Of a stretch of DNA of 64,000 bases, positions 1-64,000 are shown in pieces. The DNA comes from an uncultured Pelagibacteraceae bacterium. Its GTDB lineage: Bacteria; Pseudomonadota; Alphaproteobacteria; Pelagibacterales; AG-422-B15. Position numbers and translations under genes: made by a program. Below the pieces are notes generated by a model that was given only the letters and a program-made list of their open reading frames with translations, did not search any database and had not been told where the DNA came from. The stretch lies in the NCBI GenBank assembly GCA_902622985.1, contig CACNSH010000001.1:64036-128035 (forward strand), read 5' to 3'. How positions within the stretch are numbered: position 1 is the first letter of the stretch; each line of letters opens with the position of its first letter.

Positions 1-1188
1 TTTGATAAATAATTTCGTATCCTCGTGATCTAAAATATTTCTTTCTTTTACGGGGAAATTAATCAGGTTTTGTGGTAGAGGACTGAATAAATGAAGGCAT
101 TCACTGGCTTTTCCTTTTTTTCTACTTAAGATAGATAGAACTTGAAGAGCAACTACTATTCCATCTCCCGATGAAGTAAAATCACGTAAAATTATGTGTC
201 CAGATTGTTCACCGCCTAAATTTAAATCTTCTGAAATCATTTTTTCCTTTACGTATCGATCACCAACTTTTGCCCTGATTAACCCAATGTTATGTTTCTT
301 TAATAAAGTTTCTAAGCCCATGTTTGCCATTGAAGTACCAACTACATTATTATTTTTTAATTTTTTATCTTTTGACATTTCAATAGCTAGTAATGCCAGT
401 ATCTGGTCGCCATTGACTAAATGTCCTTTTTCATCAATAACAGCCAATCGATCACCATCGCCATCTAAGGCAATACCAATATCAGCCTTCTCCTCTAATA
501 CTTTTTTAGCAAGTTTATTGGTATTAGTAGACCCACATTCGAAATTTATATTAGTTCCATTTGGTTGAGTAGCTATTTGAATAACTTCTGCACCAAGCTC
601 CCATAAAATTAAAGGTGCAGAAATATAAGAAGCCCCATTTGCACAATCAATTACAATTTTAAGACCATCAAGTCGTTGTGATTTAGGAAAAGTACCTTTT
701 AGGAATTCTATATATCTACCATTTGCATCTTCGAGTCTTTTTGCTCTTCCTATTTTTTCTGAACCCGCTAATGAATTTTCCAATTCAGACTCCATAAGAG
801 ACTCTATTTCAATTTCAGTTTCGTCTGATAATTTATTTCCATTTTTATCAAATATTTTGATACCATTATCTTGATATTGATTGTGTGAAGCAGTTATCAT
901 TATCCCTAAGTCTGCTCGCATAGATTTTGTTAACATTGCAACTGCGGGTGTAGGTATGGGCCCAAAAAGAAAGACATCCATTCCCATAGATAATAATCCA
1001 GAGGTTAATGCCTGTTCAATCATATATCCTGATAGTCTTGTATCTTTACCAATAACGACCTTGTGACGATGTTCTCCAACAGTAAAGTGTTTACCTAGTG
1101 CCATTCCAAGTTTCATAAGCGTTAGGCCATTAAGTTTTTGACTATTTGAACTTGCTCTTACTCCATCTGTTCCAAAAAACTTTTTCAT
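1..1188 (-). CDS. glmM: Phosphoglucosamine mutase (C-terminal end cut by window edge)
   Basis: Hand translation of the minus strand from ATG (1188-1186) stays open to position 1 (396 codons). It has no stop in the window, so it is absent from the ORF track. Sequence MKKFFGTDGVRA..., phosphoserine loop MITASHNQYQDNGIK, metal loop GIALDGDGDRL, LGGEQSGH. Start overlaps the folP stop (ATGA). Conserved ftsH-folP-glmM order. The + ORFs 194..568 and 881..1066 are antisense artefacts. Confidence 0.9.
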   Translation of the reverse strand, partial: MKKFFGTDGVRASSNSQKLNGLTLMKLGMALGKHFTVGEHRHKVVIGKDTRLSGYMIEQALTSGLLSMGMDVFLFGPIPTPAVAMLTKSMRADLGIMITASHNQYQDNGIKIFDKNGNKLSDETEIEIESLMESELENSLAGSEKIGRAKRLEDANGRYIEFLKGTFPKSQRLDGLKIVIDCANGASYISAPLILWELGAEVIQIATQPNGTNINFECGSTNTNKLAKKVLEEKADIGIALDGDGDRLAVIDEKGHLVNGDQILALLAIEMSKDKKLKNNNVVGTSMANMGLETLLKKHNIGLIRAKVGDRYVKEKMISEDLNLGGEQSGHIILRDFTSSGDGIVVALQVLSILSRKKGKASECLHLFSPLPQNLINFPVKERNILDHEDTKLFIK

Positions 1189-2240
1189 TTTATTTTAGAA
1201 TAAACCTTAATTGATTGTTTTGTTGCATAAACATCGTGCACCCTAAATATTTGAACTCCTTCAGCTAATCCACGCAAAACTGTTGCTATTGAGCCACCTA
1301 ATCGATCCTCGTATAATTCATTTTTTTCAATCTTGCCAATAAAACTTTTTCGAGAGCTTCCCAATAGCACAGGAAGGCCTAAGGAATGAAACAATGCGAT
1401 GTTTGAAATTAGTTTCAAATTTTGTTGCAAAGTTTTACCAAAACCAATTCCAGGGTCTATTATAATTCGGCTCTTTGATATGCCATTTTTCTCACATAAA
1501 CTGATTTGCTTTTCAAAGAAATCATAAATATCAAGAAGTACATCTTTGTACTTTATAGTTTTTTGCATCTTTTCAGGAGTTGAAATTGAATGCATTAAAA
1601 CAAAAGGAATTTTATTCGAGTTTAAAAATTTTTTTGAATTTTTATCAAATCTAAGTCCTGAGACATCATTTATTAGATTTATATCAAACTTACATGCTTC
1701 TTTCATAACTTGAGATTTTCTTGTATCTACCGAGATAAATTCTTTCTTATATTTTTTTCTGATTTGAGAAATTATTGGTATAATTCGCCTGATTTCCTCA
1801 TTAACTCTAACCTCTTTTGATCCAGGCCTTGTTGACTCTCCACCAATATCAATGATATCTGCGCCTTCTTTAATTAGTTTTTTAAACTGCTCAATTGCAT
1901 TATCGCGTAATAAAAATTTTCCGCCGTCAAAAAAGCTATCAGGTGTTACATTAAGAATACCCATCACAAGTGATCGCTCAAAGTTAAACTTTCCTAATTT
2001 TTTTCTTTTCTTTGTAATATTTGAAATTTTTTTATTTATATTTCTCTGAATATCAGGTTCCAAATATTTTATATCATTAATTTTCAGAAACTTTGATCTT
2101 GTCTTGGTTTTGCCTCTTGTTATCAACTCAATTTCATTAAAGAATAATCTGGAGGACCCAAGAAAAAGTGAGTCTTTTGTTTTTATTTTACTAAATATTG
2201 GTCGTACGTAATATCTATTCGAATTACGCACAAGGGACAC
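1185..2240 (-). CDS. folP: Dihydropteroate synthase
   Basis: DHPS core motifs MGILNVTPDSFFDGG, DIGGESTRPG, LINDVSG, DPGIGFGKT. Lies between ftsH and glmM. The ORF has a 92-aa Lys-rich extension ahead of the canonical MGILNV start (alternative ATG at 1964), so the start is uncertain. Confidence 0.85.
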   Translation of the reverse strand: MSLVRNSNRYYVRPIFSKIKTKDSLFLGSSRLFFNEIELITRGKTKTRSKFLKINDIKYLEPDIQRNINKKISNITKKRKKLGKFNFERSLVMGILNVTPDSFFDGGKFLLRDNAIEQFKKLIKEGADIIDIGGESTRPGSKEVRVNEEIRRIIPIISQIRKKYKKEFISVDTRKSQVMKEACKFDINLINDVSGLRFDKNSKKFLNSNKIPFVLMHSISTPEKMQKTIKYKDVLLDIYDFFEKQISLCEKNGISKSRIIIDPGIGFGKTLQQNLKLISNIALFHSLGLPVLLGSSRKSFIGKIEKNELYEDRLGGSIATVLRGLAEGVQIFRVHDVYATKQSIKVYSKIK

Positions 2241-2249
2241 TGAAATTAG

Positions 2250-4163
2250 TTAACTTGTTTGAGGTTTTGGCTTGAAACTAGGACCAACGGGAGCTGACTT
2301 ACCACTTTTAGGAACAGATGGTCCTGCATTATTAATTTCTTCTTCAGGATTGGATCTGTCAATCTTACCTTCTTTTAACAATGTAGTTATTTCATCTCCA
2401 TTTAAAGTTTCATATTCAATTAAGCCTTTTGCAAGAGCATGCAAATCGTCTATTTTTTCATTTAAGATTTTCTTTGCTAAATCATAACAACTATCAACAA
2501 TTTGCCTGATCTCTGAGTCTATAAGTTTTGCTGTTTCTTCAGAAACATTTTGATGTCTTTGTACTGATCTTCCTAAAAATACCTCTTCCTCATTTTCACC
2601 ATATTGTAATGGTCCTAATTTTTCGCTCATTCCAAATTTAGTCACCATATTTCTGGCCATCTTAGTTGCCATTTCGATATCTGATGAAGCACCAGAAGTA
2701 ACTTTTTTGTCACCAAATATTATTTCTTCAGCGACTCTGCCGCCCATAGCAACTGTGATATCAGCTAACATTTTTTCTCTAGGTAAAGATAATTGGTCTC
2801 TTTCGGGCAACCTCATTACCATTCCAAGTGCTCTGCCTCTTGGTATTATTGTAGCTTTATGTATTGGATCTGAAGCGGATTGGTTTAATGCAACAACAGC
2901 GTGACCTCCTTCGTGGTAGGCTGTAAGTTCTTTTTCTTCTTGACTCATAACAAGAGATCTTCTTTCTGACCCCATCATTACTTTATCTTTTGCTTCCTCA
3001 AAATCTACCATAGTAACAATTTTCTTATTTTTTCTTGCTGCCAACAATGCTGCTTCATTTACAATGTTAGCTAGATCTGCACCAGAAAAACCGGGTGTTC
3101 CCCTTGCTATTGTTCTGATATCTACATCAGGCGCGACAGAGATTTTTTTAATATGAACTTTCAGAATAGCTTCTCTGCCTAAGATATCTGGATTAGGAAC
3201 AACAACCTGCCTGTCAAAACGACCTGGTCTTAATAGAGCCGGATCAAGTACATCTGGTCTGTTAGTCGCGGCAACCAAAATAATACCTTCCTGAGTATCA
3301 AATCCGTCCATCTCAACTAAAATCTGATTCAGTGTCTGTTCTCTCTCATCATTACCGCCACCAAGGCCTGCTCCACGGCTTCTACCAACAGCATCGATTT
3401 CATCAATGAAAATTATACATGGCGCATTTCTTCTTCCTTGCTCGAACATATCCCTAACTCGAGATGCTCCAACACCAACAAACATTTCAACAAAATCAGA
3501 ACCCGAGATTGTAAAGAAAGGTACACCGGCCTCTCCCGCTACAGCTCTGGCAAGCAATGTCTTTCCCGTTCCTGGAGGGCCAATTAGTAGGGCACCTTTT
3601 GGAATTCTACCGCCAAGTTTTTGAAATTTTCTAGGATCTTTTAAAAACTCAACAATTTCAACAAGCTCCTCTTTTGCTTCATCTATTCCAGCCACATCAT
3701 TAAAAGTAACTTTATTTTTATTTTCAGTTAGTAATTTGGCCTTGGATCTTCCAAATCCCATTGCTCCGCCTCTTCCGCCCTGCATCTGACGCATGAAAAA
3801 AATCCATACACCAATAAGTAAAAGCATTGGGAACCAGGAAATTAGAACTCCAAGAAGTGATGGATAGCCGTCATCTAGTGGTGCAGCTGAAATGTTTACA
3901 CCTCGATCATTAAGTCTATCAACGAGTGTTGGGTCATTAGCGGCATAAGTTTTAAAAGATCTACCATCTTCAAAAGCTCCATTGATATTATTACCTCGAA
4001 TAATAACATCTTTGATCGACCCAGCTTCAACTTCATCTAAAAATTGTGAATATGTTAAATCAACTGTGTTTCTATCACCGCTGGTATTGCTAAATAAATT
4101 AAAAAGTCCAAAAACGATTAAAGCAATAAAGAGCCATAAAACTATATTTCGTAAATTCATCAT
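2250..4163 (-). CDS. ftsH: ATP-dependent zinc metalloprotease FtsH
   Basis: N-terminal TM segments, AAA+ Walker [19 protein letters not shown], Walker [10 protein letters not shown], zinc site HEGGHAV. Confidence 0.97.
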
Positions 4164-4255
4164 AATAAAGATATTGATATTATTAGATAATTACTATTTT
4201 TCAGCATACAAGAAAATATATCAATAAAATTTAACATTATATTCAATAGCTTAGT

Positions 4256-5350
4256 CTAGTAATGCTCGATAGATTTTGTCCAATTTTTAGAAATTGCCAA
4301 ATTTTCAGTCTTATTAGGTTTAGCTATGTCGCTCTCTGACTGAATATTTACAACTCCCTTCTGCCCAACAAATGTGCAACTATTTAAGGTACGCTTAAAA
4401 CTTTTTTCTTTCACAATTGAATTTATCAATTCTTGTATTGATCGTGATCTAGGCACTTTATTGCTTTTTCCAGCAAATCTGCACAGTTTCACAAGCACTC
4501 TATGTTGGATTTCTTCGGGCAAGTTTATAAATTCCTTAGACCTAAAACTAATAATTTTCTTTTCATTAAGTTTAACTTGTTCTTCTAAATAATTGCTAAC
4601 TGCAGTATTAATTGCGTTATTTGCATTTTTTAAATTCTTTAAAACGTTTTTAAACCTAACTTTACTGAGACCTTCTTGTATTAATTGTTGAGATAGCTTC
4701 CGAATACGAGACCTATCGTACTTATTATTATAATTTGTTCTGTCGTTTAAATAGGATTGCTTTTGCTCTGATAAATACTGAATAAGGGATTTTTTTGAGT
4801 ACTCGAGTAGCGGCCTAACTAAAATTAATTTTGTATTCTTATATCTAGATTTAACTTTTAATGATGAAAGACCTTTTATCCCACTACCCCTCACTAATCT
4901 CATTAAAAAATTTTCTATTTCGTCATCAAGATGATGGGCTGTTAATAAGAATTTAATCTTTTTTTTGTTACAATATTTTGATAAGGCCTCATATCGAAGT
5001 GTCCTTGCCTTGGAGAGGGTATTAGAGCTATTGATCCTTTTTTTTAATTTAGTTGAGTAGAAGTTAATTTTATTCTTTTTTGCAATCTTTTCTAACCATA
5101 CAATTTCTTTTGATGACTCTGCTCTAATTCCATGATCGATACTTAATACAGTTAAATTAATATTATTATTTAATGCATATCTATTAGACAAATGCATGAG
5201 CGCTAAACTATCTGGACCACCAGAAACTGCTACGGCAATATCTGAATTAACTCGAAGCTCTTTCATCTTTACTTCGAAATCTTGATTAGTTATTTTTACG
5301 ACTTTTTTGTGATTAATTGGCTTAACTAATTTCACAGCCATTTTTTTCAA
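4256..5350 (-). CDS. tilS: tRNA(Ile)-lysidine synthetase
   Basis: PP-loop motif AVAVSGGPDSLAL and HHLDD. The longest ORF overlaps the cpoB stop by 29 nt. An internal start at MKELRV (ATG at 5266) is equally plausible. Confidence 0.85.
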   Translation of the reverse strand: MKKMAVKLVKPINHKKVVKITNQDFEVKMKELRVNSDIAVAVSGGPDSLALMHLSNRYALNNNINLTVLSIDHGIRAESSKEIVWLEKIAKKNKINFYSTKLKKRINSSNTLSKARTLRYEALSKYCNKKKIKFLLTAHHLDDEIENFLMRLVRGSGIKGLSSLKVKSRYKNTKLILVRPLLEYSKKSLIQYLSEQKQSYLNDRTNYNNKYDRSRIRKLSQQLIQEGLSKVRFKNVLKNLKNANNAINTAVSNYLEEQVKLNEKKIISFRSKEFINLPEEIQHRVLVKLCRFAGKSNKVPRSRSIQELINSIVKEKSFKRTLNSCTFVGQKGVVNIQSESDIAKPNKTENLAISKNWTKSIEHY

Positions 5351-6356
5351 TTTCTAATTTACCCCTATCTAATACAGCAGTATTTGCATTTGGATAGGTA
5401 TCTTTTAATTGTATGAAAGTTACACACCCTTGTTCCTTTTGGTCCATATTAACTAAAGATATTCCGAGTTTTAAAAGCGCATCTGGAGCTTTCTTTGAGT
5501 CTGGATAAACTTGGTATAGGCTTAAATAATTTTTAGCTGCGTCTTTATAATTTTCTCTAACATAATAAGTTTCTGCTAACCAAAAGTTTGCGTTGCTTAA
5601 AAGGCTGGAATCATTTCCGACAGTCATAAACTCTTGAAATGCTTTTTCGGCAAGTTCATAGTCACCTTGCTTGAGAAGACCCATTGCGTATTCATATTGA
5701 CCTTTTTCATCTCCTTCAGGCAGTACCGCTAGTACAATTTCTTGTTCTTCAAAAGCCACAATATTGTCCTGAGAAATGGTATTTATTATTTCTTGTTCTT
5801 CCTCTTCATCAACATTTTTGATTTCAAATGGAGAAGCAGACAGCTCCTCTTCTGAAGACACATTTATTGTTCCAAGTGACTGTGGTTCCAAATTTAGCCC
5901 CTCACTTGTGTTATCTACTAGGTTATTAATTTGTGTTTCATTATTGGGTACCGTCATAGATAATTGATTTTTCTCAATACTTTCAGTTTTAGAATTTATA
6001 TCGATAAACCTAAATTCAGTATCTTCTCTAAATGTATTAAAATTATTTACTGTAGATTGCATTGTGAATATCATTTCTTCAATTTTTGCTGTCAGTGATT
6101 GAACTTCATTTTGTAATTCAGCTATCTGGATAGATTGTTTTGTTATAATTGATTGGTAATCATCAAGACTAACATTATTGCCAGTGCCAGACGTCGTTTT
6201 GCTAAATGTTGCCTTTTCAAGAACCTTTATTCTGCTTTCAATTGAGTCCAATTTTTGCAACAACTGATCTAAATCTAGTTCTGCTGATTGAACATGAATA
6301 ATCTGTGTGAAAGAGATCAGAATAAAAAAGAAAATAAATTGAATTCTTTTGAACAT
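5322..6356 (-). CDS. cpoB: Tol-Pal system protein CpoB/YbgF
   Basis: Signal peptide, N-terminal coiled coil, C-terminal TPR-like repeats (AEKAFQEF..., AKNYLSLYQVYPDSKKAPDALLKLG). Sits directly downstream of pal. Confidence 0.75.
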   Translation of the reverse strand: MFKRIQFIFFFILISFTQIIHVQSAELDLDQLLQKLDSIESRIKVLEKATFSKTTSGTGNNVSLDDYQSIITKQSIQIAELQNEVQSLTAKIEEMIFTMQSTVNNFNTFREDTEFRFIDINSKTESIEKNQLSMTVPNNETQINNLVDNTSEGLNLEPQSLGTINVSSEEELSASPFEIKNVDEEEEQEIINTISQDNIVAFEEQEIVLAVLPEGDEKGQYEYAMGLLKQGDYELAEKAFQEFMTVGNDSSLLSNANFWLAETYYVRENYKDAAKNYLSLYQVYPDSKKAPDALLKLGISLVNMDQKEQGCVTFIQLKDTYPNANTAVLDRGKLEIEKNGCEIS

Positions 6357-6427
6357 TACATTATCTAAACTTAATCTTATTTAAAAGATTAAGCTTATCT
6401 TTTGTCTAAAAAAAGGCGTCTTATAAA

Positions 6428-6943
6428 TTAGTTAGTTCTTACTGTTACAGAACGTCTATTTTGAGCCCATGCTTTATTATTAGATGCACTGTTAACTGGT
6501 CTTTCTTTACCAAAACTAATTGTAGTAATTCGACTAGCGCTTATGCCTTGCGTCATCAAATAATCTTTTGCTGCATTTGCTCTTCTATCACCAAGGGCCA
6601 AGTTATACTCTCTTGTACCCCTTTCATCGGCATGGCCTTCAATTGCAATAGTAACTGATCCATTTGCCTTTAGCCACTTTGCTTGTTTAGCTAAAGTTGC
6701 TTGGGCTGCGCTTGTTAGTGAATAACTATCATATGCAAAGAAAACTCTATCTGGCACATCAACAGCAAGCATTTCTACTGTATCAGTACCAACATAAACT
6801 CCGTCAACGACTTCAACTTTAGAAGCAGAACTTGATGATGGTGTAGATGCAGTATCTTGTGGTGTTGTTGTACATGCAGCTAAAATGAGTGCTGCAAAAG
6901 ATAGAACTAATAACCTGTTTAAATTTTTAAATGTTAATAACAT
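6428..6943 (-). CDS. pal: Peptidoglycan-associated lipoprotein Pal
   Basis: Lipobox LILAAC after the signal peptide. OmpA-like domain (IEGHADERGTREYNLALGDRRANA). Start set at MLLTFKNL (ATG 6943) rather than the ORF-track 6973. Confidence 0.9.
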   Translation of the reverse strand: MLLTFKNLNRLLVLSFAALILAACTTTPQDTASTPSSSSASKVEVVDGVYVGTDTVEMLAVDVPDRVFFAYDSYSLTSAAQATLAKQAKWLKANGSVTIAIEGHADERGTREYNLALGDRRANAAKDYLMTQGISASRITTISFGKERPVNSASNNKAWAQNRRSVTVRTN

Positions 6944-7064
6944 TATAAACTCCCGTAATATTTGATCGCCCAAGTCCTAGTACTTTATTAATTTAAGTTA
7001 CGCAAGTCTATAATAAAATAGCTACGAATTGCTTAAAATGGTCATATTTTGGTCCAAAAATTGC

Positions 7065-8387
7065 TTATTGTATCAATTTCGACCATGAAGGGTCTGATGC
7101 ATCAACTGGAGTTTCAAGCTTTCTCTCATTAAATCCTGTTAAATCGATTGACCAGATTGCTGAGGAATGGCCCTGACCTGCATCATCTGACTTAGTTTCT
7201 CTATAAAATATCAACACTCTTCCATTAGACGACCAAGAAGGAGCCTCTTGATACCAATTTTCTGTTAAAAGTCTCTCACCAGTTCCATCTGTTCTCATAA
7301 CTCCAATAAAATATTGTCCCTGAAAATTTTTTGTAAAAGCAATAAGATCACCTCTTGGTGACCAAACAGGTGTTGCATAATTACCAGTTCCTTTTGAGAT
7401 TCTTTTTTGGTTTCTGCCATTACTATCCATTACATAAATTTGTTGGGATCCGCCTCTATCAGAGTTAAATGTAATTCTCTTTCCGTCTGGAGAATAACTT
7501 GGCGATGTATCAATTGCAGGACTGTCTGTTAACCTTTCAACTACTCTGGATACTAGATCCATTACATATATGTCAGAATTACCTTCTCTTGCTAAACTCA
7601 TAATAATTTTATTTCCATCTGGAGAAAAACGGGGTGCAAATGTCATGCCTGGAAAGTCTCCAACCACTTCTTGGATACCTGTTTGAATGTTTAACAAATA
7701 GACTCGCGGAAGATTTTTAAAATAAGATAGATAAGTAATTTCTTGTCTTACTGGGTTAAATCTTGGAGTCAAAACAAGCTCTTTGCCTGTAGTTAAAAAT
7801 TTATGATTTGCCCCGTCCTGATCCATTATAGCAAGTTTCTTAATACGTTTGTTTTTAGGTCCTTCTTCAGCAACATAAACTATTCTAGTATCAAAATAAC
7901 CCTGCTCGCCAGTAAGGCGTTCATAAACCTTATCTGCAATCATGTGGCTAATTCTTCTCCAATTTTCTATTGTCGTAATTAGAACAAGTCCCTCTATTTC
8001 CTTTTCAGCTAGTGTGTCCCAAAGTCTAAACTCTACTCGAAGTCTCTCATTTTCAATCGATAGCTCGCCTGTTAATAGGCCCTGAGCCTTTATCAATCTC
8101 CAATCTGCAAAACGTGGGTTTAAATGCATTGCCCTATTTTTTTGAATAAATGCATTTTTATCTACAGATAAAAATAATCCACTTCTCTCTAAGTCATCAG
8201 CTATAACTTTACGGATACTTGATGGTATATTTTGGTCATCCAGAATACTGTCTGTGTCATGAAAAAATTCAGTAATGGCAATTGGAAGAGGCTCTCTATT
8301 ACCTTCAGTAATATCAATTTCAATAATAGCAAATGAAATAGATGAAAAATGAAGTGCTATTACGATGTATAAAAGTATTTTTTTCAT
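7065..8387 (-). CDS. tolB: Tol-Pal system beta-propeller protein TolB
   Basis: Signal peptide, TolB N-domain, repeated propeller blades ([24 protein letters not shown]). Sits between tolA and pal. Confidence 0.92.
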
Positions 8388-8393
8388 AATAAA

Positions 8394-9206
8394 TTATCCT
8401 CTTAGTATCTCTCTAGGATCAAAATTCAACTGTAAATTTTTCCAATTGTCATATCTTTCAATATCTGGAGCTTTTATTGGATCACATCGTCTTACTGCTC
8501 TAAGGGCACTTTCAGCAAGAGTTCTAAAATACTTTTCGCTAGGCTTATTCATCCTTTCGTGTTGAACAACCTCCGGTGGTTTAAGCAAAGAACCATCTGT
8601 ATTTAAGTAAATTTTAATTTTAACAATCATTGTATCATCATATGGAATTCCAAGAGGTATACTCCAGCATTGCATAAATTGAGCTCTGATAGCATCCTCC
8701 TCAGATAAAGTAAGTCGTTTATCGAGACTAGGTGTTGAATCTAACGCTTCATAATCTTTTTCTATAATTTCTTCTGGATTATCCATTTTTGTATCTTTTT
8801 GTTTATCGATTAACTCGGCTAATTTAAGAGGATCGAATTTGTCTTTTTTCTTAACTTCAGGTTTTCGTACAGGCATGTTTTGTATCATTTTTTCCTCTAA
8901 TTTTGTCTTTTCAATTTTTTCTTCATCGCTTGGATCTTTTACTTTTTCGTTGGATTTTTCATCTTTGGGTTTACTTATTGGCTGGTTTAATTTTGTTTCT
9001 TCCTTCTTTTTTTCAACTGGTTCTTTTTGTTCTTCGATTTTTTTACTGATTTGTGGAACATTTGTTTTTTCTGCGATTTCTATTAATTCAACTTGTATAA
9101 CCGGTGGTATTTCCAAATCATTATTATTAAATAATGGCAAAGATAAGACTGTAAATAAAAGTATAAAAACGTGTAGAAATATTGACCCTAAAACAGAAAC
9201 TCTCAT
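8394..9206 (-). CDS. tolA: TolA-like cell envelope integrity protein
   Basis: Single N-terminal TM helix, long Lys/Glu-rich linker, compact C-terminal TolA/TonB-like domain. Sits between tolR and tolB. Confidence 0.65.
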   Translation of the reverse strand: MRVSVLGSIFLHVFILLFTVLSLPLFNNNDLEIPPVIQVELIEIAEKTNVPQISKKIEEQKEPVEKKKEETKLNQPISKPKDEKSNEKVKDPSDEEKIEKTKLEEKMIQNMPVRKPEVKKKDKFDPLKLAELIDKQKDTKMDNPEEIIEKDYEALDSTPSLDKRLTLSEEDAIRAQFMQCWSIPLGIPYDDTMIVKIKIYLNTDGSLLKPPEVVQHERMNKPSEKYFRTLAESALRAVRRCDPIKAPDIERYDNWKNLQLNFDPREILRG

Positions 9207-9222
9207 ATATAAATAGCATTAA

Positions 9223-9627
9223 TTATTTACTTAATGGCTTAGTAATCAAAGCAACCTTTGTAAAACCAGAACCAGATAGCTCTCCTAAAACCATCATTAT
9301 CTGTCCATAATCAATTGCTTCATCTCCTCTAACATAAATTTTTGTATCAAGTCTATTTTCTGTTATTGCTTTCATTTTTGGAACTAGTTCAGAAATGCCT
9401 ATCTCTGTCTCTTGAATGAATATATTACCGCTTGCATCAATTGTTACTTCAAGCGGTTCATTGTCAGATTGTAAAGTATCTGCATTTGTTTCAGGTAAGT
9501 CAACCTGAACTCCCACTGTTAACAAAGGAGCGGTTACCATAAAAATGATTAATAAAACCAGCATTACATCAACGAAAGGTGTTACGTTGATTTCACTGAA
9601 TGGTTTTGATCGAGTGTTACGAGTCAC
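9223..9627 (-). CDS. tolR: Tol-Pal system protein TolR (ExbD/TolR family)
   Basis: INVTPFVDVMLVLLIIFMV TM motif typical of ExbD/TolR. Position after tolQ. Confidence 0.85.
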   Translation of the reverse strand: MTRNTRSKPFSEINVTPFVDVMLVLLIIFMVTAPLLTVGVQVDLPETNADTLQSDNEPLEVTIDASGNIFIQETEIGISELVPKMKAITENRLDTKIYVRGDEAIDYGQIMMVLGELSGSGFTKVALITKPLSK

Positions 9628-9639
9628 AATTTAAAATTT

Positions 9640-10344
9640 CTATTTTGTACTTAAGCCTCTTGAGAAAATAACATTAAAATGTTCTTTAAATCGATACATT
9701 CGTGCATTTTCATCATTCACCTGACTAGTAAATATATTGTAAGCAATAACAGCAGGTATTGCCGCTAATAAACCAAGAGCAGTTGCAAATAATGCTTCAG
9801 CGATTCCAGGAGCAACTACTGCAAGTGAGGTATTTCTTGAAATGGCAATAGATTGAAAAGAATTCATTATTCCCCATACAGTTCCAAATAATCCAATGAA
9901 TGGAGTCGTAGCGCCTATTGTTGCTAAATAACTAAAGTATTCAGATAGCTTCTCATTTTGAAAATCTATTGCCGCCTCCATAACACGATTTAATCTATCA
10001 ACTAAACTATCTATTTTTTTTGTAGTTTCCTTATTAGACTTTTCAATCTCGTCAACAGCTTCATTGAAAACATACTTGATTGGACTTTCTGGTAATTCTC
10101 TCGTGCTACTAGTGATTTCTTTTATTGATCTTCCCGACCAAAATTCCTCCTCGAATTGCTTACTGATTTCTTTTAAAGAACGAAATAAACGAATTTTATG
10201 AATTATTATTGTCCATGAGAAAATAGAAGAAGCAAATAGAATTAGAATCACTAACTTTACGACAATATCTGCTCTAAAAAAAAGTGAAATTAATGTGAAC
10301 TCATCGTTTACTTGGCTAACACTTACTAAATCTTCGTTTTCCAT
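9640..10344 (-). CDS. tolQ: Tol-Pal system protein TolQ (MotA/TolQ/ExbB family)
   Basis: Three TM segments. Proton-channel motif TTPFIGLFGTVWGIM and APGIAEALFATALGL. Confidence 0.9.
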   Translation of the reverse strand: MENEDLVSVSQVNDEFTLISLFFRADIVVKLVILILFASSIFSWTIIIHKIRLFRSLKEISKQFEEEFWSGRSIKEITSSTRELPESPIKYVFNEAVDEIEKSNKETTKKIDSLVDRLNRVMEAAIDFQNEKLSEYFSYLATIGATTPFIGLFGTVWGIMNSFQSIAISRNTSLAVVAPGIAEALFATALGLLAAIPAVIAYNIFTSQVNDENARMYRFKEHFNVIFSRGLSTK

Positions 10345-10388
10345 AATTTTTCAATTATTATTAAATATTGTCTTAATTAGGGCAAATC

Positions 10389-10769
10389 CTAAAGTCCTTT
10401 TTTATTATTAATTAATATTCGATAAAGTTCTATAAAGTCATCAAGTTTTAAAATACAAAGCGAGTCCCCTGTTGCCTCTCGATTTCTTCTAGTTATAACA
10501 ACCGGCATTGAGTCTGATTTAGATGTTTCAATATTTTCGCAAACTTGTCTCATTGATTCATGAATTTTGAACTTTTCAGTTCTTTTAGCTTCAACGTATA
10601 TATGAGGAGTATTTTTTAAATCACTGCCTCCAGAAGATTTGATAGCGCCACCACCTGACAAAGGCATACGTTGAACTTTATCTTCTCCATTAAAAATTTT
10701 TTCATTGAAGTACTTCGCAAGCTCTCTCTCGTATCCATCACCTTTTCTTTTTGGAGAACTACCTGGCAT
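10389..10769 (-). CDS. Small PD-(D/E)XK nuclease-like protein (Hjc/VRR-NUC-like, putative junction resolvase)
   Basis: 126 aa. Ordered motif E (KGDGYERELAKYF) ... D (SGGSDLKN) ... E-x-K (YVEAKRTEKF), as in archaeal-type Hjc and VRR-NUC folds. Lies between yebC and tolQ. The functional call is inference only. Confidence 0.45.
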   Translation of the reverse strand: MPGSSPKRKGDGYERELAKYFNEKIFNGEDKVQRMPLSGGGAIKSSGGSDLKNTPHIYVEAKRTEKFKIHESMRQVCENIETSKSDSMPVVITRRNREATGDSLCILKLDDFIELYRILINNKKGL

Positions 10770-10836
10770 AAAGCGAATCAGAATTACTTAATAATTTAAG
10801 ATTAATTCATATAAATTTTTTTTGAAAGTGAATAAA

Positions 10837-11580
10837 TTAAGCAAACTTTGCTAATTCTTCGTCTGATGCCTCAAAATTTGAAAAGACCTGTTGAACGTCC
10901 TCATCATTATCAAGTTCATTGAGCAAGTTAATAAGGGATTTAAGTTTATCGCCCTCAATAGCTACATACGTAACAGGTTTCCATTGGAAACCTGATGATA
11001 CAGGCTCACCAAATTTTTTATCTAAATAATTATATAAATTTGATAGAGTTTCTGGCGTAGATACTGCTTCATAAGTATCTTCTTCGATAAAACAATCTTC
11101 AGCTCCACCCTCAATCGAAAAGTTGAAAAAATTTTCTTCGCTTGTCACATCTTTGTTATAACGCACAAAACCATAATGATTAAATGCATGGGAGACTGAA
11201 CCTGTTTCACCCATTGAACCTCCAAATTTTTGAAATGCAGATCTTACATTTGAAGCTGTTCTATTTCGATTATCCGTAAGTGCCTCGACAATTATTGACG
11301 TTCCGTTTGGGCCAAATCCTTCGTACCTCATTTGATCATAGTTAACAGTATCTTTATCCAAAGATTTTTTTATCGCTCTATCAATATTTTCCTTTGGGAA
11401 ACTTGAGGCTTTTGCTAATTGTATAGCTGATCTTAATCTCGCATTTTGATCAGGATCAGGCGCACCCAACTTAGCTGCTACCGTAATTTCCTTTGAAAGT
11501 TTAGAAAATAAACTAGCTCTCTTTTTATCTTGTGCACCTTTTCGGTACATAATGTTTTTAAATTTAGAGTGGCCTGCCAT
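10837..11580 (-). CDS. yebC: YebC/PmpR family DNA-binding transcriptional regulator
   Basis: MAGHSKFKNIMYRKGAQDKKRA N-terminus and full-length family pattern. Confidence 0.93.
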   Translation of the reverse strand: MAGHSKFKNIMYRKGAQDKKRASLFSKLSKEITVAAKLGAPDPDQNARLRSAIQLAKASSFPKENIDRAIKKSLDKDTVNYDQMRYEGFGPNGTSIIVEALTDNRNRTASNVRSAFQKFGGSMGETGSVSHAFNHYGFVRYNKDVTSEENFFNFSIEGGAEDCFIEEDTYEAVSTPETLSNLYNYLDKKFGEPVSSGFQWKPVTYVAIEGDKLKSLINLLNELDNDEDVQQVFSNFEASDEELAKFA

Positions 11581-12381
11581 TTAATTGCCGATTTTTCCTC
11601 CAATGCGGATTGAACTAATGCTTTTTGCTAAATAGTTTTCAGTATTTGATTCTATAATAACTCCACATAATGTTCCTTCGCCATCAGCCGGGGGTACCCT
11701 TTTTCGCTCAGTGTCTTGTGTAGCAAATTTTCTTACGAACTCCTCTTTTTTTGTACCAATAACTGAGTCATAGTCACCACACATTCCAGCGTCAGTTTGA
11801 TAAGCTGTTCCATGTTCCATAATTGTTGCATCTGCAGTTGGAACGTGAGTATGAGTTCCAACAACTGCTGTTACTCTTCCGTCAAGATGGTGTCCCATTG
11901 CCATTTTTTCACTTGTAGCTTCCGCGTGAAAATCAACAAATATAAATGATAGATCCTCAGTTTTTAAATTTTTAAGAACTTCTTCAATTTTAAAAAATGC
12001 ATTATCACACGATCTCATAAATAGATTCCCCATTAAATTTATTACCGCAATTTTTTGTCCATCTTCATGCATATAAGTATTTACACCTAAACCTGGGGAG
12101 CCTTCAGCAAAATTATAAGGTTTTAAAAGTTTATCATCTTTATCGATATAACTATTTATCTCTTTTTGATCCCACAAATGATTTCCAGTTGTGATTACAT
12201 TAACTCCATAAGAATATAATTCGTTGCATATTGGCTCTGTAATACCAAAGCCACCAGCGGAATTTTCCCCATTAGCAATAACAAAATCTATATTATTATT
12301 TTTAATAGCATCTGGTAGATGATCTCTCAAAGCATGTCTTCCAGATCGACCCATTACATCGCCTAAAAATAGAATTCTCAT
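11581..12381 (-). CDS. YmdB-like metallophosphoesterase (2',3'-cyclic-nucleotide phosphodiesterase family)
   Basis: MRILFLGDVMGRSGR, ANGENSAGGFGIT, TTGNHLWDQKE, GTHTHVPTAD motifs. Confidence 0.85.
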   Translation of the reverse strand: MRILFLGDVMGRSGRHALRDHLPDAIKNNNIDFVIANGENSAGGFGITEPICNELYSYGVNVITTGNHLWDQKEINSYIDKDDKLLKPYNFAEGSPGLGVNTYMHEDGQKIAVINLMGNLFMRSCDNAFFKIEEVLKNLKTEDLSFIFVDFHAEATSEKMAMGHHLDGRVTAVVGTHTHVPTADATIMEHGTAYQTDAGMCGDYDSVIGTKKEEFVRKFATQDTERKRVPPADGEGTLCGVIIESNTENYLAKSISSIRIGGKIGN

Positions 12382-12953
12382 TGAACTTTATATAAATGTT
12401 TTTCAGTTAAAATCCAATCAAGTCTTTCATCATGATCTTCGACAGGAATTTCTCTTACTTCTTGAAATGAAAATGCTATTCCTATTTTTTTTACATCACC
12501 AATACCATTCTTTGATAAATACTTATCATAATATCCACCCCCATACCCCAACCTAAGACCACTTTTGGAATAACCTAATAACGGTATTAAAATAATTTTT
12601 GGAAAGATAACTATATCTTTATTCTTAGGTTCTAAAATTGAAAATTTATTTTCTATTAGTTCAGTGTTTTTATGATACATGAAGAAATTAATTTCTTTAG
12701 TCTGAAAATCTATGGCTGGTAAAGCTAAATTAAGTTCTCTTTCAAGTAAATATTGGTTTAATTTTTTTGTATCTAATTCATCTCTGAAACTTATATAAGA
12801 TCCAATATATTCATTTTCTATTTCTTCTATGAGGGGCTTAATGTTATTAAGTATATTACTCTGAAAATCTATTGATGGACCAAGTTCTGAGCGTCGATTG
12901 ATTAAAAACTTTCTTAATGCTTCTTTTTCTCTCAGTTGCACACTTTTAATCAT
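12378..12953 (-). CDS. ygfA: 5-formyltetrahydrofolate cyclo-ligase
   Basis: C-terminal signature GLRLGYGGGYYDKYL and HDERLDWILTE. Adjacent to zapA as in many proteobacteria. Confidence 0.85.
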   Translation of the reverse strand: MIKSVQLREKEALRKFLINRRSELGPSIDFQSNILNNIKPLIEEIENEYIGSYISFRDELDTKKLNQYLLERELNLALPAIDFQTKEINFFMYHKNTELIENKFSILEPKNKDIVIFPKIILIPLLGYSKSGLRLGYGGGYYDKYLSKNGIGDVKKIGIAFSFQEVREIPVEDHDERLDWILTEKHLYKVQ

Positions 12954-12980
12954 CTATAAAATGAAATCTAATTTTTAAAA

Positions 12981-13343
12981 TTAGTTTATAAGAGACAAGC
13001 GTGATAATAAATCTGTTAATCTATCGTTGCTAATGTCTATATATTCCTGACTCTCTTTTTTCTGGTCAGTCAATTCTTTATCTTTTGAACCAATGTTTGC
13101 TTCAAGGGAATTTATTTTTTCAATATTTGTTACTAGTTTTTTATTTAGCTCATATATTTCATCTGCTATTAACAGTGAAGCCATTACCATTAATCTAGTT
13201 TCTCCAATTTTTCCAAATCTCTTAGTTAATTCTCTCACTTTATAGTCAATTTTTGAGCTTAAATGTTTAAGATGGTTTTCTTCACCTGGATCGCAGACAA
13301 TTGCGTAATCTTGATCATTAATATTTACAATTATTTCAGGCAT
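12981..13343 (-). CDS. zapA: Cell division protein ZapA
   Basis: N-terminal ZapA fold pattern (INDQDYAIVCDPGEENHL...RLMVMASLLIADE) followed by a coiled coil. Confidence 0.8.
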   Translation of the reverse strand: MPEIIVNINDQDYAIVCDPGEENHLKHLSSKIDYKVRELTKRFGKIGETRLMVMASLLIADEIYELNKKLVTNIEKINSLEANIGSKDKELTDQKKESQEYIDISNDRLTDLLSRLSLIN

Positions 13344-13346
13344 TGC

Positions 13347-13610
13347 TTAAGAGTCTAATATATCTTTTATGGTATAAATGTTTTCATCGAGTTGAGAAGA
13401 AATATTGCCTGCAATATTTTTAAGTTCCATAAAATCTGACTTAAGTATCTTAATTTCATTCTCTAGATGAGAGTTAATTTCTTGTAATTTTTGATTTTGC
13501 ACTTCCAAATCTGTCGCTCTTTGAGCCTTTTTTGTTAATTTTTCGATTTCCTCACTAAGTTTATCAATTACACCATTAAATTTAACTTTAGAATCTTGAT
13601 AACTCGACAT
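13347..13610 (-). CDS. Small coiled-coil protein (ZapB/DUF4164-like)
   Basis: 87 aa, heptad-rich (LEVQNQKLQEINSHLENEIKILK). Immediately upstream of zapA with a 3-nt gap. Function inferred from position only. Confidence 0.4.
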   Translation of the reverse strand: MSSYQDSKVKFNGVIDKLSEEIEKLTKKAQRATDLEVQNQKLQEINSHLENEIKILKSDFMELKNIAGNISSQLDENIYTIKDILDS

Positions 13611-13775
13611 TAAAACCCCTTGAAACTTTCATCGAGTTTAACTGTCTTTTTTGTTCTCAGTCAACTTATAATATTGGAAATAGACAGATTATTTTTTTGT
13701 TAATAATTTGCTAAAATTTAAGACTCTTTATAGATAATTGCTTATATTAAGCTCAAAATCCAATTTATTGATAAT

Positions 13776-15773
13776 ATGTCTAACAAAAAAGATCAGTCTG
13801 CAGTTACTCATGATGATTTAGCTAACGCAATAAGGTTTCTTTCAATCGATGCGGTTGAAAAAGCAAAAAGTGGTCACCCAGGTTTACCAATGGGTATGGC
13901 AGATGTAGCAACTGTTCTTTTTACGAAGTTTTTAAAATACAATCCTAATGTCCCAAGATGGCATGATAGAGATAGGTTCGTACTATCTGCTGGTCATGGA
14001 TCAATGCTTTTATACTCACTACTCTATCTTACCGGTCATAAAGATATGACTATTCAAGAGATCAAGAAATTTAGACAACTTGGTAGTAAATGTGCAGGTC
14101 ATCCAGAGTATGGGCACGCTAAAGGAATAGAAACGACGACTGGCCCACTTGGACAAGGTATAGGCAATGCAGTTGGAATGGCGTTAGCAGAAGAAATACT
14201 AAGAAGCCAATTTGGCGAAAAAATTATAAATCATTTCACTTACGTTATTGCAAGTGATGGAGATTTAATGGAGGGAATTTCTCATGAAGTCGCATCTTTT
14301 GCAGGACATCTAAAACTAAATAAATTAATTGTTTTTTTTGACGATAATGGAATTTCAATAGATGGGCCTGTTAAACTGGCAAACTCAGAAAATACGGCTG
14401 AAAGATTTAAAGCCTATGGATGGAATACAATTAAAATAAATGGTCACAAACCTAAAGAAATAATAGAGTCAATTAAGAAAGCTCAAAAATCTAAAAAACC
14501 TACATTAATTTCTTGTAAAACTAAAATTGGTTTTGGATCTCCAAACAAACAAGGAAAATCATCAGTTCATGGTTCACCACTTGGTGAGGATGAAGTAAAA
14601 CTTACTAGAACTAAACTGAATTGGCCACACAAACCATTTACAGTTCCAAAAAATATACATGAGGAGTGGAAAAATCTTAGTAAAAAATCAATAGATGCAT
14701 ATAAGGCTTGGAAATTGAATTATGAGAAACTTCCAAAAAGCAAAAAGGCTCACTACATAAGAAGAATCGAAGGAAAGCTTCCATTAAAATTAATTCAAAA
14801 CTTTAATCAGTTTAAGAAGAAATATATTAAGAAACCACTCGATGTTGCCACACGACAAGCATCAGAAATGGTAATTAATACAATTTCATCATCACTACCT
14901 GAATTGGTTGGAGGCTCAGCAGACTTGACAGGCTCTAACAATACCAAAGGTATTAAAATGGAAGTTATTAATTCTACAAATTACAATGGCAATTATATTT
15001 ACTATGGAATACGAGAGCACGGTATGGCTTCCATAATGAATGGATTGTCACTCCATAAAGGAATTATTCCATTTGGTGGAACCTTTTTAATTTTTTTAGA
15101 TTATTGTAAACCTTCTCTTCGTCTTGCAGCTTTAATGAAACAAAGAGCTATATATATATTAACACATGACTCAATCGGTCTTGGCGAAGATGGCCCAACG
15201 CATCAACCAATTGAACAGCTTGCATCATTAAGAGCAACGCCAAATGTAAAAGTCTTTAGACCTGCTGATTTAATTGAAACTGCGGAAGCATGGGAATTAG
15301 CGCTTTCAAATTCAAGGGGACCTAGTGTAATTGCGCTTACAAGGCAAAAACTTCCAATGATAAGAAAAAAGTATCATGCAAAAAATATTAGTGCTCAAGG
15401 AGCTTACGAATTAAAAAGTAATTCAAAAAAACCTAATATTTCTATTTTCGCGTCTGGCTCTGAAGTCGAAATTGCACTGCAATTAATGACTATGCTTGAA
15501 AAAAAGAAAAAGTTAGTGAGAGTCGTTTCAGTACCGTGCATGGAACAGTTTAAAATCCAAAGTAAAACGTATCAAAAAATAATTAGAGGAAACTCTGAAA
15601 TTAATGTCTCGATTGAGGCGGGAACTAATTTTGGGTGGAGCCAAGTATGCCCTGAAAATACAATAAACATCGGTATGAAAGATTTTGGAGCAAGTGCTCC
15701 TTATCAAAAGCTCTACGATTTTTATGGGATCACGGCAAAAAAAATATTCAAATTAATAAGTAAGAAAATATAG
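13776..15773 (+). CDS. tkt: Transketolase
   Basis: GHPGLPMGMADV, SAGHGSMLLYSLLYLTG, SDGDLMEGISHE, HDSIGLGEDGPTHQPIE motifs. Confidence 0.95.
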   Translation: MSNKKDQSAVTHDDLANAIRFLSIDAVEKAKSGHPGLPMGMADVATVLFTKFLKYNPNVPRWHDRDRFVLSAGHGSMLLYSLLYLTGHKDMTIQEIKKFRQLGSKCAGHPEYGHAKGIETTTGPLGQGIGNAVGMALAEEILRSQFGEKIINHFTYVIASDGDLMEGISHEVASFAGHLKLNKLIVFFDDNGISIDGPVKLANSENTAERFKAYGWNTIKINGHKPKEIIESIKKAQKSKKPTLISCKTKIGFGSPNKQGKSSVHGSPLGEDEVKLTRTKLNWPHKPFTVPKNIHEEWKNLSKKSIDAYKAWKLNYEKLPKSKKAHYIRRIEGKLPLKLIQNFNQFKKKYIKKPLDVATRQASEMVINTISSSLPELVGGSADLTGSNNTKGIKMEVINSTNYNGNYIYYGIREHGMASIMNGLSLHKGIIPFGGTFLIFLDYCKPSLRLAALMKQRAIYILTHDSIGLGEDGPTHQPIEQLASLRATPNVKVFRPADLIETAEAWELALSNSRGPSVIALTRQKLPMIRKKYHAKNISAQGAYELKSNSKKPNISIFASGSEVEIALQLMTMLEKKKKLVRVVSVPCMEQFKIQSKTYQKIIRGNSEINVSIEAGTNFGWSQVCPENTINIGMKDFGASAPYQKLYDFYGITAKKIFKLISKKI

Positions 15774-15785
15774 GAGATACTAAAT

Positions 15786-16796
15786 ATGGCTGTAAATGTT
15801 GCAATAAGTGGATTTGGAAGAATTGGTAGGTTGGTTTTAAGATCAATCATTGAGAGTAAAAGAAAAGATATTAATGTCGTGGCTATAAACGATTTAGCCC
15901 CAATAGAAACAAACGCATTTTTACTTGCAAATGATACTGTTCACGGCCCTCTTAATGAAAAGGTATCGTTCAAACGCAATAAAATGATCGTTGGCAGAAA
16001 AAATATTACAGTATTGAATCAGAGAGATCCTCAAAAACTTCCTTGGAAAAGAATGAAAATTGACGTCGCTCTTGAATGCACTGGATTATTTACTTCTAAA
16101 GATAAGGCGGCAATGCATATTATGGCCGGTGCAAAAAAGGTTTTAGTCTCAGCGCCATGTACAAATGCTGATAAAACGATTGTATATGGAGTGAATGAAG
16201 ATGAGATAACAAAAGAAGACCTAGTTGTATCTAATGCGTCTTGCACGACAAATTGTTTAGCTCCTGTTGCAAAAGTTTTACACGATAAATTCAAAATTCT
16301 GCATGGATATATGACAACTATACATGCCTTTACTGGTGACCAAAGTGTTCTGGATACATTTCACTCAGACTTAAGAAGAGCTCGAGCTGCGTCATTATCA
16401 ATGATACCTACATCTACAGGGGCTGCAAAAGCAGTAGGACTCGTTATGCCTGAGCTTTCTGGTAAGTTAGATGGAACAGCAATTAGAGTACCAACACCTA
16501 ATGTTTCATTAATTGACTTTAAATTTGTTTCTAAAAAAAGAATGACAGTCGATAGTATTAATAAGGCTATGTCGGCTGCAGCAAAATCAAATAAGCTGAA
16601 TGGAGTCCTAGATGTAAATTCTAAACCATTGGTTTCATCTGATTTTAATCATAATCCTGCTTCGTCAAATTTTGATTTAACACAAACACAAGTAATTGAT
16701 GGAAAGTTTGGAAGAGTTTTAAGTTGGTATGATAATGAATGGGGCTTTTCAAATCGAATGTGTGATACTGCAGTTGCGATGAAAAGATCTAGATAG
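15786..16796 (+). CDS. gap: Glyceraldehyde-3-phosphate dehydrogenase
   Basis: GFGRIGRLVLR Rossmann motif, catalytic SNASCTTNCLAP, WYDNEWGFSNR. Confidence 0.95.
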   Translation: MAVNVAISGFGRIGRLVLRSIIESKRKDINVVAINDLAPIETNAFLLANDTVHGPLNEKVSFKRNKMIVGRKNITVLNQRDPQKLPWKRMKIDVALECTGLFTSKDKAAMHIMAGAKKVLVSAPCTNADKTIVYGVNEDEITKEDLVVSNASCTTNCLAPVAKVLHDKFKILHGYMTTIHAFTGDQSVLDTFHSDLRRARAASLSMIPTSTGAAKAVGLVMPELSGKLDGTAIRVPTPNVSLIDFKFVSKKRMTVDSINKAMSAAAKSNKLNGVLDVNSKPLVSSDFNHNPASSNFDLTQTQVIDGKFGRVLSWYDNEWGFSNRMCDTAVAMKRSR

Positions 16797-16797
16797 A

Positions 16798-17994
16798 ATG
16801 TTAAATGTTAAAGCTCTAAAAACATTTGATCAGAAAAATAAAACCGTACTTATTCGCTTTGACCTAAATATTCCGCTCAATAAAGAAGCCTCTACAATAA
16901 GCGATCGGATAACGAGAATTAAAAATCCAATACAAAACCTTCTTAATAAGAATAATAAAGTTGTAATTCTGTCTCATCTAGGAAGACCAAAGGGAAAAAG
17001 AAATGATGAGCTTTCACTTAATCAAATAATAAGCTCATTAGAAAACGTATTGCAAAAAAAAATAATATTTCTTTCAAATTGTATAGGGGATGAGATTGAA
17101 AAAAAAATAAATTCTTTAAGCCAGGATTCAATTATTCTTCTGGAAAATTGCCGTTTTCATGAAGGCGAAGAGCAAAATGATAAATTTTTTGCATCCGAGC
17201 TATCAAAATTAGCAGACGTTTATATTAATGATGCTTTTGCATGCTCTCATAGAGCTCACGCCTCAATTGAAGCAATTACAAACTTCATACCATCTTATTG
17301 TGGAGAATTATTACATGAAGAAATATTAAACTTAAATGATGTAGTTAATAACCCTAAAACTCCTGCATTAACTATCATTGGTGGCTCAAAAATCTCTACA
17401 AAAATTACAGTTATTAAAAATCTCTTGCAAAAAATGGACTCAATTGTCATTGCTGGTGGGATGGCTAATAATTTTCTTAAATATTTAGGAAATGATGTAA
17501 AAAATTCATTGATTGAAAATGATGTAGATCACCTCGTAAAAGAAATTATTAATTTTGCAAATGAGCAAAAATGTAAGCTAATTTTACCTTTGGATGTCGT
17601 CACAGCTGAGAAAGTATCTGAAACTACAGAAATAAACGAATGTGCAGTTGATGCTGTAAAAGATAATCAAATGATTTTAGATATTGGAAAACAAACTATC
17701 GAGTTGATCAAGAATGAAATTTCGAATTGTGAAACAGTATTTTGGAATGGACCAGTGGGTGTCTTTGAAACTAAACCATTTCATAAAGGCACATTCGAGA
17801 TCGCTAAATTCATTGCTGAAATTACTGATAAAAATAGTCTTCGATCTTTTGCTGGGGGTGGTGATACAATTTCCGCGCTGGATACGGCGGCTGTTAAAGA
17901 TAAATTTTCTTATGTTTCTACTGGCGGAGGAGCTCTACTTGAGCTAATAGAAGGTAAGAAATTGCCGGGTTTAGTTGCCTTAGGAGCTTTATAA
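16798..17994 (+). CDS. pgk: Phosphoglycerate kinase
   Basis: RFDLNIPL, LSHLGRPKG, NDAFACSHRAHAS, WNGPVGVFE, GGGDT motifs. Confidence 0.95.
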   Translation: MLNVKALKTFDQKNKTVLIRFDLNIPLNKEASTISDRITRIKNPIQNLLNKNNKVVILSHLGRPKGKRNDELSLNQIISSLENVLQKKIIFLSNCIGDEIEKKINSLSQDSIILLENCRFHEGEEQNDKFFASELSKLADVYINDAFACSHRAHASIEAITNFIPSYCGELLHEEILNLNDVVNNPKTPALTIIGGSKISTKITVIKNLLQKMDSIVIAGGMANNFLKYLGNDVKNSLIENDVDHLVKEIINFANEQKCKLILPLDVVTAEKVSETTEINECAVDAVKDNQMILDIGKQTIELIKNEISNCETVFWNGPVGVFETKPFHKGTFEIAKFIAEITDKNSLRSFAGGGDTISALDTAAVKDKFSYVSTGGGALLELIEGKKLPGLVALGAL

Positions 17995-18007
17995 AAAGGA
18001 GAAGAAA

Positions 18008-19021
18008 ATGATACCAAAGACTTTAGAAGAGATAGCAAATTACATTGTCAGTGACGGCAAAGGAATTCTGGCAGCCGATGAAAGTTCAGGAACTATTGAG
18101 AAACGATTCAAATCAATTAATGTTGAGTCTACCGAAGATAATAGAAGAAAGTATAGAGAAATGTTATTTAGATCTCCGGTCATGGCGGAGGCAATTGGCG
18201 GAGTGATACTTTTTGACGAAACTCTCAGACAAAAGTCCAGTGATGGAGACTATTTAAGAAATGTTATACTTGATCACGGCTCACTACCGGGAATTAAAGT
18301 TGATCAAGGAGTAAAAGAGTTTGAAGGTGGTAGTGATGAAAAAATTACTACAGGATTAGACGGACTTCATGAACGCTGTCAAGAGTACGAGAAGCTTGGA
18401 GCGAAATTTACAAAATGGAGGGCTGTTATAAATGTAAGTGATGAAATACCATCAAACAATTGTATAAGCGAAAATATGAATGCATTAGCTGAATATGCGC
18501 TCATTGCTCAACAAAACAATATGGTTCCGATTGTTGAGCCTGAGGTTATTATGGATGGGTCCCACTCTGTGGAAAGGTGTCATGAGGTTACCAATCAAAC
18601 ACTATTAGTATTGTTTGAAATGCTTGATAAAAAAAATGTCAATATTAAAGGAACTCTTCTTAAACCAAATATGGTTGTATCCGGAACAGAAAATAACTAC
18701 CAAGCTCCCATTGAAGAAGTTGCAGAAAAAACACTTCAATGTCTCAAATCATCTGTTCCAAATGAATTACCTGGAATTGTTTTTTTATCTGGTGGTCAGT
18801 CAGACCTAGATGCAACAGCTCATCTCGATGCAATGAATAAAATAGGTGGCTTCAAATGGAAGCTGAGTTTTTCTTATGGAAGAGCTTTGCAACAAGCGGC
18901 TCTCAAAACTTGGGCTGGCGAAGATGACAATCTTGAAGCGGCACAAAAAGCTTTTAGCCATAGAGCTGTAATGAATATGAGGGCTGCACAAGGTCAATGG
19001 GATAAATCTCTCGAAGGTTAA
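18008..19021 (+). CDS. fba: Fructose-bisphosphate aldolase, class I
   Basis: GKGILAADESSGTIEKRF, Schiff-base region LLKPNMV, FLSGGQS, SFSYGRALQ. Confidence 0.9.
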   Translation: MIPKTLEEIANYIVSDGKGILAADESSGTIEKRFKSINVESTEDNRRKYREMLFRSPVMAEAIGGVILFDETLRQKSSDGDYLRNVILDHGSLPGIKVDQGVKEFEGGSDEKITTGLDGLHERCQEYEKLGAKFTKWRAVINVSDEIPSNNCISENMNALAEYALIAQQNNMVPIVEPEVIMDGSHSVERCHEVTNQTLLVLFEMLDKKNVNIKGTLLKPNMVVSGTENNYQAPIEEVAEKTLQCLKSSVPNELPGIVFLSGGQSDLDATAHLDAMNKIGGFKWKLSFSYGRALQQAALKTWAGEDDNLEAAQKAFSHRAVMNMRAAQGQWDKSLEG

Positions 19022-19027
19022 GAAAAA

Positions 19028-19591
19028 ATGAAAATTAATGGAAATGCTGTTAAACCAGGAATGATAGTTGAACACAAGGGAGAATTGTGGGTTGTGAATA
19101 AATCACAGTCTGTAAAACCTGGTAAAGGTGGTGCATTTAATCAAGTTGAAATGAAAAATATTAAAACTAGTACGAAATTAAATGAACGTTTCAGAGCATC
19201 AGAAGAAGTAGAGAGGGTTAGAGTGGATGAAGAAAAGTATCAGTATCTGTACAAGCAAGATAAAAAACTTTTCTTTATGAACAGTACTTCATATGAACAA
19301 ATTGAAATTGATGAGGAAATAGTTGGAGAAAAGCTAGTTTTAATGAGTGAAAATGATGAGGTCATCTTAGAAATGTATAATGAAAAGCCAATAGGAATTC
19401 AACTTCCTAAAACCTTATCTTTTATTGTCAATGAAACAGAAGCTGTTGTTAAAGGACAAACAGCCGCTTCATCGAACAAGCCTGCCATTCTTGAAAATGG
19501 TATTAGAGTAATGGTTCCACCTTTTATAGAACAGGGTGAAAAGATAGAAATTAATACTGAGGACCTATCATATTCAAAAAGAGTTGACTAA
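19028..19591 (+). CDS. efp: Elongation factor P
   Basis: KPGKGGAFNQVEMKN loop and full-length EF-P pattern. Confidence 0.95.
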   Translation: MKINGNAVKPGMIVEHKGELWVVNKSQSVKPGKGGAFNQVEMKNIKTSTKLNERFRASEEVERVRVDEEKYQYLYKQDKKLFFMNSTSYEQIEIDEEIVGEKLVLMSENDEVILEMYNEKPIGIQLPKTLSFIVNETEAVVKGQTAASSNKPAILENGIRVMVPPFIEQGEKIEINTEDLSYSKRVD

Positions 19592-20379
19592 TGAGCTACT
19601 CAGACCCTTATATCAATGCGATTTTTTTAGCTTGTAGAAAAACTAGTAAAAGCCTTATTCGGGATTTTGGAGAAGTTGAAAAACTTCAAGTGTCTCTTAA
19701 AGGTGTCTCTGATTTTGTATCATTAGCAGACACAAAAGCTGAAAAAATGTTGATTAAAGAACTAACTTATTCATATCCTAAAATAAATATAATTGCTGAA
19801 GAAACAGGTGTTATAAAAAATTCTGATGAAAATATTAGATGGATTATTGATCCCCTTGATGGCACAAGCAACTTTGTTTTTAGCATTCCACACTTTTCGA
19901 TATCAATTGCGCTTGAAAAGAATGACGAGGTAATAGTTGGAGGTGTATATCAACCGCTTACTGATGAATTCTTTTGGGCAGTTAAAGGAAGGGGCGCCTA
20001 CTGTAATAATCTGAGACTCAGAGTGTCATCAAAAGAAAACCTTGAAGACTGTATGATTGGTACAGGCATTCCTCATAAAGGTATGAAAGGTCATGAAGAA
20101 TATGTTCCTGGGTTAAAGCAAGTTATGGAAAAAGTATGCGGCATTAGAAGATTTGGCGCAGCATCACTCGACTTAGCTTATGTGGCTTCAGGAAAATTTG
20201 ATGGATATTGGGAAAAAAATTTAAAATTGGTTGATATTGCAGCTGGCTCATTAATTGTAAAAGAAGCCGGAGGAAAAGTAACTGATTTTGATGGAAAAGA
20301 AGACTATCTCAAAAGTGGAAGAATATTAGCATCTAATTTTAGAATACATGAAAAGCTTAAAAAAATAATTGAATTATAA
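19591..20379 (+). CDS. suhB: Inositol monophosphatase family protein (SuhB-like)
   Basis: EE...WIIDPLDGTSNF, RRFGAASLDLAYVASG motifs. Confidence 0.85.
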   Translation: MSYSDPYINAIFLACRKTSKSLIRDFGEVEKLQVSLKGVSDFVSLADTKAEKMLIKELTYSYPKINIIAEETGVIKNSDENIRWIIDPLDGTSNFVFSIPHFSISIALEKNDEVIVGGVYQPLTDEFFWAVKGRGAYCNNLRLRVSSKENLEDCMIGTGIPHKGMKGHEEYVPGLKQVMEKVCGIRRFGAASLDLAYVASGKFDGYWEKNLKLVDIAAGSLIVKEAGGKVTDFDGKEDYLKSGRILASNFRIHEKLKKIIEL

Positions 20380-20688
20380 TTTAAGTCCAAATCTACTTAA
20401 AAATTTTTTTTCAAATGACCAAAAATATTGAAATTGTCCAAATGGCAGTGCAACAAGTAGCAGTAATATTTGATAGATTACAAAAAGCAATATTATTCTA
20501 AGCGGCCAAAAAATTATTGGATTTAAATTCTCTTCCTGAAGACCAATTAATTGAAATAATTCGACAGTGATATAAAGCGACAATGAGCCTGTAATCGCAA
20601 AAATAATCATGATTACGATAAATTGAGAAAAACTATGAATATTAAGCCGTCTCATCATTATTGAAATTATATTCATAAAATTTAACAA
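20374..20688 (-). CDS. Small hydrophobic membrane protein, function unknown
   Basis: About 104 aa with 2-3 predicted TM helices and several candidate Met starts. No recognisable catalytic motif. Confidence 0.4.
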   Translation of the reverse strand: MLNFMNIISIMMRRLNIHSFSQFIVIMIIFAITGSLSLYITVELFQLIGLQEENLNPIIFWPLRIILLFVIYQILLLLVALPFGQFQYFWSFEKKFLSRFGLKL

Positions 20689-20745
20689 TTAACTGTTGAT
20701 CAATAATATTATATAGGATATCTACTCACAAAAAATAGAACATAT

Positions 20746-20964
20746 ATGAAAAAAGATAAACATCCTGATTACCATAAAATTACAGTCGTAATGACAGACG
20801 GTACAAAATTTGAGACTATGTCTACATGGGGAAAAGAAGGTGATACAATGTCTCTAGATATTGATCCCCTATCCCACCCGGCTTGGACTGGGGGGCAGCA
20901 AAAAATTCAGGATAAAGGCCAAGTTAGTCGTTTCAAAAAAAGGTTCAGTAACCTCAAGACATAA
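20746..20964 (+). CDS. rpmE: 50S ribosomal protein L31
   Basis: [29 protein letters not shown]...HPAWTGG. No CxxC zinc motif. Confidence 0.92.
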
Positions 20965-21095
20965 TCCAAATTTCTAGTATTGAAAATTTATCATTAGTCA
21001 CAACATATAAGGTGTTGATGGCATTCTGCGTCAGCAAACAAAGCTTAGCTCTTAAAGAGTAAGCAAATTTTTAATCGCTTAAGGAGGATTAAATT

Positions 21096-21524
21096 ATGAC
21101 TACATTTGACTTATCACCATTACTACGCTCTAGTGTTGGTTTCGATGCATTTGATAATATTTTTGACTCGGTTTTTAATTTAAATGAGTCCAGTGGAGCT
21201 TATCCACCATATAATATTGTTAAATCAGGCAATAATTACACTATAACAGTAGCTGTAGCTGGTTTTTCAAAATCAGATTTAGATATATCTGTACAGGAAA
21301 ATGAGTTAGTTATTAAAGGATCAACTAATGACTCTAATAAGGAAATCGAATTTTTGCACAGAGGTATAGCAGGTAGAAATTTTGAAAGAAAATTTAGATT
21401 AGCTGATACCATAAAAGTTACTGATGCAAATTACGAAAATGGGTTACTTCACATTTTTCTTGAAAGAGAAATACCAGAACATCAAAAACCTAGAAAAATT
21501 GAAATTAATTCAAAAATTAACTAA
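21096..21524 (+). CDS. ibpA: Small heat shock protein (Hsp20/IbpA family)
   Basis: Alpha-crystallin domain (PPYNIVKSGNNYTITVAVAGFSKSDLDISV..., GLLHIFLERE). Perfect AAGGAGG Shine-Dalgarno at 21081-21087. Confidence 0.9.
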   Translation: MTTFDLSPLLRSSVGFDAFDNIFDSVFNLNESSGAYPPYNIVKSGNNYTITVAVAGFSKSDLDISVQENELVIKGSTNDSNKEIEFLHRGIAGRNFERKFRLADTIKVTDANYENGLLHIFLEREIPEHQKPRKIEINSKIN

Positions 21525-21546
21525 ATAGAATTAGGAGTCACTTTAA

Positions 21547-22542
21547 ATGGTGGCTCCTAAGATTAAAATGAAAGCAATATTACACAAAGAATTTGGTGGA
21601 CCAGAGGTTTTAGGAGTAACTAATGATGTTGAGATACCTCAAATAGAAAAACATGAAGTTTTGATTCAAGTTCACGCGGCAGGTATAAATCGACCAGACA
21701 TTCTTCAACGATCTGGTGGTTATCCACCACCACCCGGTGCATCAGAAATTTTGGGCTTAGAAGTTTCAGGGGAAATTGTCGATGTTGGTGAAGATGTAAA
21801 TAAAAATTTGCTCAACACAAAAGTCTGTGCACTTGTACCTGGCGGAGGTTACGCAGAATTTGTAAAATGTCATACATCAACAATTCTTCCTATACCTAAA
21901 GGCATTTCAATTATTGATGCTTGCACAATTCCCGAAACATTTTTTACAGTTTGGACAAATCTATTTGATCAAGCAAAGCTAAAACAAGGTGAGACATTGT
22001 TAATTCATGGTGGTGCTAGTGGTATAGGTTTGACTGCTATTTCTATTGCATTAGCCATGCAAATTAAATGCATAGCAACCGTAGGATCAGACGAAAAATA
22101 TAAATATTTGAAGGATTTGGGATTAGAAAGAGTAATTAATTACAATCTTGAGGATTTTGAAAGCATAATTAAAAATGAATATAAAGGAGTTGATGTAATA
22201 CTAGACATGGTAGGTGGGGATTATTTTCAAAAAAATATTAATGTCCTAAATAGACTTGGAAGGCTTCTGAATATCGCATACCTAAAGGGATCTAAAGTAG
22301 AAGTAAACTTACTGCCAATTATGTTGAAGCGATTAACAGTTTCTGGCTCAACGTTAAGAATAAGAAGTAATGATGAAAAGAAACTCATTGCCGATAATCT
22401 TAAGAAACATATTTGGCCATTAATTGAAAATGGCAATATTAAATTGCATATTGACCAAAAATTTGATTATGAGAATATTCAAAAAGCACATCAATACATG
22501 GAAAATAATAAGAATATTGGCAAATTGCTGATTAAATTTTAG
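21547..22542 (+). CDS. qor: NAD(P)H:quinone oxidoreductase (MDR, PIG3/Qor-type)
   Basis: GINRPDILQRSGGYPPPPGASEILGLEVSGE and nucleotide motif IHGGASGIG. Confidence 0.85.
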   Translation: MVAPKIKMKAILHKEFGGPEVLGVTNDVEIPQIEKHEVLIQVHAAGINRPDILQRSGGYPPPPGASEILGLEVSGEIVDVGEDVNKNLLNTKVCALVPGGGYAEFVKCHTSTILPIPKGISIIDACTIPETFFTVWTNLFDQAKLKQGETLLIHGGASGIGLTAISIALAMQIKCIATVGSDEKYKYLKDLGLERVINYNLEDFESIIKNEYKGVDVILDMVGGDYFQKNINVLNRLGRLLNIAYLKGSKVEVNLLPIMLKRLTVSGSTLRIRSNDEKKLIADNLKKHIWPLIENGNIKLHIDQKFDYENIQKAHQYMENNKNIGKLLIKF

Positions 22543-22596
22543 GATATCCTTTGAAAAACTCTAAAATTAACTTATAAGAAGCACTCTATAATTATT

Positions 22597-23238
22597 ATGA
22601 AAACAGCAAAATTACCATTAATGCCAAAAGCCACTGCAATATGGCTTGTTGATAATACCTCTTTGTCATTCAGGCAGATAGGTGATTTCTGTGGTATGCA
22701 TGAATTAGAAATTAAAGGCATAGCTGATGGTGAAGTCGGTGTGGGAATTAAAGGGTTAAATCCTATAACCAGTGGTCAATTAACAAAAGATGAAATCGAT
22801 AGATGTGTGGATAATGAAGATGAGTCACTGATGATTATTGAAAATGAAATCTCTGAAAAGACTGAGCAATCAAAAAAGAAAAAAAAATATACTCCTCTTT
22901 CAAAAAGACAGGATAGGCCAGACGCAGTTTATTGGTTGATAAGAAATCACCCCGAACTAAAGGACTCACAGGTTGCAAGACTGGTTGGCAGTACAAAAAA
23001 TACAATTGATGCTATTAGAAAAAGAACTCATTGGAACATGGCAAATATCCGTCCACAAGATCCAATTGGACTTGGAATTTGTAGGCAAGTTGAATTAGAT
23101 GAGGCTTTAGCTAAAGCTGAAAGATCAATGAAAAGAGCTCAAAAGAAAAAAGAAAAAGAAGAGAGATTGAGACTGCAAGAAGCAGATGAAAAAGTTTCAG
23201 ACATAAATGAGTCAGAAACTTCTGCTATCGATGGATAA
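22597..23238 (+). CDS. DUF1013-family protein (alphaproteobacterial TrcR-like)
   Basis: N-terminus [42 protein letters not shown] is characteristic of DUF1013 as I recall it. Lys/Glu-rich tail. Confidence 0.7.
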
Positions 23239-23249
23239 TAAATAATAAA

Positions 23250-23735
23250 ATGAAAAATCCTTCACTGGTAAGCATCATTATGGGCAGCCAATCTGATTGG
23301 CCCACAATGAAGCATGCTTCAAAAATTTTAAAATTATTTAATATAAAACACGAAGTAAAAATTATTTCTGCCCATAGAACACCTAAAAGAATGTTTGAAT
23401 ATGCTGAAAAAGCAGAACAAAGGGGAATAGAAATAATAATTGCAGGCGCTGGTGGAGCAGCTCATTTACCTGGGATGACAGCCTCTATTTCAAATATTCC
23501 TGTACTAGGTGTTCCAATTGAGTCAAAAAAACTAAAAGGCTTAGATAGTTTACTATCGATTGCTCAAATGCCAGCAGGCGTTCCAGTTGGAACACTTGCT
23601 GTTGGAGAAGCTGGAGCAAAAAATGCAGCATTGCTCGCAGTATCAATTTTAAGCAGCAATAACAATAAACTGAAAAAGAAATATGCTTCATGGAGATCAA
23701 AACAAACTAAGTCAGTAAAAAATATACCCAAATAA
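23250..23735 (+). CDS. purE: N5-carboxyaminoimidazole ribonucleotide mutase
   Basis: [25 protein letters not shown] motifs. Confidence 0.95.
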
Positions 23736-24811
23736 TGAAAGCTGAAGTTTCCACTATAGGCATAATTGGTGGTGGTCAACTTGGTATGTTTTTAGCTCAA
23801 GCTTGTCAAAAAATTGGGCTTATTACACATATCTATTCTGATACAGATGATGCCCCTGCAAAAAAATATGCTAATAAAATTATTTATGGTTCTTTTAATG
23901 ACCATAAGAAGTTAAATGAATTTAGGAAAAATGTTGATTTGTTAACCTATGAATTTGAAAATGTTGCTATAAAAACACTAAAACAAATCAATAAACAAAT
24001 GAAAATATACCCACCGATTTCGGCTTTAGAAATAAGTCAAGATAGGAAAAAAGAAAAATTATTTTTTTCAAAGAATAATATTAAACATGCTGGACTTTTT
24101 TTTATTAATGAGAGAACAAATTTAAACAGGCTTAAAAATAAAATAAATTTTCCGGTTATATTAAAAACATGTAGATTTGGTTATGACGGAAAAGGTCAAT
24201 ACAAAGTAAAAAATTTTTCTGACTTAAAAAATAAATGGAAAAAGCTTGATTATCAATCGTGCGTAATTGAGAAGGTGATAAAGTTTGATAGAGAATTATC
24301 TGTCATTTGCTCAAGAAACATAAAAAAAAATATATATTTTTATCCACCATTTGAGAACATTCACAAAAACCATATTTTATTTGAAACAATATCTCCATCA
24401 CAAATAGATGATAAGATAAATAAACAGCTAATAATAATATCAAAAAAGATTTTAAATAAGCTTAATTACATTGGCTTACTCACAATAGAATTCTTTTTAG
24501 ATGATGAAAATAATATCTATGTGAACGAAATTGCACCGAGAGTTCACAATTCAGGCCATATAACACTTGATAATGCGAATATGAGTCAATTCGAATTGCA
24601 TATAAAAGCAATCACAAAAGATAAAATTAAAACCCCAAAAATTATTAAAAAAGGTCTTATGAGAAATCTTATTGGCAATGAGATCAAAAGAACCAAACAA
24701 ATAAGTAAATTAAAAAGGTATAAGGTTTACAAAAAAAAGAAGGTATACGACTATAGTAAAAAAACAATTAAACAAGGCCGTAAAATGGGTCATATTAATT
24801 TTATTAAGTAA
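23735..24811 (+). CDS. purK: N5-carboxyaminoimidazole ribonucleotide synthase (ATP-grasp)
   Basis: IGIIGGGQLG, GYDGKGQ, VNEIAPRVHNSGH, GRKMGHI motifs. Follows purE with a 1-nt overlap. Confidence 0.9.
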   Translation: MKAEVSTIGIIGGGQLGMFLAQACQKIGLITHIYSDTDDAPAKKYANKIIYGSFNDHKKLNEFRKNVDLLTYEFENVAIKTLKQINKQMKIYPPISALEISQDRKKEKLFFSKNNIKHAGLFFINERTNLNRLKNKINFPVILKTCRFGYDGKGQYKVKNFSDLKNKWKKLDYQSCVIEKVIKFDRELSVICSRNIKKNIYFYPPFENIHKNHILFETISPSQIDDKINKQLIIISKKILNKLNYIGLLTIEFFLDDENNIYVNEIAPRVHNSGHITLDNANMSQFELHIKAITKDKIKTPKIIKKGLMRNLIGNEIKRTKQISKLKRYKVYKKKKVYDYSKKTIKQGRKMGHINFIK

Positions 24812-24899
24812 ATCAAATTTTTTTCTTTTATGTAGACAAGCGTGTATCCAAGTGCTAAAAACCTTCAAATTTTAACTTGCTCTTAAGGAGGGCAGAACA

Positions 24900-25097
24900 A
24901 TAGTCGAAGTAAGTGTAAAAGATAACAATGTGGAGGGAGCTCTTCGCATTCTTAAAAAAAAGATGCAAAGAGAAGGCATTTTTAAAGAAATGAAGATGAG
25001 AACTTACTTTGAAAAACCTAGTCAAAAAAAACTAAGAGAGAAGGCTGAAAATATTCGTCGCTCACGTAAAATGGCTAGAAGAAAAATTTATAGCTGA
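24900..25097 (+). CDS. rpsU: 30S ribosomal protein S21 (apparent ATA start)
   Basis: Hand translation gives (I/M)[64 protein letters not shown]. There is no in-frame ATG/GTG/TTG between the upstream TAA (24873) and the conserved N-terminus. AAGGAGG at 24885-24891 lies 8 nt before ATA at 24900. Missed by the ORF track. Confidence 0.8.
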
Positions 25098-25105
25098 GTA
25101 AATCT

Positions 25106-26503
25106 TTATAAAGCTTTAACAATACCCTCAACCATTTTTTTTGCATCCGAAAATAACATCATAGTATTATCACGATAGAATAATTCATTATCAATACCTG
25201 CATAACCGAGACCTCGTCCTCTTTTAACAAACAGAACTGTACTGGCTTTTTCTACATCAAGAATAGGCATTCCATAAATTGGTGATGCAGGATCTGTTTT
25301 TGCTATAGGATTCGTTACATCATTTGCTCCAATAACAAAAGCAACATCAGCTTGTGAGAATTCAGAATTAATATCCTCAAGTTCAAAAACCTCATCATAA
25401 GGAACATTTGCTTCAGCCAACAATACATTCATGTGTCCTGGCATTCTTCCCGCAACAGGGTGAATTGCAAATGTGACCTTTACACCATTTGATTTTAGTG
25501 CATCTGTCATTTCTTTAAGTGCATGCTGAGCTTGTGCTACCGCCATTCCATATCCAGGAACAATAATAACTGAACCTGCATTCTTCATAATAAATGCAGC
25601 ATCATCAGCACTACCTTCTTTAACAGGTCTTTGCTCCACATCTCTAGAAACCGCAGCGTCCTCTGCCCCAAATCCACCTAGAATAACACTGATGAATGAT
25701 CTGTTCATAGCAGCACACATTATGTATGATAAAATTGCTCCAGATGATCCAACTAAAGCACCAGTGATGATCAGTGCAGTGTTTCCAAGAGTAAAACCAA
25801 TTCCAGCTGCAGCCCATCCAGAATAAGAGTTTAACATTGATACAACAACAGGCATATCAGCCCCACCAATAGGAATAATAATTAAAAATCCAATCAGAAA
25901 TGAGAGTGCGATAATTGCTAAATAAACATTTTGATCCTGATTAAAACAAAAATAAACAATACCTGCGATTATAATCAAACCAATTAATAAATTTACAAGG
26001 TGTTGACCCTTAAATACAATTGGTGAGCCTGACATAATGCCTTGCAATTTACCAAATGCAATTACTGAGCCAGAAAAAGTAATAGCACCAATCACAGCAC
26101 CAAGAGACATTTCTACTAAACTTAAAGTTTTAATTTTTCCAAAAGTCCCAATATTAAAAGCTTCGGGTGCATAAAACGCGGCTAATGCAACGAATACTGC
26201 TGCAAGTCCCACTAAACTGTGAAAAGCAGCAACGAGTTGCGGCATCGCAGTCATTGCAATTTTCCTAGCGATCACTGAACCAATTAATCCACCAATAACT
26301 ATTGCAATTAGTACCAATCCTACAGTTTGAATATTAGACGTAAAAAAATTAACAGAGATTAATGTGGCGAGCACAGCAATTAGCATACCAAGCATGCCAA
26401 AAATATTACCTCTTCGAGAACTTTCTGGTGAAGATAGGCCTCTTAAAGCAATGATAAAGAATATTCCTGATATAACGTAAGCAACTGCTACAAGATTGTG
26501 CAT
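25106..26503 (-). CDS. pntB: NAD(P) transhydrogenase subunit beta
   Basis: Polytopic N-half plus dIII NADP(H) domain (VPGYGMAVAQAQH, HPVAGRMPGHMNVLLAEA, GANDVTNP). Confidence 0.95.
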   Translation of the reverse strand: MHNLVAVAYVISGIFFIIALRGLSSPESSRRGNIFGMLGMLIAVLATLISVNFFTSNIQTVGLVLIAIVIGGLIGSVIARKIAMTAMPQLVAAFHSLVGLAAVFVALAAFYAPEAFNIGTFGKIKTLSLVEMSLGAVIGAITFSGSVIAFGKLQGIMSGSPIVFKGQHLVNLLIGLIIIAGIVYFCFNQDQNVYLAIIALSFLIGFLIIIPIGGADMPVVVSMLNSYSGWAAAGIGFTLGNTALIITGALVGSSGAILSYIMCAAMNRSFISVILGGFGAEDAAVSRDVEQRPVKEGSADDAAFIMKNAGSVIIVPGYGMAVAQAQHALKEMTDALKSNGVKVTFAIHPVAGRMPGHMNVLLAEANVPYDEVFELEDINSEFSQADVAFVIGANDVTNPIAKTDPASPIYGMPILDVEKASTVLFVKRGRGLGYAGIDNELFYRDNTMMLFSDAKKMVEGIVKAL

Positions 26504-26826
26504 TATTTTTTATCCTGATTCTTCGGTTTCTTTTTATACATTGCTAACATTCTTTGTGTTACTAAGAATCCACCAAATATATTTACTGCGGCTAGCAAAA
26601 CAGCTACAAATCCAAAACTTTTGGATAAAATTCCCAGAAATGTCTGATCAGTGCTTGAGACAAGAGCAAATAACCCGCCAACAATTATTACTGACGAAAT
26701 CGCATTAGTAACAGCCATTAAAGGAGTATGTAAGGCAGGTGTCACACTCCAAACTACATAATAACCCACAAAAATTGATAACACAAAAATGGTTAGTCTA
26801 AATATATTTGGATCAATTGCTTCCAT
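26503..26826 (-). CDS. pntAB: NAD(P) transhydrogenase subunit alpha part 2
   Basis: About 100-aa, 3-4 TM protein (HTPLMAVTNAISS...) between pntAA and pntB, with 1-nt overlaps on both sides. Confidence 0.9.
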   Translation of the reverse strand: MEAIDPNIFRLTIFVLSIFVGYYVVWSVTPALHTPLMAVTNAISSVIIVGGLFALVSSTDQTFLGILSKSFGFVAVLLAAVNIFGGFLVTQRMLAMYKKKPKNQDKK

Positions 26827-27947
26827 TAGCTAAGCTCCTTATGAACGATTTCATTATTTTTTGTTACAAGTATTCCTTGAATAATCTCATCATCCCAATC
26901 AATACTTAGAGACTTGGACTCGCTGTCGATTAATAATGTTAAAAAATTAAGTATATTTTTTGAAAATAGCGCTGAAGCATCTTCAGAAATTGTTGATGTT
27001 ATATCTTTTGAACCAACTACGTGCACACCTCCAACCTCCTTAGTCTCACCAGCTACAGAGCACTCGCAATTTCCACCGCTTTCGGCTGCAAGATCAATTA
27101 TTATTGATCCGGGTTTCATTGATCTAACCTGTTCCTCTGAAATAAGTGTTGGGGCTTTCTTTCCAGGAATAAGTGCTGTACATATTGCAATATCTTGAGT
27201 TGCTAAGGTATCTGAAATTAGCTTTGCCTGCTTAGTTTTGAATTCATCACTCATTTCTTTTGCATAACCCCCAGATGTTTCTGCGTCCTGGATCTCATCG
27301 TCCTCAACCATAACAAATTTACCACCTAAACTCTCGACTTGTTCTTTTGCTGCCATTCTTACGTCAGTTGCGGAAACGATTGCTCCAAGTCTCTTTGCGG
27401 TAGCAATAGCCTGTAAACCAGCAACACCAGCACCAAATACCATTACTTTTGCTGGTGCGATTGTGCCAGCAGCCGTCATCATCATTGGCATTGCTTTGTT
27501 AAATAAATAGGTCGCGTCAATCACAGCCTTGTACCCAGCTAAGTTAGATTGGGAAGAGAGTATATCCATTGATTGGGCTCTTGTTATTCTTGGCATTAAT
27601 TCCATTGCAAAAGATGTTACACCCTTATCCCTTAGTTTATTTAGAGTCTCCTTACTGTTATATGGATCCAGAGATCCAATAAATAGGGAGCCCTCTTTCA
27701 TTGATGAAATTTCCTCATCGGTTGGCTTATTAACTTTTATAATTATGTCTGCATTTGAAATTTCGGAGGTATTATCAAAGATTTCAGCCCCATTTGCTTT
27801 ATAACTTTCGTCAGAAAAGTTTGAATTTTGACCAGCGGTTGTTTGTAAGTTCACAGAAATGCCTAATTCAACCATTTTTTTTACACTTTCAGGTGAAGCC
27901 GATACACGTAATTCCGTTTCACTTTCCTTTAAAATGTAAGCACGCAT
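26826..27947 (-). CDS. pntAA: NAD(P) transhydrogenase subunit alpha part 1
   Basis: Alanine-dehydrogenase/PNT domain, NAD motif VMVFGAGVAGLQAIATAKRLGA. Start set at MRAYILKE (ATG 27947). The 23-codon upstream extension in the ORF track (to 28016) overlaps a better-supported small membrane ORF in another frame. Confidence 0.9.
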   Translation of the reverse strand: MRAYILKESETELRVSASPESVKKMVELGISVNLQTTAGQNSNFSDESYKANGAEIFDNTSEISNADIIIKVNKPTDEEISSMKEGSLFIGSLDPYNSKETLNKLRDKGVTSFAMELMPRITRAQSMDILSSQSNLAGYKAVIDATYLFNKAMPMMMTAAGTIAPAKVMVFGAGVAGLQAIATAKRLGAIVSATDVRMAAKEQVESLGGKFVMVEDDEIQDAETSGGYAKEMSDEFKTKQAKLISDTLATQDIAICTALIPGKKAPTLISEEQVRSMKPGSIIIDLAAESGGNCECSVAGETKEVGGVHVVGSKDITSTISEDASALFSKNILNFLTLLIDSESKSLSIDWDDEIIQGILVTKNNEIVHKELS

Positions 27948-27958
27948 AAGTAATATAG

Positions 27959-28069
27959 TTAGATTAAAAAAATAGCCATCAAGATCAAAACGACGACGAC
28001 ACCAACAGAACCCCATAAGATAAGCTTGCCGAAGAAACTATAAGTTCTTTTCTGTTCTGATATATCCAT
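27959..28069 (-). CDS. 36-aa single-pass membrane protein upstream of pntAA (possibly aa3-oxidase subunit IV-like, PF07835-like)
   Basis: Hand translation: MDISEQKRTYSFFGKLILWGSVGVVVVLILMAIFLI, then TAA. Ends 11 nt before the pntAA start and fills an otherwise unusual ~200-nt gap. The family assignment is from memory of similar small genes upstream of alphaproteobacterial pntA and was not verified. Confidence 0.45.
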   Translation of the reverse strand: MDISEQKRTYSFFGKLILWGSVGVVVVLILMAIFLI

Positions 28070-28158
28070 GATAAGCAGATAATATATTTCTAAATATCGA
28101 ATTTAACAGTGTTTTTTTTAGTTAATATTGGATTAAAAGTGATTGATTTATATATAGT

Positions 28159-29061
28159 TTACAGTGCTTTAGAAGGTTTGGAATGATCCCAATCAATAAT
28201 TAATGATCTTAAAGCTGAAACAAGCGCTAAAGGCTGATCTACCATAATATGATGATGAGCTTCTGGTATATTAATTATTGGTGATTTTTTATCCATTAGT
28301 TCATTCATATATTTTGCACTAAACCCAGGAAAGATAGATGATTTCTCGCCCCTGAAAACCGCAACTCTACATTTAAGACTTTTAAGTGTTTTTCTCAAAA
28401 CAGCTTGCCTATCTGCAAAATTTTCGCTTGTAAAAATATTCATATAACTTGGGTCAAACTTCCAAGTCCATCCACCTCTCACTTTTTTAATAGATTTTTC
28501 AGCTATGAAATTCATTGCATATTCAAGGGCATCACTCTGAGAAGGAACTAATCTAAAACGTTCTATGATATCTGACATTTTTTTATAAACGTTATTAGCT
28601 CTAACTTTTAAATCAAATTTAGGAGGGTTGTCAGTCGGAGGCATTATAGCTGTATCTACTATAACTAAACCATACAATTTTTTTTCCATTAAAGAGGCGG
28701 CATACACACCGCACATACCGCCAAGACTATGCCCTATAAAAATAGGTTTTTTTAATTTTTCTTTTTTACATACACCTACAATTTCTGCTCCCCAGGATTC
28801 AACTGAATATTTTTTCTTCCATTCACTATCACCCATTCCGCCTAAATTCATAGCTATAACTCTATGTGTTTTTGCAAAGTAAGGAGCAATAAAACTCCAC
28901 CATTCTGCATGCGCCATACCACCATGTATAAATATTAAGCCAGGTTTTGTTTTTTCACCCCAAGCATTATAGGCAATTTTTGTTCCTTTGATTTTCACAG
29001 ATAGCGCTTCAGGTTTGTTAGCAATTGCTTTTTCAAACCACTTTGGAGCTTCTTGATTCAT
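28159..29061 (-). CDS. Alpha/beta hydrolase fold protein
   Basis: HGG oxyanion region (IFIHGGMAH), nucleophile elbow GHSLGG, C-terminal His (EAHHHIMVDQP). Confidence 0.8.
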   Translation of the reverse strand: MNQEAPKWFEKAIANKPEALSVKIKGTKIAYNAWGEKTKPGLIFIHGGMAHAEWWSFIAPYFAKTHRVIAMNLGGMGDSEWKKKYSVESWGAEIVGVCKKEKLKKPIFIGHSLGGMCGVYAASLMEKKLYGLVIVDTAIMPPTDNPPKFDLKVRANNVYKKMSDIIERFRLVPSQSDALEYAMNFIAEKSIKKVRGGWTWKFDPSYMNIFTSENFADRQAVLRKTLKSLKCRVAVFRGEKSSIFPGFSAKYMNELMDKKSPIINIPEAHHHIMVDQPLALVSALRSLIIDWDHSKPSKAL

Positions 29062-29068
29062 CTTGTCT

Positions 29069-29767
29069 TTAGATCCTATTAATTGAATTATCTACTACTT
29101 TTTTTAACAGCTTTGAGACTCTGTGTATATTAGTTGTAGAAGAAAGTAAATCGTTTCTGACCTCAATTAGAGTATGATGTAAATTATTTTTAAGACCGTG
29201 TTTATACATTGTATCACCGATCAAATTTCCCTCATAGGGTTCATTATCACCAACTTTCAATCCTCTACGCCTCATATCAGTAATTATGCAATTACTTAAT
29301 CTTCTATCTTCATTAGATAATATGCCGAAATGAATATTTCTTTTTTTATTTTTAAAGATTGGATTAAACGAGTGAAGTGAAATTAATATAGTTATATGAT
29401 CACTCTTTATAGTTCTTTTAATATTATTGTGATATCTATTATAAACTTCTGTGATTCTAATTTTTTTTTCATTTTCACTTAAATTAATATTTTTTGGAAT
29501 TATTTTCCTATCAACAATTTCGGGAATCAACGTTGGATCTAATAAATCTCTATTTAAATCAACAATAAGTCGAGAGTATTCACCTATAATATATTTGGAT
29601 TTAAGTAGTTTGGATAAATCAATGCATAATTCTTTTACGCCTAAATCATATGCAATATGAGTATTAAATAGATTTTTATTAAGACCTAAATTATCTAATG
29701 AACCTGGTATATAGTTTGAGGCATGGTCAGCAATAATAAGAATTCTTTTTTTTTTCTTTGCAGACAA
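29069..29767 (-). CDS. N-formylglutamate amidohydrolase family protein
   Basis: ILIIADHASNYIP N-terminal motif, SLHSF and IEVRNDL motifs typical of the FGase family. Confidence 0.7.
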   Translation of the reverse strand: MSAKKKKRILIIADHASNYIPGSLDNLGLNKNLFNTHIAYDLGVKELCIDLSKLLKSKYIIGEYSRLIVDLNRDLLDPTLIPEIVDRKIIPKNINLSENEKKIRITEVYNRYHNNIKRTIKSDHITILISLHSFNPIFKNKKRNIHFGILSNEDRRLSNCIITDMRRRGLKVGDNEPYEGNLIGDTMYKHGLKNNLHHTLIEVRNDLLSSTTNIHRVSKLLKKVVDNSINRI

Positions 29768-29773
29768 ATATAT

Positions 29774-29899
29774 TTAGCCCTGTCGAGCCTTCATTCGAGG
29801 GTTTCTCTTATTAATAACGTATAAGCGACCTTTTCTTTTTATGAGTTTATTATTACGGTCTCTTGTCTTAAGGTTTTTAAGGGAGCTTCTTACTTTCAT
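29774..29899 (-). CDS. rpmJ: 50S ribosomal protein L36 (non-zinc type)
   Basis: Hand translation: [41 protein letters not shown], then TAA. Too short for the ORF track. Confidence 0.9.
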
Positions 29900-30030
29900 T
29901 GCTGTGTGTCCGGTTGTGGTGCGTTTGCCTCTTCAATTTTTTTAAGTCTAACTTTTTCTTTTCGAATGTTATTCTTTCTAGACCTTTTTTTGTTAAGCCG
30001 AGCTTCTCTTAATTTATCTGGTTTTTTCAT
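29896..30030 (-). CDS. 44-aa highly basic ORF translationally coupled to rpmJ (hypothetical)
   Basis: Hand translation: [44 protein letters not shown]. Its TGA overlaps the rpmJ ATG (ATGA). It fills the gap between tRNA-Val and rpmJ. No recognised family and no clear SD. Confidence 0.35.
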
Positions 30031-30087
30031 TGTTAAAGCGATCTTTTATATATTTAAGTCAAAAAAACAACATATAATTAATTTTTC

Positions 30088-30162
30088 TGGTGGGCACGGT
30101 TGGGATCGAACCAACAACCCCCACGATGTCAACGTGATGCTCTACCACTGAGCTACGTGCCC
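30088..30162 (-). tRNA. tRNA-Val (anticodon GAC), CCA encoded
   Basis: Reverse complement is GGGCACGTAGCTCAGTGGTAGAGCATCACGTTGACATCGTGGGGGTTGTTGGTTCGATCCCAACCGTGCCCACCA. It folds by hand into a cloverleaf: 7-bp acceptor stem, GCTC/GAGC D stem, anticodon loop TTGACAT, GTTGG/CCAAC T stem with a TTCGATC loop. Confidence 0.9.
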
Positions 30163-30203
30163 AAAAATTTGTTATTTATCAATGATATATACTTTTTTAT
30201 TTT

Positions 30204-31478
30204 CTATCTTGCAAATCTTTTGAGCCCCTCAGGAGTAAACTTAGTTTCATCGTGAGGTTCTTCCAATCTCCATTGAATTTTTGGGACATCTATAGATCTA
30301 ACACTCGACAATTGATACCGTCTTGAAGCAAGGTCATATGTTGCTGAATGCACAGATAAGCACATAGGTTGATCGTAAAAGTTTATTATAGGAAATTCTC
30401 TATATGCCATAATTTGATTTTCTTTATCATATGTCTCCTCAACAAGCATGTTATGACTATCAATATCAAAATACATCCTTCGATGAGGCAATATATGTCT
30501 TTTATCTTTCTTGAGATCTGCTTGAACAACGTTCACGTTAACTAACTCATACCTCAAATAATCTTGATCTATATGATGTTTAGTTAGAATTTTATCAATT
30601 TCTGTTTCATGTAGTTTATATGCATTGTAGGGCATTAATCTCTGTTGTTTCCCAACTAATGTCCAATCATATCTATCTTTAGCTCCGTTAAAACCGTCAA
30701 ACTGATCTGTTGTTGTAATACCCTGACTTGAACTGGGTTTATAGTCGTATGCAATATCTGGTGCTCTTCTAACACGTCGTGTTCCAGGGTTATAAACCCA
30801 TGCTCTTCTTGGTGTTTTTAATGCATTAAGTGACTCTATAACAAGTAATGAGGCATCTGCTAATCTGGGCGGATGAGTAACTTTGGACATAAGCATTCCC
30901 TGAAGTCCTTTTTTGTTTATTACAAATGGATTCCAATAATTAATTGCTATCGCTTCACCTGCTCCATAGGTAATCGAATTGTCTGGATTAATTATATAAA
31001 AAGGCGACGAACCATATATATTCACTCCCCTGTATCTTAAAATATGATTCCATACGTGATGCAGTGCCTCTGATGGGTTAGGAAATGGTATACTACCTAC
31101 AACTCCAATTATTCCCTCCCCTTCATCAGTAAGTTCAGCATTTTGAGTTGTAAGTTGAATAACTTCTTGTGGAACAGCGCAACTCCTGCGAGACTGGTAA
31201 ACGTGCATTTTAAAAGTTTCTGGATATGTCTTAAACATCTCAATTTGACCTGGAGTTAATAATTGGTCAGCATATTCAAGATAGTTACTTTGATCGATGG
31301 AAAATAGTATTTGATCCCCGCTAAATGGATCTGGATATGAATTTTTATTTGGATCGTAAATATCTATTGGTTCATTTATTGGCTCTTTATCACCAATTTT
31401 AAGGTCATTTAAATCAAAATCTGCATAAGCGGAATTGATAAAGATTATAAAATAAAGAAAAATAAATAATTTATTCAT
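30204..31478 (-). CDS. Secreted DUF1329-like protein (LolA-like outer-membrane lipoprotein-sorting fold family)
   Basis: Signal peptide (FIIFINSAYA). The motif IPFPNPSEALHHVWNHILRYRG and the overall ~420-aa size resemble DUF1329 as I recall it. Not verified. Confidence 0.5.
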   Translation of the reverse strand: MNKLFIFLYFIIFINSAYADFDLNDLKIGDKEPINEPIDIYDPNKNSYPDPFSGDQILFSIDQSNYLEYADQLLTPGQIEMFKTYPETFKMHVYQSRRSCAVPQEVIQLTTQNAELTDEGEGIIGVVGSIPFPNPSEALHHVWNHILRYRGVNIYGSSPFYIINPDNSITYGAGEAIAINYWNPFVINKKGLQGMLMSKVTHPPRLADASLLVIESLNALKTPRRAWVYNPGTRRVRRAPDIAYDYKPSSSQGITTTDQFDGFNGAKDRYDWTLVGKQQRLMPYNAYKLHETEIDKILTKHHIDQDYLRYELVNVNVVQADLKKDKRHILPHRRMYFDIDSHNMLVEETYDKENQIMAYREFPIINFYDQPMCLSVHSATYDLASRRYQLSSVRSIDVPKIQWRLEEPHDETKFTPEGLKRFAR

Positions 31479-31605
31479 GTTTGATTATGAAGTATTAAAA
31501 TGAAATTAAATATTACTTATTAATTACATGTTTTAAAGATTAATATAATGGCAGCGTAAATGTCAATGTCATTATTGTGCTTAATTTTTATACCATAAAT
31601 AAAAT

Positions 31606-32409
31606 ATGCCAAAGGATATAAAAAATTTTGTAGAGTTTTCATTAAATCTTGCTGATACTGCTCGACAAATATCTTTATTTTATTTTAAAAAAAAAGTTAA
31701 AGTAATTAATAAAGATAAAGTTAACTTTGATCCTGTAACTACTGCTGATATAAAAATTCAGAAAAAATTAAATCAAATTATTTTAGAAACTTTTCCTAAT
31801 CATTCAATATTTGGTGAGGAGGAGAGTTTTGTAAGAGATGGGGAATATGAGTGGTGCATTGATCCAATTGATGGAACCAAATCATATATACAGGGTATTC
31901 CATTGTGGGGAACTCTAATTTCTTTATCAAGAGATAAGAAAATTATTTTAGGACTTGCTGATATTCCTGCTCTCGATGAAAGGTACCTGGGTTATTTAAA
32001 TTTTTCATATAAAATTAAAAATAAAAAAAAGAAAAAGTTAAAGGTTAGAAATACTGATAAATTGTCTGAAGTAATCTTGAATACAACCTCACCATATGTT
32101 TTTGCAAATAGAAAAGATCAAAGATCTTTTGAGAAATTAAGCCTAAAAACCAAATCTACAAGACTTGGAGGAGATTGTTACAGCTATTGTTTATTAGCTG
32201 ATGGACTTGTTGATATTGTTGTTGAGAGTGGACTCAAACCTTGGGATATCAGAGCTCTTGAACCTATAATAATTAATGCCGGGGGCATAATTAGAACTTG
32301 GGAAAATAAAGAAATATATAACGGTGGTAGAATTATAGCCTGTAGCAACAAAAAAATATTCAGTGAAAGTAGATCTATTTTGACTAAGGAAAAACCCAGT
32401 CAAAAGTAA
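31606..32409 (+). CDS. Inositol monophosphatase family protein (possible histidinol-phosphatase HisN)
   Basis: GEEE...WCIDPIDGTKSY metal-binding motif, GGDCYSYCLLADG, WDIRALEPII. Confidence 0.75.
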   Translation: MPKDIKNFVEFSLNLADTARQISLFYFKKKVKVINKDKVNFDPVTTADIKIQKKLNQIILETFPNHSIFGEEESFVRDGEYEWCIDPIDGTKSYIQGIPLWGTLISLSRDKKIILGLADIPALDERYLGYLNFSYKIKNKKKKKLKVRNTDKLSEVILNTTSPYVFANRKDQRSFEKLSLKTKSTRLGGDCYSYCLLADGLVDIVVESGLKPWDIRALEPIIINAGGIIRTWENKEIYNGGRIIACSNKKIFSESRSILTKEKPSQK

Positions 32410-32420
32410 CTGGGTTTTTA
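32391..32420. terminator. Candidate bidirectional intrinsic terminator between convergent genes
   Basis: Perfect 10-bp inverted repeat AAAACCCAGT / ACTGGGTTTT with an 8-nt loop. An A-tract lies on the left and a T-tract on the right. It spans the stop codon of the + gene and lies 17 nt from the stop of the - gene. Confidence 0.45.
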
Positions 32421-32436
32421 ATTTAAACTTTAGAAA

Positions 32437-32751
32437 TTAAGCAAGTGCATCCATTACAGACTGTAATTTCATTGCGATTGACATATCTCCAGACACTTTT
32501 AATTTACCTTGCATGAAAGCAGATGTTCCATCAACTTCACCAGATCTCATTTGTTCAAATGTTTCGAGAGACATGGATAAAGTGCAATCAGCATCTTTGT
32601 CTTCATCTGAGACTGTATTTGGGTTTGATTTACCATCAAGGAAAATGCACCCAGCACCCTCAAAATCAAATTTAACTGTAGCCCCAAGTCCAGTATCTTT
32701 ACCTTCGATACCTTTTTGAAACTCAGCTAATAAACCAGCTACATCAGCCAT
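32437..32751 (-). CDS. SCP2 sterol-binding domain protein
   Basis: 104 aa with the C-terminal signature AFMQGKLKVSGDMSIAMKL typical of SCP-2 domains. Confidence 0.75.
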   Translation of the reverse strand: MADVAGLLAEFQKGIEGKDTGLGATVKFDFEGAGCIFLDGKSNPNTVSDEDKDADCTLSMSLETFEQMRSGEVDGTSAFMQGKLKVSGDMSIAMKLQSVMDALA

Positions 32752-32835
32752 AATTTTTTTACTCCGTTTATTATTAAGAATGGCAAATAAAACAATTTAC
32801 ACTATATATGTCAATATTAAATTTGTTTTACAAAT

Positions 32836-33456
32836 ATGAAAAAACCAATATTTTGGGAAAAAGCAAAAAAAGATTTAACCAAAAAAGATAAAAAACTTGG
32901 TAAAATTATTTCCACCTATCCTAAAGACTTCCTTTTTTCAAAATCTGATCCATTTTATACGCTGGCCCGTTCAATTGTTGGACAGCAAATTTCAGTTCAG
33001 GCAGCGCAAGCAGTATGGAATAAGTATGAAAAAAAGATAAAAAAAATTAATCCTGAAAATACTATTAAAATGCATTTTATGACGCTTAAATCATGCGGTC
33101 TTTCTCGTCAAAAGATTTCTTACCTAAGGCACTTATCTCTATCTTTTATTAAAAATGAAATTAGTCCAAGTAAATGGCATAAATATTCAGATGAAGAAAT
33201 CATTATTGAGTTAATGAAAATAAAAGGGATTGGCAGATGGACAGCTGAAATGTATTTAATTTTTAATCTATGCCGGCCCGATGTATTTCCAGCGGATGAT
33301 TTAGGTTTGATAAAAGGTATTTGTAATTGTTACAACATAAAATATCCAATTACAAAAGATCGTGCTATAAAAATGTCAGAAAAATGGAAACCTTACAGGT
33401 CTGTCGCAACTTGGTATTTTTGGAGAAGTCTAGATCCCATCCCTGTAGAGTATTAA
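32836..33456 (+). CDS. alkA: DNA-3-methyladenine glycosylase II-like (HhH-GPD superfamily)
   Basis: Helix-hairpin-helix LMKIKGIGRWTAEMYLIF followed by the catalytic Asp region FPADDLGL and a WRS tail. Confidence 0.8.
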   Translation: MKKPIFWEKAKKDLTKKDKKLGKIISTYPKDFLFSKSDPFYTLARSIVGQQISVQAAQAVWNKYEKKIKKINPENTIKMHFMTLKSCGLSRQKISYLRHLSLSFIKNEISPSKWHKYSDEEIIIELMKIKGIGRWTAEMYLIFNLCRPDVFPADDLGLIKGICNCYNIKYPITKDRAIKMSEKWKPYRSVATWYFWRSLDPIPVEY

Positions 33457-33462
33457 ATTAAA

Positions 33463-34284
33463 ATGAATAAAATTGAATTATCATATGCTTCAAAAGTTGA
33501 GCACAATTTTGCCCAGAGAGTAATAATTAAGACAATAGAAAAAATTACTGGAAAAAAAAAGTTGCAAAAAATATATAATGATTTCTCCAAAAATAATACT
33601 AACCCAAGATATTTTTGGCGTGGAATACTTGAAGCCATGGATATTGAAGTAATCGATAATTCAACAGAAGGTATTAAGATACCACCCAAAGGTCCATTAC
33701 TTATGATCGCAAATCATCCTTTTGGAATAATAGATGGCTTAATAATGTGCTCACTTGCAGCAAATGTCAGGGATGACTTTAAAATAATCACCCATGAGAC
33801 ACTTCAGTTTATTCCTGAATTAGATAAGTACATATTGCCAATTGATTTTAATGAAAAAAGTAAAATCACAATTAAAAATAATATTGAAACTGCCAAAAAG
33901 GCTAAAGAACATCTATTAAATAATGGACTATTAATTATATTTCCATCAGGAAGTGTTTCTGTTGCTAAGAGTCTTAAAACTATTGCAACTGACGATGCAT
34001 GGAAACAATTTCCTGCAAAAATAATAAAGCAAACTAAAACTGATGTTCTTCCAATATATTTTGACGGAAAAAATGGTCTCCTATTTCATTTATTTGCCTC
34101 TAAATTAAAAAATCAAACATTAAAATACTCTTCTTATATACATGAAACTAAAAAGTTAATTGGTAAAAATATTAATATATTCCCAGGAAAAATTATTAAA
34201 TTTAGTCAGCTTAAAAATTTTGAAGATAGATTAAAATTGACTGAATATTTAAAGAAAAAGACGTATGAACTTAGAGATTTGTAA
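33463..34284 (+). CDS. Lysophospholipid/PlsC-family acyltransferase
   Basis: Acyltransferase block IANHPFGIIDG and FPSGSV motif. Exact substrate unknown. Confidence 0.6.
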   Translation: MNKIELSYASKVEHNFAQRVIIKTIEKITGKKKLQKIYNDFSKNNTNPRYFWRGILEAMDIEVIDNSTEGIKIPPKGPLLMIANHPFGIIDGLIMCSLAANVRDDFKIITHETLQFIPELDKYILPIDFNEKSKITIKNNIETAKKAKEHLLNNGLLIIFPSGSVSVAKSLKTIATDDAWKQFPAKIIKQTKTDVLPIYFDGKNGLLFHLFASKLKNQTLKYSSYIHETKKLIGKNINIFPGKIIKFSQLKNFEDRLKLTEYLKKKTYELRDL

Positions 34285-35220
34285 ATGGAATATTTCTCAA
34301 TTTATAGTTTTTATCGCTTCACTAAAATTAAAAATAAAAAAATAATTAAAAAAAAGTTAGATATCTATTTAAAAAACAAATTAATTAAAGGTACAATTTT
34401 ACTGGCAGATGAAGGAATAAATGCATCAATTGCGGGAGACGAAAAATTATTAAATGAAATTTTAATATTCATAAAAAAAATATTAAATATAAGGAAAATA
34501 AATAATAAAATAAACTATGTTGATTTTTTACCGTTCAATAAAATTAAAGTAAGATTAAAAAAAGAAATTGTTTCTCTTGGTTTAGAAAACTTAAATATTT
34601 CAACGTCTAAAGCAAGTTATATATCTCCATCTGATTGGGACAAAATTATAATGAATGACGATTTTAAAGTAATAGACGTTCGAAATATCTATGAAATAAA
34701 AATTGGAAATTTTATAAATACCCTAAATCCTAATACTGAAAATTTTAGAGAATTTCCAAAGAAAATAAAAGAATTTGATTTTTCAAAAAATGACAAAATA
34801 GCTATGTACTGTACCGGAGGTATAAGATGTGAGAAAGCCGCGGCTTTTTTGTATTCATCGGGTTTCAAAAATATTTATCAATTAGAAGGTGGAATTTTAA
34901 ATTATCTTGAATATAAAAAAAAATCAAATACACCTTCAACTTGGAAAGGGGATTGTTTCGTTTTTGATGACAGAGTTGCTGTTGATAAAAATCTTACGAT
35001 TGGAAAATATTCTCAATGTTACGGTTGTAGACGCCCAATTACAGAAAAAGAAATATTATCTAAATATTATCTTAAAGGAGTTTTTTGCCCATTTTGTTAC
35101 AAAAATAAATCTAAATCAAAAATTGCTAGATCTCAAGAAAGGCAAAATCAAATTGAGAAAGCTAAAAAAACAAAAACATTTAATCCTTTTATAAAAATAA
35201 AGAAAACTTATAGTCTATAA
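34285..35220 (+). CDS. trhO: Rhodanese-domain tRNA uridine(34) hydroxylase TrhO/YceA (UPF0176)
   Basis: Active-site loop MYCTGGIRCEKA, LEGGILNY, C-terminal Cys cluster CYGCRRP...CPFC. Confidence 0.85.
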   Translation: MEYFSIYSFYRFTKIKNKKIIKKKLDIYLKNKLIKGTILLADEGINASIAGDEKLLNEILIFIKKILNIRKINNKINYVDFLPFNKIKVRLKKEIVSLGLENLNISTSKASYISPSDWDKIIMNDDFKVIDVRNIYEIKIGNFINTLNPNTENFREFPKKIKEFDFSKNDKIAMYCTGGIRCEKAAAFLYSSGFKNIYQLEGGILNYLEYKKKSNTPSTWKGDCFVFDDRVAVDKNLTIGKYSQCYGCRRPITEKEILSKYYLKGVFCPFCYKNKSKSKIARSQERQNQIEKAKKTKTFNPFIKIKKTYSL

Positions 35221-36222
35221 ATTAGCCTCCTTTAATTTTTTAAGATGATTGAGACTATCTAAAATCATTTTATCAATATCTAAGGATGGTGACCAATTTA
35301 ATTCTTTACCAGCCTTACTTATGTCTGCCCAATACTCTGATAAATCTCCTTCTCTTCTTGGCATGACTTTTTTGAAAATTCTTTTTTTATAGTGTTCTTC
35401 AAATTTACTAACAATTTGAAAAACAGAATATCCTTTACCGGATCCAAGGTTCCAAATATGAACTCCTTTTTTTTCTATAATATATTTAAGGGCTCCAATA
35501 TGACCGTTCACAAGGTCATCCACGTGAATATAATCTCTTATACCTGACCCATCCTTTGTTTTATAATCATTACCATAGATAGGTAAATATGGTTTCTTAC
35601 CAAGTAGATAAAGCATTATGGAAGGAATTAGATTTGTTGATCCATCTATTCTGTCACCAATAAGCCCTGATGAGTGACATCCAATAGGATTAAAATATCT
35701 CAATATACCTACCTTAAAATTCATATCTGATTGATAATATTTTAATAATAAATTTTCTATAAATACTTTAGATTGAGCATAAGGGCTTTCAGGAAATTTC
35801 AATTTAATATTTTCAGTCCAAGGTAAAGGGTGATCTTTTCCATAAACAGTAGCAGACGACGAAAATATTAAATTATAAACCTTATATTTTTGCATTGTTT
35901 GTAATAAATTAATTGTACTATTAATATTAGCTGAGAAATATTCTAATGGATTTTTATAACTTTCACTTAACGATTTTAATCCAGCAAAATGAAATACAGT
36001 TTCAAAATTATGTTTATTAAATACATCAGAGAGAAAAGATTTTTGTCTTAAATCTCCCTCATAAAATAAAATATTTTTTTTTGATATTAGATTTATTTTT
36101 TTTAGAACTGACTTATCGCTATTTACAAAATTATCGATTACAGCAACTTTCTTATTTTGATTTAGTAAACTGATTACACAGTGTGAACCGATATATCCAC
36201 AACCGCCTGTTACAAGGATCAT
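35215..36222 (-). CDS. galE: UDP-glucose 4-epimerase
   Basis: ILVTGGCGYIGSH Rossmann motif, SSSATVYG, YAQSK (YxxxK), RYFNPIG, DYIHVDDL. Confidence 0.85.
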   Translation of the reverse strand: MILVTGGCGYIGSHCVISLLNQNKKVAVIDNFVNSDKSVLKKINLISKKNILFYEGDLRQKSFLSDVFNKHNFETVFHFAGLKSLSESYKNPLEYFSANINSTINLLQTMQKYKVYNLIFSSSATVYGKDHPLPWTENIKLKFPESPYAQSKVFIENLLLKYYQSDMNFKVGILRYFNPIGCHSSGLIGDRIDGSTNLIPSIMLYLLGKKPYLPIYGNDYKTKDGSGIRDYIHVDDLVNGHIGALKYIIEKKGVHIWNLGSGKGYSVFQIVSKFEEHYKKRIFKKVMPRREGDLSEYWADISKAGKELNWSPSLDIDKMILDSLNHLKKLKEANL

Positions 36223-36713
36223 AATGAGTTATTTTTTATTAATTTATTTATGTATTTACCGTATTTTGGCCAATCATCTGATGATATAATAAAACCAATA
36301 CAATTTTCAGATCCGCACTTACATACATGATCTTTATAGTCGTCTTTATCGAATTCATACCCATAATCATATTTTAATTCCTCCCCTTTTTTGATATTTT
36401 TTATTGCTGAAATCCAAATTTCATTATTGATTATGTCAACTTCGCAATTTGGGTTACAAGAATGGTTAATATACCTTGCTTTATTATATAAGGGCGACCC
36501 ATCGATGTCGTATTTTTTATTTAGTTCAAAAATATAGACAGAACCAGTAACTTTGGAATTAAGATACTTTTTGATTCTTTTTTCTGATCTTCTATCTCCC
36601 TCTGACTTTAATATTTTTTCACCGATATATTGAATAATTTTTTGACCTTTTTTAATATTTTGTGTAGCAACTATTCCTTTACCATGAATTTTCGATTTTC
36701 TTACTTTCCACAT
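36219..36713 (-). CDS. SET-domain protein (putative protein lysine methyltransferase) with post-SET Cys motif
   Basis: GKGIVATQNIKKGQKI, ARYINHSCNPNC, GEELKYDYGY, post-SET CKCGSENC. 4-nt overlap with the galE start. Confidence 0.85.
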   Translation of the reverse strand: MWKVRKSKIHGKGIVATQNIKKGQKIIQYIGEKILKSEGDRRSEKRIKKYLNSKVTGSVYIFELNKKYDIDGSPLYNKARYINHSCNPNCEVDIINNEIWISAIKNIKKGEELKYDYGYEFDKDDYKDHVCKCGSENCIGFIISSDDWPKYGKYINKLIKNNSL

Positions 36714-36727
36714 TCTTTAAAAATAAT

Positions 36728-37969
36728 TTAATTTTTATTATTATAAATTGAATGAAGATAAAATCCTAATGGAAAATAATAAACCAAATTTATCCAATTG
36801 TTAAAAAAACTCATCGTAGGTTGTAAAGGCCATAATGTTATAAAAAAACATATGAGAATACAAATTTGAAAATCACTTAATGTTTTTTTATTATAAAGAT
36901 ACACATTAATTCCATGGCCAAATAATTTGTAAGAAGTATATAAAAAAGCTAATAATAAAAAAAGAAATCCAACAATTCCTGTTTCAGATAAAATTTGTAG
37001 ATATGAATTATGTGAATGAGTACTGCATGTTTTCGAATTAATATTGTATTTCTCTTTTTGACAAACTTCCCGGTACGTCTTTGGACCTGTTCCAAAAAGA
37101 ATATTATCGTAAAAAATTTTCCATGAGGCAATAAAAATTGGAACATGTGTTGGCGAATATGTATCAGATGTTATAGCGAGTTGCCTTAACGTATGGTTAA
37201 TATTTCTTTCTTTAATATCATTTGAGAAGTTTGTAATTAGAGCAATTGCAATAATTGAGAAAACTAAACAAATTATACGAAAGTACCTAAAGGAGGAAAT
37301 TAATAATATAAAAAGAATTGTTAGTAATATTAGTAGTAGAAATGCTGTTCTTTCACCAGTTATGTACACCAGTAAATCTGAAGCAATAAACAAAAATAAA
37401 AATAAAAATAGTGACGTATATTTTTTATTGTTTGTCCTTGAAAATAAGATTAATAAACCGAAACATAAAGGTAACAATCTTACGATAAATCCTCCTAAAT
37501 ATAACTTTTCACTAAGTAATAGTGTTAATCTATTTTCATTGGGTGAAATAATTCCAAAAAAATTAAATCCCACTATATATTGCATCAATCCATTTAATAT
37601 TGCAAAAAATACAGTAGCTATAAATATATAAGAAAATTTATTTATTAAATCGTCATCCTCATCTAAAAGAAACCAGATACATAATGAAAATAATAAAAAC
37701 CTAAAATAAAATAAGCTTGCTTCTAATGATATTAATGTAAAATCAGAGATTAAAGATGAAAATAATAAATATAAAATAAATAAAACAAAAAAATATGTAT
37801 ATTTATTAAAAAAATATTTACTTAAGCTTTCTCGAACACAAATTACAAGAAATATTAATCCCATTACTGATATAGCGAGATCACCAAAAAATGGTCCAGT
37901 TAAAATTGCTAGCGGTAAGATATATAATAAGTATCTAAGAAAGCTAATAATTTTATCTCTATAATACAA
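36728..37969 (-). CDS. O-antigen ligase family (Wzy_C) polytopic membrane protein: ligase, polymerase or O-oligosaccharyltransferase
   Basis: More than 10 TM helices, with a periplasmic loop followed by STHSHNSYLQILSETGIVGFL, typical of the Wzy_C domain. Confidence 0.65.
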   Translation of the reverse strand: MYYRDKIISFLRYLLYILPLAILTGPFFGDLAISVMGLIFLVICVRESLSKYFFNKYTYFFVLFILYLLFSSLISDFTLISLEASLFYFRFLLFSLCIWFLLDEDDDLINKFSYIFIATVFFAILNGLMQYIVGFNFFGIISPNENRLTLLLSEKLYLGGFIVRLLPLCFGLLILFSRTNNKKYTSLFLFLFLFIASDLLVYITGERTAFLLLILLTILFILLISSFRYFRIICLVFSIIAIALITNFSNDIKERNINHTLRQLAITSDTYSPTHVPIFIASWKIFYDNILFGTGPKTYREVCQKEKYNINSKTCSTHSHNSYLQILSETGIVGFLFLLLAFLYTSYKLFGHGINVYLYNKKTLSDFQICILICFFITLWPLQPTMSFFNNWINLVYYFPLGFYLHSIYNNKN

Positions 37970-37984
37970 TTAAAACTATCTCTT

Positions 37985-39205
37985 TTATTTGACAGGCGCT
38001 TGATCTGAAAGAATAGGCTCTCTTGAAATTCTATTATTAATATTTTCACGAATAATTATATATGAAACAGATATAAAAATACCTAATGCAACTGCAATTA
38101 AATAAGTATAAAGAATTGAAATTTGAGAACTATTTACAATAATTCTGTCTAAATTATATTCAGTTAGAATAGACCTATTTCTATCATCATCTCTTAGTAA
38201 TTTAATTTCATTTATAGCTAAATTTAAAGCCTGATCTTGATTTATGAAATCGTTATACAGCCCTCTATTTAAACGATATTCCACTGACCGAGCCAAAATG
38301 ATAGCCATATCATCGTTATCAGTTATTCTCATATTACTTGTCTTTTCTAGACGATTTTTGCTCTGAATCATTTGCTCATTAAGTATTTTTGTTCCCTGAT
38401 AAAATAATTCTTTATTTGTCATATTTGGTTTTTTCATGCCTGAAGATATTGATGGATCATTTTGTTCTTCTTCCAAGATTTTTAACAAGAATTCATTTTC
38501 ATATAAATAATTTAAGACAGGTTCCTCATAACCCATACTTTTAGCAATGAGATAATTCTCTTCTAATAGCTCAATGTTCTTTTCAATTTGTAATTTCTGA
38601 AATTCGATATCCAAATTTATATTAAAAATCATTTTATTTTTAAGTGTAGCAATATCTCTTTTTATATCTGATTTTTTCTTTTCAAGATAATCAAGCAAAG
38701 TATTAAAAGTATTTAGCTCTGAGCTAGACACTAATTTAGAAAGAATGTTAATACTGTCTTCAGGATCAAATGAATTATGAAAAATATATTTTCCTATTTC
38801 ATTTTCTTCATTTACTTTTAAATCTCGGTATTCAAGCGAAATAAACATATCTCTGGGTAAAATAGACTTCTTAATTTTTTCATTAAAAGTGTCATAAACG
38901 ATTAAAAATTTACTATAATCAAGGTAATTATTTTTCTGTAATTTGAAAAGACTATCAGGAGAGTAATCGATTTGTTCCAGGGTCTGGATTGTTTGAGGAG
39001 AGAATATGAAATTTATATTATTATTTTCTCTAATTTCTAGTTCAGTAGAAAAAGATTTTGTCTTATATGAGTTTAAAATTAAATTACATATTATTGATAT
39101 TAAAATAAATAATATTATTATTTTATAATTTCTAATTAATAATATTAAATATTTAGTTATATCAATATCGTCTCTTGAATAACTAAAATCAATTTGATTA
39201 CTCAT
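37985..39205 (-). CDS. Wzz-like polysaccharide co-polymerase (chain-length determinant), tentative
   Basis: An N-terminal and a C-terminal TM helix flank a long coiled-coil-rich soluble region. DIDITKYLILLIRNYKII resembles the Wzz N-motif. Based on topology and context. Confidence 0.4.
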   Translation of the reverse strand: MSNQIDFSYSRDDIDITKYLILLIRNYKIIILFILISIICNLILNSYKTKSFSTELEIRENNNINFIFSPQTIQTLEQIDYSPDSLFKLQKNNYLDYSKFLIVYDTFNEKIKKSILPRDMFISLEYRDLKVNEENEIGKYIFHNSFDPEDSINILSKLVSSSELNTFNTLLDYLEKKKSDIKRDIATLKNKMIFNINLDIEFQKLQIEKNIELLEENYLIAKSMGYEEPVLNYLYENEFLLKILEEEQNDPSISSGMKKPNMTNKELFYQGTKILNEQMIQSKNRLEKTSNMRITDNDDMAIILARSVEYRLNRGLYNDFINQDQALNLAINEIKLLRDDDRNRSILTEYNLDRIIVNSSQISILYTYLIAVALGIFISVSYIIIRENINNRISREPILSDQAPVK

Positions 39206-39291
39206 ATAATTTAAATGACTATAATTTATATTTTTTAAATAATCTATATTAATAATACGTACATTAATCTAAGAATTATTTATGTATACTA

Positions 39292-41181
39292 CTAAGTAAT
39301 TTTGGCTTTAAGCATTTGAAGTAACTCTTTATCACTATTATTATCGATTAATATCGATATTTCTTTAAGCATTTTTTCCAATTCTGGAAAAGGAATAAAT
39401 TTTTCTTTTTCTATCATTATTGGTTTATCATCTGTTAATACATTTTCTTTACCATCAATACTTTCAAAAAATAACTCCTCGTGAATTTTTTCACCTTTTC
39501 TCAATCCAATATACTTTATTTCTATATCTCCATCTGGAAATTCATTTGATTTTTCTTTTAATCCAGAAAAAGAAATCATTTTTTTTGCAATATCGAGAAT
39601 TTTTACAGGCTTACCCATTTTAAGAACGAAAACTTCACCACCCTTACTTATATACATTGAATATAAAACTAGAGATACTGCTTCAGGAATTGTCATAAAA
39701 TATCGGGTTACATCTGGATGTGTGATTGTTATGGGTCCGCCCTGATTAATTTGATTTCTAAAAAGTGGTATAATAGAACCAGAAGAATTTATTACATTTC
39801 CAAACCTGACCATTGAAAGTGTGGGGGCTTTTTCTCTTAAATTATCTGAGTAAGCTTGGACCAAAAGTTCTGAAAGTCTTTTTGTTAATCCCATAGCGCT
39901 TGTGGCTCTGACTGCCTTGTCAGTTGATATTAGTAAAAATTTTCTGATTTTATATTTAATACCTGCTTCTATGACATTTTTTGTTCCATAAACATTATTT
40001 ATCACAGCCTCAATGATATTTTCTTCCACTATTGGTAAGTGTTTATAGGCTGCAGCGTGAAAAACAAGATTGGGCAGGTGCTCTTTAAAAACAATTTCAA
40101 GTCTGTTTAAGTTAACAATGTCTACTAACTTTGAAACAACTTCAGTATTTTGATCATTACTTTTTTGAATTGAATTTATTTTATTTGTAATGCTGTAAAG
40201 ATTAAACTCACTATTATCAACTAATATCAGTTTTTTAGGATGATGAACCAATACTTGCTTACAAATTTCTGAACCAATTGAACCACCCGCGCCTGTTACA
40301 AGAATAACAGAGTCTTGAATCTCATTTTTTGTTTCGTTTGAATCAATTTTTGAATCTCTTTCAAGTAATTCATCTAATCCTACATCCAGAAAATCTTCAT
40401 ACAAAACTTTATTATTTATTAAAGTTTCTAATCCCGGGAGAATTTTAATTTTTACTCGTAAATCTGAAAAATAATTTATTATTTTTCTCTTCGCATAAAT
40501 ATTGATACTAGGAATGCATAATAATATTAAGTTTATATCATTTTTAATTATAAGTTTCTTAGCTTTTTGAATGGGAATGATATCTATATTATCAATTTTA
40601 AGTCCTTGTTTTTTTTTATCATCATCAATAAAGTATAAAATCTTATAATTGCTATTTTGTGATATTGAGTTATAAAATTGTAAACCCGCGCTCCCAGCTC
40701 CATAAATGATTATTGACTTTTGATTATTTGATCCTGCAAAGGAAAAAATGTTTCTTATCGAAAGTCTTACAAAAATAATCATTGAAAAAAAAATTAATGG
40801 TTGAAGAATTGATATTGATCTTGGTACACCATAAGGTGCAAGGTAAATGAGAATTATTGATGTAATAAGTATGATCGAGAAACTTGCTAAAGCGATCTGA
40901 ATTAAACTGTTTAAATTTAAATATTTAGTAATTGAATTATATACTTTAAAGAAATAAAAAAAAATAGAAGTGACGCACAAGAATATCATGAAAACAGTAA
41001 TTTGCTCATTACTGGGCGATGACAAAAAAGATGAAATTTGATGAGTGTGATCTAGAAGAAAGAAAAAAGCTAGCCATGTGCTTGAAAGATTAATTAATAT
41101 ATCAATACTAATTAATAGAGATATCTTATTTATTCTAGATATCTCATCAATTTTTTTTAGTATACTTATTTTCTTTATCAT
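39292..41181 (-). CDS. Membrane-anchored NDP-sugar 4,6-dehydratase (CapD/PglF/WbpM family)
   Basis: 4 N-terminal TM helices. VILVTGAGGSIGSE, FHAAAYKHLPIVEEN, LISTDKAV, RFGNVINSSGS, TRYFMTIPEA. Confidence 0.88.
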   Translation of the reverse strand: MIKKISILKKIDEISRINKISLLISIDILINLSSTWLAFFFLLDHTHQISSFLSSPSNEQITVFMIFLCVTSIFFYFFKVYNSITKYLNLNSLIQIALASFSIILITSIILIYLAPYGVPRSISILQPLIFFSMIIFVRLSIRNIFSFAGSNNQKSIIIYGAGSAGLQFYNSISQNSNYKILYFIDDDKKKQGLKIDNIDIIPIQKAKKLIIKNDINLILLCIPSINIYAKRKIINYFSDLRVKIKILPGLETLINNKVLYEDFLDVGLDELLERDSKIDSNETKNEIQDSVILVTGAGGSIGSEICKQVLVHHPKKLILVDNSEFNLYSITNKINSIQKSNDQNTEVVSKLVDIVNLNRLEIVFKEHLPNLVFHAAAYKHLPIVEENIIEAVINNVYGTKNVIEAGIKYKIRKFLLISTDKAVRATSAMGLTKRLSELLVQAYSDNLREKAPTLSMVRFGNVINSSGSIIPLFRNQINQGGPITITHPDVTRYFMTIPEAVSLVLYSMYISKGGEVFVLKMGKPVKILDIAKKMISFSGLKEKSNEFPDGDIEIKYIGLRKGEKIHEELFFESIDGKENVLTDDKPIMIEKEKFIPFPELEKMLKEISILIDNNSDKELLQMLKAKIT

Positions 41182-41729
41182 TAGTGGCTGATATCGTCTG
41201 ATTTGAATATTTTAAATATAGTAAAAAGTAGAATATAGGTATTTAATTTAAAACTTTTATTTTTTAAATAATATTTTTCTTCTTCTACTTTTTGTTCTAC
41301 TGATAAGCTATCTCTTCCATTCACTTGTGCTAGTCCAGTAATTCCAGGCTTCTGCATATGGATACTATGTAATGTCCTTAATTTAATTAAATCATTCTGA
41401 TTAAATAATGCAGGCCTTGGACCTATAAAATTCATTTTACCATTTAAAATACAAAAAAGCTGAGGTAATTCATCTAAAGATGTTTTTCGAAGAAAGTAAC
41501 CAAATTTAGTTGTGTAATTTTCATTGTTTTTTAAAAGATGTGTTGCTTTTTGAGGTGTATTATTTTTCATTGTTCGAAACTTAGGCATTAAAAAAATTTG
41601 ATTTTTTCTACCTACTCTTTTTGACCAATGAACAACTGGCAAACCTGAAGATAAAATTACGATCATTGAAACTAAAAGTAACATTGGGGATAGTAATATT
41701 ATTAGAAATAATGAAAAAATTTTATTCAT
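41181..41729 (-). CDS. Small monotopic phosphoglycosyltransferase (PglC/WbaP C-domain family, initiating sugar-1-P transferase)
   Basis: Re-entrant helix, then KFRTM, LDELPQL, GPRP motifs. Start set at MNKIFSLF (ATG 41729), which removes the overlap with the upstream GT4 that the ORF-track start (41804) creates. Confidence 0.85.
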   Translation of the reverse strand: MNKIFSLFLIILLSPMLLLVSMIVILSSGLPVVHWSKRVGRKNQIFLMPKFRTMKNNTPQKATHLLKNNENYTTKFGYFLRKTSLDELPQLFCILNGKMNFIGPRPALFNQNDLIKLRTLHSIHMQKPGITGLAQVNGRDSLSVEQKVEEEKYYLKNKSFKLNTYILLFTIFKIFKSDDISH

Positions 41730-41743
41730 AGTAATTAATAGTT

Positions 41744-42859
41744 TCAAAGTTTTTCTATGGCATTCATATACACATCTAAAGTTTTTTTTGCACAATTTTC
41801 CCATGTAAATTTTTTTGCTTGAATAATTCCCTTATCTACAAGAGTTTTTCTAAAATTTTTGTCTGAACCAAGTTTAACAATATTTGAAGAAAGTTCGCTT
41901 TTACTATTCATGTTATTCATTAGTATGCATGCATCACCTGCCACTTCTGGTATTGAACTGCCGTTAAAAGCTATCACAGGGCACCCAGATGACATTGCCT
42001 CCAGTACAGGAAGGCCAAATCCCTCGTACAATGAGGTATATACTAGCACATGTGCATGATTGTATAGATAAGAAAGCAATTGATCGCTACCTGAAATGAA
42101 AAATATTTTTTTCTTTAAGTTCTTTCTTTTTATAAGTTCGTTTTCATACTTTGATAATTTTTCTCCTCCAAATAATACTAAGTTATAGTTATTATTTATT
42201 ATTTCAGAATTCATATATGTATCAAATAAGTAAGAAAAGTTTTTATATCCATATCTTTGGCCTACATATAAAATATAATTTCCATAATTATTTTCATATT
42301 CAGTTTGATTGTCTATTTTTTTAAAAATATTAGAGTCAACTCCTAAGTGAATAACACTTATTTTATTTTCATGAATATTAAATTGATTTATCAAATCTTT
42401 TTTTGTTGAATGTGATATACATATGATTTTGTCTGCGATTGTGCAAGCCTTTAGCTTCTTGGAAGAAACGTGTTTTGAGTCTTTAAAAAAATTCGGATAA
42501 ATTTCATGCGTCATATCATAAACTGTAATAACATTTTTTGATGATTTAGTTGAACTTGATCCTGAAATTACTGAATAGTAGGTCTTATGTAATATATCGT
42601 AATGAGATGACTTAATAAATAAATGATCAATAATCATATTGATATATTTAAGTAATCTTATGATTATTCTCGACTTAGTATTTATCTTAAATCCAAGCAC
42701 ATAATCTTTTGTGCGGATCAATTCATTAATATATAATAATGATATAATGTCTGCATTAACTTCTAATTTATTTAGTTCCATTGCAAGATAATAAAAATAC
42801 TTAGAGATTCCTCCATATTTTTGGGCGGTGAAAATCTGATAATCATATTTAATTCTCAT
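41744..42859 (-). CDS. Glycosyltransferase family 4 (GT-B)
   Basis: C-terminal EX7E region [19 protein letters not shown]. Confidence 0.8.
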
Positions 42860-42873
42860 ATTTTTTTAGACCT

Positions 42874-43968
42874 TTAATTTTGATTATCTTTATAAGCAAT
42901 AATGCATGCTAACAAAACTAATGGCGATGCATTTGGAGAATAAATACTTGTAATTAGGAAGACTGTAAAAAATAATTTCAGATTTCCCGGACCAGAAAAT
43001 TTTAAAAAATAATAAATATATATAAGTCCAAATACACCAAATGTTCTCATAAAAGTTATTGGCGCAGACACAGCGAGCTTACCGCCAAGCGGTTCAAATA
43101 AATCTGGTTCAAACAAATATCCGAGAGGGTACACTAAAAAACTTTTTAGTGAAAACAATATCCCTTCAATTCTTCCTCCATCCAGTAAAAATAAAATTTG
43201 AAATGTATCGGTATTTTTATCAATTAGTGTTTCTAGCAAATAATCTATCTTGTATTGGTTAAAATCAGGTAGAGGGAAAATTTGGTAAAATATAAATATA
43301 AGATAAGCTGTTATAGTGAATAATAAAATTCTAATGGGAAAATTAATAAATAAAAAACCAAAAATCATAAAATATCCACTTGTAGATCTGATTAAAACTA
43401 GCTCCATTATTAACAACACAGTAAATGGTATAAATAATTTATTTTTAATCTTTGGGCCGTATGCAATTAAGTAAGAAATTAATGCATAAAAACTTGCCCT
43501 TGATGCCTCAGAATAAAATAAAGAAGCACCTCTATATGCCTGACCCTGAGTCAGACTTCCTTTACTAAATAAAAATGAAAATTGATCATTAAATTGAGCT
43601 AAAACATTCGTATTTTGAATAATGGACAAAAAAAACAATAGCCAGAAAAAAATTTTAGCAAATTGTCTTATTTCAGAATAGATCTCCCTACTTGAAATGA
43701 TCCATAAACCTGCGAGAAATGTTAAAAAAACTAATGTATATTTAAATAATAATAAATTAATTCCATATTGAAATATTCCCTGAATAAAAAAAATAAGGGG
43801 AAATAATAAACCTATAATTATAAGGTTCGTTTTATAATTTGGCTTTATATACAGCAATCCATAGGGTAATGCCTCGGTTCTAATTTGAACTGTTCTTATT
43901 TGATCACTCACTATGGATGCTAAAAAAGTTGGCGTAAATAATAAGAAATACTTAAAAAATATTTTCAT
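42874..43968 (-). CDS. Polytopic membrane protein, candidate Wzy-type O-unit polymerase
   Basis: About 10 TM helices, no catalytic motif recognised. Called from location among the GT genes only. Confidence 0.35.
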   Translation of the reverse strand: MKIFFKYFLLFTPTFLASIVSDQIRTVQIRTEALPYGLLYIKPNYKTNLIIIGLLFPLIFFIQGIFQYGINLLLFKYTLVFLTFLAGLWIISSREIYSEIRQFAKIFFWLLFFLSIIQNTNVLAQFNDQFSFLFSKGSLTQGQAYRGASLFYSEASRASFYALISYLIAYGPKIKNKLFIPFTVLLIMELVLIRSTSGYFMIFGFLFINFPIRILLFTITAYLIFIFYQIFPLPDFNQYKIDYLLETLIDKNTDTFQILFLLDGGRIEGILFSLKSFLVYPLGYLFEPDLFEPLGGKLAVSAPITFMRTFGVFGLIYIYYFLKFSGPGNLKLFFTVFLITSIYSPNASPLVLLACIIAYKDNQN

Positions 43969-43972
43969 AAAA

Positions 43973-44854
43973 TTAAATATTGTTTTTTGAGAGAATTTGA
44001 CTTCTTACAGTAAGCAATTCCTCTAATTTAAATTCTCTATATTTTTTTGAAACATTAAAGTTTAAATCGTCAATTTTTTCTAGTCTTTCTTCGTATTGAG
44101 TAAAGTTACAGTCTTTTAAAATCTTAATTAATTCATTGTGACGAATTCTATTTTGAAAATGATTTGGTGGATTAAAAAAAAACCAATGAAAAGAATTATA
44201 TTTTAAGAAATTTACTGGTGACAGATGTTTAAAAGTGTGAGAGTAGTGATCGGAATAATCAACACATGATATGAGAAGTCCATCTTTTTTTATTAAAGTT
44301 TTTAAATTTTTAAATATTTTATATAAATTTTTTTTTGGAATGTGCTCAATGGTATCTTTAGAGATGCAAACGTCAAATTTTTCTTTGGTTAAAAAAGAAG
44401 AAATGTCTAATGGAGCAAGGTAATCGATTTTTAATAAGTTGAGTAGTTCCTTCATATTATTAAAATTATTCATGGGCTTCTTGTTTAAAAGCTTACAAAT
44501 TTGATAATATGCTTGTAGCGTTAGTTTTTCGTTTAACATTGGATTGAGGTCAACAACTGACTGTCTTAACTTTTTGTGCGATAGAGCTAAATAAATATTT
44601 TGCGCAAGATTCCTTCCTGCTCCAAATTCTAACAATTTAATATGATTATCAGAGTTCAATTTGTTAATTTTCTCCAAGATAAAAAGCCAGTCTGAATCAA
44701 GTGTTAAAATTTTTTTCGATGAACGATTTGTGATATTGTGCTGTAAAAAAAATAAAATTTTTCTAGGAAGAAAAGATAAAATCCAAAAAGCAATAACCTT
44801 CAATTTCCAATTCTCTTCAATCAACTGTGAAAAAATTTTTATTATTCTAAACAT
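43973..44854 (-). CDS. Class I SAM-dependent methyltransferase
   Basis: Motif I LLEFGAGRN and post-motif DTIEHIP. Confidence 0.5.
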   Translation of the reverse strand: MFRIIKIFSQLIEENWKLKVIAFWILSFLPRKILFFLQHNITNRSSKKILTLDSDWLFILEKINKLNSDNHIKLLEFGAGRNLAQNIYLALSHKKLRQSVVDLNPMLNEKLTLQAYYQICKLLNKKPMNNFNNMKELLNLLKIDYLAPLDISSFLTKEKFDVCISKDTIEHIPKKNLYKIFKNLKTLIKKDGLLISCVDYSDHYSHTFKHLSPVNFLKYNSFHWFFFNPPNHFQNRIRHNELIKILKDCNFTQYEERLEKIDDLNFNVSKKYREFKLEELLTVRSQILSKNNI

Positions 44855-45650
44855 TTCTTCCAGTATAATACCTAAATCTTAAAAAAATCCATCTACAAGA
44901 GATCAAGAAAATATGTCCAAAAGAAATCACTAAAGAATTAATTTTACCCCACTTAAATTTGTCTATTAAAATTTTACGCAATTGAAAAATTGATAACATT
45001 TTTTTTTGATAATGCTCGGAAACATTTTGTACGTTATAAACATAGTTTACTTCATTAATAAAAATTATTTCAGGCTTTAAATTTAAAATATCTTTCCAAT
45101 ATACCCAGTCTTCTTTCTTACCTTCATAAAAACTCACTTTTTTTGCAAGTTTAGTTGAAAGAATTATGCTACCTAGCATGAATGGATTTACAATATTTTG
45201 CATTGTAATTGGAAAAAGGGGAACTCTAATTAAATTTATGTTTTTTGAAAAATTTATATAAGTTTGGCCGACTATCATAAAGTTTTCAGTTTTGATTTCT
45301 GATTGAATTTTTGAGACAAGATTTACCGCATTTTCTAAAAAGCTGTCTCCTGCGTCAATGAATATTACAAAACTATTGGGATTGTCAGTGATGAAGGATA
45401 GTCCGGTATTTCTGGCAATTGATCTTGAAGCAATTGGATTTATGTTGCAAATTTCATATTGATAATTTTTTGTTTTTTCAAAATTAATTTTAGGATTACA
45501 GTCATTATTAAAAATTAATATATGATTAAAGTTTAAACTATTGACTAAACCTGCTACATTGCGAACACTACTCAACGTATCGTAAAGTCCATCAGCTGAA
45601 CCTACTGGGGTTATTATATTAATAGTATTTTTAAGATCACCTTTTACCAT
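44847..45650 (-). CDS. Glycosyltransferase family 2-like
   Basis: N-terminal INIITPV..., Asp-containing FIDAGDSF block. Weak call. Confidence 0.5.
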   Translation of the reverse strand: MVKGDLKNTINIITPVGSADGLYDTLSSVRNVAGLVNSLNFNHILIFNNDCNPKINFEKTKNYQYEICNINPIASRSIARNTGLSFITDNPNSFVIFIDAGDSFLENAVNLVSKIQSEIKTENFMIVGQTYINFSKNINLIRVPLFPITMQNIVNPFMLGSIILSTKLAKKVSFYEGKKEDWVYWKDILNLKPEIIFINEVNYVYNVQNVSEHYQKKMLSIFQLRKILIDKFKWGKINSLVISFGHIFLISCRWIFLRFRYYTGRNV

Positions 45651-46789
45651 AGAGGTGAGTTTAGGACATTTTCTTTGTTAAAATTAGCCTTAGTGGTATT
45701 TGCTAGCAATCGAATATCATCAATCAAATTATTATTTAATGTAATTGGTTGAAAACCTAAACTTTTTAATCCATCATTTGAGACCTCAAGATCATTTTTT
45801 TCCAATTCTTTTCTCGGATTTTTCAAATAATTAATTTTCGAACCGTATTGATCAGAGATAATTTTTGCAATTTCATCTACAGACAAAATTTCTGAAACTT
45901 GATTAAAAATTCTTACTTTAGTTTTATCAAATTTATCATTTTCTATAGCGAGCTTTATGCACTCTGCGGTATCACTTATATGAATAAAAGCTCTTTTTTG
46001 ACCACCAATACCGTAAACTGTAAGTGGATGGTTATTCACGGCTTGAGTAATAAATCGGTTTAAAACAGTTCCATAAATGCCATCATAATCGAATCTATTT
46101 ATTAAAAAATTTGATTTTTTTGTCTCCGGCGTTTCAATTCCCCAAACAATCCCTTGATGAAGATCTGTTATTTTTAATCCCCAATTTTTGTTATAATATT
46201 GAAATATTAATTGGTCTAAACTTTTTGTTAAATGATAAATACTTCCTGGGTTTGTAGGATATAGAATATCAATATTTTTATTTGTATCAGGGATATTTAT
46301 ATTCAAATACCCTTCTGGTATCTTTCCTAGTTCCTTTGAGTACCCATAAACACCCATAGTTCCTAAGTGAATTAGATGTATATCTTTATTAGTTTCAACT
46401 ATTGCTGAACATACATTATGAGTGCCAGTTATATTGTTCTCAATTGTATACCTTCTTTGCTTATCGCCCATCATAGAATATGGAGCAGATCTTTGTTCAG
46501 CAAACTGTATTATACTTTGTGGTTGAAAATCAGAAATTATATTTTTAAGTTTTTTCGATTCTTTTGATATATCAATATTCTTATATTTTATATTTCCGAT
46601 TAGTTTGTTAGCTACATCGATTCTTTTTTCTAATGAGCTTATTTCAGTTAAGCTTGATGATGATAATTCTTTATCAATATTCCTTCTTGACAGATTATCA
46701 ATTATTAATATTTCGTATCCAGATGCTGCAAGCCTTAAACTAGTAGGCCATCCACAGAAACCATCCCCTCCAAGTACTATTATTTTCAT
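45644..46789 (-). CDS. sqdB: UDP-sulfoquinovose synthase homologue (SQD1/SqdB/Agl3 family SDR)
   Basis: Near-diagnostic blocks shared with plant SQD1: GGDGFCGW (SQD1 GGDGYCGW), FAEQRSAPYSM, HLGTMGVYG, catalytic Y-H-x-x-K in SIYHLTKS (SQD1 FYHLSK), TDLHQGIVWG, RFDYDGIYGTVLNRF, HPLTVYGIGGQKR, NPR-E near the C-terminus. The 381-aa length matches the family. Confidence 0.8.
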   Translation of the reverse strand: MKIIVLGGDGFCGWPTSLRLAASGYEILIIDNLSRRNIDKELSSSSLTEISSLEKRIDVANKLIGNIKYKNIDISKESKKLKNIISDFQPQSIIQFAEQRSAPYSMMGDKQRRYTIENNITGTHNVCSAIVETNKDIHLIHLGTMGVYGYSKELGKIPEGYLNINIPDTNKNIDILYPTNPGSIYHLTKSLDQLIFQYYNKNWGLKITDLHQGIVWGIETPETKKSNFLINRFDYDGIYGTVLNRFITQAVNNHPLTVYGIGGQKRAFIHISDTAECIKLAIENDKFDKTKVRIFNQVSEILSVDEIAKIISDQYGSKINYLKNPRKELEKNDLEVSNDGLKSLGFQPITLNNNLIDDIRLLANTTKANFNKENVLNSPLW

Positions 46790-47544
46790 TCCTTAATTAT
46801 TTTATAATTTCTTAATTTTGCCATTGTAATAAAGTAAAGTTTCTTTGAAACAAAAAAACTATAAATATATTTTAAACATTCAATTATAAATCTTATAAAT
46901 TTTTCATATCTTAGTTTTATGTAAATTATATACAAGGTTGGATATGTTGATTGCCCACCTAATTTAAATTTAGCAAGGATATCCTGAGAATAGTAAATAT
47001 CATATTTATTTATATTATTATTCATCCAATCATTATCTGCGGAGACTTTAAGCAATTCATTAAAAAAAATTCTTTTTTCGTTAGGAGCAAAAAAACCTTG
47101 ATGTGGTGGTAAGTTTTTTTCAAGACCAAGACCAAAGAAACCTTTTTTTGGAACATTTTCTCTAATAATTGATATATTTTTATACACTTGTAATGTTTTA
47201 AAGCTATAACATTTCTTATCTCTTATATTTGAGTCTGCAAGTTCTAAACTCTCAGGACCACTAAATACGTCTCCAGCGTTCATAAACAAAATAAATGAGC
47301 CATTTGATTTTCTTATCCCGACATTCATTGCATTGAACAACGAGTTATCTATGTCCCAATAAAACTTTCTAAACTCTTTTGAGTATTGGTTTAATATCAG
47401 ACTTTTATCTTTATCTGAAAATGAAGATAATACTAAAATATTTTCATACGGCTTTAAAGATTGCATGTCTATAGAGTCTAATGTCTCAAATAGCTCATCT
47501 AAATTATTATGAGCAATAGTTATTATTGACAAATTATTTTTCAT
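46786..47544 (-). CDS. Glycosyltransferase family 2
   Basis: LSIITIAHNNLDELFETLDSIDMQS N-terminal GT-A motif and FMNAGD block. Confidence 0.6.
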   Translation of the reverse strand: MKNNLSIITIAHNNLDELFETLDSIDMQSLKPYENILVLSSFSDKDKSLILNQYSKEFRKFYWDIDNSLFNAMNVGIRKSNGSFILFMNAGDVFSGPESLELADSNIRDKKCYSFKTLQVYKNISIIRENVPKKGFFGLGLEKNLPPHQGFFAPNEKRIFFNELLKVSADNDWMNNNINKYDIYYSQDILAKFKLGGQSTYPTLYIIYIKLRYEKFIRFIIECLKYIYSFFVSKKLYFITMAKLRNYKIIKE

Positions 47545-47545
47545 A

Positions 47546-48349
47546 TTAAATGCCTAAATTTTTTTTTAGAATAATGTGTTTAAAGTTATAATCAGATTTT
47601 TTAATGGATTTATGTACATGAAAAGATGGATTATTAAAGTTAAAAACGCATTGATAATTTTGTTCATTCATAAATTTAATAAATTTATCATACGAGATAA
47701 ATTGATTTGGAAAAATAGATGGCTTCATATTTACTTGCAATACATAATAGTCTTCGTATGAATAATTAAAAACAGTATCGGCAATAATGATGTATTCAGG
47801 TTCAAATGATAAGATCATTTTTTTAATAAGATTTTTATAATTTGGCAAATATTGTAATGATGAACCAAAATAAACAATATCTATGTTTTCTTGCTTTATT
47901 TGATCTAATTCATGAAAATAAATAACATTGTTTTCTTTATTTTTTGGAACAACATCTTTAATTTTTTCAACAAATTCTTTTCTTTCATATATCCAAGATT
48001 TAATGACTTTGTTTGTTAAACCATTAATAAATTCATATATAGGTGGATTTCCACCGCCAACATCTAAAATTTTAATTTCTTTATTGCTTAAAATACTAAT
48101 AATGAGTGGGAGAATAATATTTCTGTCAATACTATTAAATTTTATTTTTTCTTTATAGTTAATAGTATTTTTATCATCATATGTATCATTTAAATATTTT
48201 GATATATTTGAATTATTTTTTTTTAAGTCATCAAGATTCTTATATTGATCTACAAAGGTAATATCTTGTTTATTAATTGAATTACTTATCTCAAACAATT
48301 TCAATTTTGAAAAAATAATAACTAAAAATTTTTTAATACAATTTTTCAT
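47546..48349 (-). CDS. Putative SAM-dependent methyltransferase (LIC12133/TIGR04325-like), tentative
   Basis: ILDVGGGNPP motif I and FGSSLQYLP block. Confidence 0.4.
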   Translation of the reverse strand: MKNCIKKFLVIIFSKLKLFEISNSINKQDITFVDQYKNLDDLKKNNSNISKYLNDTYDDKNTINYKEKIKFNSIDRNIILPLIISILSNKEIKILDVGGGNPPIYEFINGLTNKVIKSWIYERKEFVEKIKDVVPKNKENNVIYFHELDQIKQENIDIVYFGSSLQYLPNYKNLIKKMILSFEPEYIIIADTVFNYSYEDYYVLQVNMKPSIFPNQFISYDKFIKFMNEQNYQCVFNFNNPSFHVHKSIKKSDYNFKHIILKKNLGI

Positions 48350-49569
48350 TACTTTTCTAGTAAATTTACATAATCCTTAATATATTTACATGCGATTTCT
48401 TTCCATGAGTAGTTTTGTTTTGCTTTCATGGCAGCATTATTTGAAAATTTTAATCTTAAATCTTTATTTAAAAGAATAGAAATTTTTTCTGAGAGGTCAT
48501 CAACTGAATCTTTCCTGAATAAAAAACCACAATCCATTACTCTTTCTGGTGTTCCAATCTCATCGTTTAGTATTAATGGTAAGCCACAAGCAAGTGCATC
48601 AAGCTGACTTGTACTTTCTTGTGATGGCCATATGCCTATATCTGAGATTCTATAATATTTGGGTAAGTTTTTATATTCCTGAAACTTTATTACTTTGGTA
48701 AATTGATTTTCAAGTTTCTTTTTATATTTTTTAGTTCCATCACCTATAAATAAACCTCTAACATTTCTAAAACCATCATAATTTAATTTAGATATTGCCT
48801 CTGAAAGAAGGTGAGGTTTTTTCGACTCATCCAATCTGCCAGTGTAAATACAAATTATATCGTGTAGTTTAAAACCAAGCTTCTTCTTTAAATCGTTATT
48901 TCGTTGTAAGTCGTTATTAAATAAGTCTACATTTGTACCAAGCTTCATTATTTTGGTTTGTTTGCTTTTATACCCTAAATAATTAATAGCTATAAACTCG
49001 GAGTCTTGACTTATAGGATAACACCTTTTAACTTTTGTTGAAATTATCTTTGAAATATAAAAATAAAACAACTTCTGCTTTAGCTTTCTGATAAAAAATT
49101 TAATTCTATTTTTAATATTTTTATTTTTATATATTTGATTAAATTTTTTTGCTGCATTATATACTGATAAATGAATATGACATTCAACTGTAATGATATA
49201 GTCCAGAAAAAAACTATAGATATATACTTGAAAAAGTAGAAAACTATTTGCTTCTCCAACTTGAATTATTTCGGGTTTTAACTTTTTTAATAGAGGAAAT
49301 AATCCAAAAAAAAACAAGCCGAATGGAGATTTAATACTATTCAATCTATACAAATGGTACCCATTTACTTTTTTATAATCGTAGTTTTTATCACTTTCTG
49401 AGTGAAAGTTCCTATAAACATCGCCGTAATTTCTTTGATTGTAATTAGCTTTAAATTTGGATGAAATAACACTTACTTCGTGAGATAATGATGATAAGCT
49501 GTAAGATAAACATACATCTGAATATCCCATATTCTCACTGTGATGGTCAACAAGTTGAACGATTTTCAT
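48349..49569 (-). CDS. Glycosyltransferase family 4 (GT-B)
   Basis: C-terminal region WPSQESTSQLDALACGLPLI resembles the GT4 EX7E motif. Confidence 0.65.
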   Translation of the reverse strand: MKIVQLVDHHSENMGYSDVCLSYSLSSLSHEVSVISSKFKANYNQRNYGDVYRNFHSESDKNYDYKKVNGYHLYRLNSIKSPFGLFFFGLFPLLKKLKPEIIQVGEANSFLLFQVYIYSFFLDYIITVECHIHLSVYNAAKKFNQIYKNKNIKNRIKFFIRKLKQKLFYFYISKIISTKVKRCYPISQDSEFIAINYLGYKSKQTKIMKLGTNVDLFNNDLQRNNDLKKKLGFKLHDIICIYTGRLDESKKPHLLSEAISKLNYDGFRNVRGLFIGDGTKKYKKKLENQFTKVIKFQEYKNLPKYYRISDIGIWPSQESTSQLDALACGLPLILNDEIGTPERVMDCGFLFRKDSVDDLSEKISILLNKDLRLKFSNNAAMKAKQNYSWKEIACKYIKDYVNLLEK

Positions 49570-49631
49570 TTTTAATTAAGTTTTTTTAATCATTAATGTA
49601 TAATCCATTATTTGAACTATAACAATTTAAT

Positions 49632-50378
49632 ATGAATATCTTAGTTTTTGCTTCAAAACTTGTTGGCTGTAAATGTGTTGAGTTTCTTCTTAAAGAACAC
49701 ATGAATGACAATTATACATTTGTCATTACTGAAAAAAATGATGAAAAATTAAAAGCACTACTAGTTAATAGTGGTCAAAATTTCTACGAAATTGATAACT
49801 TTAATGATCATTTAAATAACGATGAGTCTTTTGATTGGATCTTGAACTTATGGGGGGGGCTTATTTTAGAAAGTAGATTATTGAGTAAAGCTAAAAATAA
49901 TTTAAATATTCATCCCTCTATGCTGCCTCATGCCAGAGGAAAAGATCCAATTGTGTGGACTATTCAAAATAATTTTCCAGCTGGAACTACACTTCATGAA
50001 ATGACTAGTAAAATTGATGCTGGCGATATCTTTTATCAACAAGAGCTTGCATATTGTATGCCTATCAAAGGCTTGGAGCTTTATGATCAAATTTTAAAAC
50101 ATAGCGTTAATGTTTTCAAAAATAATTGGTCAAACATAAAAAACAATCCAAAGAAATTTAAAATTGATTATGAAAAACATCAACTATTTCTTAGAAAACA
50201 TTTAATTAATAATCAAACAAAAGATTTCTCTGATGAAACAATAAATAAAACGCTATTATGGCTTCTGTCGCATGATTTCACAAAAAAAGAGGATCAAAAA
50301 AAAGGTAAGTACGGTGCTCAGGTTATTATTAACAATAAAGTATATATTGCTACATTGAGTCTTGAAGAGAAAAATTAA
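49632..50378 (+). CDS. Sugar N-formyltransferase (Fmt/ArnA N-domain-like)
   Basis: Formyl_trans_N signature NLNIHPSMLPHARGKDP and SKIDAGDI. This is the only + strand gene in the island. Confidence 0.75.
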   Translation: MNILVFASKLVGCKCVEFLLKEHMNDNYTFVITEKNDEKLKALLVNSGQNFYEIDNFNDHLNNDESFDWILNLWGGLILESRLLSKAKNNLNIHPSMLPHARGKDPIVWTIQNNFPAGTTLHEMTSKIDAGDIFYQQELAYCMPIKGLELYDQILKHSVNVFKNNWSNIKNNPKKFKIDYEKHQLFLRKHLINNQTKDFSDETINKTLLWLLSHDFTKKEDQKKGKYGAQVIINNKVYIATLSLEEKN

Positions 50379-51472
50379 AGTAAACTATTAATTATTTGTG
50401 AAATTTTTTTTACTTCTCTAGATTTCAACTCTGGATACATTGGTAAAGTAATTACCTGATTGCAAATAGAATTAGTAATACTTAAATTTGAATTTTTAAA
50501 TTTACAAAATTTTTGGTAACCGTTATGTTTATGTGCTGGAAGAGCATAGTGAATGCCGCAATATATGCCCTCTTTTTTCAACTTATTTAGATATAAATCT
50601 CTTTTTTTAGTTTTTAAAACAAATAAGTGATATACGTGTTTACACCCTTCTCTCGACTTTATAAATTGAAATTCAGGATTATTAATTGACGAACGGTATA
50701 GCTTAGCAAGATTTATTCTCTTTTTATTTTCAAGTTCCAAATATTTTAATTTGACATTTAAAATTGATGCTTGCAATTCATCGAGTCTTGAGCTTTGTCC
50801 ATGCTCCAAAGTTGATCTATTTTTATCCCATCCGAACTGTCGTGAACGTGATATTTTATTTGCGATTTGTTTATTATTTGTAGTTACCATCCCACCATCT
50901 CCAATAGCTCCAAGATTTTTTGTAGGATAAAAACTAAATGCGCCAACATGCCCTATAGAACCAACTTTTTTTCCAAAATATTCTGCTCCAACTGCTTGGG
51001 CACAATCTTCAATAACGTATAGTTTATTTTCTCTCGCAATTTTCATTATCTTGTTCATGTCACAGACTTGCCCATAAATATGAACTGGAATTATTGCCCT
51101 CGTTTTTTTTGTAATTGCCCTACTTATTTTATGAGGGTCAATTGTTAAAAAGTCTTTTTCCAAATCTACTATAACAGGTTTAGCTCCGCTTGAGATAATA
51201 GCTGACAAAGTAGCTAAAGCTGTATGGGAAACGGTTATAACTTCATCTCCAGAACCTATATTCAAAGCTTTTAAACTTAATAAGATTGCGTCTGTACCAC
51301 TATTAACTCCAACCGAATACTTAACGTTACAAAATTTTGAAAACGAATGTTCGAAATCTTTTACTTGATCGCCTAATACATAATTACCAGATTTCAGTGT
51401 CTTAGAGATAGAGTCGTTTATTTCTTTCTTATGGGCTTGAAATTGTGCAAAAGGGTATGAGGCGAAAAACAT
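50375..51472 (-). CDS. DegT/DnrJ/EryC1/StrS family sugar aminotransferase
   Basis: IEDCAQAVGA and the PLP-lysine block FSFYPTKNLGAIGDGGMV. Confidence 0.9.
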   Translation of the reverse strand: MFFASYPFAQFQAHKKEINDSISKTLKSGNYVLGDQVKDFEHSFSKFCNVKYSVGVNSGTDAILLSLKALNIGSGDEVITVSHTALATLSAIISSGAKPVIVDLEKDFLTIDPHKISRAITKKTRAIIPVHIYGQVCDMNKIMKIARENKLYVIEDCAQAVGAEYFGKKVGSIGHVGAFSFYPTKNLGAIGDGGMVTTNNKQIANKISRSRQFGWDKNRSTLEHGQSSRLDELQASILNVKLKYLELENKKRINLAKLYRSSINNPEFQFIKSREGCKHVYHLFVLKTKKRDLYLNKLKKEGIYCGIHYALPAHKHNGYQKFCKFKNSNLSITNSICNQVITLPMYPELKSREVKKISQIINSLL

Positions 51473-52701
51473 TAAAAAATTTCAACTTTAGGGACAAATC
51501 TAATCCATTTGCCGCCATTCTTTTCAAAATCTTTTTCTTTTTCAAATATTTCATTTGAATGATTCCAAGCAAATAGCAGGGCATAGTCTGGTGGATTTTT
51601 TTTAAATTCCTCATATGACCTTACGGGGATATGGGCACCAGGTGAATATTTATTTTGCTTTAGTGGTGTTGTATCTGAGATAAATTCAATTAAATCATTT
51701 CCAATCCCAGAATAATTTAAAATTGTGGTACTTTTTGAGGTGGCACCATATCCAACAACTCTTTTTTTCTCTGATTTAATTTTTTCTAAGAGAGATACCA
51801 AATCTTTTTTTGATTGTTCACAATTATTTTTAAAACGAATATACGTTGTAGGATCCTTAAATCCATTTTTTTCTTCATTTTCTAGTATCTGGTGTACATT
51901 CTTTGAAATTTTATGACTACCTTTATGAGTTATGAAATATCTCATGGAACCACCATGAGTCGGCTGGGGAATCACGTCAATCAACTCCAGATCATGCCTC
52001 TCACACAATGATGATACTGATGAGGCTGAAAATATATATATATGCTCATCATAAATTTGATCATATGACACTTTTTCTAACATATCTCCAAGATAAGGGT
52101 CTTCAAAAGCTAGGATACCATCCTCTGTAAGTAGTTTTGCAATACCAGCAAAAACACTATTAAGGTCAGGAATATGGCACATCACATTAGCTGCAAAAAT
52201 TATATTAGCTTTTCCATGTTTCTCTAGGATATGATCAGCTAAATTTTCATTAAAAAATTCTGATATTGTATTTATGCCCTCTTTTTTTGCAACATCAGCA
52301 ACATTTTTAGATGGCTCGATACCTAGATGAGGTATTCCAGAATTCTTAAAATGTTTAAGCATAATTCCATCATTACTTCCTAGTTCTATAACAAATGAAT
52401 CTTCTTTTGTTCTCAAAAAATTTGAAATTAACTGATCAGCAAAATTTTTAAAATGAACTTGCATATGCTTAGATAAACTTGAAAAAAATGGATAATTTTC
52501 ATTAAACATCATTGGTGCATCAGGTTGATCAATCAATTGAAAAGCAAAACAGTTCTCGCAAAACGAGGGTTTCATTTCAAAAAAATATTCATTTTTAAAA
52601 TCTATTTCATTTAAAAAACCATTTGCAATAGGCATTTTACCAAAGCTCATAAATGGAGAAATTTCGTTACCACACACTCTACAAGTATTGCTGCTGTTCA
52701 T
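51472..52701 (-). CDS. NDP-hexose C-methyltransferase (TylCIII/TcaB9-like)
   Basis: N-terminal 4-Cys zinc module (CRVCGN...CENC), SAM motif VIELGSNDG, and a long C-terminal domain as in sugar C3-methyltransferases. Confidence 0.75.
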   Translation of the reverse strand: MNSSNTCRVCGNEISPFMSFGKMPIANGFLNEIDFKNEYFFEMKPSFCENCFAFQLIDQPDAPMMFNENYPFFSSLSKHMQVHFKNFADQLISNFLRTKEDSFVIELGSNDGIMLKHFKNSGIPHLGIEPSKNVADVAKKEGINTISEFFNENLADHILEKHGKANIIFAANVMCHIPDLNSVFAGIAKLLTEDGILAFEDPYLGDMLEKVSYDQIYDEHIYIFSASSVSSLCERHDLELIDVIPQPTHGGSMRYFITHKGSHKISKNVHQILENEEKNGFKDPTTYIRFKNNCEQSKKDLVSLLEKIKSEKKRVVGYGATSKSTTILNYSGIGNDLIEFISDTTPLKQNKYSPGAHIPVRSYEEFKKNPPDYALLFAWNHSNEIFEKEKDFEKNGGKWIRFVPKVEIF

Positions 52702-52734
52702 ATTATCTCAATCATTAAATAATTTTAATATCTT

Positions 52735-53613
52735 TTATGTGTCGTTTAATATTGACCTTAAATAAGTTGCATAGTCAACTTCTTTATAATCAGAAATTAA
52801 TTTTTCTAATTCTTCACTAGAAATAAGGCCCATCCTCCATGCAACTTCTTCTGGGCAACCAATTTTTAGGCCTTGCAATTCTTCTACTGTTTGAACGAAC
52901 TGTGAGGCTTTTAAAAGATTCTCATTGGTACCAGCATCAAGCCATGCGTATCCACGACTAAATTTATAAACTTCAAGATTTTTATTTTCTAAATATATTT
53001 GATTAACTTCTGAAATTTCTAATTCACCTCTGCCAGATGGTTTTATTTCTTCAGCAATCTTCACTATATCTTGATCGTAAAAATATAAACCAGTGATTGC
53101 CCAATTTGAAATAAAGCTTTTTGGTTTCTCAACAATTCTCTTAGGAGTATCATCATTAAAAAATTCACAAATCCCAAAATTCTCTGGATCATTTACGTAA
53201 GAGGCAAATAATGTAGCCCTATTGTGATTTGAGGACTTATTTAGTAATAATTCCGAGAAACCTGATCCATAAAAAATATTATCACCTAAAATTAACGCAC
53301 AACTATTTTCTCCAATAAATTCTTTTGCAATGATAAATGCTTCAGCAATTCCTTTTGGTTCCATTTGTACTTTATATTCTAAGTTTATTCCAAATTTAGA
53401 ACCATCTCCTAAAAGATTCTTGAAATTTTCGATACTTTCAGAGGTAGTTATTATAAGAATATCTTTTATTCCTGCTAAAAGTAGGGTCGTTAAAGGATAA
53501 TAAATCATAGGCTTATTAAAAACAGGCAGTAATTGTTTACAAACTGGGATTGTCACAGGCCAGAGCCTACTGCCTGTTCCACCTGCTAAGATTATGCCTT
53601 TTCTTAAATTCAT
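52735..53613 (-). CDS. rmlA: Glucose-1-phosphate thymidylyltransferase
   Basis: KGIILAGGTGSRLWPVT, LGDNIFYG, RGELEISEVN, WLDAGT motifs. Confidence 0.92.
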   Translation of the reverse strand: MNLRKGIILAGGTGSRLWPVTIPVCKQLLPVFNKPMIYYPLTTLLLAGIKDILIITTSESIENFKNLLGDGSKFGINLEYKVQMEPKGIAEAFIIAKEFIGENSCALILGDNIFYGSGFSELLLNKSSNHNRATLFASYVNDPENFGICEFFNDDTPKRIVEKPKSFISNWAITGLYFYDQDIVKIAEEIKPSGRGELEISEVNQIYLENKNLEVYKFSRGYAWLDAGTNENLLKASQFVQTVEELQGLKIGCPEEVAWRMGLISSEELEKLISDYKEVDYATYLRSILNDT

Positions 53614-54596
53614 ATAACTTGCTGAAGATACCAGGGATTTTCTTTAGCCCACATTATTGTTTTTCTAATACCAATATTTACTTGAATTTTTGCTTTCCAG
53701 CCAAGTAATTCATAAGCCTTTTCACAATTTGGAATACGATTAATAATATCTTGATAAACATCTCCATATAAATCGTTTGTATTTATATTATTAATTTCAA
53801 TATTTTTTTTTGACTCTTTAATACATAAATTAACGATATCTTTTATTTTTGTAGGGACTTGATTACCAATATTGAATGCTTTTCCATCAGCCTTTGAAAG
53901 TTCTCCTACTCGAATAATACCATCAATTGCATCATCTATATATGTAAAGCATCTTATTTGCTCACCTCCATCATATATATCTGGAGGAATATTATTAAGA
54001 ACCCTATAAACTGATTGAGATACAACAAATATAGGATTTTGTTTTGGTCCGTAAACATTGAAAAATCTAACGGTTGCAAAGTTAAGTTTATTCGTCCTGT
54101 ATAAGGCAAATAACATGTGCTCTATGAGAGCTTTACTAGAGGAATAACACCATCTATCTACACTTGGGTCACCAAGAACTCTGTCAGACTCTTCCTTCCA
54201 AGGTACATTTGAATTTTTTCCATAAACCTCACTGGTACTTGCAAAAATTAATTTTATATTTTTTTTAATACATAGCTCTATAATATTCTTGGTTCCATTT
54301 ATTGTAATATCAATTAACGATAATGGATCTCGCATGTAATATCTGACGCCTACAGTTGACGCTAAATGATAAATAATCTCAGCATCGTCTTGAAAGAAGT
54401 TTTGGATGTCTTCCATATTTCTAATGTCACCTTTAAAAAAATGTAAATTTTTATGATCAATCATTTCTTTTAAATTTAAGCAATCATTTAAAAGTCTATT
54501 GTCAAAAGCGTATACATCATATCCTCTTGAAAGTAACTTTTCTACTAAATGGCTTCCTATAAAACCTCCGGCACCAGTTACCATTACTTTTTTCAT
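53610..54596 (-). CDS. Extended SDR resembling the ArnA decarboxylase domain / UDP-glucuronate decarboxylase
   Basis: VTGAGGFIGSH, ASTSEVYG, YSSSK, RFFNVYGP, GGEQIRCFTYIDD, and an ArnA-like C-terminal block LYGDVYQDIINRIP. Confidence 0.6.
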   Translation of the reverse strand: MKKVMVTGAGGFIGSHLVEKLLSRGYDVYAFDNRLLNDCLNLKEMIDHKNLHFFKGDIRNMEDIQNFFQDDAEIIYHLASTVGVRYYMRDPLSLIDITINGTKNIIELCIKKNIKLIFASTSEVYGKNSNVPWKEESDRVLGDPSVDRWCYSSSKALIEHMLFALYRTNKLNFATVRFFNVYGPKQNPIFVVSQSVYRVLNNIPPDIYDGGEQIRCFTYIDDAIDGIIRVGELSKADGKAFNIGNQVPTKIKDIVNLCIKESKKNIEINNINTNDLYGDVYQDIINRIPNCEKAYELLGWKAKIQVNIGIRKTIMWAKENPWYLQQVI

Positions 54597-54598
54597 CT

Positions 54599-55924
54599 CT
54601 ATCTCCCAATACCAGTATAATTCAAATTAAGATTTTTAATTTGATCTATTTCATGACGAGTAAAATACCTTCTTCCATCAAATATTAGTGCGCTATCATT
54701 AGAATAATTAGCAATGTCTTCTATTTTTAGATTGAGAATTTCATTATGTGCTGCCATAAATACAATGCAGTCTGCGCCTTTAATTGTATCTAAAATATAC
54801 TTATTTGTTTTAATATTCATTTTTTTTAGATCATTTGAAGTAACTAAATCATCAAAATAGCTAAAATTTTTAAATCCAGCTTTCTTCATTTTTTCGATAA
54901 AAGGTAGTACAGGAGTAAACCTTATATCACCACTATTACTTTTAAAAGATAAGCCAAGTATAGCAATTTTAATTTTAGATAAATTTTTTTTACTTTTATT
55001 AAAAAAATTGATAATTTTCTGCGAGCTGTGTTCTGGCATAATATCATTAGAAACTCTTCCAGATTTAATAGTTTCCAACTCTATTCCTTTTTCTTTACCT
55101 AAAGTGTAAAGGAACCACGGATCTTTCGTTAAGCAATATCCACCAACACCGTTTGAAGGAGCTAGAATATTGACATTACTATTACCTTTTTTTAGGGAGT
55201 TGGCGGCGGAAATAACTTCGATTATATCAATATCATGATCTAAAGTATCTGATAGTCTTGCTAAATCGTGAGCTAACGCAATATTTAAATCAATCCACGC
55301 ATTATTAGCTAATTTAACGAATTCAGAAGTTTCTGCACTTTTTACAATTATTGTTTCTACATCAATACTTTTTTTCCAAAACTCACTTGCACGTTCAGAG
55401 GCCTTATTATTAATACCTCCAACTATTATTGGTAAAGTCTTTAGCTCATTTATTGCATTACCTTCTGCTAATCTCTCTGGGCTAAAAACAACATCAATAT
55501 TCTTTTTATTTTTTGATAAAATTTTGTAAACTATATTTCTTGTTGTACCAGGGGGGATAGTACTTTTAATTAGTATTAATTGGCCATCATTTATATACGG
55601 CTGTATTTCATTACATGTTTTTGATAGTTGAGATAAATCAGCTTTATAATTTTCACCAAGAGGTGTCCCAACAGTGATAATTACTACATCAGATTCGCTA
55701 ATATGTTTGATATTGTTTGTTAATAAAAGATTTTTTTCTTTTAACTTGTAAGTTACTAGTTCTTGTAATCCAGGCTCACTTATAGGTGATTGCTCGTTTA
55801 TAAATGAATTTAATAAATCATTATTTTTATCAATTCCATAAACAAAAAAATCATCACTTGCGATTACAGAACCAATTACACTACCAATGTGACCGAACCC
55901 AATAACCGATATAATCATATTCAA
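54599..55924 (-). CDS. Nucleotide-sugar 6-dehydrogenase (UDP-glucose/GDP-mannose dehydrogenase family)
   Basis: VIGFGHIGSVIG Rossmann motif, catalytic Cys block GVGGYCLTKDP, C-terminal UDP-binding domain. Substrate not assignable by eye. Confidence 0.8.
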   Translation of the reverse strand: MNMIISVIGFGHIGSVIGSVIASDDFFVYGIDKNNDLLNSFINEQSPISEPGLQELVTYKLKEKNLLLTNNIKHISESDVVIITVGTPLGENYKADLSQLSKTCNEIQPYINDGQLILIKSTIPPGTTRNIVYKILSKNKKNIDVVFSPERLAEGNAINELKTLPIIVGGINNKASERASEFWKKSIDVETIIVKSAETSEFVKLANNAWIDLNIALAHDLARLSDTLDHDIDIIEVISAANSLKKGNSNVNILAPSNGVGGYCLTKDPWFLYTLGKEKGIELETIKSGRVSNDIMPEHSSQKIINFFNKSKKNLSKIKIAILGLSFKSNSGDIRFTPVLPFIEKMKKAGFKNFSYFDDLVTSNDLKKMNIKTNKYILDTIKGADCIVFMAAHNEILNLKIEDIANYSNDSALIFDGRRYFTRHEIDQIKNLNLNYTGIGR

Positions 55925-56856
55925 TTTCTATTACTACTGTTAATTATTTGAATAGTTTCTGAAATTCCTCGACTTAAACTACCTTTAAACTTAAATCCGG
56001 TCTTTTCAAATTTACTCGATAATACTTCATATGAAAGCTGATTCATAATTTTATTTTTTACAAATGCAATTTTCACATTTGGAATATAATTTTTTATGAC
56101 ATCAATAACATTTCTGACAGTAGCATTCTGAGTTAAAATATTATATGTTTCATTTTTAAACATATTATTTTCAATAATATGTTCAAAAGCTTTTGAGGCA
56201 TCAAATAAATCTAGATACGGTCGACTTTGATCATATGCTGTTTCCCAAACTGAAATCTCCTGTCCCATTACAGCTTGCCAGCAGAATTTATTTACCGCAG
56301 TATGAAATCTCATTCCATTTGAAGTACCAAAAATGGTGCCAAACCTGCAACAAACGTAACTTAATCCATTGTTACCCATATTTTTAATTAATTCCTCTTC
56401 TTTTAATTTTGTTTCTGCATAAGGACTTTGTGGCTTTAGTTCTTCTTTTAAACAATCTTCATCAACAACATCTTTTTGCGTACCATAAACACTAGTGGAG
56501 GATAAAAAAATAATTTTAGTGTTTGTGTTTAAAGCTGTCTCTGCAACATTTTTCGTAGAAAGTAAGTTGTTTCTCTCAACTTCTTCAGCATTGTTAAAAC
56601 TATTAGCTGCATCGGTTATTGCGGCTAAATGTATTATCACGTCAATATCATTAAATAAATTATTTAGATTTGAATGACTTACATCTAGTTCTAAAAATTT
56701 ATATTTAATATTTTTGGGTAAATTAAATAATGATACATATCTTTGGGTTAAAAAATTATCGATTAATAAAAACTCATGCTTTGAATCTTTTAAAGCCATA
56801 TTTCTAATTATATACGAACCAATATGACCCAAAGCTCCTGTTATTGCAATTTTCAT
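55921..56856 (-). CDS. NAD-dependent epimerase/dehydratase family protein
   Basis: IAITGALGHIGS, SSTSVYG, YAETK (YxxxK). Confidence 0.7.
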   Translation of the reverse strand: MKIAITGALGHIGSYIIRNMALKDSKHEFLLIDNFLTQRYVSLFNLPKNIKYKFLELDVSHSNLNNLFNDIDVIIHLAAITDAANSFNNAEEVERNNLLSTKNVAETALNTNTKIIFLSSTSVYGTQKDVVDEDCLKEELKPQSPYAETKLKEEELIKNMGNNGLSYVCCRFGTIFGTSNGMRFHTAVNKFCWQAVMGQEISVWETAYDQSRPYLDLFDASKAFEHIIENNMFKNETYNILTQNATVRNVIDVIKNYIPNVKIAFVKNKIMNQLSYEVLSSKFEKTGFKFKGSLSRGISETIQIINSSNRN

Positions 56857-56858
56857 AG

Positions 56859-57605
56859 CTATTTTATTGCTTCTAAAAAGCCATCGGGATTACATGTAAA
56901 AAGTAATTTATTTTCAATATTTTTATCAGCACGAAATCTTTTATTTTTCTTCAAAAATTTTGTCAAAGCAGTATGAGGGTTATTTTTTGGCCCCCAAGGT
57001 CTTGGTCTATGTTTCTGCTCAGGAATAAAATTAATAATCGTATCTCCACATATGAGATAATTTCCCTTTTTGACAAAATTTGAATAAATTTTTAATTCTT
57101 CCAAAACATGATCTTCGCTATGATGAGAGTCCAAAATGACTAATACCTTTTTTGAATTCTTTACTATTTTTTTAATACTTTTAATAGTTTTTTCGTCAGT
57201 ACTAGATCCCTCGATTAATTTAATTTTTTTTGCAAGCTTATTATGACTATTTAATCTTTTCTTTAGATCATTTGGAAGAAAAATATCAACTCCTATGATT
57301 TTTTTTCCCCCTAAATGATCTATTAACATTGACTGGAATAGTAAAGATCCACCCCAAGCAACTCCTATTTCAATTATATATTCAGGTCTGGATTTCCAAA
57401 TGATCTCTTGTATCGCAAACATATCATGAGGTAGATTCAATATTGGCTCACCGAGCCAAGTTGCTTGGTGTATCCATCTAAATTTATCAGCTTCAGAAAT
57501 GACCTTTAAAGAATCTTTTTTTAATTGTTTATTTTTTGACATTTTTTTAGCTGATGAAATATTAATCTCTAAAAATTTTTTCTTACTGATAATTTTTTTC
57601 TGCAT
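56859..57605 (-). CDS. CmcI/cephalosporin-hydroxylase-family methyltransferase
   Basis: WLGEPILNLPHDMFAIQEIIWKSRPEYIIEIGVAWGGSLLF resembles the CmcI family core (class I SAM MTase fold). Confidence 0.65.
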   Translation of the reverse strand: MQKKIISKKKFLEINISSAKKMSKNKQLKKDSLKVISEADKFRWIHQATWLGEPILNLPHDMFAIQEIIWKSRPEYIIEIGVAWGGSLLFQSMLIDHLGGKKIIGVDIFLPNDLKKRLNSHNKLAKKIKLIEGSSTDEKTIKSIKKIVKNSKKVLVILDSHHSEDHVLEELKIYSNFVKKGNYLICGDTIINFIPEQKHRPRPWGPKNNPHTALTKFLKKNKRFRADKNIENKLLFTCNPDGFLEAIK

Positions 57606-57606
57606 A

Positions 57607-58014
57607 TTATTTTTGTATATATTCTAAGTATTGAGAGTAATCTCTGATATAATCATCTTCATCGTATTCCATATCACATAATACTAGCAAAACGCTGTCT
57701 TGTTTAAAATATTTTTGAGTTGACCAAATTCCATCAGGAACCAAAACTCCTGAATTGGGTTTAGTTAATAAAACATTTTTTTGTTTAATTCCGTCGTCTA
57801 ATAATATATCAATCTCACCATTTAAACATACCATAAATTGTTTACATTCTTTATGTGCATGATTACCTCTTACATCACCATAATTAGCCTTAACAGAAAA
57901 AACTCTTTTGAAAGAAAAAGGTATATCATTATTTTCAACAACGGTTAATGATCCTCTATCTTCGATGATGCAGGTTAGAGGTATTATGTTTACATCATTT
58001 ATGCTTTTTTTCAT
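57607..58014 (-). CDS. fdtA: dTDP-4-keto-6-deoxyhexose 3,4-ketoisomerase (FdtA/WxcM cupin)
   Basis: 135-aa cupin with DRGSLTVVE...FKRVFSV...VRGNHAHKECKQFMVCLNGEIDI. Confidence 0.8.
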   Translation of the reverse strand: MKKSINDVNIIPLTCIIEDRGSLTVVENNDIPFSFKRVFSVKANYGDVRGNHAHKECKQFMVCLNGEIDILLDDGIKQKNVLLTKPNSGVLVPDGIWSTQKYFKQDSVLLVLCDMEYDEDDYIRDYSQYLEYIQK

Positions 58015-59145
58015 TCAATCTAATATAATTTGTTTCAATGTTTCACAATAAGTGTTTATTTGGTCATTGGTGATATTTAATGCACATGGCAAATTAAATC
58101 CTTTTTTTGAAATAGAATAACTAACATTATTTATTTTCTCATACTCTTTTTTCTCGTTGTAGGCGGGTAAAGAAGATAAAGGATAAAAAAATGGACGAGC
58201 AGGTAGATTATAATCAGATAACTTTTCTATAATATGACTACTATCTATTTCATATTGATCTCCAAGAACACATGTTGTTGACCAAACACTATTAAAAGTA
58301 TTTTCTGGTTCAATATTAAAAAATAAATTTGGTACGTCACTTAATTTTTCTTTATATAATTGCCAAATTTCCCTTTTCCTACTTACTAACTCATCGATTC
58401 TTTTTAACTGTGCGTACCCTAATGCAGCCTGAAGATTAAAGGGCATATATTTATATGCTATTTCAGTATTATAGTAAGTTCCTGGTTGACGTCCATGGTC
58501 TCTAAGAAACTTACATCTTTTATAAAACTCTAAATCATCAGTAAGAAGCATTCCACCCTCACCTGTTGTTAAAGTTTTACTTCTATGAAAACTAAATACT
58601 GAAAATGTTCCAAAATTTCCTGATTTTCTTCCCTCGTATATACTGCCTAATGATTCAGCGGCATCTTCAATTATATGAATAGATTTTGTCTTACATAGCT
58701 TTTCAAGCTCATTATAATTAGGCATATTGCCATAAAGATTAACAACAACTACAGCCTTTGTTTTATTTGATATTCTTGCCTCCAATGTTTCTGCAGAAAT
58801 ACACCAATTGTCCCTATCAATGTCAGCAAATTTAGTTTCTGCTCCAATATATTTTATTGCTGATGAAGAACCTATCCAAGTACAATCTGGAACTATAACT
58901 TCATCCTCTTTGTTAACATTAATGCTTAGAAGAGCTAGATGAATTGCCGAGGTGCAATTAGTTGTCATTAAAGCAAATTTTCGATTATGATAACTAGCAA
59001 ATTCATACTCAAACTTTTCTACATACTCATAAGCTTTTGAGCCGTACCAGCCATTTCTTAAAGCATCTATTACTATTTTTTCATCCTCAATACTTATACT
59101 GGGACCAGCCATAAAAATTTGATTATCTTTATTGTTATCTTTCAT
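58015..59145 (-). CDS. DegT/DnrJ/EryC1/StrS family sugar aminotransferase
   Basis: IEDAAESLGS and the PLP-lysine block FSFHRSKTLTTGEGGML. Directly upstream of fdtA, as in fdtA/fdtB pairs. Confidence 0.9.
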   Translation of the reverse strand: MKDNNKDNQIFMAGPSISIEDEKIVIDALRNGWYGSKAYEYVEKFEYEFASYHNRKFALMTTNCTSAIHLALLSINVNKEDEVIVPDCTWIGSSSAIKYIGAETKFADIDRDNWCISAETLEARISNKTKAVVVVNLYGNMPNYNELEKLCKTKSIHIIEDAAESLGSIYEGRKSGNFGTFSVFSFHRSKTLTTGEGGMLLTDDLEFYKRCKFLRDHGRQPGTYYNTEIAYKYMPFNLQAALGYAQLKRIDELVSRKREIWQLYKEKLSDVPNLFFNIEPENTFNSVWSTTCVLGDQYEIDSSHIIEKLSDYNLPARPFFYPLSSLPAYNEKKEYEKINNVSYSISKKGFNLPCALNITNDQINTYCETLKQIILD

Positions 59146-59149
59146 GATT

Positions 59150-60148
59150 TTAATAATTTAGTAATGTATTCTTTATTCTTCTAAAGATACCTTTTAAAAT
59201 TAAAATTCTAATTCTAATTTTAAATACTTGCCAATACTTTTTATCAATTTCAGAGGACAATACTTTTTTTTGGTGTTCAATAAATTTCTTTATACAGTCT
59301 AATATATTAGTGTTTGATTTCGATAATATAAACATTTGACTTCCCATAAATTGTGTTTGCATTTTATATTTGCAGATTTTCGTATCAGCTGTACTCATTT
59401 TTAAAATTTTCATTCTTTCCTTAACAAATAGATAATAATTGTTTTGAGCTTCAAGAAGATTTTCATAATCATCGTTCATTGATTTTGATAAAGAATGTGC
59501 TCTATTAAAGACAAGTTTTTGATTGAGCCAACCTATAATACCATATTGAGATAAAATTACTGGTAATACTGTGTCACTATAAATATTTTGATTTTTTGAT
59601 AGTACAGGTAGTCCATCAATCTTTTTCAAAACCTGCGTTTTTATTAAACCGTAAACTCCTATAAAATTGCACTTATTGCATAAATAGTTTTTTAAAAAAT
59701 CCTTGCTAGAAAAATAAGAACATTCTTTAGAATTTGGAATATATTTAAAAAAATTACTTTTTAATTTTTTTCCTATTGCAAAATTAGGATATATTGCAAC
59801 TAAATTTTTTTTTGACCCAACATTATTAAATAAATATTCTAAAAATTTTGGGTGCATTATATCGTCGTCTGCTAAATAACAAAACCACTCAGATTTAGAT
59901 AATAGCAAAACTTTATTAGAGTTTTTGATTTCTCCAAGATTAGTTTTATTATTTATTATCCTAATGCGACTATCATATTTTATATCCAAGGCCTCAAAAG
60001 ATAGTGGTTTTTCTACATAGTCATTTGCGATTATAAGTTCAAAGTTATTAAAAGTTTGATTTAGAACTGATTGAACAGATTGTTTTAATAATCCAGGCCT
60101 ATTATATGTAGGCAGACATATTGTAATCAATGGAGTTTTGGTTGTCAT
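59150..60148 (-). CDS. Glycosyltransferase family 2
   Basis: ITICLPTYNRPGLLKQSVQSVLNQTF and DxD block LADDDIM. Confidence 0.8.
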   Translation of the reverse strand: MTTKTPLITICLPTYNRPGLLKQSVQSVLNQTFNNFELIIANDYVEKPLSFEALDIKYDSRIRIINNKTNLGEIKNSNKVLLLSKSEWFCYLADDDIMHPKFLEYLFNNVGSKKNLVAIYPNFAIGKKLKSNFFKYIPNSKECSYFSSKDFLKNYLCNKCNFIGVYGLIKTQVLKKIDGLPVLSKNQNIYSDTVLPVILSQYGIIGWLNQKLVFNRAHSLSKSMNDDYENLLEAQNNYYLFVKERMKILKMSTADTKICKYKMQTQFMGSQMFILSKSNTNILDCIKKFIEHQKKVLSSEIDKKYWQVFKIRIRILILKGIFRRIKNTLLNY

Positions 60149-61368
60149 TCTGGAAAAATACCACTCTCATCTATAATAACATGAGATTTAGTAATTTTTC
60201 GGTGAATATCTAGATAAGCATCATGCCCGACTAGTATAACTACAAATTTAGATAATTTTAAACCCTTTGAAAGAGAGCAGAACTTGGTATTTTGTATCTT
60301 AAAATTAGTTAAATGAGGGTCATTAATGTAAAAATTGGCAGGTAAATGACGTTGCAAGTCTCTTACTATTTCTATTGCAGGACTTTCCCTTAAATCGGCA
60401 ATATTTGCCTTATAACTTAATCCTAAAATAAGGATATTTTTTTTACATACGTTCGATGAGTTATATTTTGATATAATTTTCTTTGTAACAATTTTAGTTT
60501 TATCCTTATTTACCAACCGTGCATTTCTAATTAAAGATATTTTCTTTTTATAATTTTCTATTAGAAACCAAGGATCGATAGGAATGCAATGGCCTCCAAC
60601 TCCGATACTTGGATTTAAGATATTCACTCTTGGGTGTTTATTTGCTAAATCAATTACTTTTCTATAACTTACGTTATATTTTTCGCATAAAATTGAAACT
60701 TCATTTGCAAAAGCAATATTCACATCTCTAAAAGAATTTTCTACAAGTTTTGTAAATTCTGCAATTTCAATTGTAGTCAAATAAATTTGACCTTTGACAA
60801 ATATCTTATAGAGATCTTTTGCATATAAAGCCGACTTTTTATTTATTCCTCCTATTATTCTATCATTTCGAATAATTTCATTTAGAGCATTCCCTGGTAA
60901 AACTCTTTCGGGACAATACGCTAATGAATAATTTATTTTCTTTTTTTTAGCTTTGATAATTTTTTGTATTTTTTTAATTGAATTTATCGAAATAGTAGAC
61001 TCAATAATTATTAAATCATCATCTTTGAGAAAATTTAAGATTTCATATATTGCTGAAAAAACAAAATCTATATCAGGTTTATGATTTTCTTTAATAGGTG
61101 TTGGTACACAGACGATGTAAATATCGGCTTCGTCAAGATTTGAAGAAAATGTAATATTTTTATTATTTTTAGTAGATTTATATAGTTCTATAACATCCAA
61201 ATCATTCTCGTTAAGATTTCCATATAAGCCATTTCCTAACTTTTTTATTAAGTTTTCATCTATGTCGTACGCATGAATATTATAATTATTTTTACATAAC
61301 AATAGTGAGAGAGGCAGTCCCACATATCCCTGTCCGATTGTAGCAATTTTAATTTTTTTACTTAACAT
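60145..61368 (-). CDS. wecC: UDP-N-acetyl-D-mannosamine dehydrogenase-like nucleotide-sugar dehydrogenase
   Basis: IATIGQGYVGLP, catalytic block GVGGHCIPIDP. Immediately downstream of wecB. Confidence 0.8.
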   Translation of the reverse strand: MLSKKIKIATIGQGYVGLPLSLLLCKNNYNIHAYDIDENLIKKLGNGLYGNLNENDLDVIELYKSTKNNKNITFSSNLDEADIYIVCVPTPIKENHKPDIDFVFSAIYEILNFLKDDDLIIIESTISINSIKKIQKIIKAKKKKINYSLAYCPERVLPGNALNEIIRNDRIIGGINKKSALYAKDLYKIFVKGQIYLTTIEIAEFTKLVENSFRDVNIAFANEVSILCEKYNVSYRKVIDLANKHPRVNILNPSIGVGGHCIPIDPWFLIENYKKKISLIRNARLVNKDKTKIVTKKIISKYNSSNVCKKNILILGLSYKANIADLRESPAIEIVRDLQRHLPANFYINDPHLTNFKIQNTKFCSLSKGLKLSKFVVILVGHDAYLDIHRKITKSHVIIDESGIFPE

Positions 61369-61373
61369 AGAGT

Positions 61374-62498
61374 TTATAAAATTTTGTTTATTTGATTTAC
61401 TATTTTCTCATATGCCTTTCCATTACCATAAATATTTCTTTTTTTTGACATCTTTTTATAAATTTTCTTTGATTTATATATTTTACTAAATTCACTTAAA
61501 ATTTTTTTCTTATTTGTACCAACTAAAATTGCTGATTGTTTATTTATTGCCTCCGGTCTTTCAGTATAGTTTCTTAATACAAGATTTGGCCTTCCTAAAG
61601 ATGGAGCCTCTTCCTGAATACCTCCAGAATCTGACATAATTAAATCTGACTTACTCATTAAATATATAAAATTCATATAATTGAGGTTATTTATTTTCAA
61701 AATATTTGTTTTAATTTTTAAGTATTTTTTTTCCACTTTTTTTACGTTTGGGTTTGGATGAATAGAGTATATTATTTTTATATTTTGGTTTTCTGATATT
61801 TTATTAATTGCTAAAAATATATTTTTTATTCCCTCACCAAAATTCTCTCTTCTGTGAACACTTATAAGAATTTTGAAACTTTGATCATTTAAGAAATTAT
61901 ATTTAGATTTATAAAAATTAGTTAGTTTAGAATTAGAATAGATTTTTTTTAGAGTAATATGTAAAAGATCAATAACTGTATTTCCAGTAACCAATATTTT
62001 TGATTTTGGAACCCCTTCTAAAATTAAATTTTTTTTTGCTGTTTGAGTGGGCGCAAAATTGAAGTCTGCTATTCCTGATATAAATTTTCTATTAATTTCC
62101 TCAGGCCATGGTGAAAAAATATTAAAGGTCCTCAGTCCAGCTTCTATATGAAATATTTTTGTTTTATGATAAAATGAAATGAGAGCACAACCAAAAGAGG
62201 TACTTGTGTCTCCCTGAACAATAACGCAGTGTGGCTTGTTTTTTTCGAGAATTTTGTCTAATTTTGCAGAAATTTTGCTTAATATTGAGGCAAGTGATTG
62301 ATTTGTCCTAAGAATATTTAAATTATAATCAATTTTTAATTTATAAAATTTTATTAACGGATCCATTAGACCCTTATGCTGCGCGGTATTACATAACAAT
62401 ACTCTATAATTTTTATTACTTTTTAGATGTAATATTACTGGCAATAGCTTTATTAATTCTGGCCTAGTACCAAAACAAATTAGTATCTTTTTTTTCAT
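61374..62498 (-). CDS. wecB: UDP-N-acetylglucosamine 2-epimerase (non-hydrolysing)
   Basis: FGTRPELIKLLPV, HIEAGLRT, SDSGGIQEEAPSLGRP motifs. Confidence 0.9.
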   Translation of the reverse strand: MKKKILICFGTRPELIKLLPVILHLKSNKNYRVLLCNTAQHKGLMDPLIKFYKLKIDYNLNILRTNQSLASILSKISAKLDKILEKNKPHCVIVQGDTSTSFGCALISFYHKTKIFHIEAGLRTFNIFSPWPEEINRKFISGIADFNFAPTQTAKKNLILEGVPKSKILVTGNTVIDLLHITLKKIYSNSKLTNFYKSKYNFLNDQSFKILISVHRRENFGEGIKNIFLAINKISENQNIKIIYSIHPNPNVKKVEKKYLKIKTNILKINNLNYMNFIYLMSKSDLIMSDSGGIQEEAPSLGRPNLVLRNYTERPEAINKQSAILVGTNKKKILSEFSKIYKSKKIYKKMSKKRNIYGNGKAYEKIVNQINKIL

Positions 62499-63286
62499 AA
62501 TTTTTTATACACATAATCAGTGCTGCTTGTCTGTCCTATCAATGAATATCCCTTTGTACTCATAAAAAGTTTTATATTTTTAGACTCTTCTTTTGTTCGT
62601 GACTCAATAAGAAAATAATCTGTATTAATTTTATCAAAATCATATCCATCAAGAACTTCTTTTTCATGACCCTCAACATCTAAAACAAATAAGTTTATAT
62701 GATTATTATCAATGACTTTAGAATTATTTACTACTTCTGTAACAGTAGTTAATGGGATGTCCTCAAGAATTATTTTGTTTCCTAATTCTTTAAGTTTATC
62801 TTCGGAATATTGATCAATCGTTTCATCATTATGATATATTTCACCGCTATGATGTAAATCTAGAAATTTACAACTTTTATTTTTTTTACTTATTTCAAAG
62901 CTTGTGCATGCAGCATTTATAATTTCATCATTTGGACGATAAAGCTTCAATAAATCTAAAAATTTATGATTTGCTTCAACCATAATACCACTCCAGTTTT
63001 TTTTAACAGATAATGAATAAGTTGGACTTGAAAAGTATCCATCTAATGCTCCAATTTCAAAATAGCGACCATTGCTAAAATTTATAAACTCTTCTATATC
63101 TCTATATAGCTTATCAGATTTACCTCCATCGTAAGCATCTCTATAAGGATTCGAATAATGATGAAAATTAATTTTCTCAAAAACTTTAATTAATTTAATA
63201 AATAATATTTTTATAATTTTTTTACTCTTTTGAAGAAAAGAATTACTTATATTTTTTTTTAGTATTTCTTTAATTTTTTTTTTCAT
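62495..63286 (-). CDS. FkbM family methyltransferase
   Basis: YFEIGALDG motif I-like block and FVLDVEGHEKEVLDG. Confidence 0.7.
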   Translation of the reverse strand: MKKKIKEILKKNISNSFLQKSKKIIKILFIKLIKVFEKINFHHYSNPYRDAYDGGKSDKLYRDIEEFINFSNGRYFEIGALDGYFSSPTYSLSVKKNWSGIMVEANHKFLDLLKLYRPNDEIINAACTSFEISKKNKSCKFLDLHHSGEIYHNDETIDQYSEDKLKELGNKIILEDIPLTTVTEVVNNSKVIDNNHINLFVLDVEGHEKEVLDGYDFDKINTDYFLIESRTKEESKNIKLFMSTKGYSLIGQTSSTDYVYKKL

Positions 63287-63293
63287 TATATAT

Positions 63294-64000
63294 TTATTCT
63301 GGTCCCTTTAAAAAAAAATTTTGTCTGTCAGATTCAATAAATAAATTAATATCTCTTATAATTTTTTTATGTTTTTTCTGGTTGAAGTTAGATAAAAAAT
63401 ATTTATAACCTTCAATTTTTTTACCTCCATGGTTTTTTATATTTTCAGTGAATTCACTATAGGATTCAAAAAATAAATCATCTACATATGCATAGTAATA
63501 ATGTATGTAGAAAAATTCATAAATTTCATTAAGTGAAATTTTTTTATCCAGTGTTGATAAATTTAGAAGCATATGATTATAATCTTTTTTACTTTTTGCG
63601 TGCCAGTTAAAATCATATGCTATATGTGGATTATAGGAACAATTTATAACTTTAATTCCTAAAAATGGTAATTCGTGCCCTATAGACCCAAAACATGTAA
63701 GAGCAAAATCTACCTTCTCATCCGCAAGTTGATGAAATGATGTACTTGATGGTAAAAGTTGAAATTTAGGATATTCTTTTATGATGTTATTGAGAGTTTC
63801 AATAGTACCAGGCAAGTAATCAGGATGTGTTTTTATATACCAATCGTAGTCTGTTTCTTTTGATATCTCTCCAAGATAATTAAGCCATTCAAAAAAATCT
63901 AAAAACATCATTTTTCCATATCCATGGGGATTGTCAAAAAAACAATGAGTGCAAATAACAATTTTTATTTTTTTGGATTTTTTTATTATTTGATTTGAAT
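63294..64000 (-). CDS. Hypothetical glycan-biosynthesis protein (N-terminus beyond window edge)
   Basis: The ORF-track start (63911) is internal. By hand, the same frame stays open upstream to the window edge (...SKKIKIVICTHCFFDNPHGYGKMMFLDF...). A loose resemblance (IKTHPDY, GSIGHE) to capsule-synthesis or GT-B-like proteins is not firm. Confidence 0.4.
   Translation of the reverse strand, partial: SNQIIKKSKKIKIVICTHCFFDNPHGYGKMMFLDFFEWLNYLGEISKETDYDWYIKTHPDYLPGTIETLNNIIKEYPKFQLLPSSTSFHQLADEKVDFALTCFGSIGHELPFLGIKVINCSYNPHIAYDFNWHAKSKKDYNHMLLNLSTLDKKISLNEIYEFFYIHYYYAYVDDLFFESYSEFTENIKNHGGKKIEGYKYFLSNFNQKKHKKIIRDINLFIESDRQNFFLKGPE

Follow-up and report, generated by a model that had tools for sequence, protein, structure and literature searches.

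A UDP-sulfoquinovose synthase homolog encoded in a surface-glycan operon of a SAR11-like bacterium

The window analyzed here, 64,000 nucleotides of a contig from an uncultured Pelagibacteraceae bacterium, carries on its minus strand (45644..46789) a gene for a homolog of the SQD1/SqdB family of UDP-sulfoquinovose (UDP-SQ) synthases. On balance, its product is probably a functional UDP-SQ synthase that feeds an undecaprenyl-phosphate (Und-P)-linked surface glycan of SAR11 and belongs to a distinct subfamily shared by bacteria and phages. Homology, fold, residue conservation, operon structure, clade-specific genomic context, and gene linkage were all observed and are described below.

The reading frame is intact from ATG to TAA, encodes 381 amino acids, and has a GC content (0.29) in line with that of the surrounding island. 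Its translation contains GGDGFCGW, EQRSAPYSM, LGTMGVYG, YHLTK, TDLHQG, RFDYDGIYGTVLNRF, and HPLTVYGIGGQKR; every SQD1 block quoted in an earlier reading, made from the DNA letters without database searches (the sequence-only reading), was recovered. When PDB sequences were searched with phmmer, the best match was SQD1 (1qrr, E = 5.4e-82, residues 2–379), and the runner-up SDR reached E = 1e-10; judged from these alignments, the likeness to SQD1 is far above chance. The AlphaFold2 model of the protein (pLDDT 81) was compared by Foldseek with known structures and gave a TM score of 0.91 to the SQD1 crystal structure 1qrr, against 0.69 or less for any other SDR. The top NCBIfam match was NF041015, at 339.8 bits compared with 52.8 for the GalE model. 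This score is below the NF041015 equivalog cut-off of 575 bits, but crystallized SQD1 (480 bits) and SqdX-adjacent cyanobacterial SqdB proteins (344–351 bits) also fall short, so the sub-threshold score means little and was dropped as an argument against family membership. The model is evidently narrow. Practically every plant and bacterial member tested falls below its cut-off, and such genes are therefore named generic epimerases or dehydratases. By NCBIfam, phmmer, and Foldseek alike, the protein groups with SQD1/SqdB and not with epimerases or dehydratases. Within the family, a neighbor-joining (NJ) tree with bootstrap, calculated with our own numpy implementation and with Agl3 left out, placed it in a clade (hereafter the 381-aa clade) separate from the main SqdB clade with 96% bootstrap.

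Catalytic residues were compared across the family, with substrate-contact positions taken from the Agl3 paper (PMC4388408) and a review (PMC8987622). In the review table, UDP-SQ synthases are marked by [ST]MG...Yx3K and 4,6-dehydratases by [ST]DE or [ST]DK (PMC8987622); the 381-aa protein has the synthase signature, as LGTMGVYG and YHLTK. R101, T145, M146, G147, Y149, S180, Y182, H183, K186, Q209, and R327 were invariant or nearly so in 115 family members including the query, and the Thr/Tyr/His/Lys catalytic set that the sequence-only reading had put forward for checking is present. A role in sulfonation has been proposed for His183, which sits beside the catalytic Tyr; the query has this YH pair, which is common to all of the aligned members (115/115). 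Alanine mutants of Agl3 are inactive or impaired at the His of VHFxEQR, Arg101, Met145/146, Glu147/148, Tyr148/149, Ser180, and Thr185 (PMC4388408), and of these the Arg, Met, Tyr, Ser, and Thr are kept in the query. The His of VHFxEQRSAP corresponds to SQD1 His96 and to Agl3 "His95", and its replacement by Ala inactivates Agl3 (PMC4388408). The query has Gln at this position, as do 24 of 35 sampled clade members; the other 11 have His. In the NJ tree, clade members with His are scattered among those with Gln, an argument for the two being interchangeable at this position. The position of SQD1 Glu148 is Val in the query; the idea that this marks a lost catalytic acid was set aside as uninformative because Val occupies it in 114/115 sequences, including SqdX-linked cyanobacterial SqdB. 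Just 11 positions systematically distinguish the 381-aa clade from the main SqdB clade. None of them lies within the EQRSAPYSM, TMGxYG, YHxxK, or TDLxQG blocks, and at two, W200 and Y256, the 381-aa clade agrees with the assayed plant enzyme. Sequence, fold, and catalytic residues all bear out the original identification of a UDP-SQ synthase homolog, and the best reading is that the gene encodes a real UDP-SQ synthase, with activity predicted from these features.

The gene is one of 14 minus-strand genes that form a tight operon with overlaps or gaps of no more than 86 nt. Its start overlaps the stop of 46786..47544 (ATGA) and is preceded by a Shine-Dalgarno-like AAGGA, and its stop overlaps the start of 44847..45650 by 7 nt. 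The neighbors had been described as overlapping GT2 genes on both sides: the overlaps stand, as does the assignment of the upstream gene (Pfam PF00535, E = 4.6e-8), whereas the downstream gene has no Pfam match and is only remotely GT2-like. The operon genes listed next are all on the minus strand. The operon begins with a GT4 glycosyltransferase (48349..49569; Pfam Glycos_transf_1), a TIGR04325-family methyltransferase (47546..48349; NCBIfam 83.2 bits, cut-off 80), and the GT2 glycosyltransferase at 46786..47544, which has orthologs upstream of the SQD1-like gene in locus L082 (61% identity, adjacent) and locus L084 (36%, one gene between). Beyond the SQD1-like gene and 44847..45650 lie a Methyltransf_23 methyltransferase (43973..44854; Pfam E = 1.9e-7) with a 53% ortholog at the same place in L082; a polytopic membrane protein, possibly a polymerase or flippase (42874..43968), with at least six hydrophobic segments, a 57% ortholog in L082, and no Pfam or NCBIfam match; and a second GT4 glycosyltransferase (41744..42859; Pfam Glycos_transf_1 and Glyco_transf_4). 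Next come a small PglC-like polyprenyl-phosphate phosphoglycosyltransferase, the predicted initiating enzyme (41181..41804; Bac_transf E = 2.3e-51, TIGR03025 192.8 bits), and a PglF/WbpM-type membrane UDP-GlcNAc 4,6-dehydratase (39292..41181; Polysacc_synt_2 E = 2e-111, with CoA_binding_3). A putative chain-length regulator (37985..39205) has Wzz-like topology, with hydrophobic segments at both ends; it gave no family match itself, and a weak Wzz match was obtained for the gene at the same position in L082. Further on lies the gene for a Wzy_C-family protein of the O-antigen ligase, polymerase, or O-oligosaccharyltransferase type (36728..37969; PF04932 E = 1.8e-19, about 10 hydrophobic segments), and the last gene of the operon encodes the UDP-glucose 4-epimerase GalE (35215..36222; TIGR01179 373.5 bits, cut-off 262.3).

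According to Pfam and NCBIfam matches, the rest of the low-GC glycan island (49632..63911) encodes a formyltransferase, two DegT aminotransferases, a C-methyltransferase, an RmlA-like nucleotidyltransferase, SDR dehydratases and epimerases, an FdtA isomerase, a CmcI-like methyltransferase, a GT2, two NDP-sugar dehydrogenases, a UDP-GlcNAc 2-epimerase, and an FkbM methyltransferase. GC content is 0.272 in the island and 0.330 in the core (1–34000). With its Bac_transf, PglF-like, Wzy_C, and GalE proteins, two GT4s, two GT2s, and one remote GT2-like protein, the region is a Wzy-type, Und-P-linked surface-glycan locus, in agreement with the O-antigen- or capsule-like context proposed at the outset; no flippase was identified in the cluster, and Wzz is represented by topology and the weak L082 match.

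The product of 44847..45650 (minus strand) is a remotely GT2-like (GT-A) protein of 267 amino acids with a C-terminal hydrophobic, TM-like segment at residues 239–257. It matched NCBIfam WcaE at E = 2.7e-5, and its family aligned with the flanking GT2 family at 93.5% in hhalign; no relevant Pfam match was found for it or for 11 scanned members of the family. At a pLDDT of 54, its AlphaFold model did not confirm a GT-A fold and was set aside. The family has conserved IITPxG, RSxARNxGL, FxDxGD, and KEDWxYW motifs and was located solely directly downstream of SQD1-like genes (170 loci); among 15 metagenome loci, 13 had the SQD1-like gene −3 to +70 nt upstream of the partner gene. The 267-aa partner is the likeliest candidate for the sulfoquinovosyltransferase, which would use UDP-SQ as its donor.

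The sequence-only reading had recognized no SqdX- or SqdD-type partner, and this is true within the 64-kb window, where Pfam, NCBIfam, and alignment with SqdX identified no ortholog of either; the matches of the island ORFs included no GT8. The two operon GT4s were considered as hidden SqdX proteins and rejected: 48349..49569 is 27% identical to cyanobacterial SqdX in its C-terminal half and 41744..42859 is 23% identical over a partial alignment, which is generic GT4 similarity, compared with 39–51% over the full length for true SqdX in other loci.

Genomic context tracks clade. All nine cellular 381-aa clade loci examined were polysaccharide clusters, in SAR11, Neptuniibacter, Luminiphilus, and Amylibacter, and such contexts recurred in the SAR11-like loci L082 and L167, Neptuniibacter, Luminiphilus, Amylibacter/Paramylibacter, L168, and L169. 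Cultured carriers of the clade are Neptuniibacter sp. QD72_48, Luminiphilus syltensis NOR5-1B, Paramylibacter ulvae KCTC 32465, and Amylibacter kogurei, among others. The survey of related genomes that had been suggested returned the same clade within polysaccharide clusters of several lineages, although the three SAR11-like loci share synteny and cannot be counted as independent of one another. Bac_transf genes lay within 10 kb at 5/9 cellular clade loci compared with 3/78 main-clade loci, and SqdX-like genes were found at 0/9 and 11/78, respectively. The SAR11-like subclade keeps the same neighbors across approximately 75–99% identity, which implies long residence under selection. Because the synthase gene is inside a polysaccharide operon and not beside lipid genes, it suggests that SAR11 may put a sulfonated sugar on its surface, by analogy with Agl3 in archaea; a literature search found no bacterial polysaccharide with sulfoquinovose. 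Clade members also occurred in glycan cassettes on marine myophage-like contigs. No match to the enzyme was found among INPHARED isolated phage genomes at E < 1e-30, which leaves metagenomes as the sole source of phage carriers.

Genes of sulfur metabolism were found near some of these loci. A PAPS reductase is encoded two genes upstream of the clade member in phage-like locus L088, CysNC lies 4 kb from the clade member in L169, and sulfotransferases are beside clade members in L086 and L088. CysH-SqdB fusions were seen in six main-clade loci, and separate CysH-like ORFs adjoin in main-clade loci L068, L019, and L064. Systematic PAPS-reductase linkage was rejected for the 381-aa clade, as it was seen in L088 only and the other matches were main-clade.

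The host had been described conditionally as SAR11-like. The FtsH protein of the window (2250..4163) and GIR05676.1, from a metagenome-assembled genome of the Pelagibacterales, are identical, which places the host in that order. The glycan island is rare and strain variable, with about 12 cluster members compared with 407 contigs that carry the identical FtsH. As the sequence-only reading noted, SAR11 is reported to lack assimilatory sulfate reduction, and the source of sulfite was accordingly raised as a puzzle. That concern is weaker than it first appeared because SAR11 appears to convert sulfonates to bisulfite: DHPS catabolism has been reported in SAR11, with bisulfite as the end product of the pathway as reconstructed (PMC11131964).

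A scheme can be proposed that presumes catalytic activity, a transferase that uses UDP-SQ, a final acceptor, and a sulfite source. Following the SQD1/Agl3 mechanism, the synthase would oxidize C4 of UDP-glucose with tightly bound NAD+, water would be eliminated across C5–C6, sulfite would add at C6, and C4 would be reduced again to give UDP-6-deoxy-6-sulfo-glucose. The sulfite would derive from catabolism of organosulfonates (DHPS, taurine) and not from sulfate reduction, and the GalE of the same operon could supply or balance UDP-glucose. UDP-SQ would then be directed to an Und-P-linked surface glycan and not to diacylglycerol. The phosphoglycosyltransferase at 41181..41804 would start this glycan on a sugar derived from PglF activity, it would be built by the translationally coupled GT2-like enzymes on either side of the synthase, and the Wzz-like and Wzy_C proteins would process it; the acceptor may be LPS, capsule, or protein.

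It is possible to accept a true UDP-SQ synthase and send its product to the lipid SQDG instead, with the transferase elsewhere and the island position incidental; we consider this distinctly unlikely. The transferase would be an unlinked sqdX or sqdD, or GTcp/Agt, the promiscuous SAR11 glycolipid GT4, acting on diacylglycerol in phosphate stress. Our search for sqdX and sqdD covered the 64-kb window, from a contig of at least 321 kb, and some cyanobacteria have sqdB at a distance from sqdX (PMC13436972). The donors accepted by GTcp of Pelagibacter HTCC7211 include UDP-Glc, UDP-Gal, and UDP-GlcA, the last of these anionic at C6 (PMC8231724), a promiscuity that would permit a lipid route. However, the GTcp paper gives MGlc-DAG and MGlcA-DAG as the replacement lipids of marine heterotrophs and ascribes SQDG to cyanobacteria and phytoplankton (PMC8231724). 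Translational coupling to GT2-like genes on both sides, a partner that almost exclusively adjoins the synthase gene, and the recurrence of the clade in polysaccharide clusters of unrelated taxa but never beside SqdX also speak against a lipid role, and a rare, strain-variable island would be an odd site for a membrane-lipid gene.

A change of function is unlikely. The SQD1 scaffold would then retain oxidation and dehydration but add no sulfite, releasing UDP-glucose-5,6-ene or a 4-keto-6-deoxy intermediate for a deoxy-sugar pathway, or would use another C6 nucleophile. Agl3 without sulfite does yield UDP-glucose-5,6-ene (PMC4388408; PMC8987622), the change from His96 to Gln hits a position at which Ala abolishes Agl3 activity (PMC4388408), the 381-aa clade is a well-separated lineage, and the reported lack of assimilatory sulfate reduction in SAR11 points the same way. 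Yet there is no variation at His183 or at any of the other residues that matter by mutagenesis, His96 keepers are interleaved with Gln members, and the 11 discriminating positions avoid the motif blocks that hold the key residues. The PAPS reductase, CysNC, and sulfotransferases beside clade members also count against it, and SDRs of the ordinary 4,6-dehydratase type are already present in the island. It is highly improbable that the gene arrived recently as a passenger, or is decaying, and does nothing for the cell, as might be supposed from its low-GC, hypervariable island and its relatives on phage-like contigs: the frame is intact and full length, AAGGA precedes the start, both neighbors overlap it, its GC content fits the island, and the SAR11-like subclade has kept its neighbors.

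Sulfoquinovose is among the most abundant organosulfur compounds. Tentatively, a dedicated UDP-SQ synthase clade with its own GT-A transferases could place this sulfosugar, with its C-S bond, on surface glycans of abundant marine heterotrophs, including SAR11, OM60/Luminiphilus, Roseobacter relatives, and Neptuniibacter, and sulfoquinovose might then have a role beyond that of headgroup in the lipids of phototrophs. The myophage-like contigs with the synthase in conserved glycan-remodeling cassettes would, on the same tentative reading, make sulfoquinovosylation a strain-variable surface determinant in phage-host interaction, and there would be an unrecognized heterotrophic source of ocean sulfoquinovose, in SAR11 from sulfonate-catabolism sulfite. 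Hypervariable islands are thought to govern phage susceptibility. If the reading is true, a strongly anionic, phosphorus-free surface modification would be tied to such islands, in keeping with the occurrence of this enzyme clade in the glycan cassettes of myophage-like contigs, and a cell deficient in sulfate reduction would need to route sulfonate-derived sulfite to biosynthesis. Heterotrophs including SAR11 would also be a new guild of sulfoquinovose producers; in accounts of the aquatic sulfoquinovose cycle, the producers are phototrophs and Pelagibacter is a consumer of downstream sulfonates only (PMC13436972).

Arabidopsis SQD1 (PDB: 1QRR and 1I24) is homologous to the query over its full length (E = 5e-82), with a predicted fold at TM 0.91, and the two have in common the GxxGxxG NAD site, TMG...YHxxK including His183, Arg101, Gln209, and Arg327. 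They share Trp200 and Tyr256, at which the main bacterial clade differs. Identity is approximately 39–45%; the query lacks a transit peptide and has Gln for His96 and Val for Glu148, the latter as in all bacterial members sampled, and in plants SQD2 uses the product to make SQDG, whereas the query gene is in a polysaccharide operon. The bacterial SQDG pathway uses SqdB with SqdX (cyanobacteria, Firmicutes, and Actinobacteria) or with SqdD/SqdC (Cereibacter). Bacterial SqdB belongs to the same family as the query, with 49–57% identity and equal NF041015 scores, but the query clade is shorter (about 381 compared with 385–412 amino acids), forms its separate branch, and lies beside Bac_transf, PglF-like, Wzy_C, and GT2 genes, never an SqdX-like GT4 (0/9). 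RmlB, GalE, and PglF share the Rossmann-type extended SDR fold and Tyr-x3-Lys chemistry with the query, but they lack the TMG and YH signature and match it at E = 1e-10 or weaker and TM 0.69 or less, and genuine GalE, PglF-like, and RmlB-like genes are present separately in the island. The functional analogy would be with Agl3 of Sulfolobus acidocaldarius, the UDP-SQ synthase for the S-layer and archaellin N-glycan, whose gene lies in the company of other glycosylation genes (PMC4388408). Agl3 differs in being archaeal and specific to N-glycans, and the query has Gln for its "His95" and Val for its Glu147; most mutagenesis-relevant residues (Arg, Met, the Tyr148 equivalent, Ser180, Tyr182, and Lys186) are present in the query. 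If the favored reading is true, the query would be the bacterial counterpart of this archaeal system, supplying a sulfoquinovose donor for a lipid-carrier-linked surface glycan and not for a membrane lipid.

The ORF at 45644..46789 on the minus strand is an intact frame of 381 codons, as the sequence-only reading had proposed, and its translation contains all of the SQD1 motifs listed there. In a phmmer search of all PDB sequences, Arabidopsis SQD1 (1qrr, 1i24, 1i2b) was the top match across query residues 2–379 (E ~5e-82), and the second-best SDR scored E=1e-10. Pfam recognized only generic Epimerase and GDP_Man_Dehyd domains, and by far the best NCBIfam match was NF041015, "UDP-sulfoquinovose synthase" (339.8 bits vs 52.8 for GalE). 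The overlaps claimed with both neighboring genes were also found: the start codon, preceded by AAGGA, overlaps the upstream stop as ATGA, and its 3' end shares 7 nt with the start of the downstream gene.

The equivalog cut-off of NF041015 is 575 bits, and reference proteins were scored against the same model (window 45644-46789, L029, L074, L038, L002, L015, L017 and SQD1). Crystallized plant SQD1 scored 480 bits, the cyanobacterial SqdB adjoining an SqdX-like gene (L029) 351, a second cyanobacterial SqdB (L074) 344 and a Paracoccus homologue 338; other bacterial or archaeal-MAG homologues scored 330–347 bits, and none reached 575. The sub-threshold score of the query was considered as a warning against family membership and rejected because every reference also fell below the cut-off, which indicates that the model is narrow. 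The query thus lies in the usual range of the bacterial SqdB homologues that were scored. JGI automatic annotation names clade members "UDP-sulfoquinovose synthase", and NCBI mostly names them generic epimerases/dehydratases; the NF041015 cut-off would explain why most such proteins are "NAD-dependent epimerase/dehydratase family protein" at NCBI.

In an alignment of 115 family members (SQD1 numbering), the query carries R101, T145, M146, G147, Y149, S180, Y182, H183, K186, Q209 and R327, all invariant or nearly so across the family, and thus has the complete Thr/Tyr/His/Lys catalytic set (T145, Y182, H183, K186) that had been singled out for checking. Its [ST]MG...Yx3K signature is that listed in a review for UDP-sulfoquinovose (UDP-SQ) synthases, as opposed to [ST]DE or [ST]DK in 4,6-dehydratases (PMC8987622). 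The AlphaFold model of the query (pLDDT 81, pTM 0.86) matched the SQD1 crystal structure 1qrr with a TM score of 0.91, compared with 0.69 for the best non-SQD1 structure. Two positions mutated in the Sulfolobus UDP-SQ synthase Agl3 (PMC4388408) differ in the query from the plant and archaeal state. Val replaces Glu148, but this is uninformative because it does so in 114/115 sequences, SqdX-linked cyanobacterial SqdB among them. At the His of VHFxEQRSAP (SQD1 His96), the query and 24 of 35 sampled clade members have Gln. His is retained in the remaining 11, which are scattered among the Gln members in a neighbor-joining (NJ) tree; this suggests that the two residues are interchangeable here, although the substitution stays as a caveat. 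The substitution could also be taken as a sign of changed function, i.e., a clade enzyme that does something other than synthesize UDP-SQ, and Agl3 itself yields UDP-glucose-5,6-ene without sulfite (PMC4388408; PMC8987622); the invariance of His183 and the other key residues argues against such a change.

The query shares 49–57% identity with a wide range of bacterial homologues, cyanobacterial ones included, and 62–89% with >100 clusters of ~381-aa marine metagenome proteins as well as with proteins of Neptuniibacter, Amylibacter, Halomonas, Planktomarina and Luminiphilus. NJ trees placed these ~381-aa proteins in a clade apart from the main SqdB clade (385–412 aa) and plant SQD1, with bootstrap values of 96/100 for the broad clade and 94/100 for a SAR11-like subclade (NJ, 176 sequences). 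Only 11 alignment positions systematically tell the two bacterial clades apart, none of them inside the conserved motif blocks that bear the key residues. At two of the 11, W200 and Y256, the new clade has the residue of the assayed plant enzyme. In the NJ tree, homologues from giant-virus MAGs (IMG/VR GVMAG contigs; L140 2902-3972, L141 10001-11164) and from a handful of further IMG/VR loci are located on the side of plant SQD1 rather than in the bacterial clades.

A SAR11-like host, raised conditionally in the sequence-only reading, is confirmed by FtsH (2250..4163), which is identical to GIR05676.1 of a Pelagibacterales MAG and occurs in identical form on 407 contigs; transketolase and PntB belong to clusters of 640–880 marine members. 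Core genes occupy 1–34 kb (FolP, FtsH, TilS, YebC, transketolase, GAPDH, PGK, aldolase, PurK and PntAB). GC content is 0.33 in this core vs 0.27 from 35215 to the window end, where the genes make up a surface-glycan island, as had been recognized. The 90%-identity cluster of the SQD1-like protein has only 12 members, which fits a strain-variable island. A minus-strand operon runs from 49569 down to 35215, its genes overlapping or lying ≤86 nt apart, and encodes in order a GT4, a TIGR04325 methyltransferase, a GT2, the SQD1-like protein, a 267-aa protein (44847..45650), a methyltransferase, a polytopic membrane protein, a second GT4, a small Bac_transf phosphoglycosyltransferase, a PglF-like dehydratase, a protein with Wzz-like topology, a Wzy_C protein, a SET-domain protein (36219-36713; 164 aa, Pfam E=1.3e-25) and a GalE above its equivalog cut-off. 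The lysine-methyltransferase-type SET domain, between Wzy_C and GalE, is unexpected in a glycan operon; the Wzy_C-SET pair also occurs in the syntenic island L082. More tailoring genes precede the operon: RmlA-like, SDR, FdtA, two DegT aminotransferases, C- and O-methyltransferases, a formyltransferase, two NDP-sugar dehydrogenases and a UDP-GlcNAc 2-epimerase.

In a survey of related genomes, each of the nine cellular loci examined for the new clade is a polysaccharide cluster: the window, L082 and L167 (SAR11-like islands syntenic with the window, enzymes 75–76% identical to the query), Neptuniibacter sp. QD72_48 (L084), Luminiphilus syltensis NOR5-1B, Amylibacter kogurei (L086), Paramylibacter ulvae (L002), L168 and L169; the three SAR11-like loci are mutually non-independent. 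Bac_transf genes lie within 10 kb in 5/9 of these loci vs 3/78 main-clade loci, and SqdX-like genes are present in 0/9 vs 11/78. In L086 (11191-12881) and L002, two Stf0-type sulfotransferases (PF09037), an 895-aa GT4-GT2 fusion and a GT8 flank the clade member; the glycan of these two organisms is suggested to be both sulfonated and sulfated.

The 267-aa protein had no Pfam match. Among 170 loci, its relatives were found directly 3' of the SQD1-like gene in L082, L167, L084 and L168 and nowhere else. Scanning metagenome contigs with the partner alignment gave 15 loci, in 13 of which the partner is preceded by an SQD1-like gene that ends −3 to +70 nt before it. The remaining two loci (L182 4001-4738, L184 4001-4732; GC 0.59–0.60) hold the most distant partner relatives (27–32% identity) and lack an SQD1-like gene over the 4 kb upstream; the ancestral form of the family, or one of different specificity, may be represented there. 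Conserved motifs of the partner family are IITPxG, RSxARNxGL, FxDxGD and KEDWxYW. Over the N-terminal 100 residues, hhalign matches it to the flanking GT2 family (93.5%), and a hydrophobic segment lies at the C-terminal end. From these features and the gene linkage, we infer that the partner is probably a GT-A glycosyltransferase of divergent sequence and the foremost candidate for the sulfoquinovosyltransferase.

The earlier claim that the island lacks a partner of the SQDG lipid route held. With the cyanobacterial SqdX encoded beside sqdB in L029 as query, true SqdX orthologues (39–51% identity, full length) were found in 11 main-clade loci; the search of the 64-kb window for an orthologue returned only GT4s with 23–27% identity over the C-terminal half, and no GT8 (SqdD-type) protein was found among the island proteins. 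Lipid synthesis might still proceed through an unlinked sqdX, since sqdX can lie apart from sqdB (PMC13436972), or through the SAR11 GTcp, which in HTCC7211 accepts UDP-Glc, UDP-Gal and UDP-GlcA (PMC8231724) and might take UDP-SQ. Three features argue against this route: the glycan setting found across the clade, translational coupling of the SQD1-like gene, and its linkage to the 267-aa partner. It is also unlikely that the gene is a passenger, as the ORF is intact and coupled to its neighbors and the SAR11-like subclade has diverged yet remained syntenic.

No sulfite-producing gene was found in the 64-kb window. SAR11 reportedly catabolizes DHPS by a reconstructed pathway that ends in bisulfite (PMC11131964), its uptake of taurine and growth on taurine are reported (PMC7891661), and Pelagibacter is portrayed in a recent review as scavenging short-chain sulfonates with high affinity (PMC13436972). 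It is therefore plausible that sulfite is supplied without assimilatory sulfate reduction. In other members of the clade or family, sulfur-activation genes are physically linked to the enzyme. In L088, a PAPS reductase (8708-9286) lies two genes upstream of a phage-borne synthase, with two Sulfotransfer_2 genes alongside, and in L169, CysN/CysC (sulfate adenylyltransferase/APS kinase; 13000-14901) lies 4 kb from the synthase. Six main-clade loci, from Nocardioides, Nocardioidaceae, Isoptericola and Gammaproteobacteria, encode an N-terminal PAPS/APS-reductase-like domain joined to SqdB in one uninterrupted ORF (L020 2099-4246; L048 8957-11203; L075 9086-11209; L059 9152-11239; L031 7859-10009; L057 8237-11212), and this CysH-SqdB fusion would hand sulfite straight to the synthase. 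A separate CysH-like ORF adjoins SqdB in L068, L019 and L064. The window core also has two inositol-monophosphatase-family genes (19591-20379 (+), Pfam E=9e-63; 31606-32409 (+), E=5e-41); as CysQ-type PAP phosphatases belong to this family, one of the two could have a part in sulfur nucleotide turnover.

The same 381-aa clade occurs on many phage-like IMG/VR contigs of up to ~150 kb (L087 10001-11146, L088 10001-11146, viral loci L089-L166), 60–65% identical to the window ORF; a search of the isolated phages in INPHARED gave no match to the enzyme (E<1e-30). A conserved phage cassette comprises the synthase, 2–4 paralogous weakly GT8-like proteins, an FkbM methyltransferase and two GT25 genes, with PhoH, RNaseH and RNR genes close by. 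The RNR is nearest to those of Phage C48C1 and the OM43 myophage Melnitz, and pelagiphages are more distant.

Our literature search found no paper linking SAR11 to sulfoquinovose synthesis and no description of a bacterial sulfoquinovose-containing polysaccharide. A 2026 review of aquatic SQ cycling names phototrophs as the producers (PMC13436972), and a putative UDP-SQ synthase is on record from one Mu-like virus (PMC7785012). The chemistry of the enzyme is already known; the subfamily and its proposed use in bacterial surface glycans appear to be undescribed, and archaeal Agl3, which feeds an N-glycan in Sulfolobus, is the nearest functional precedent.
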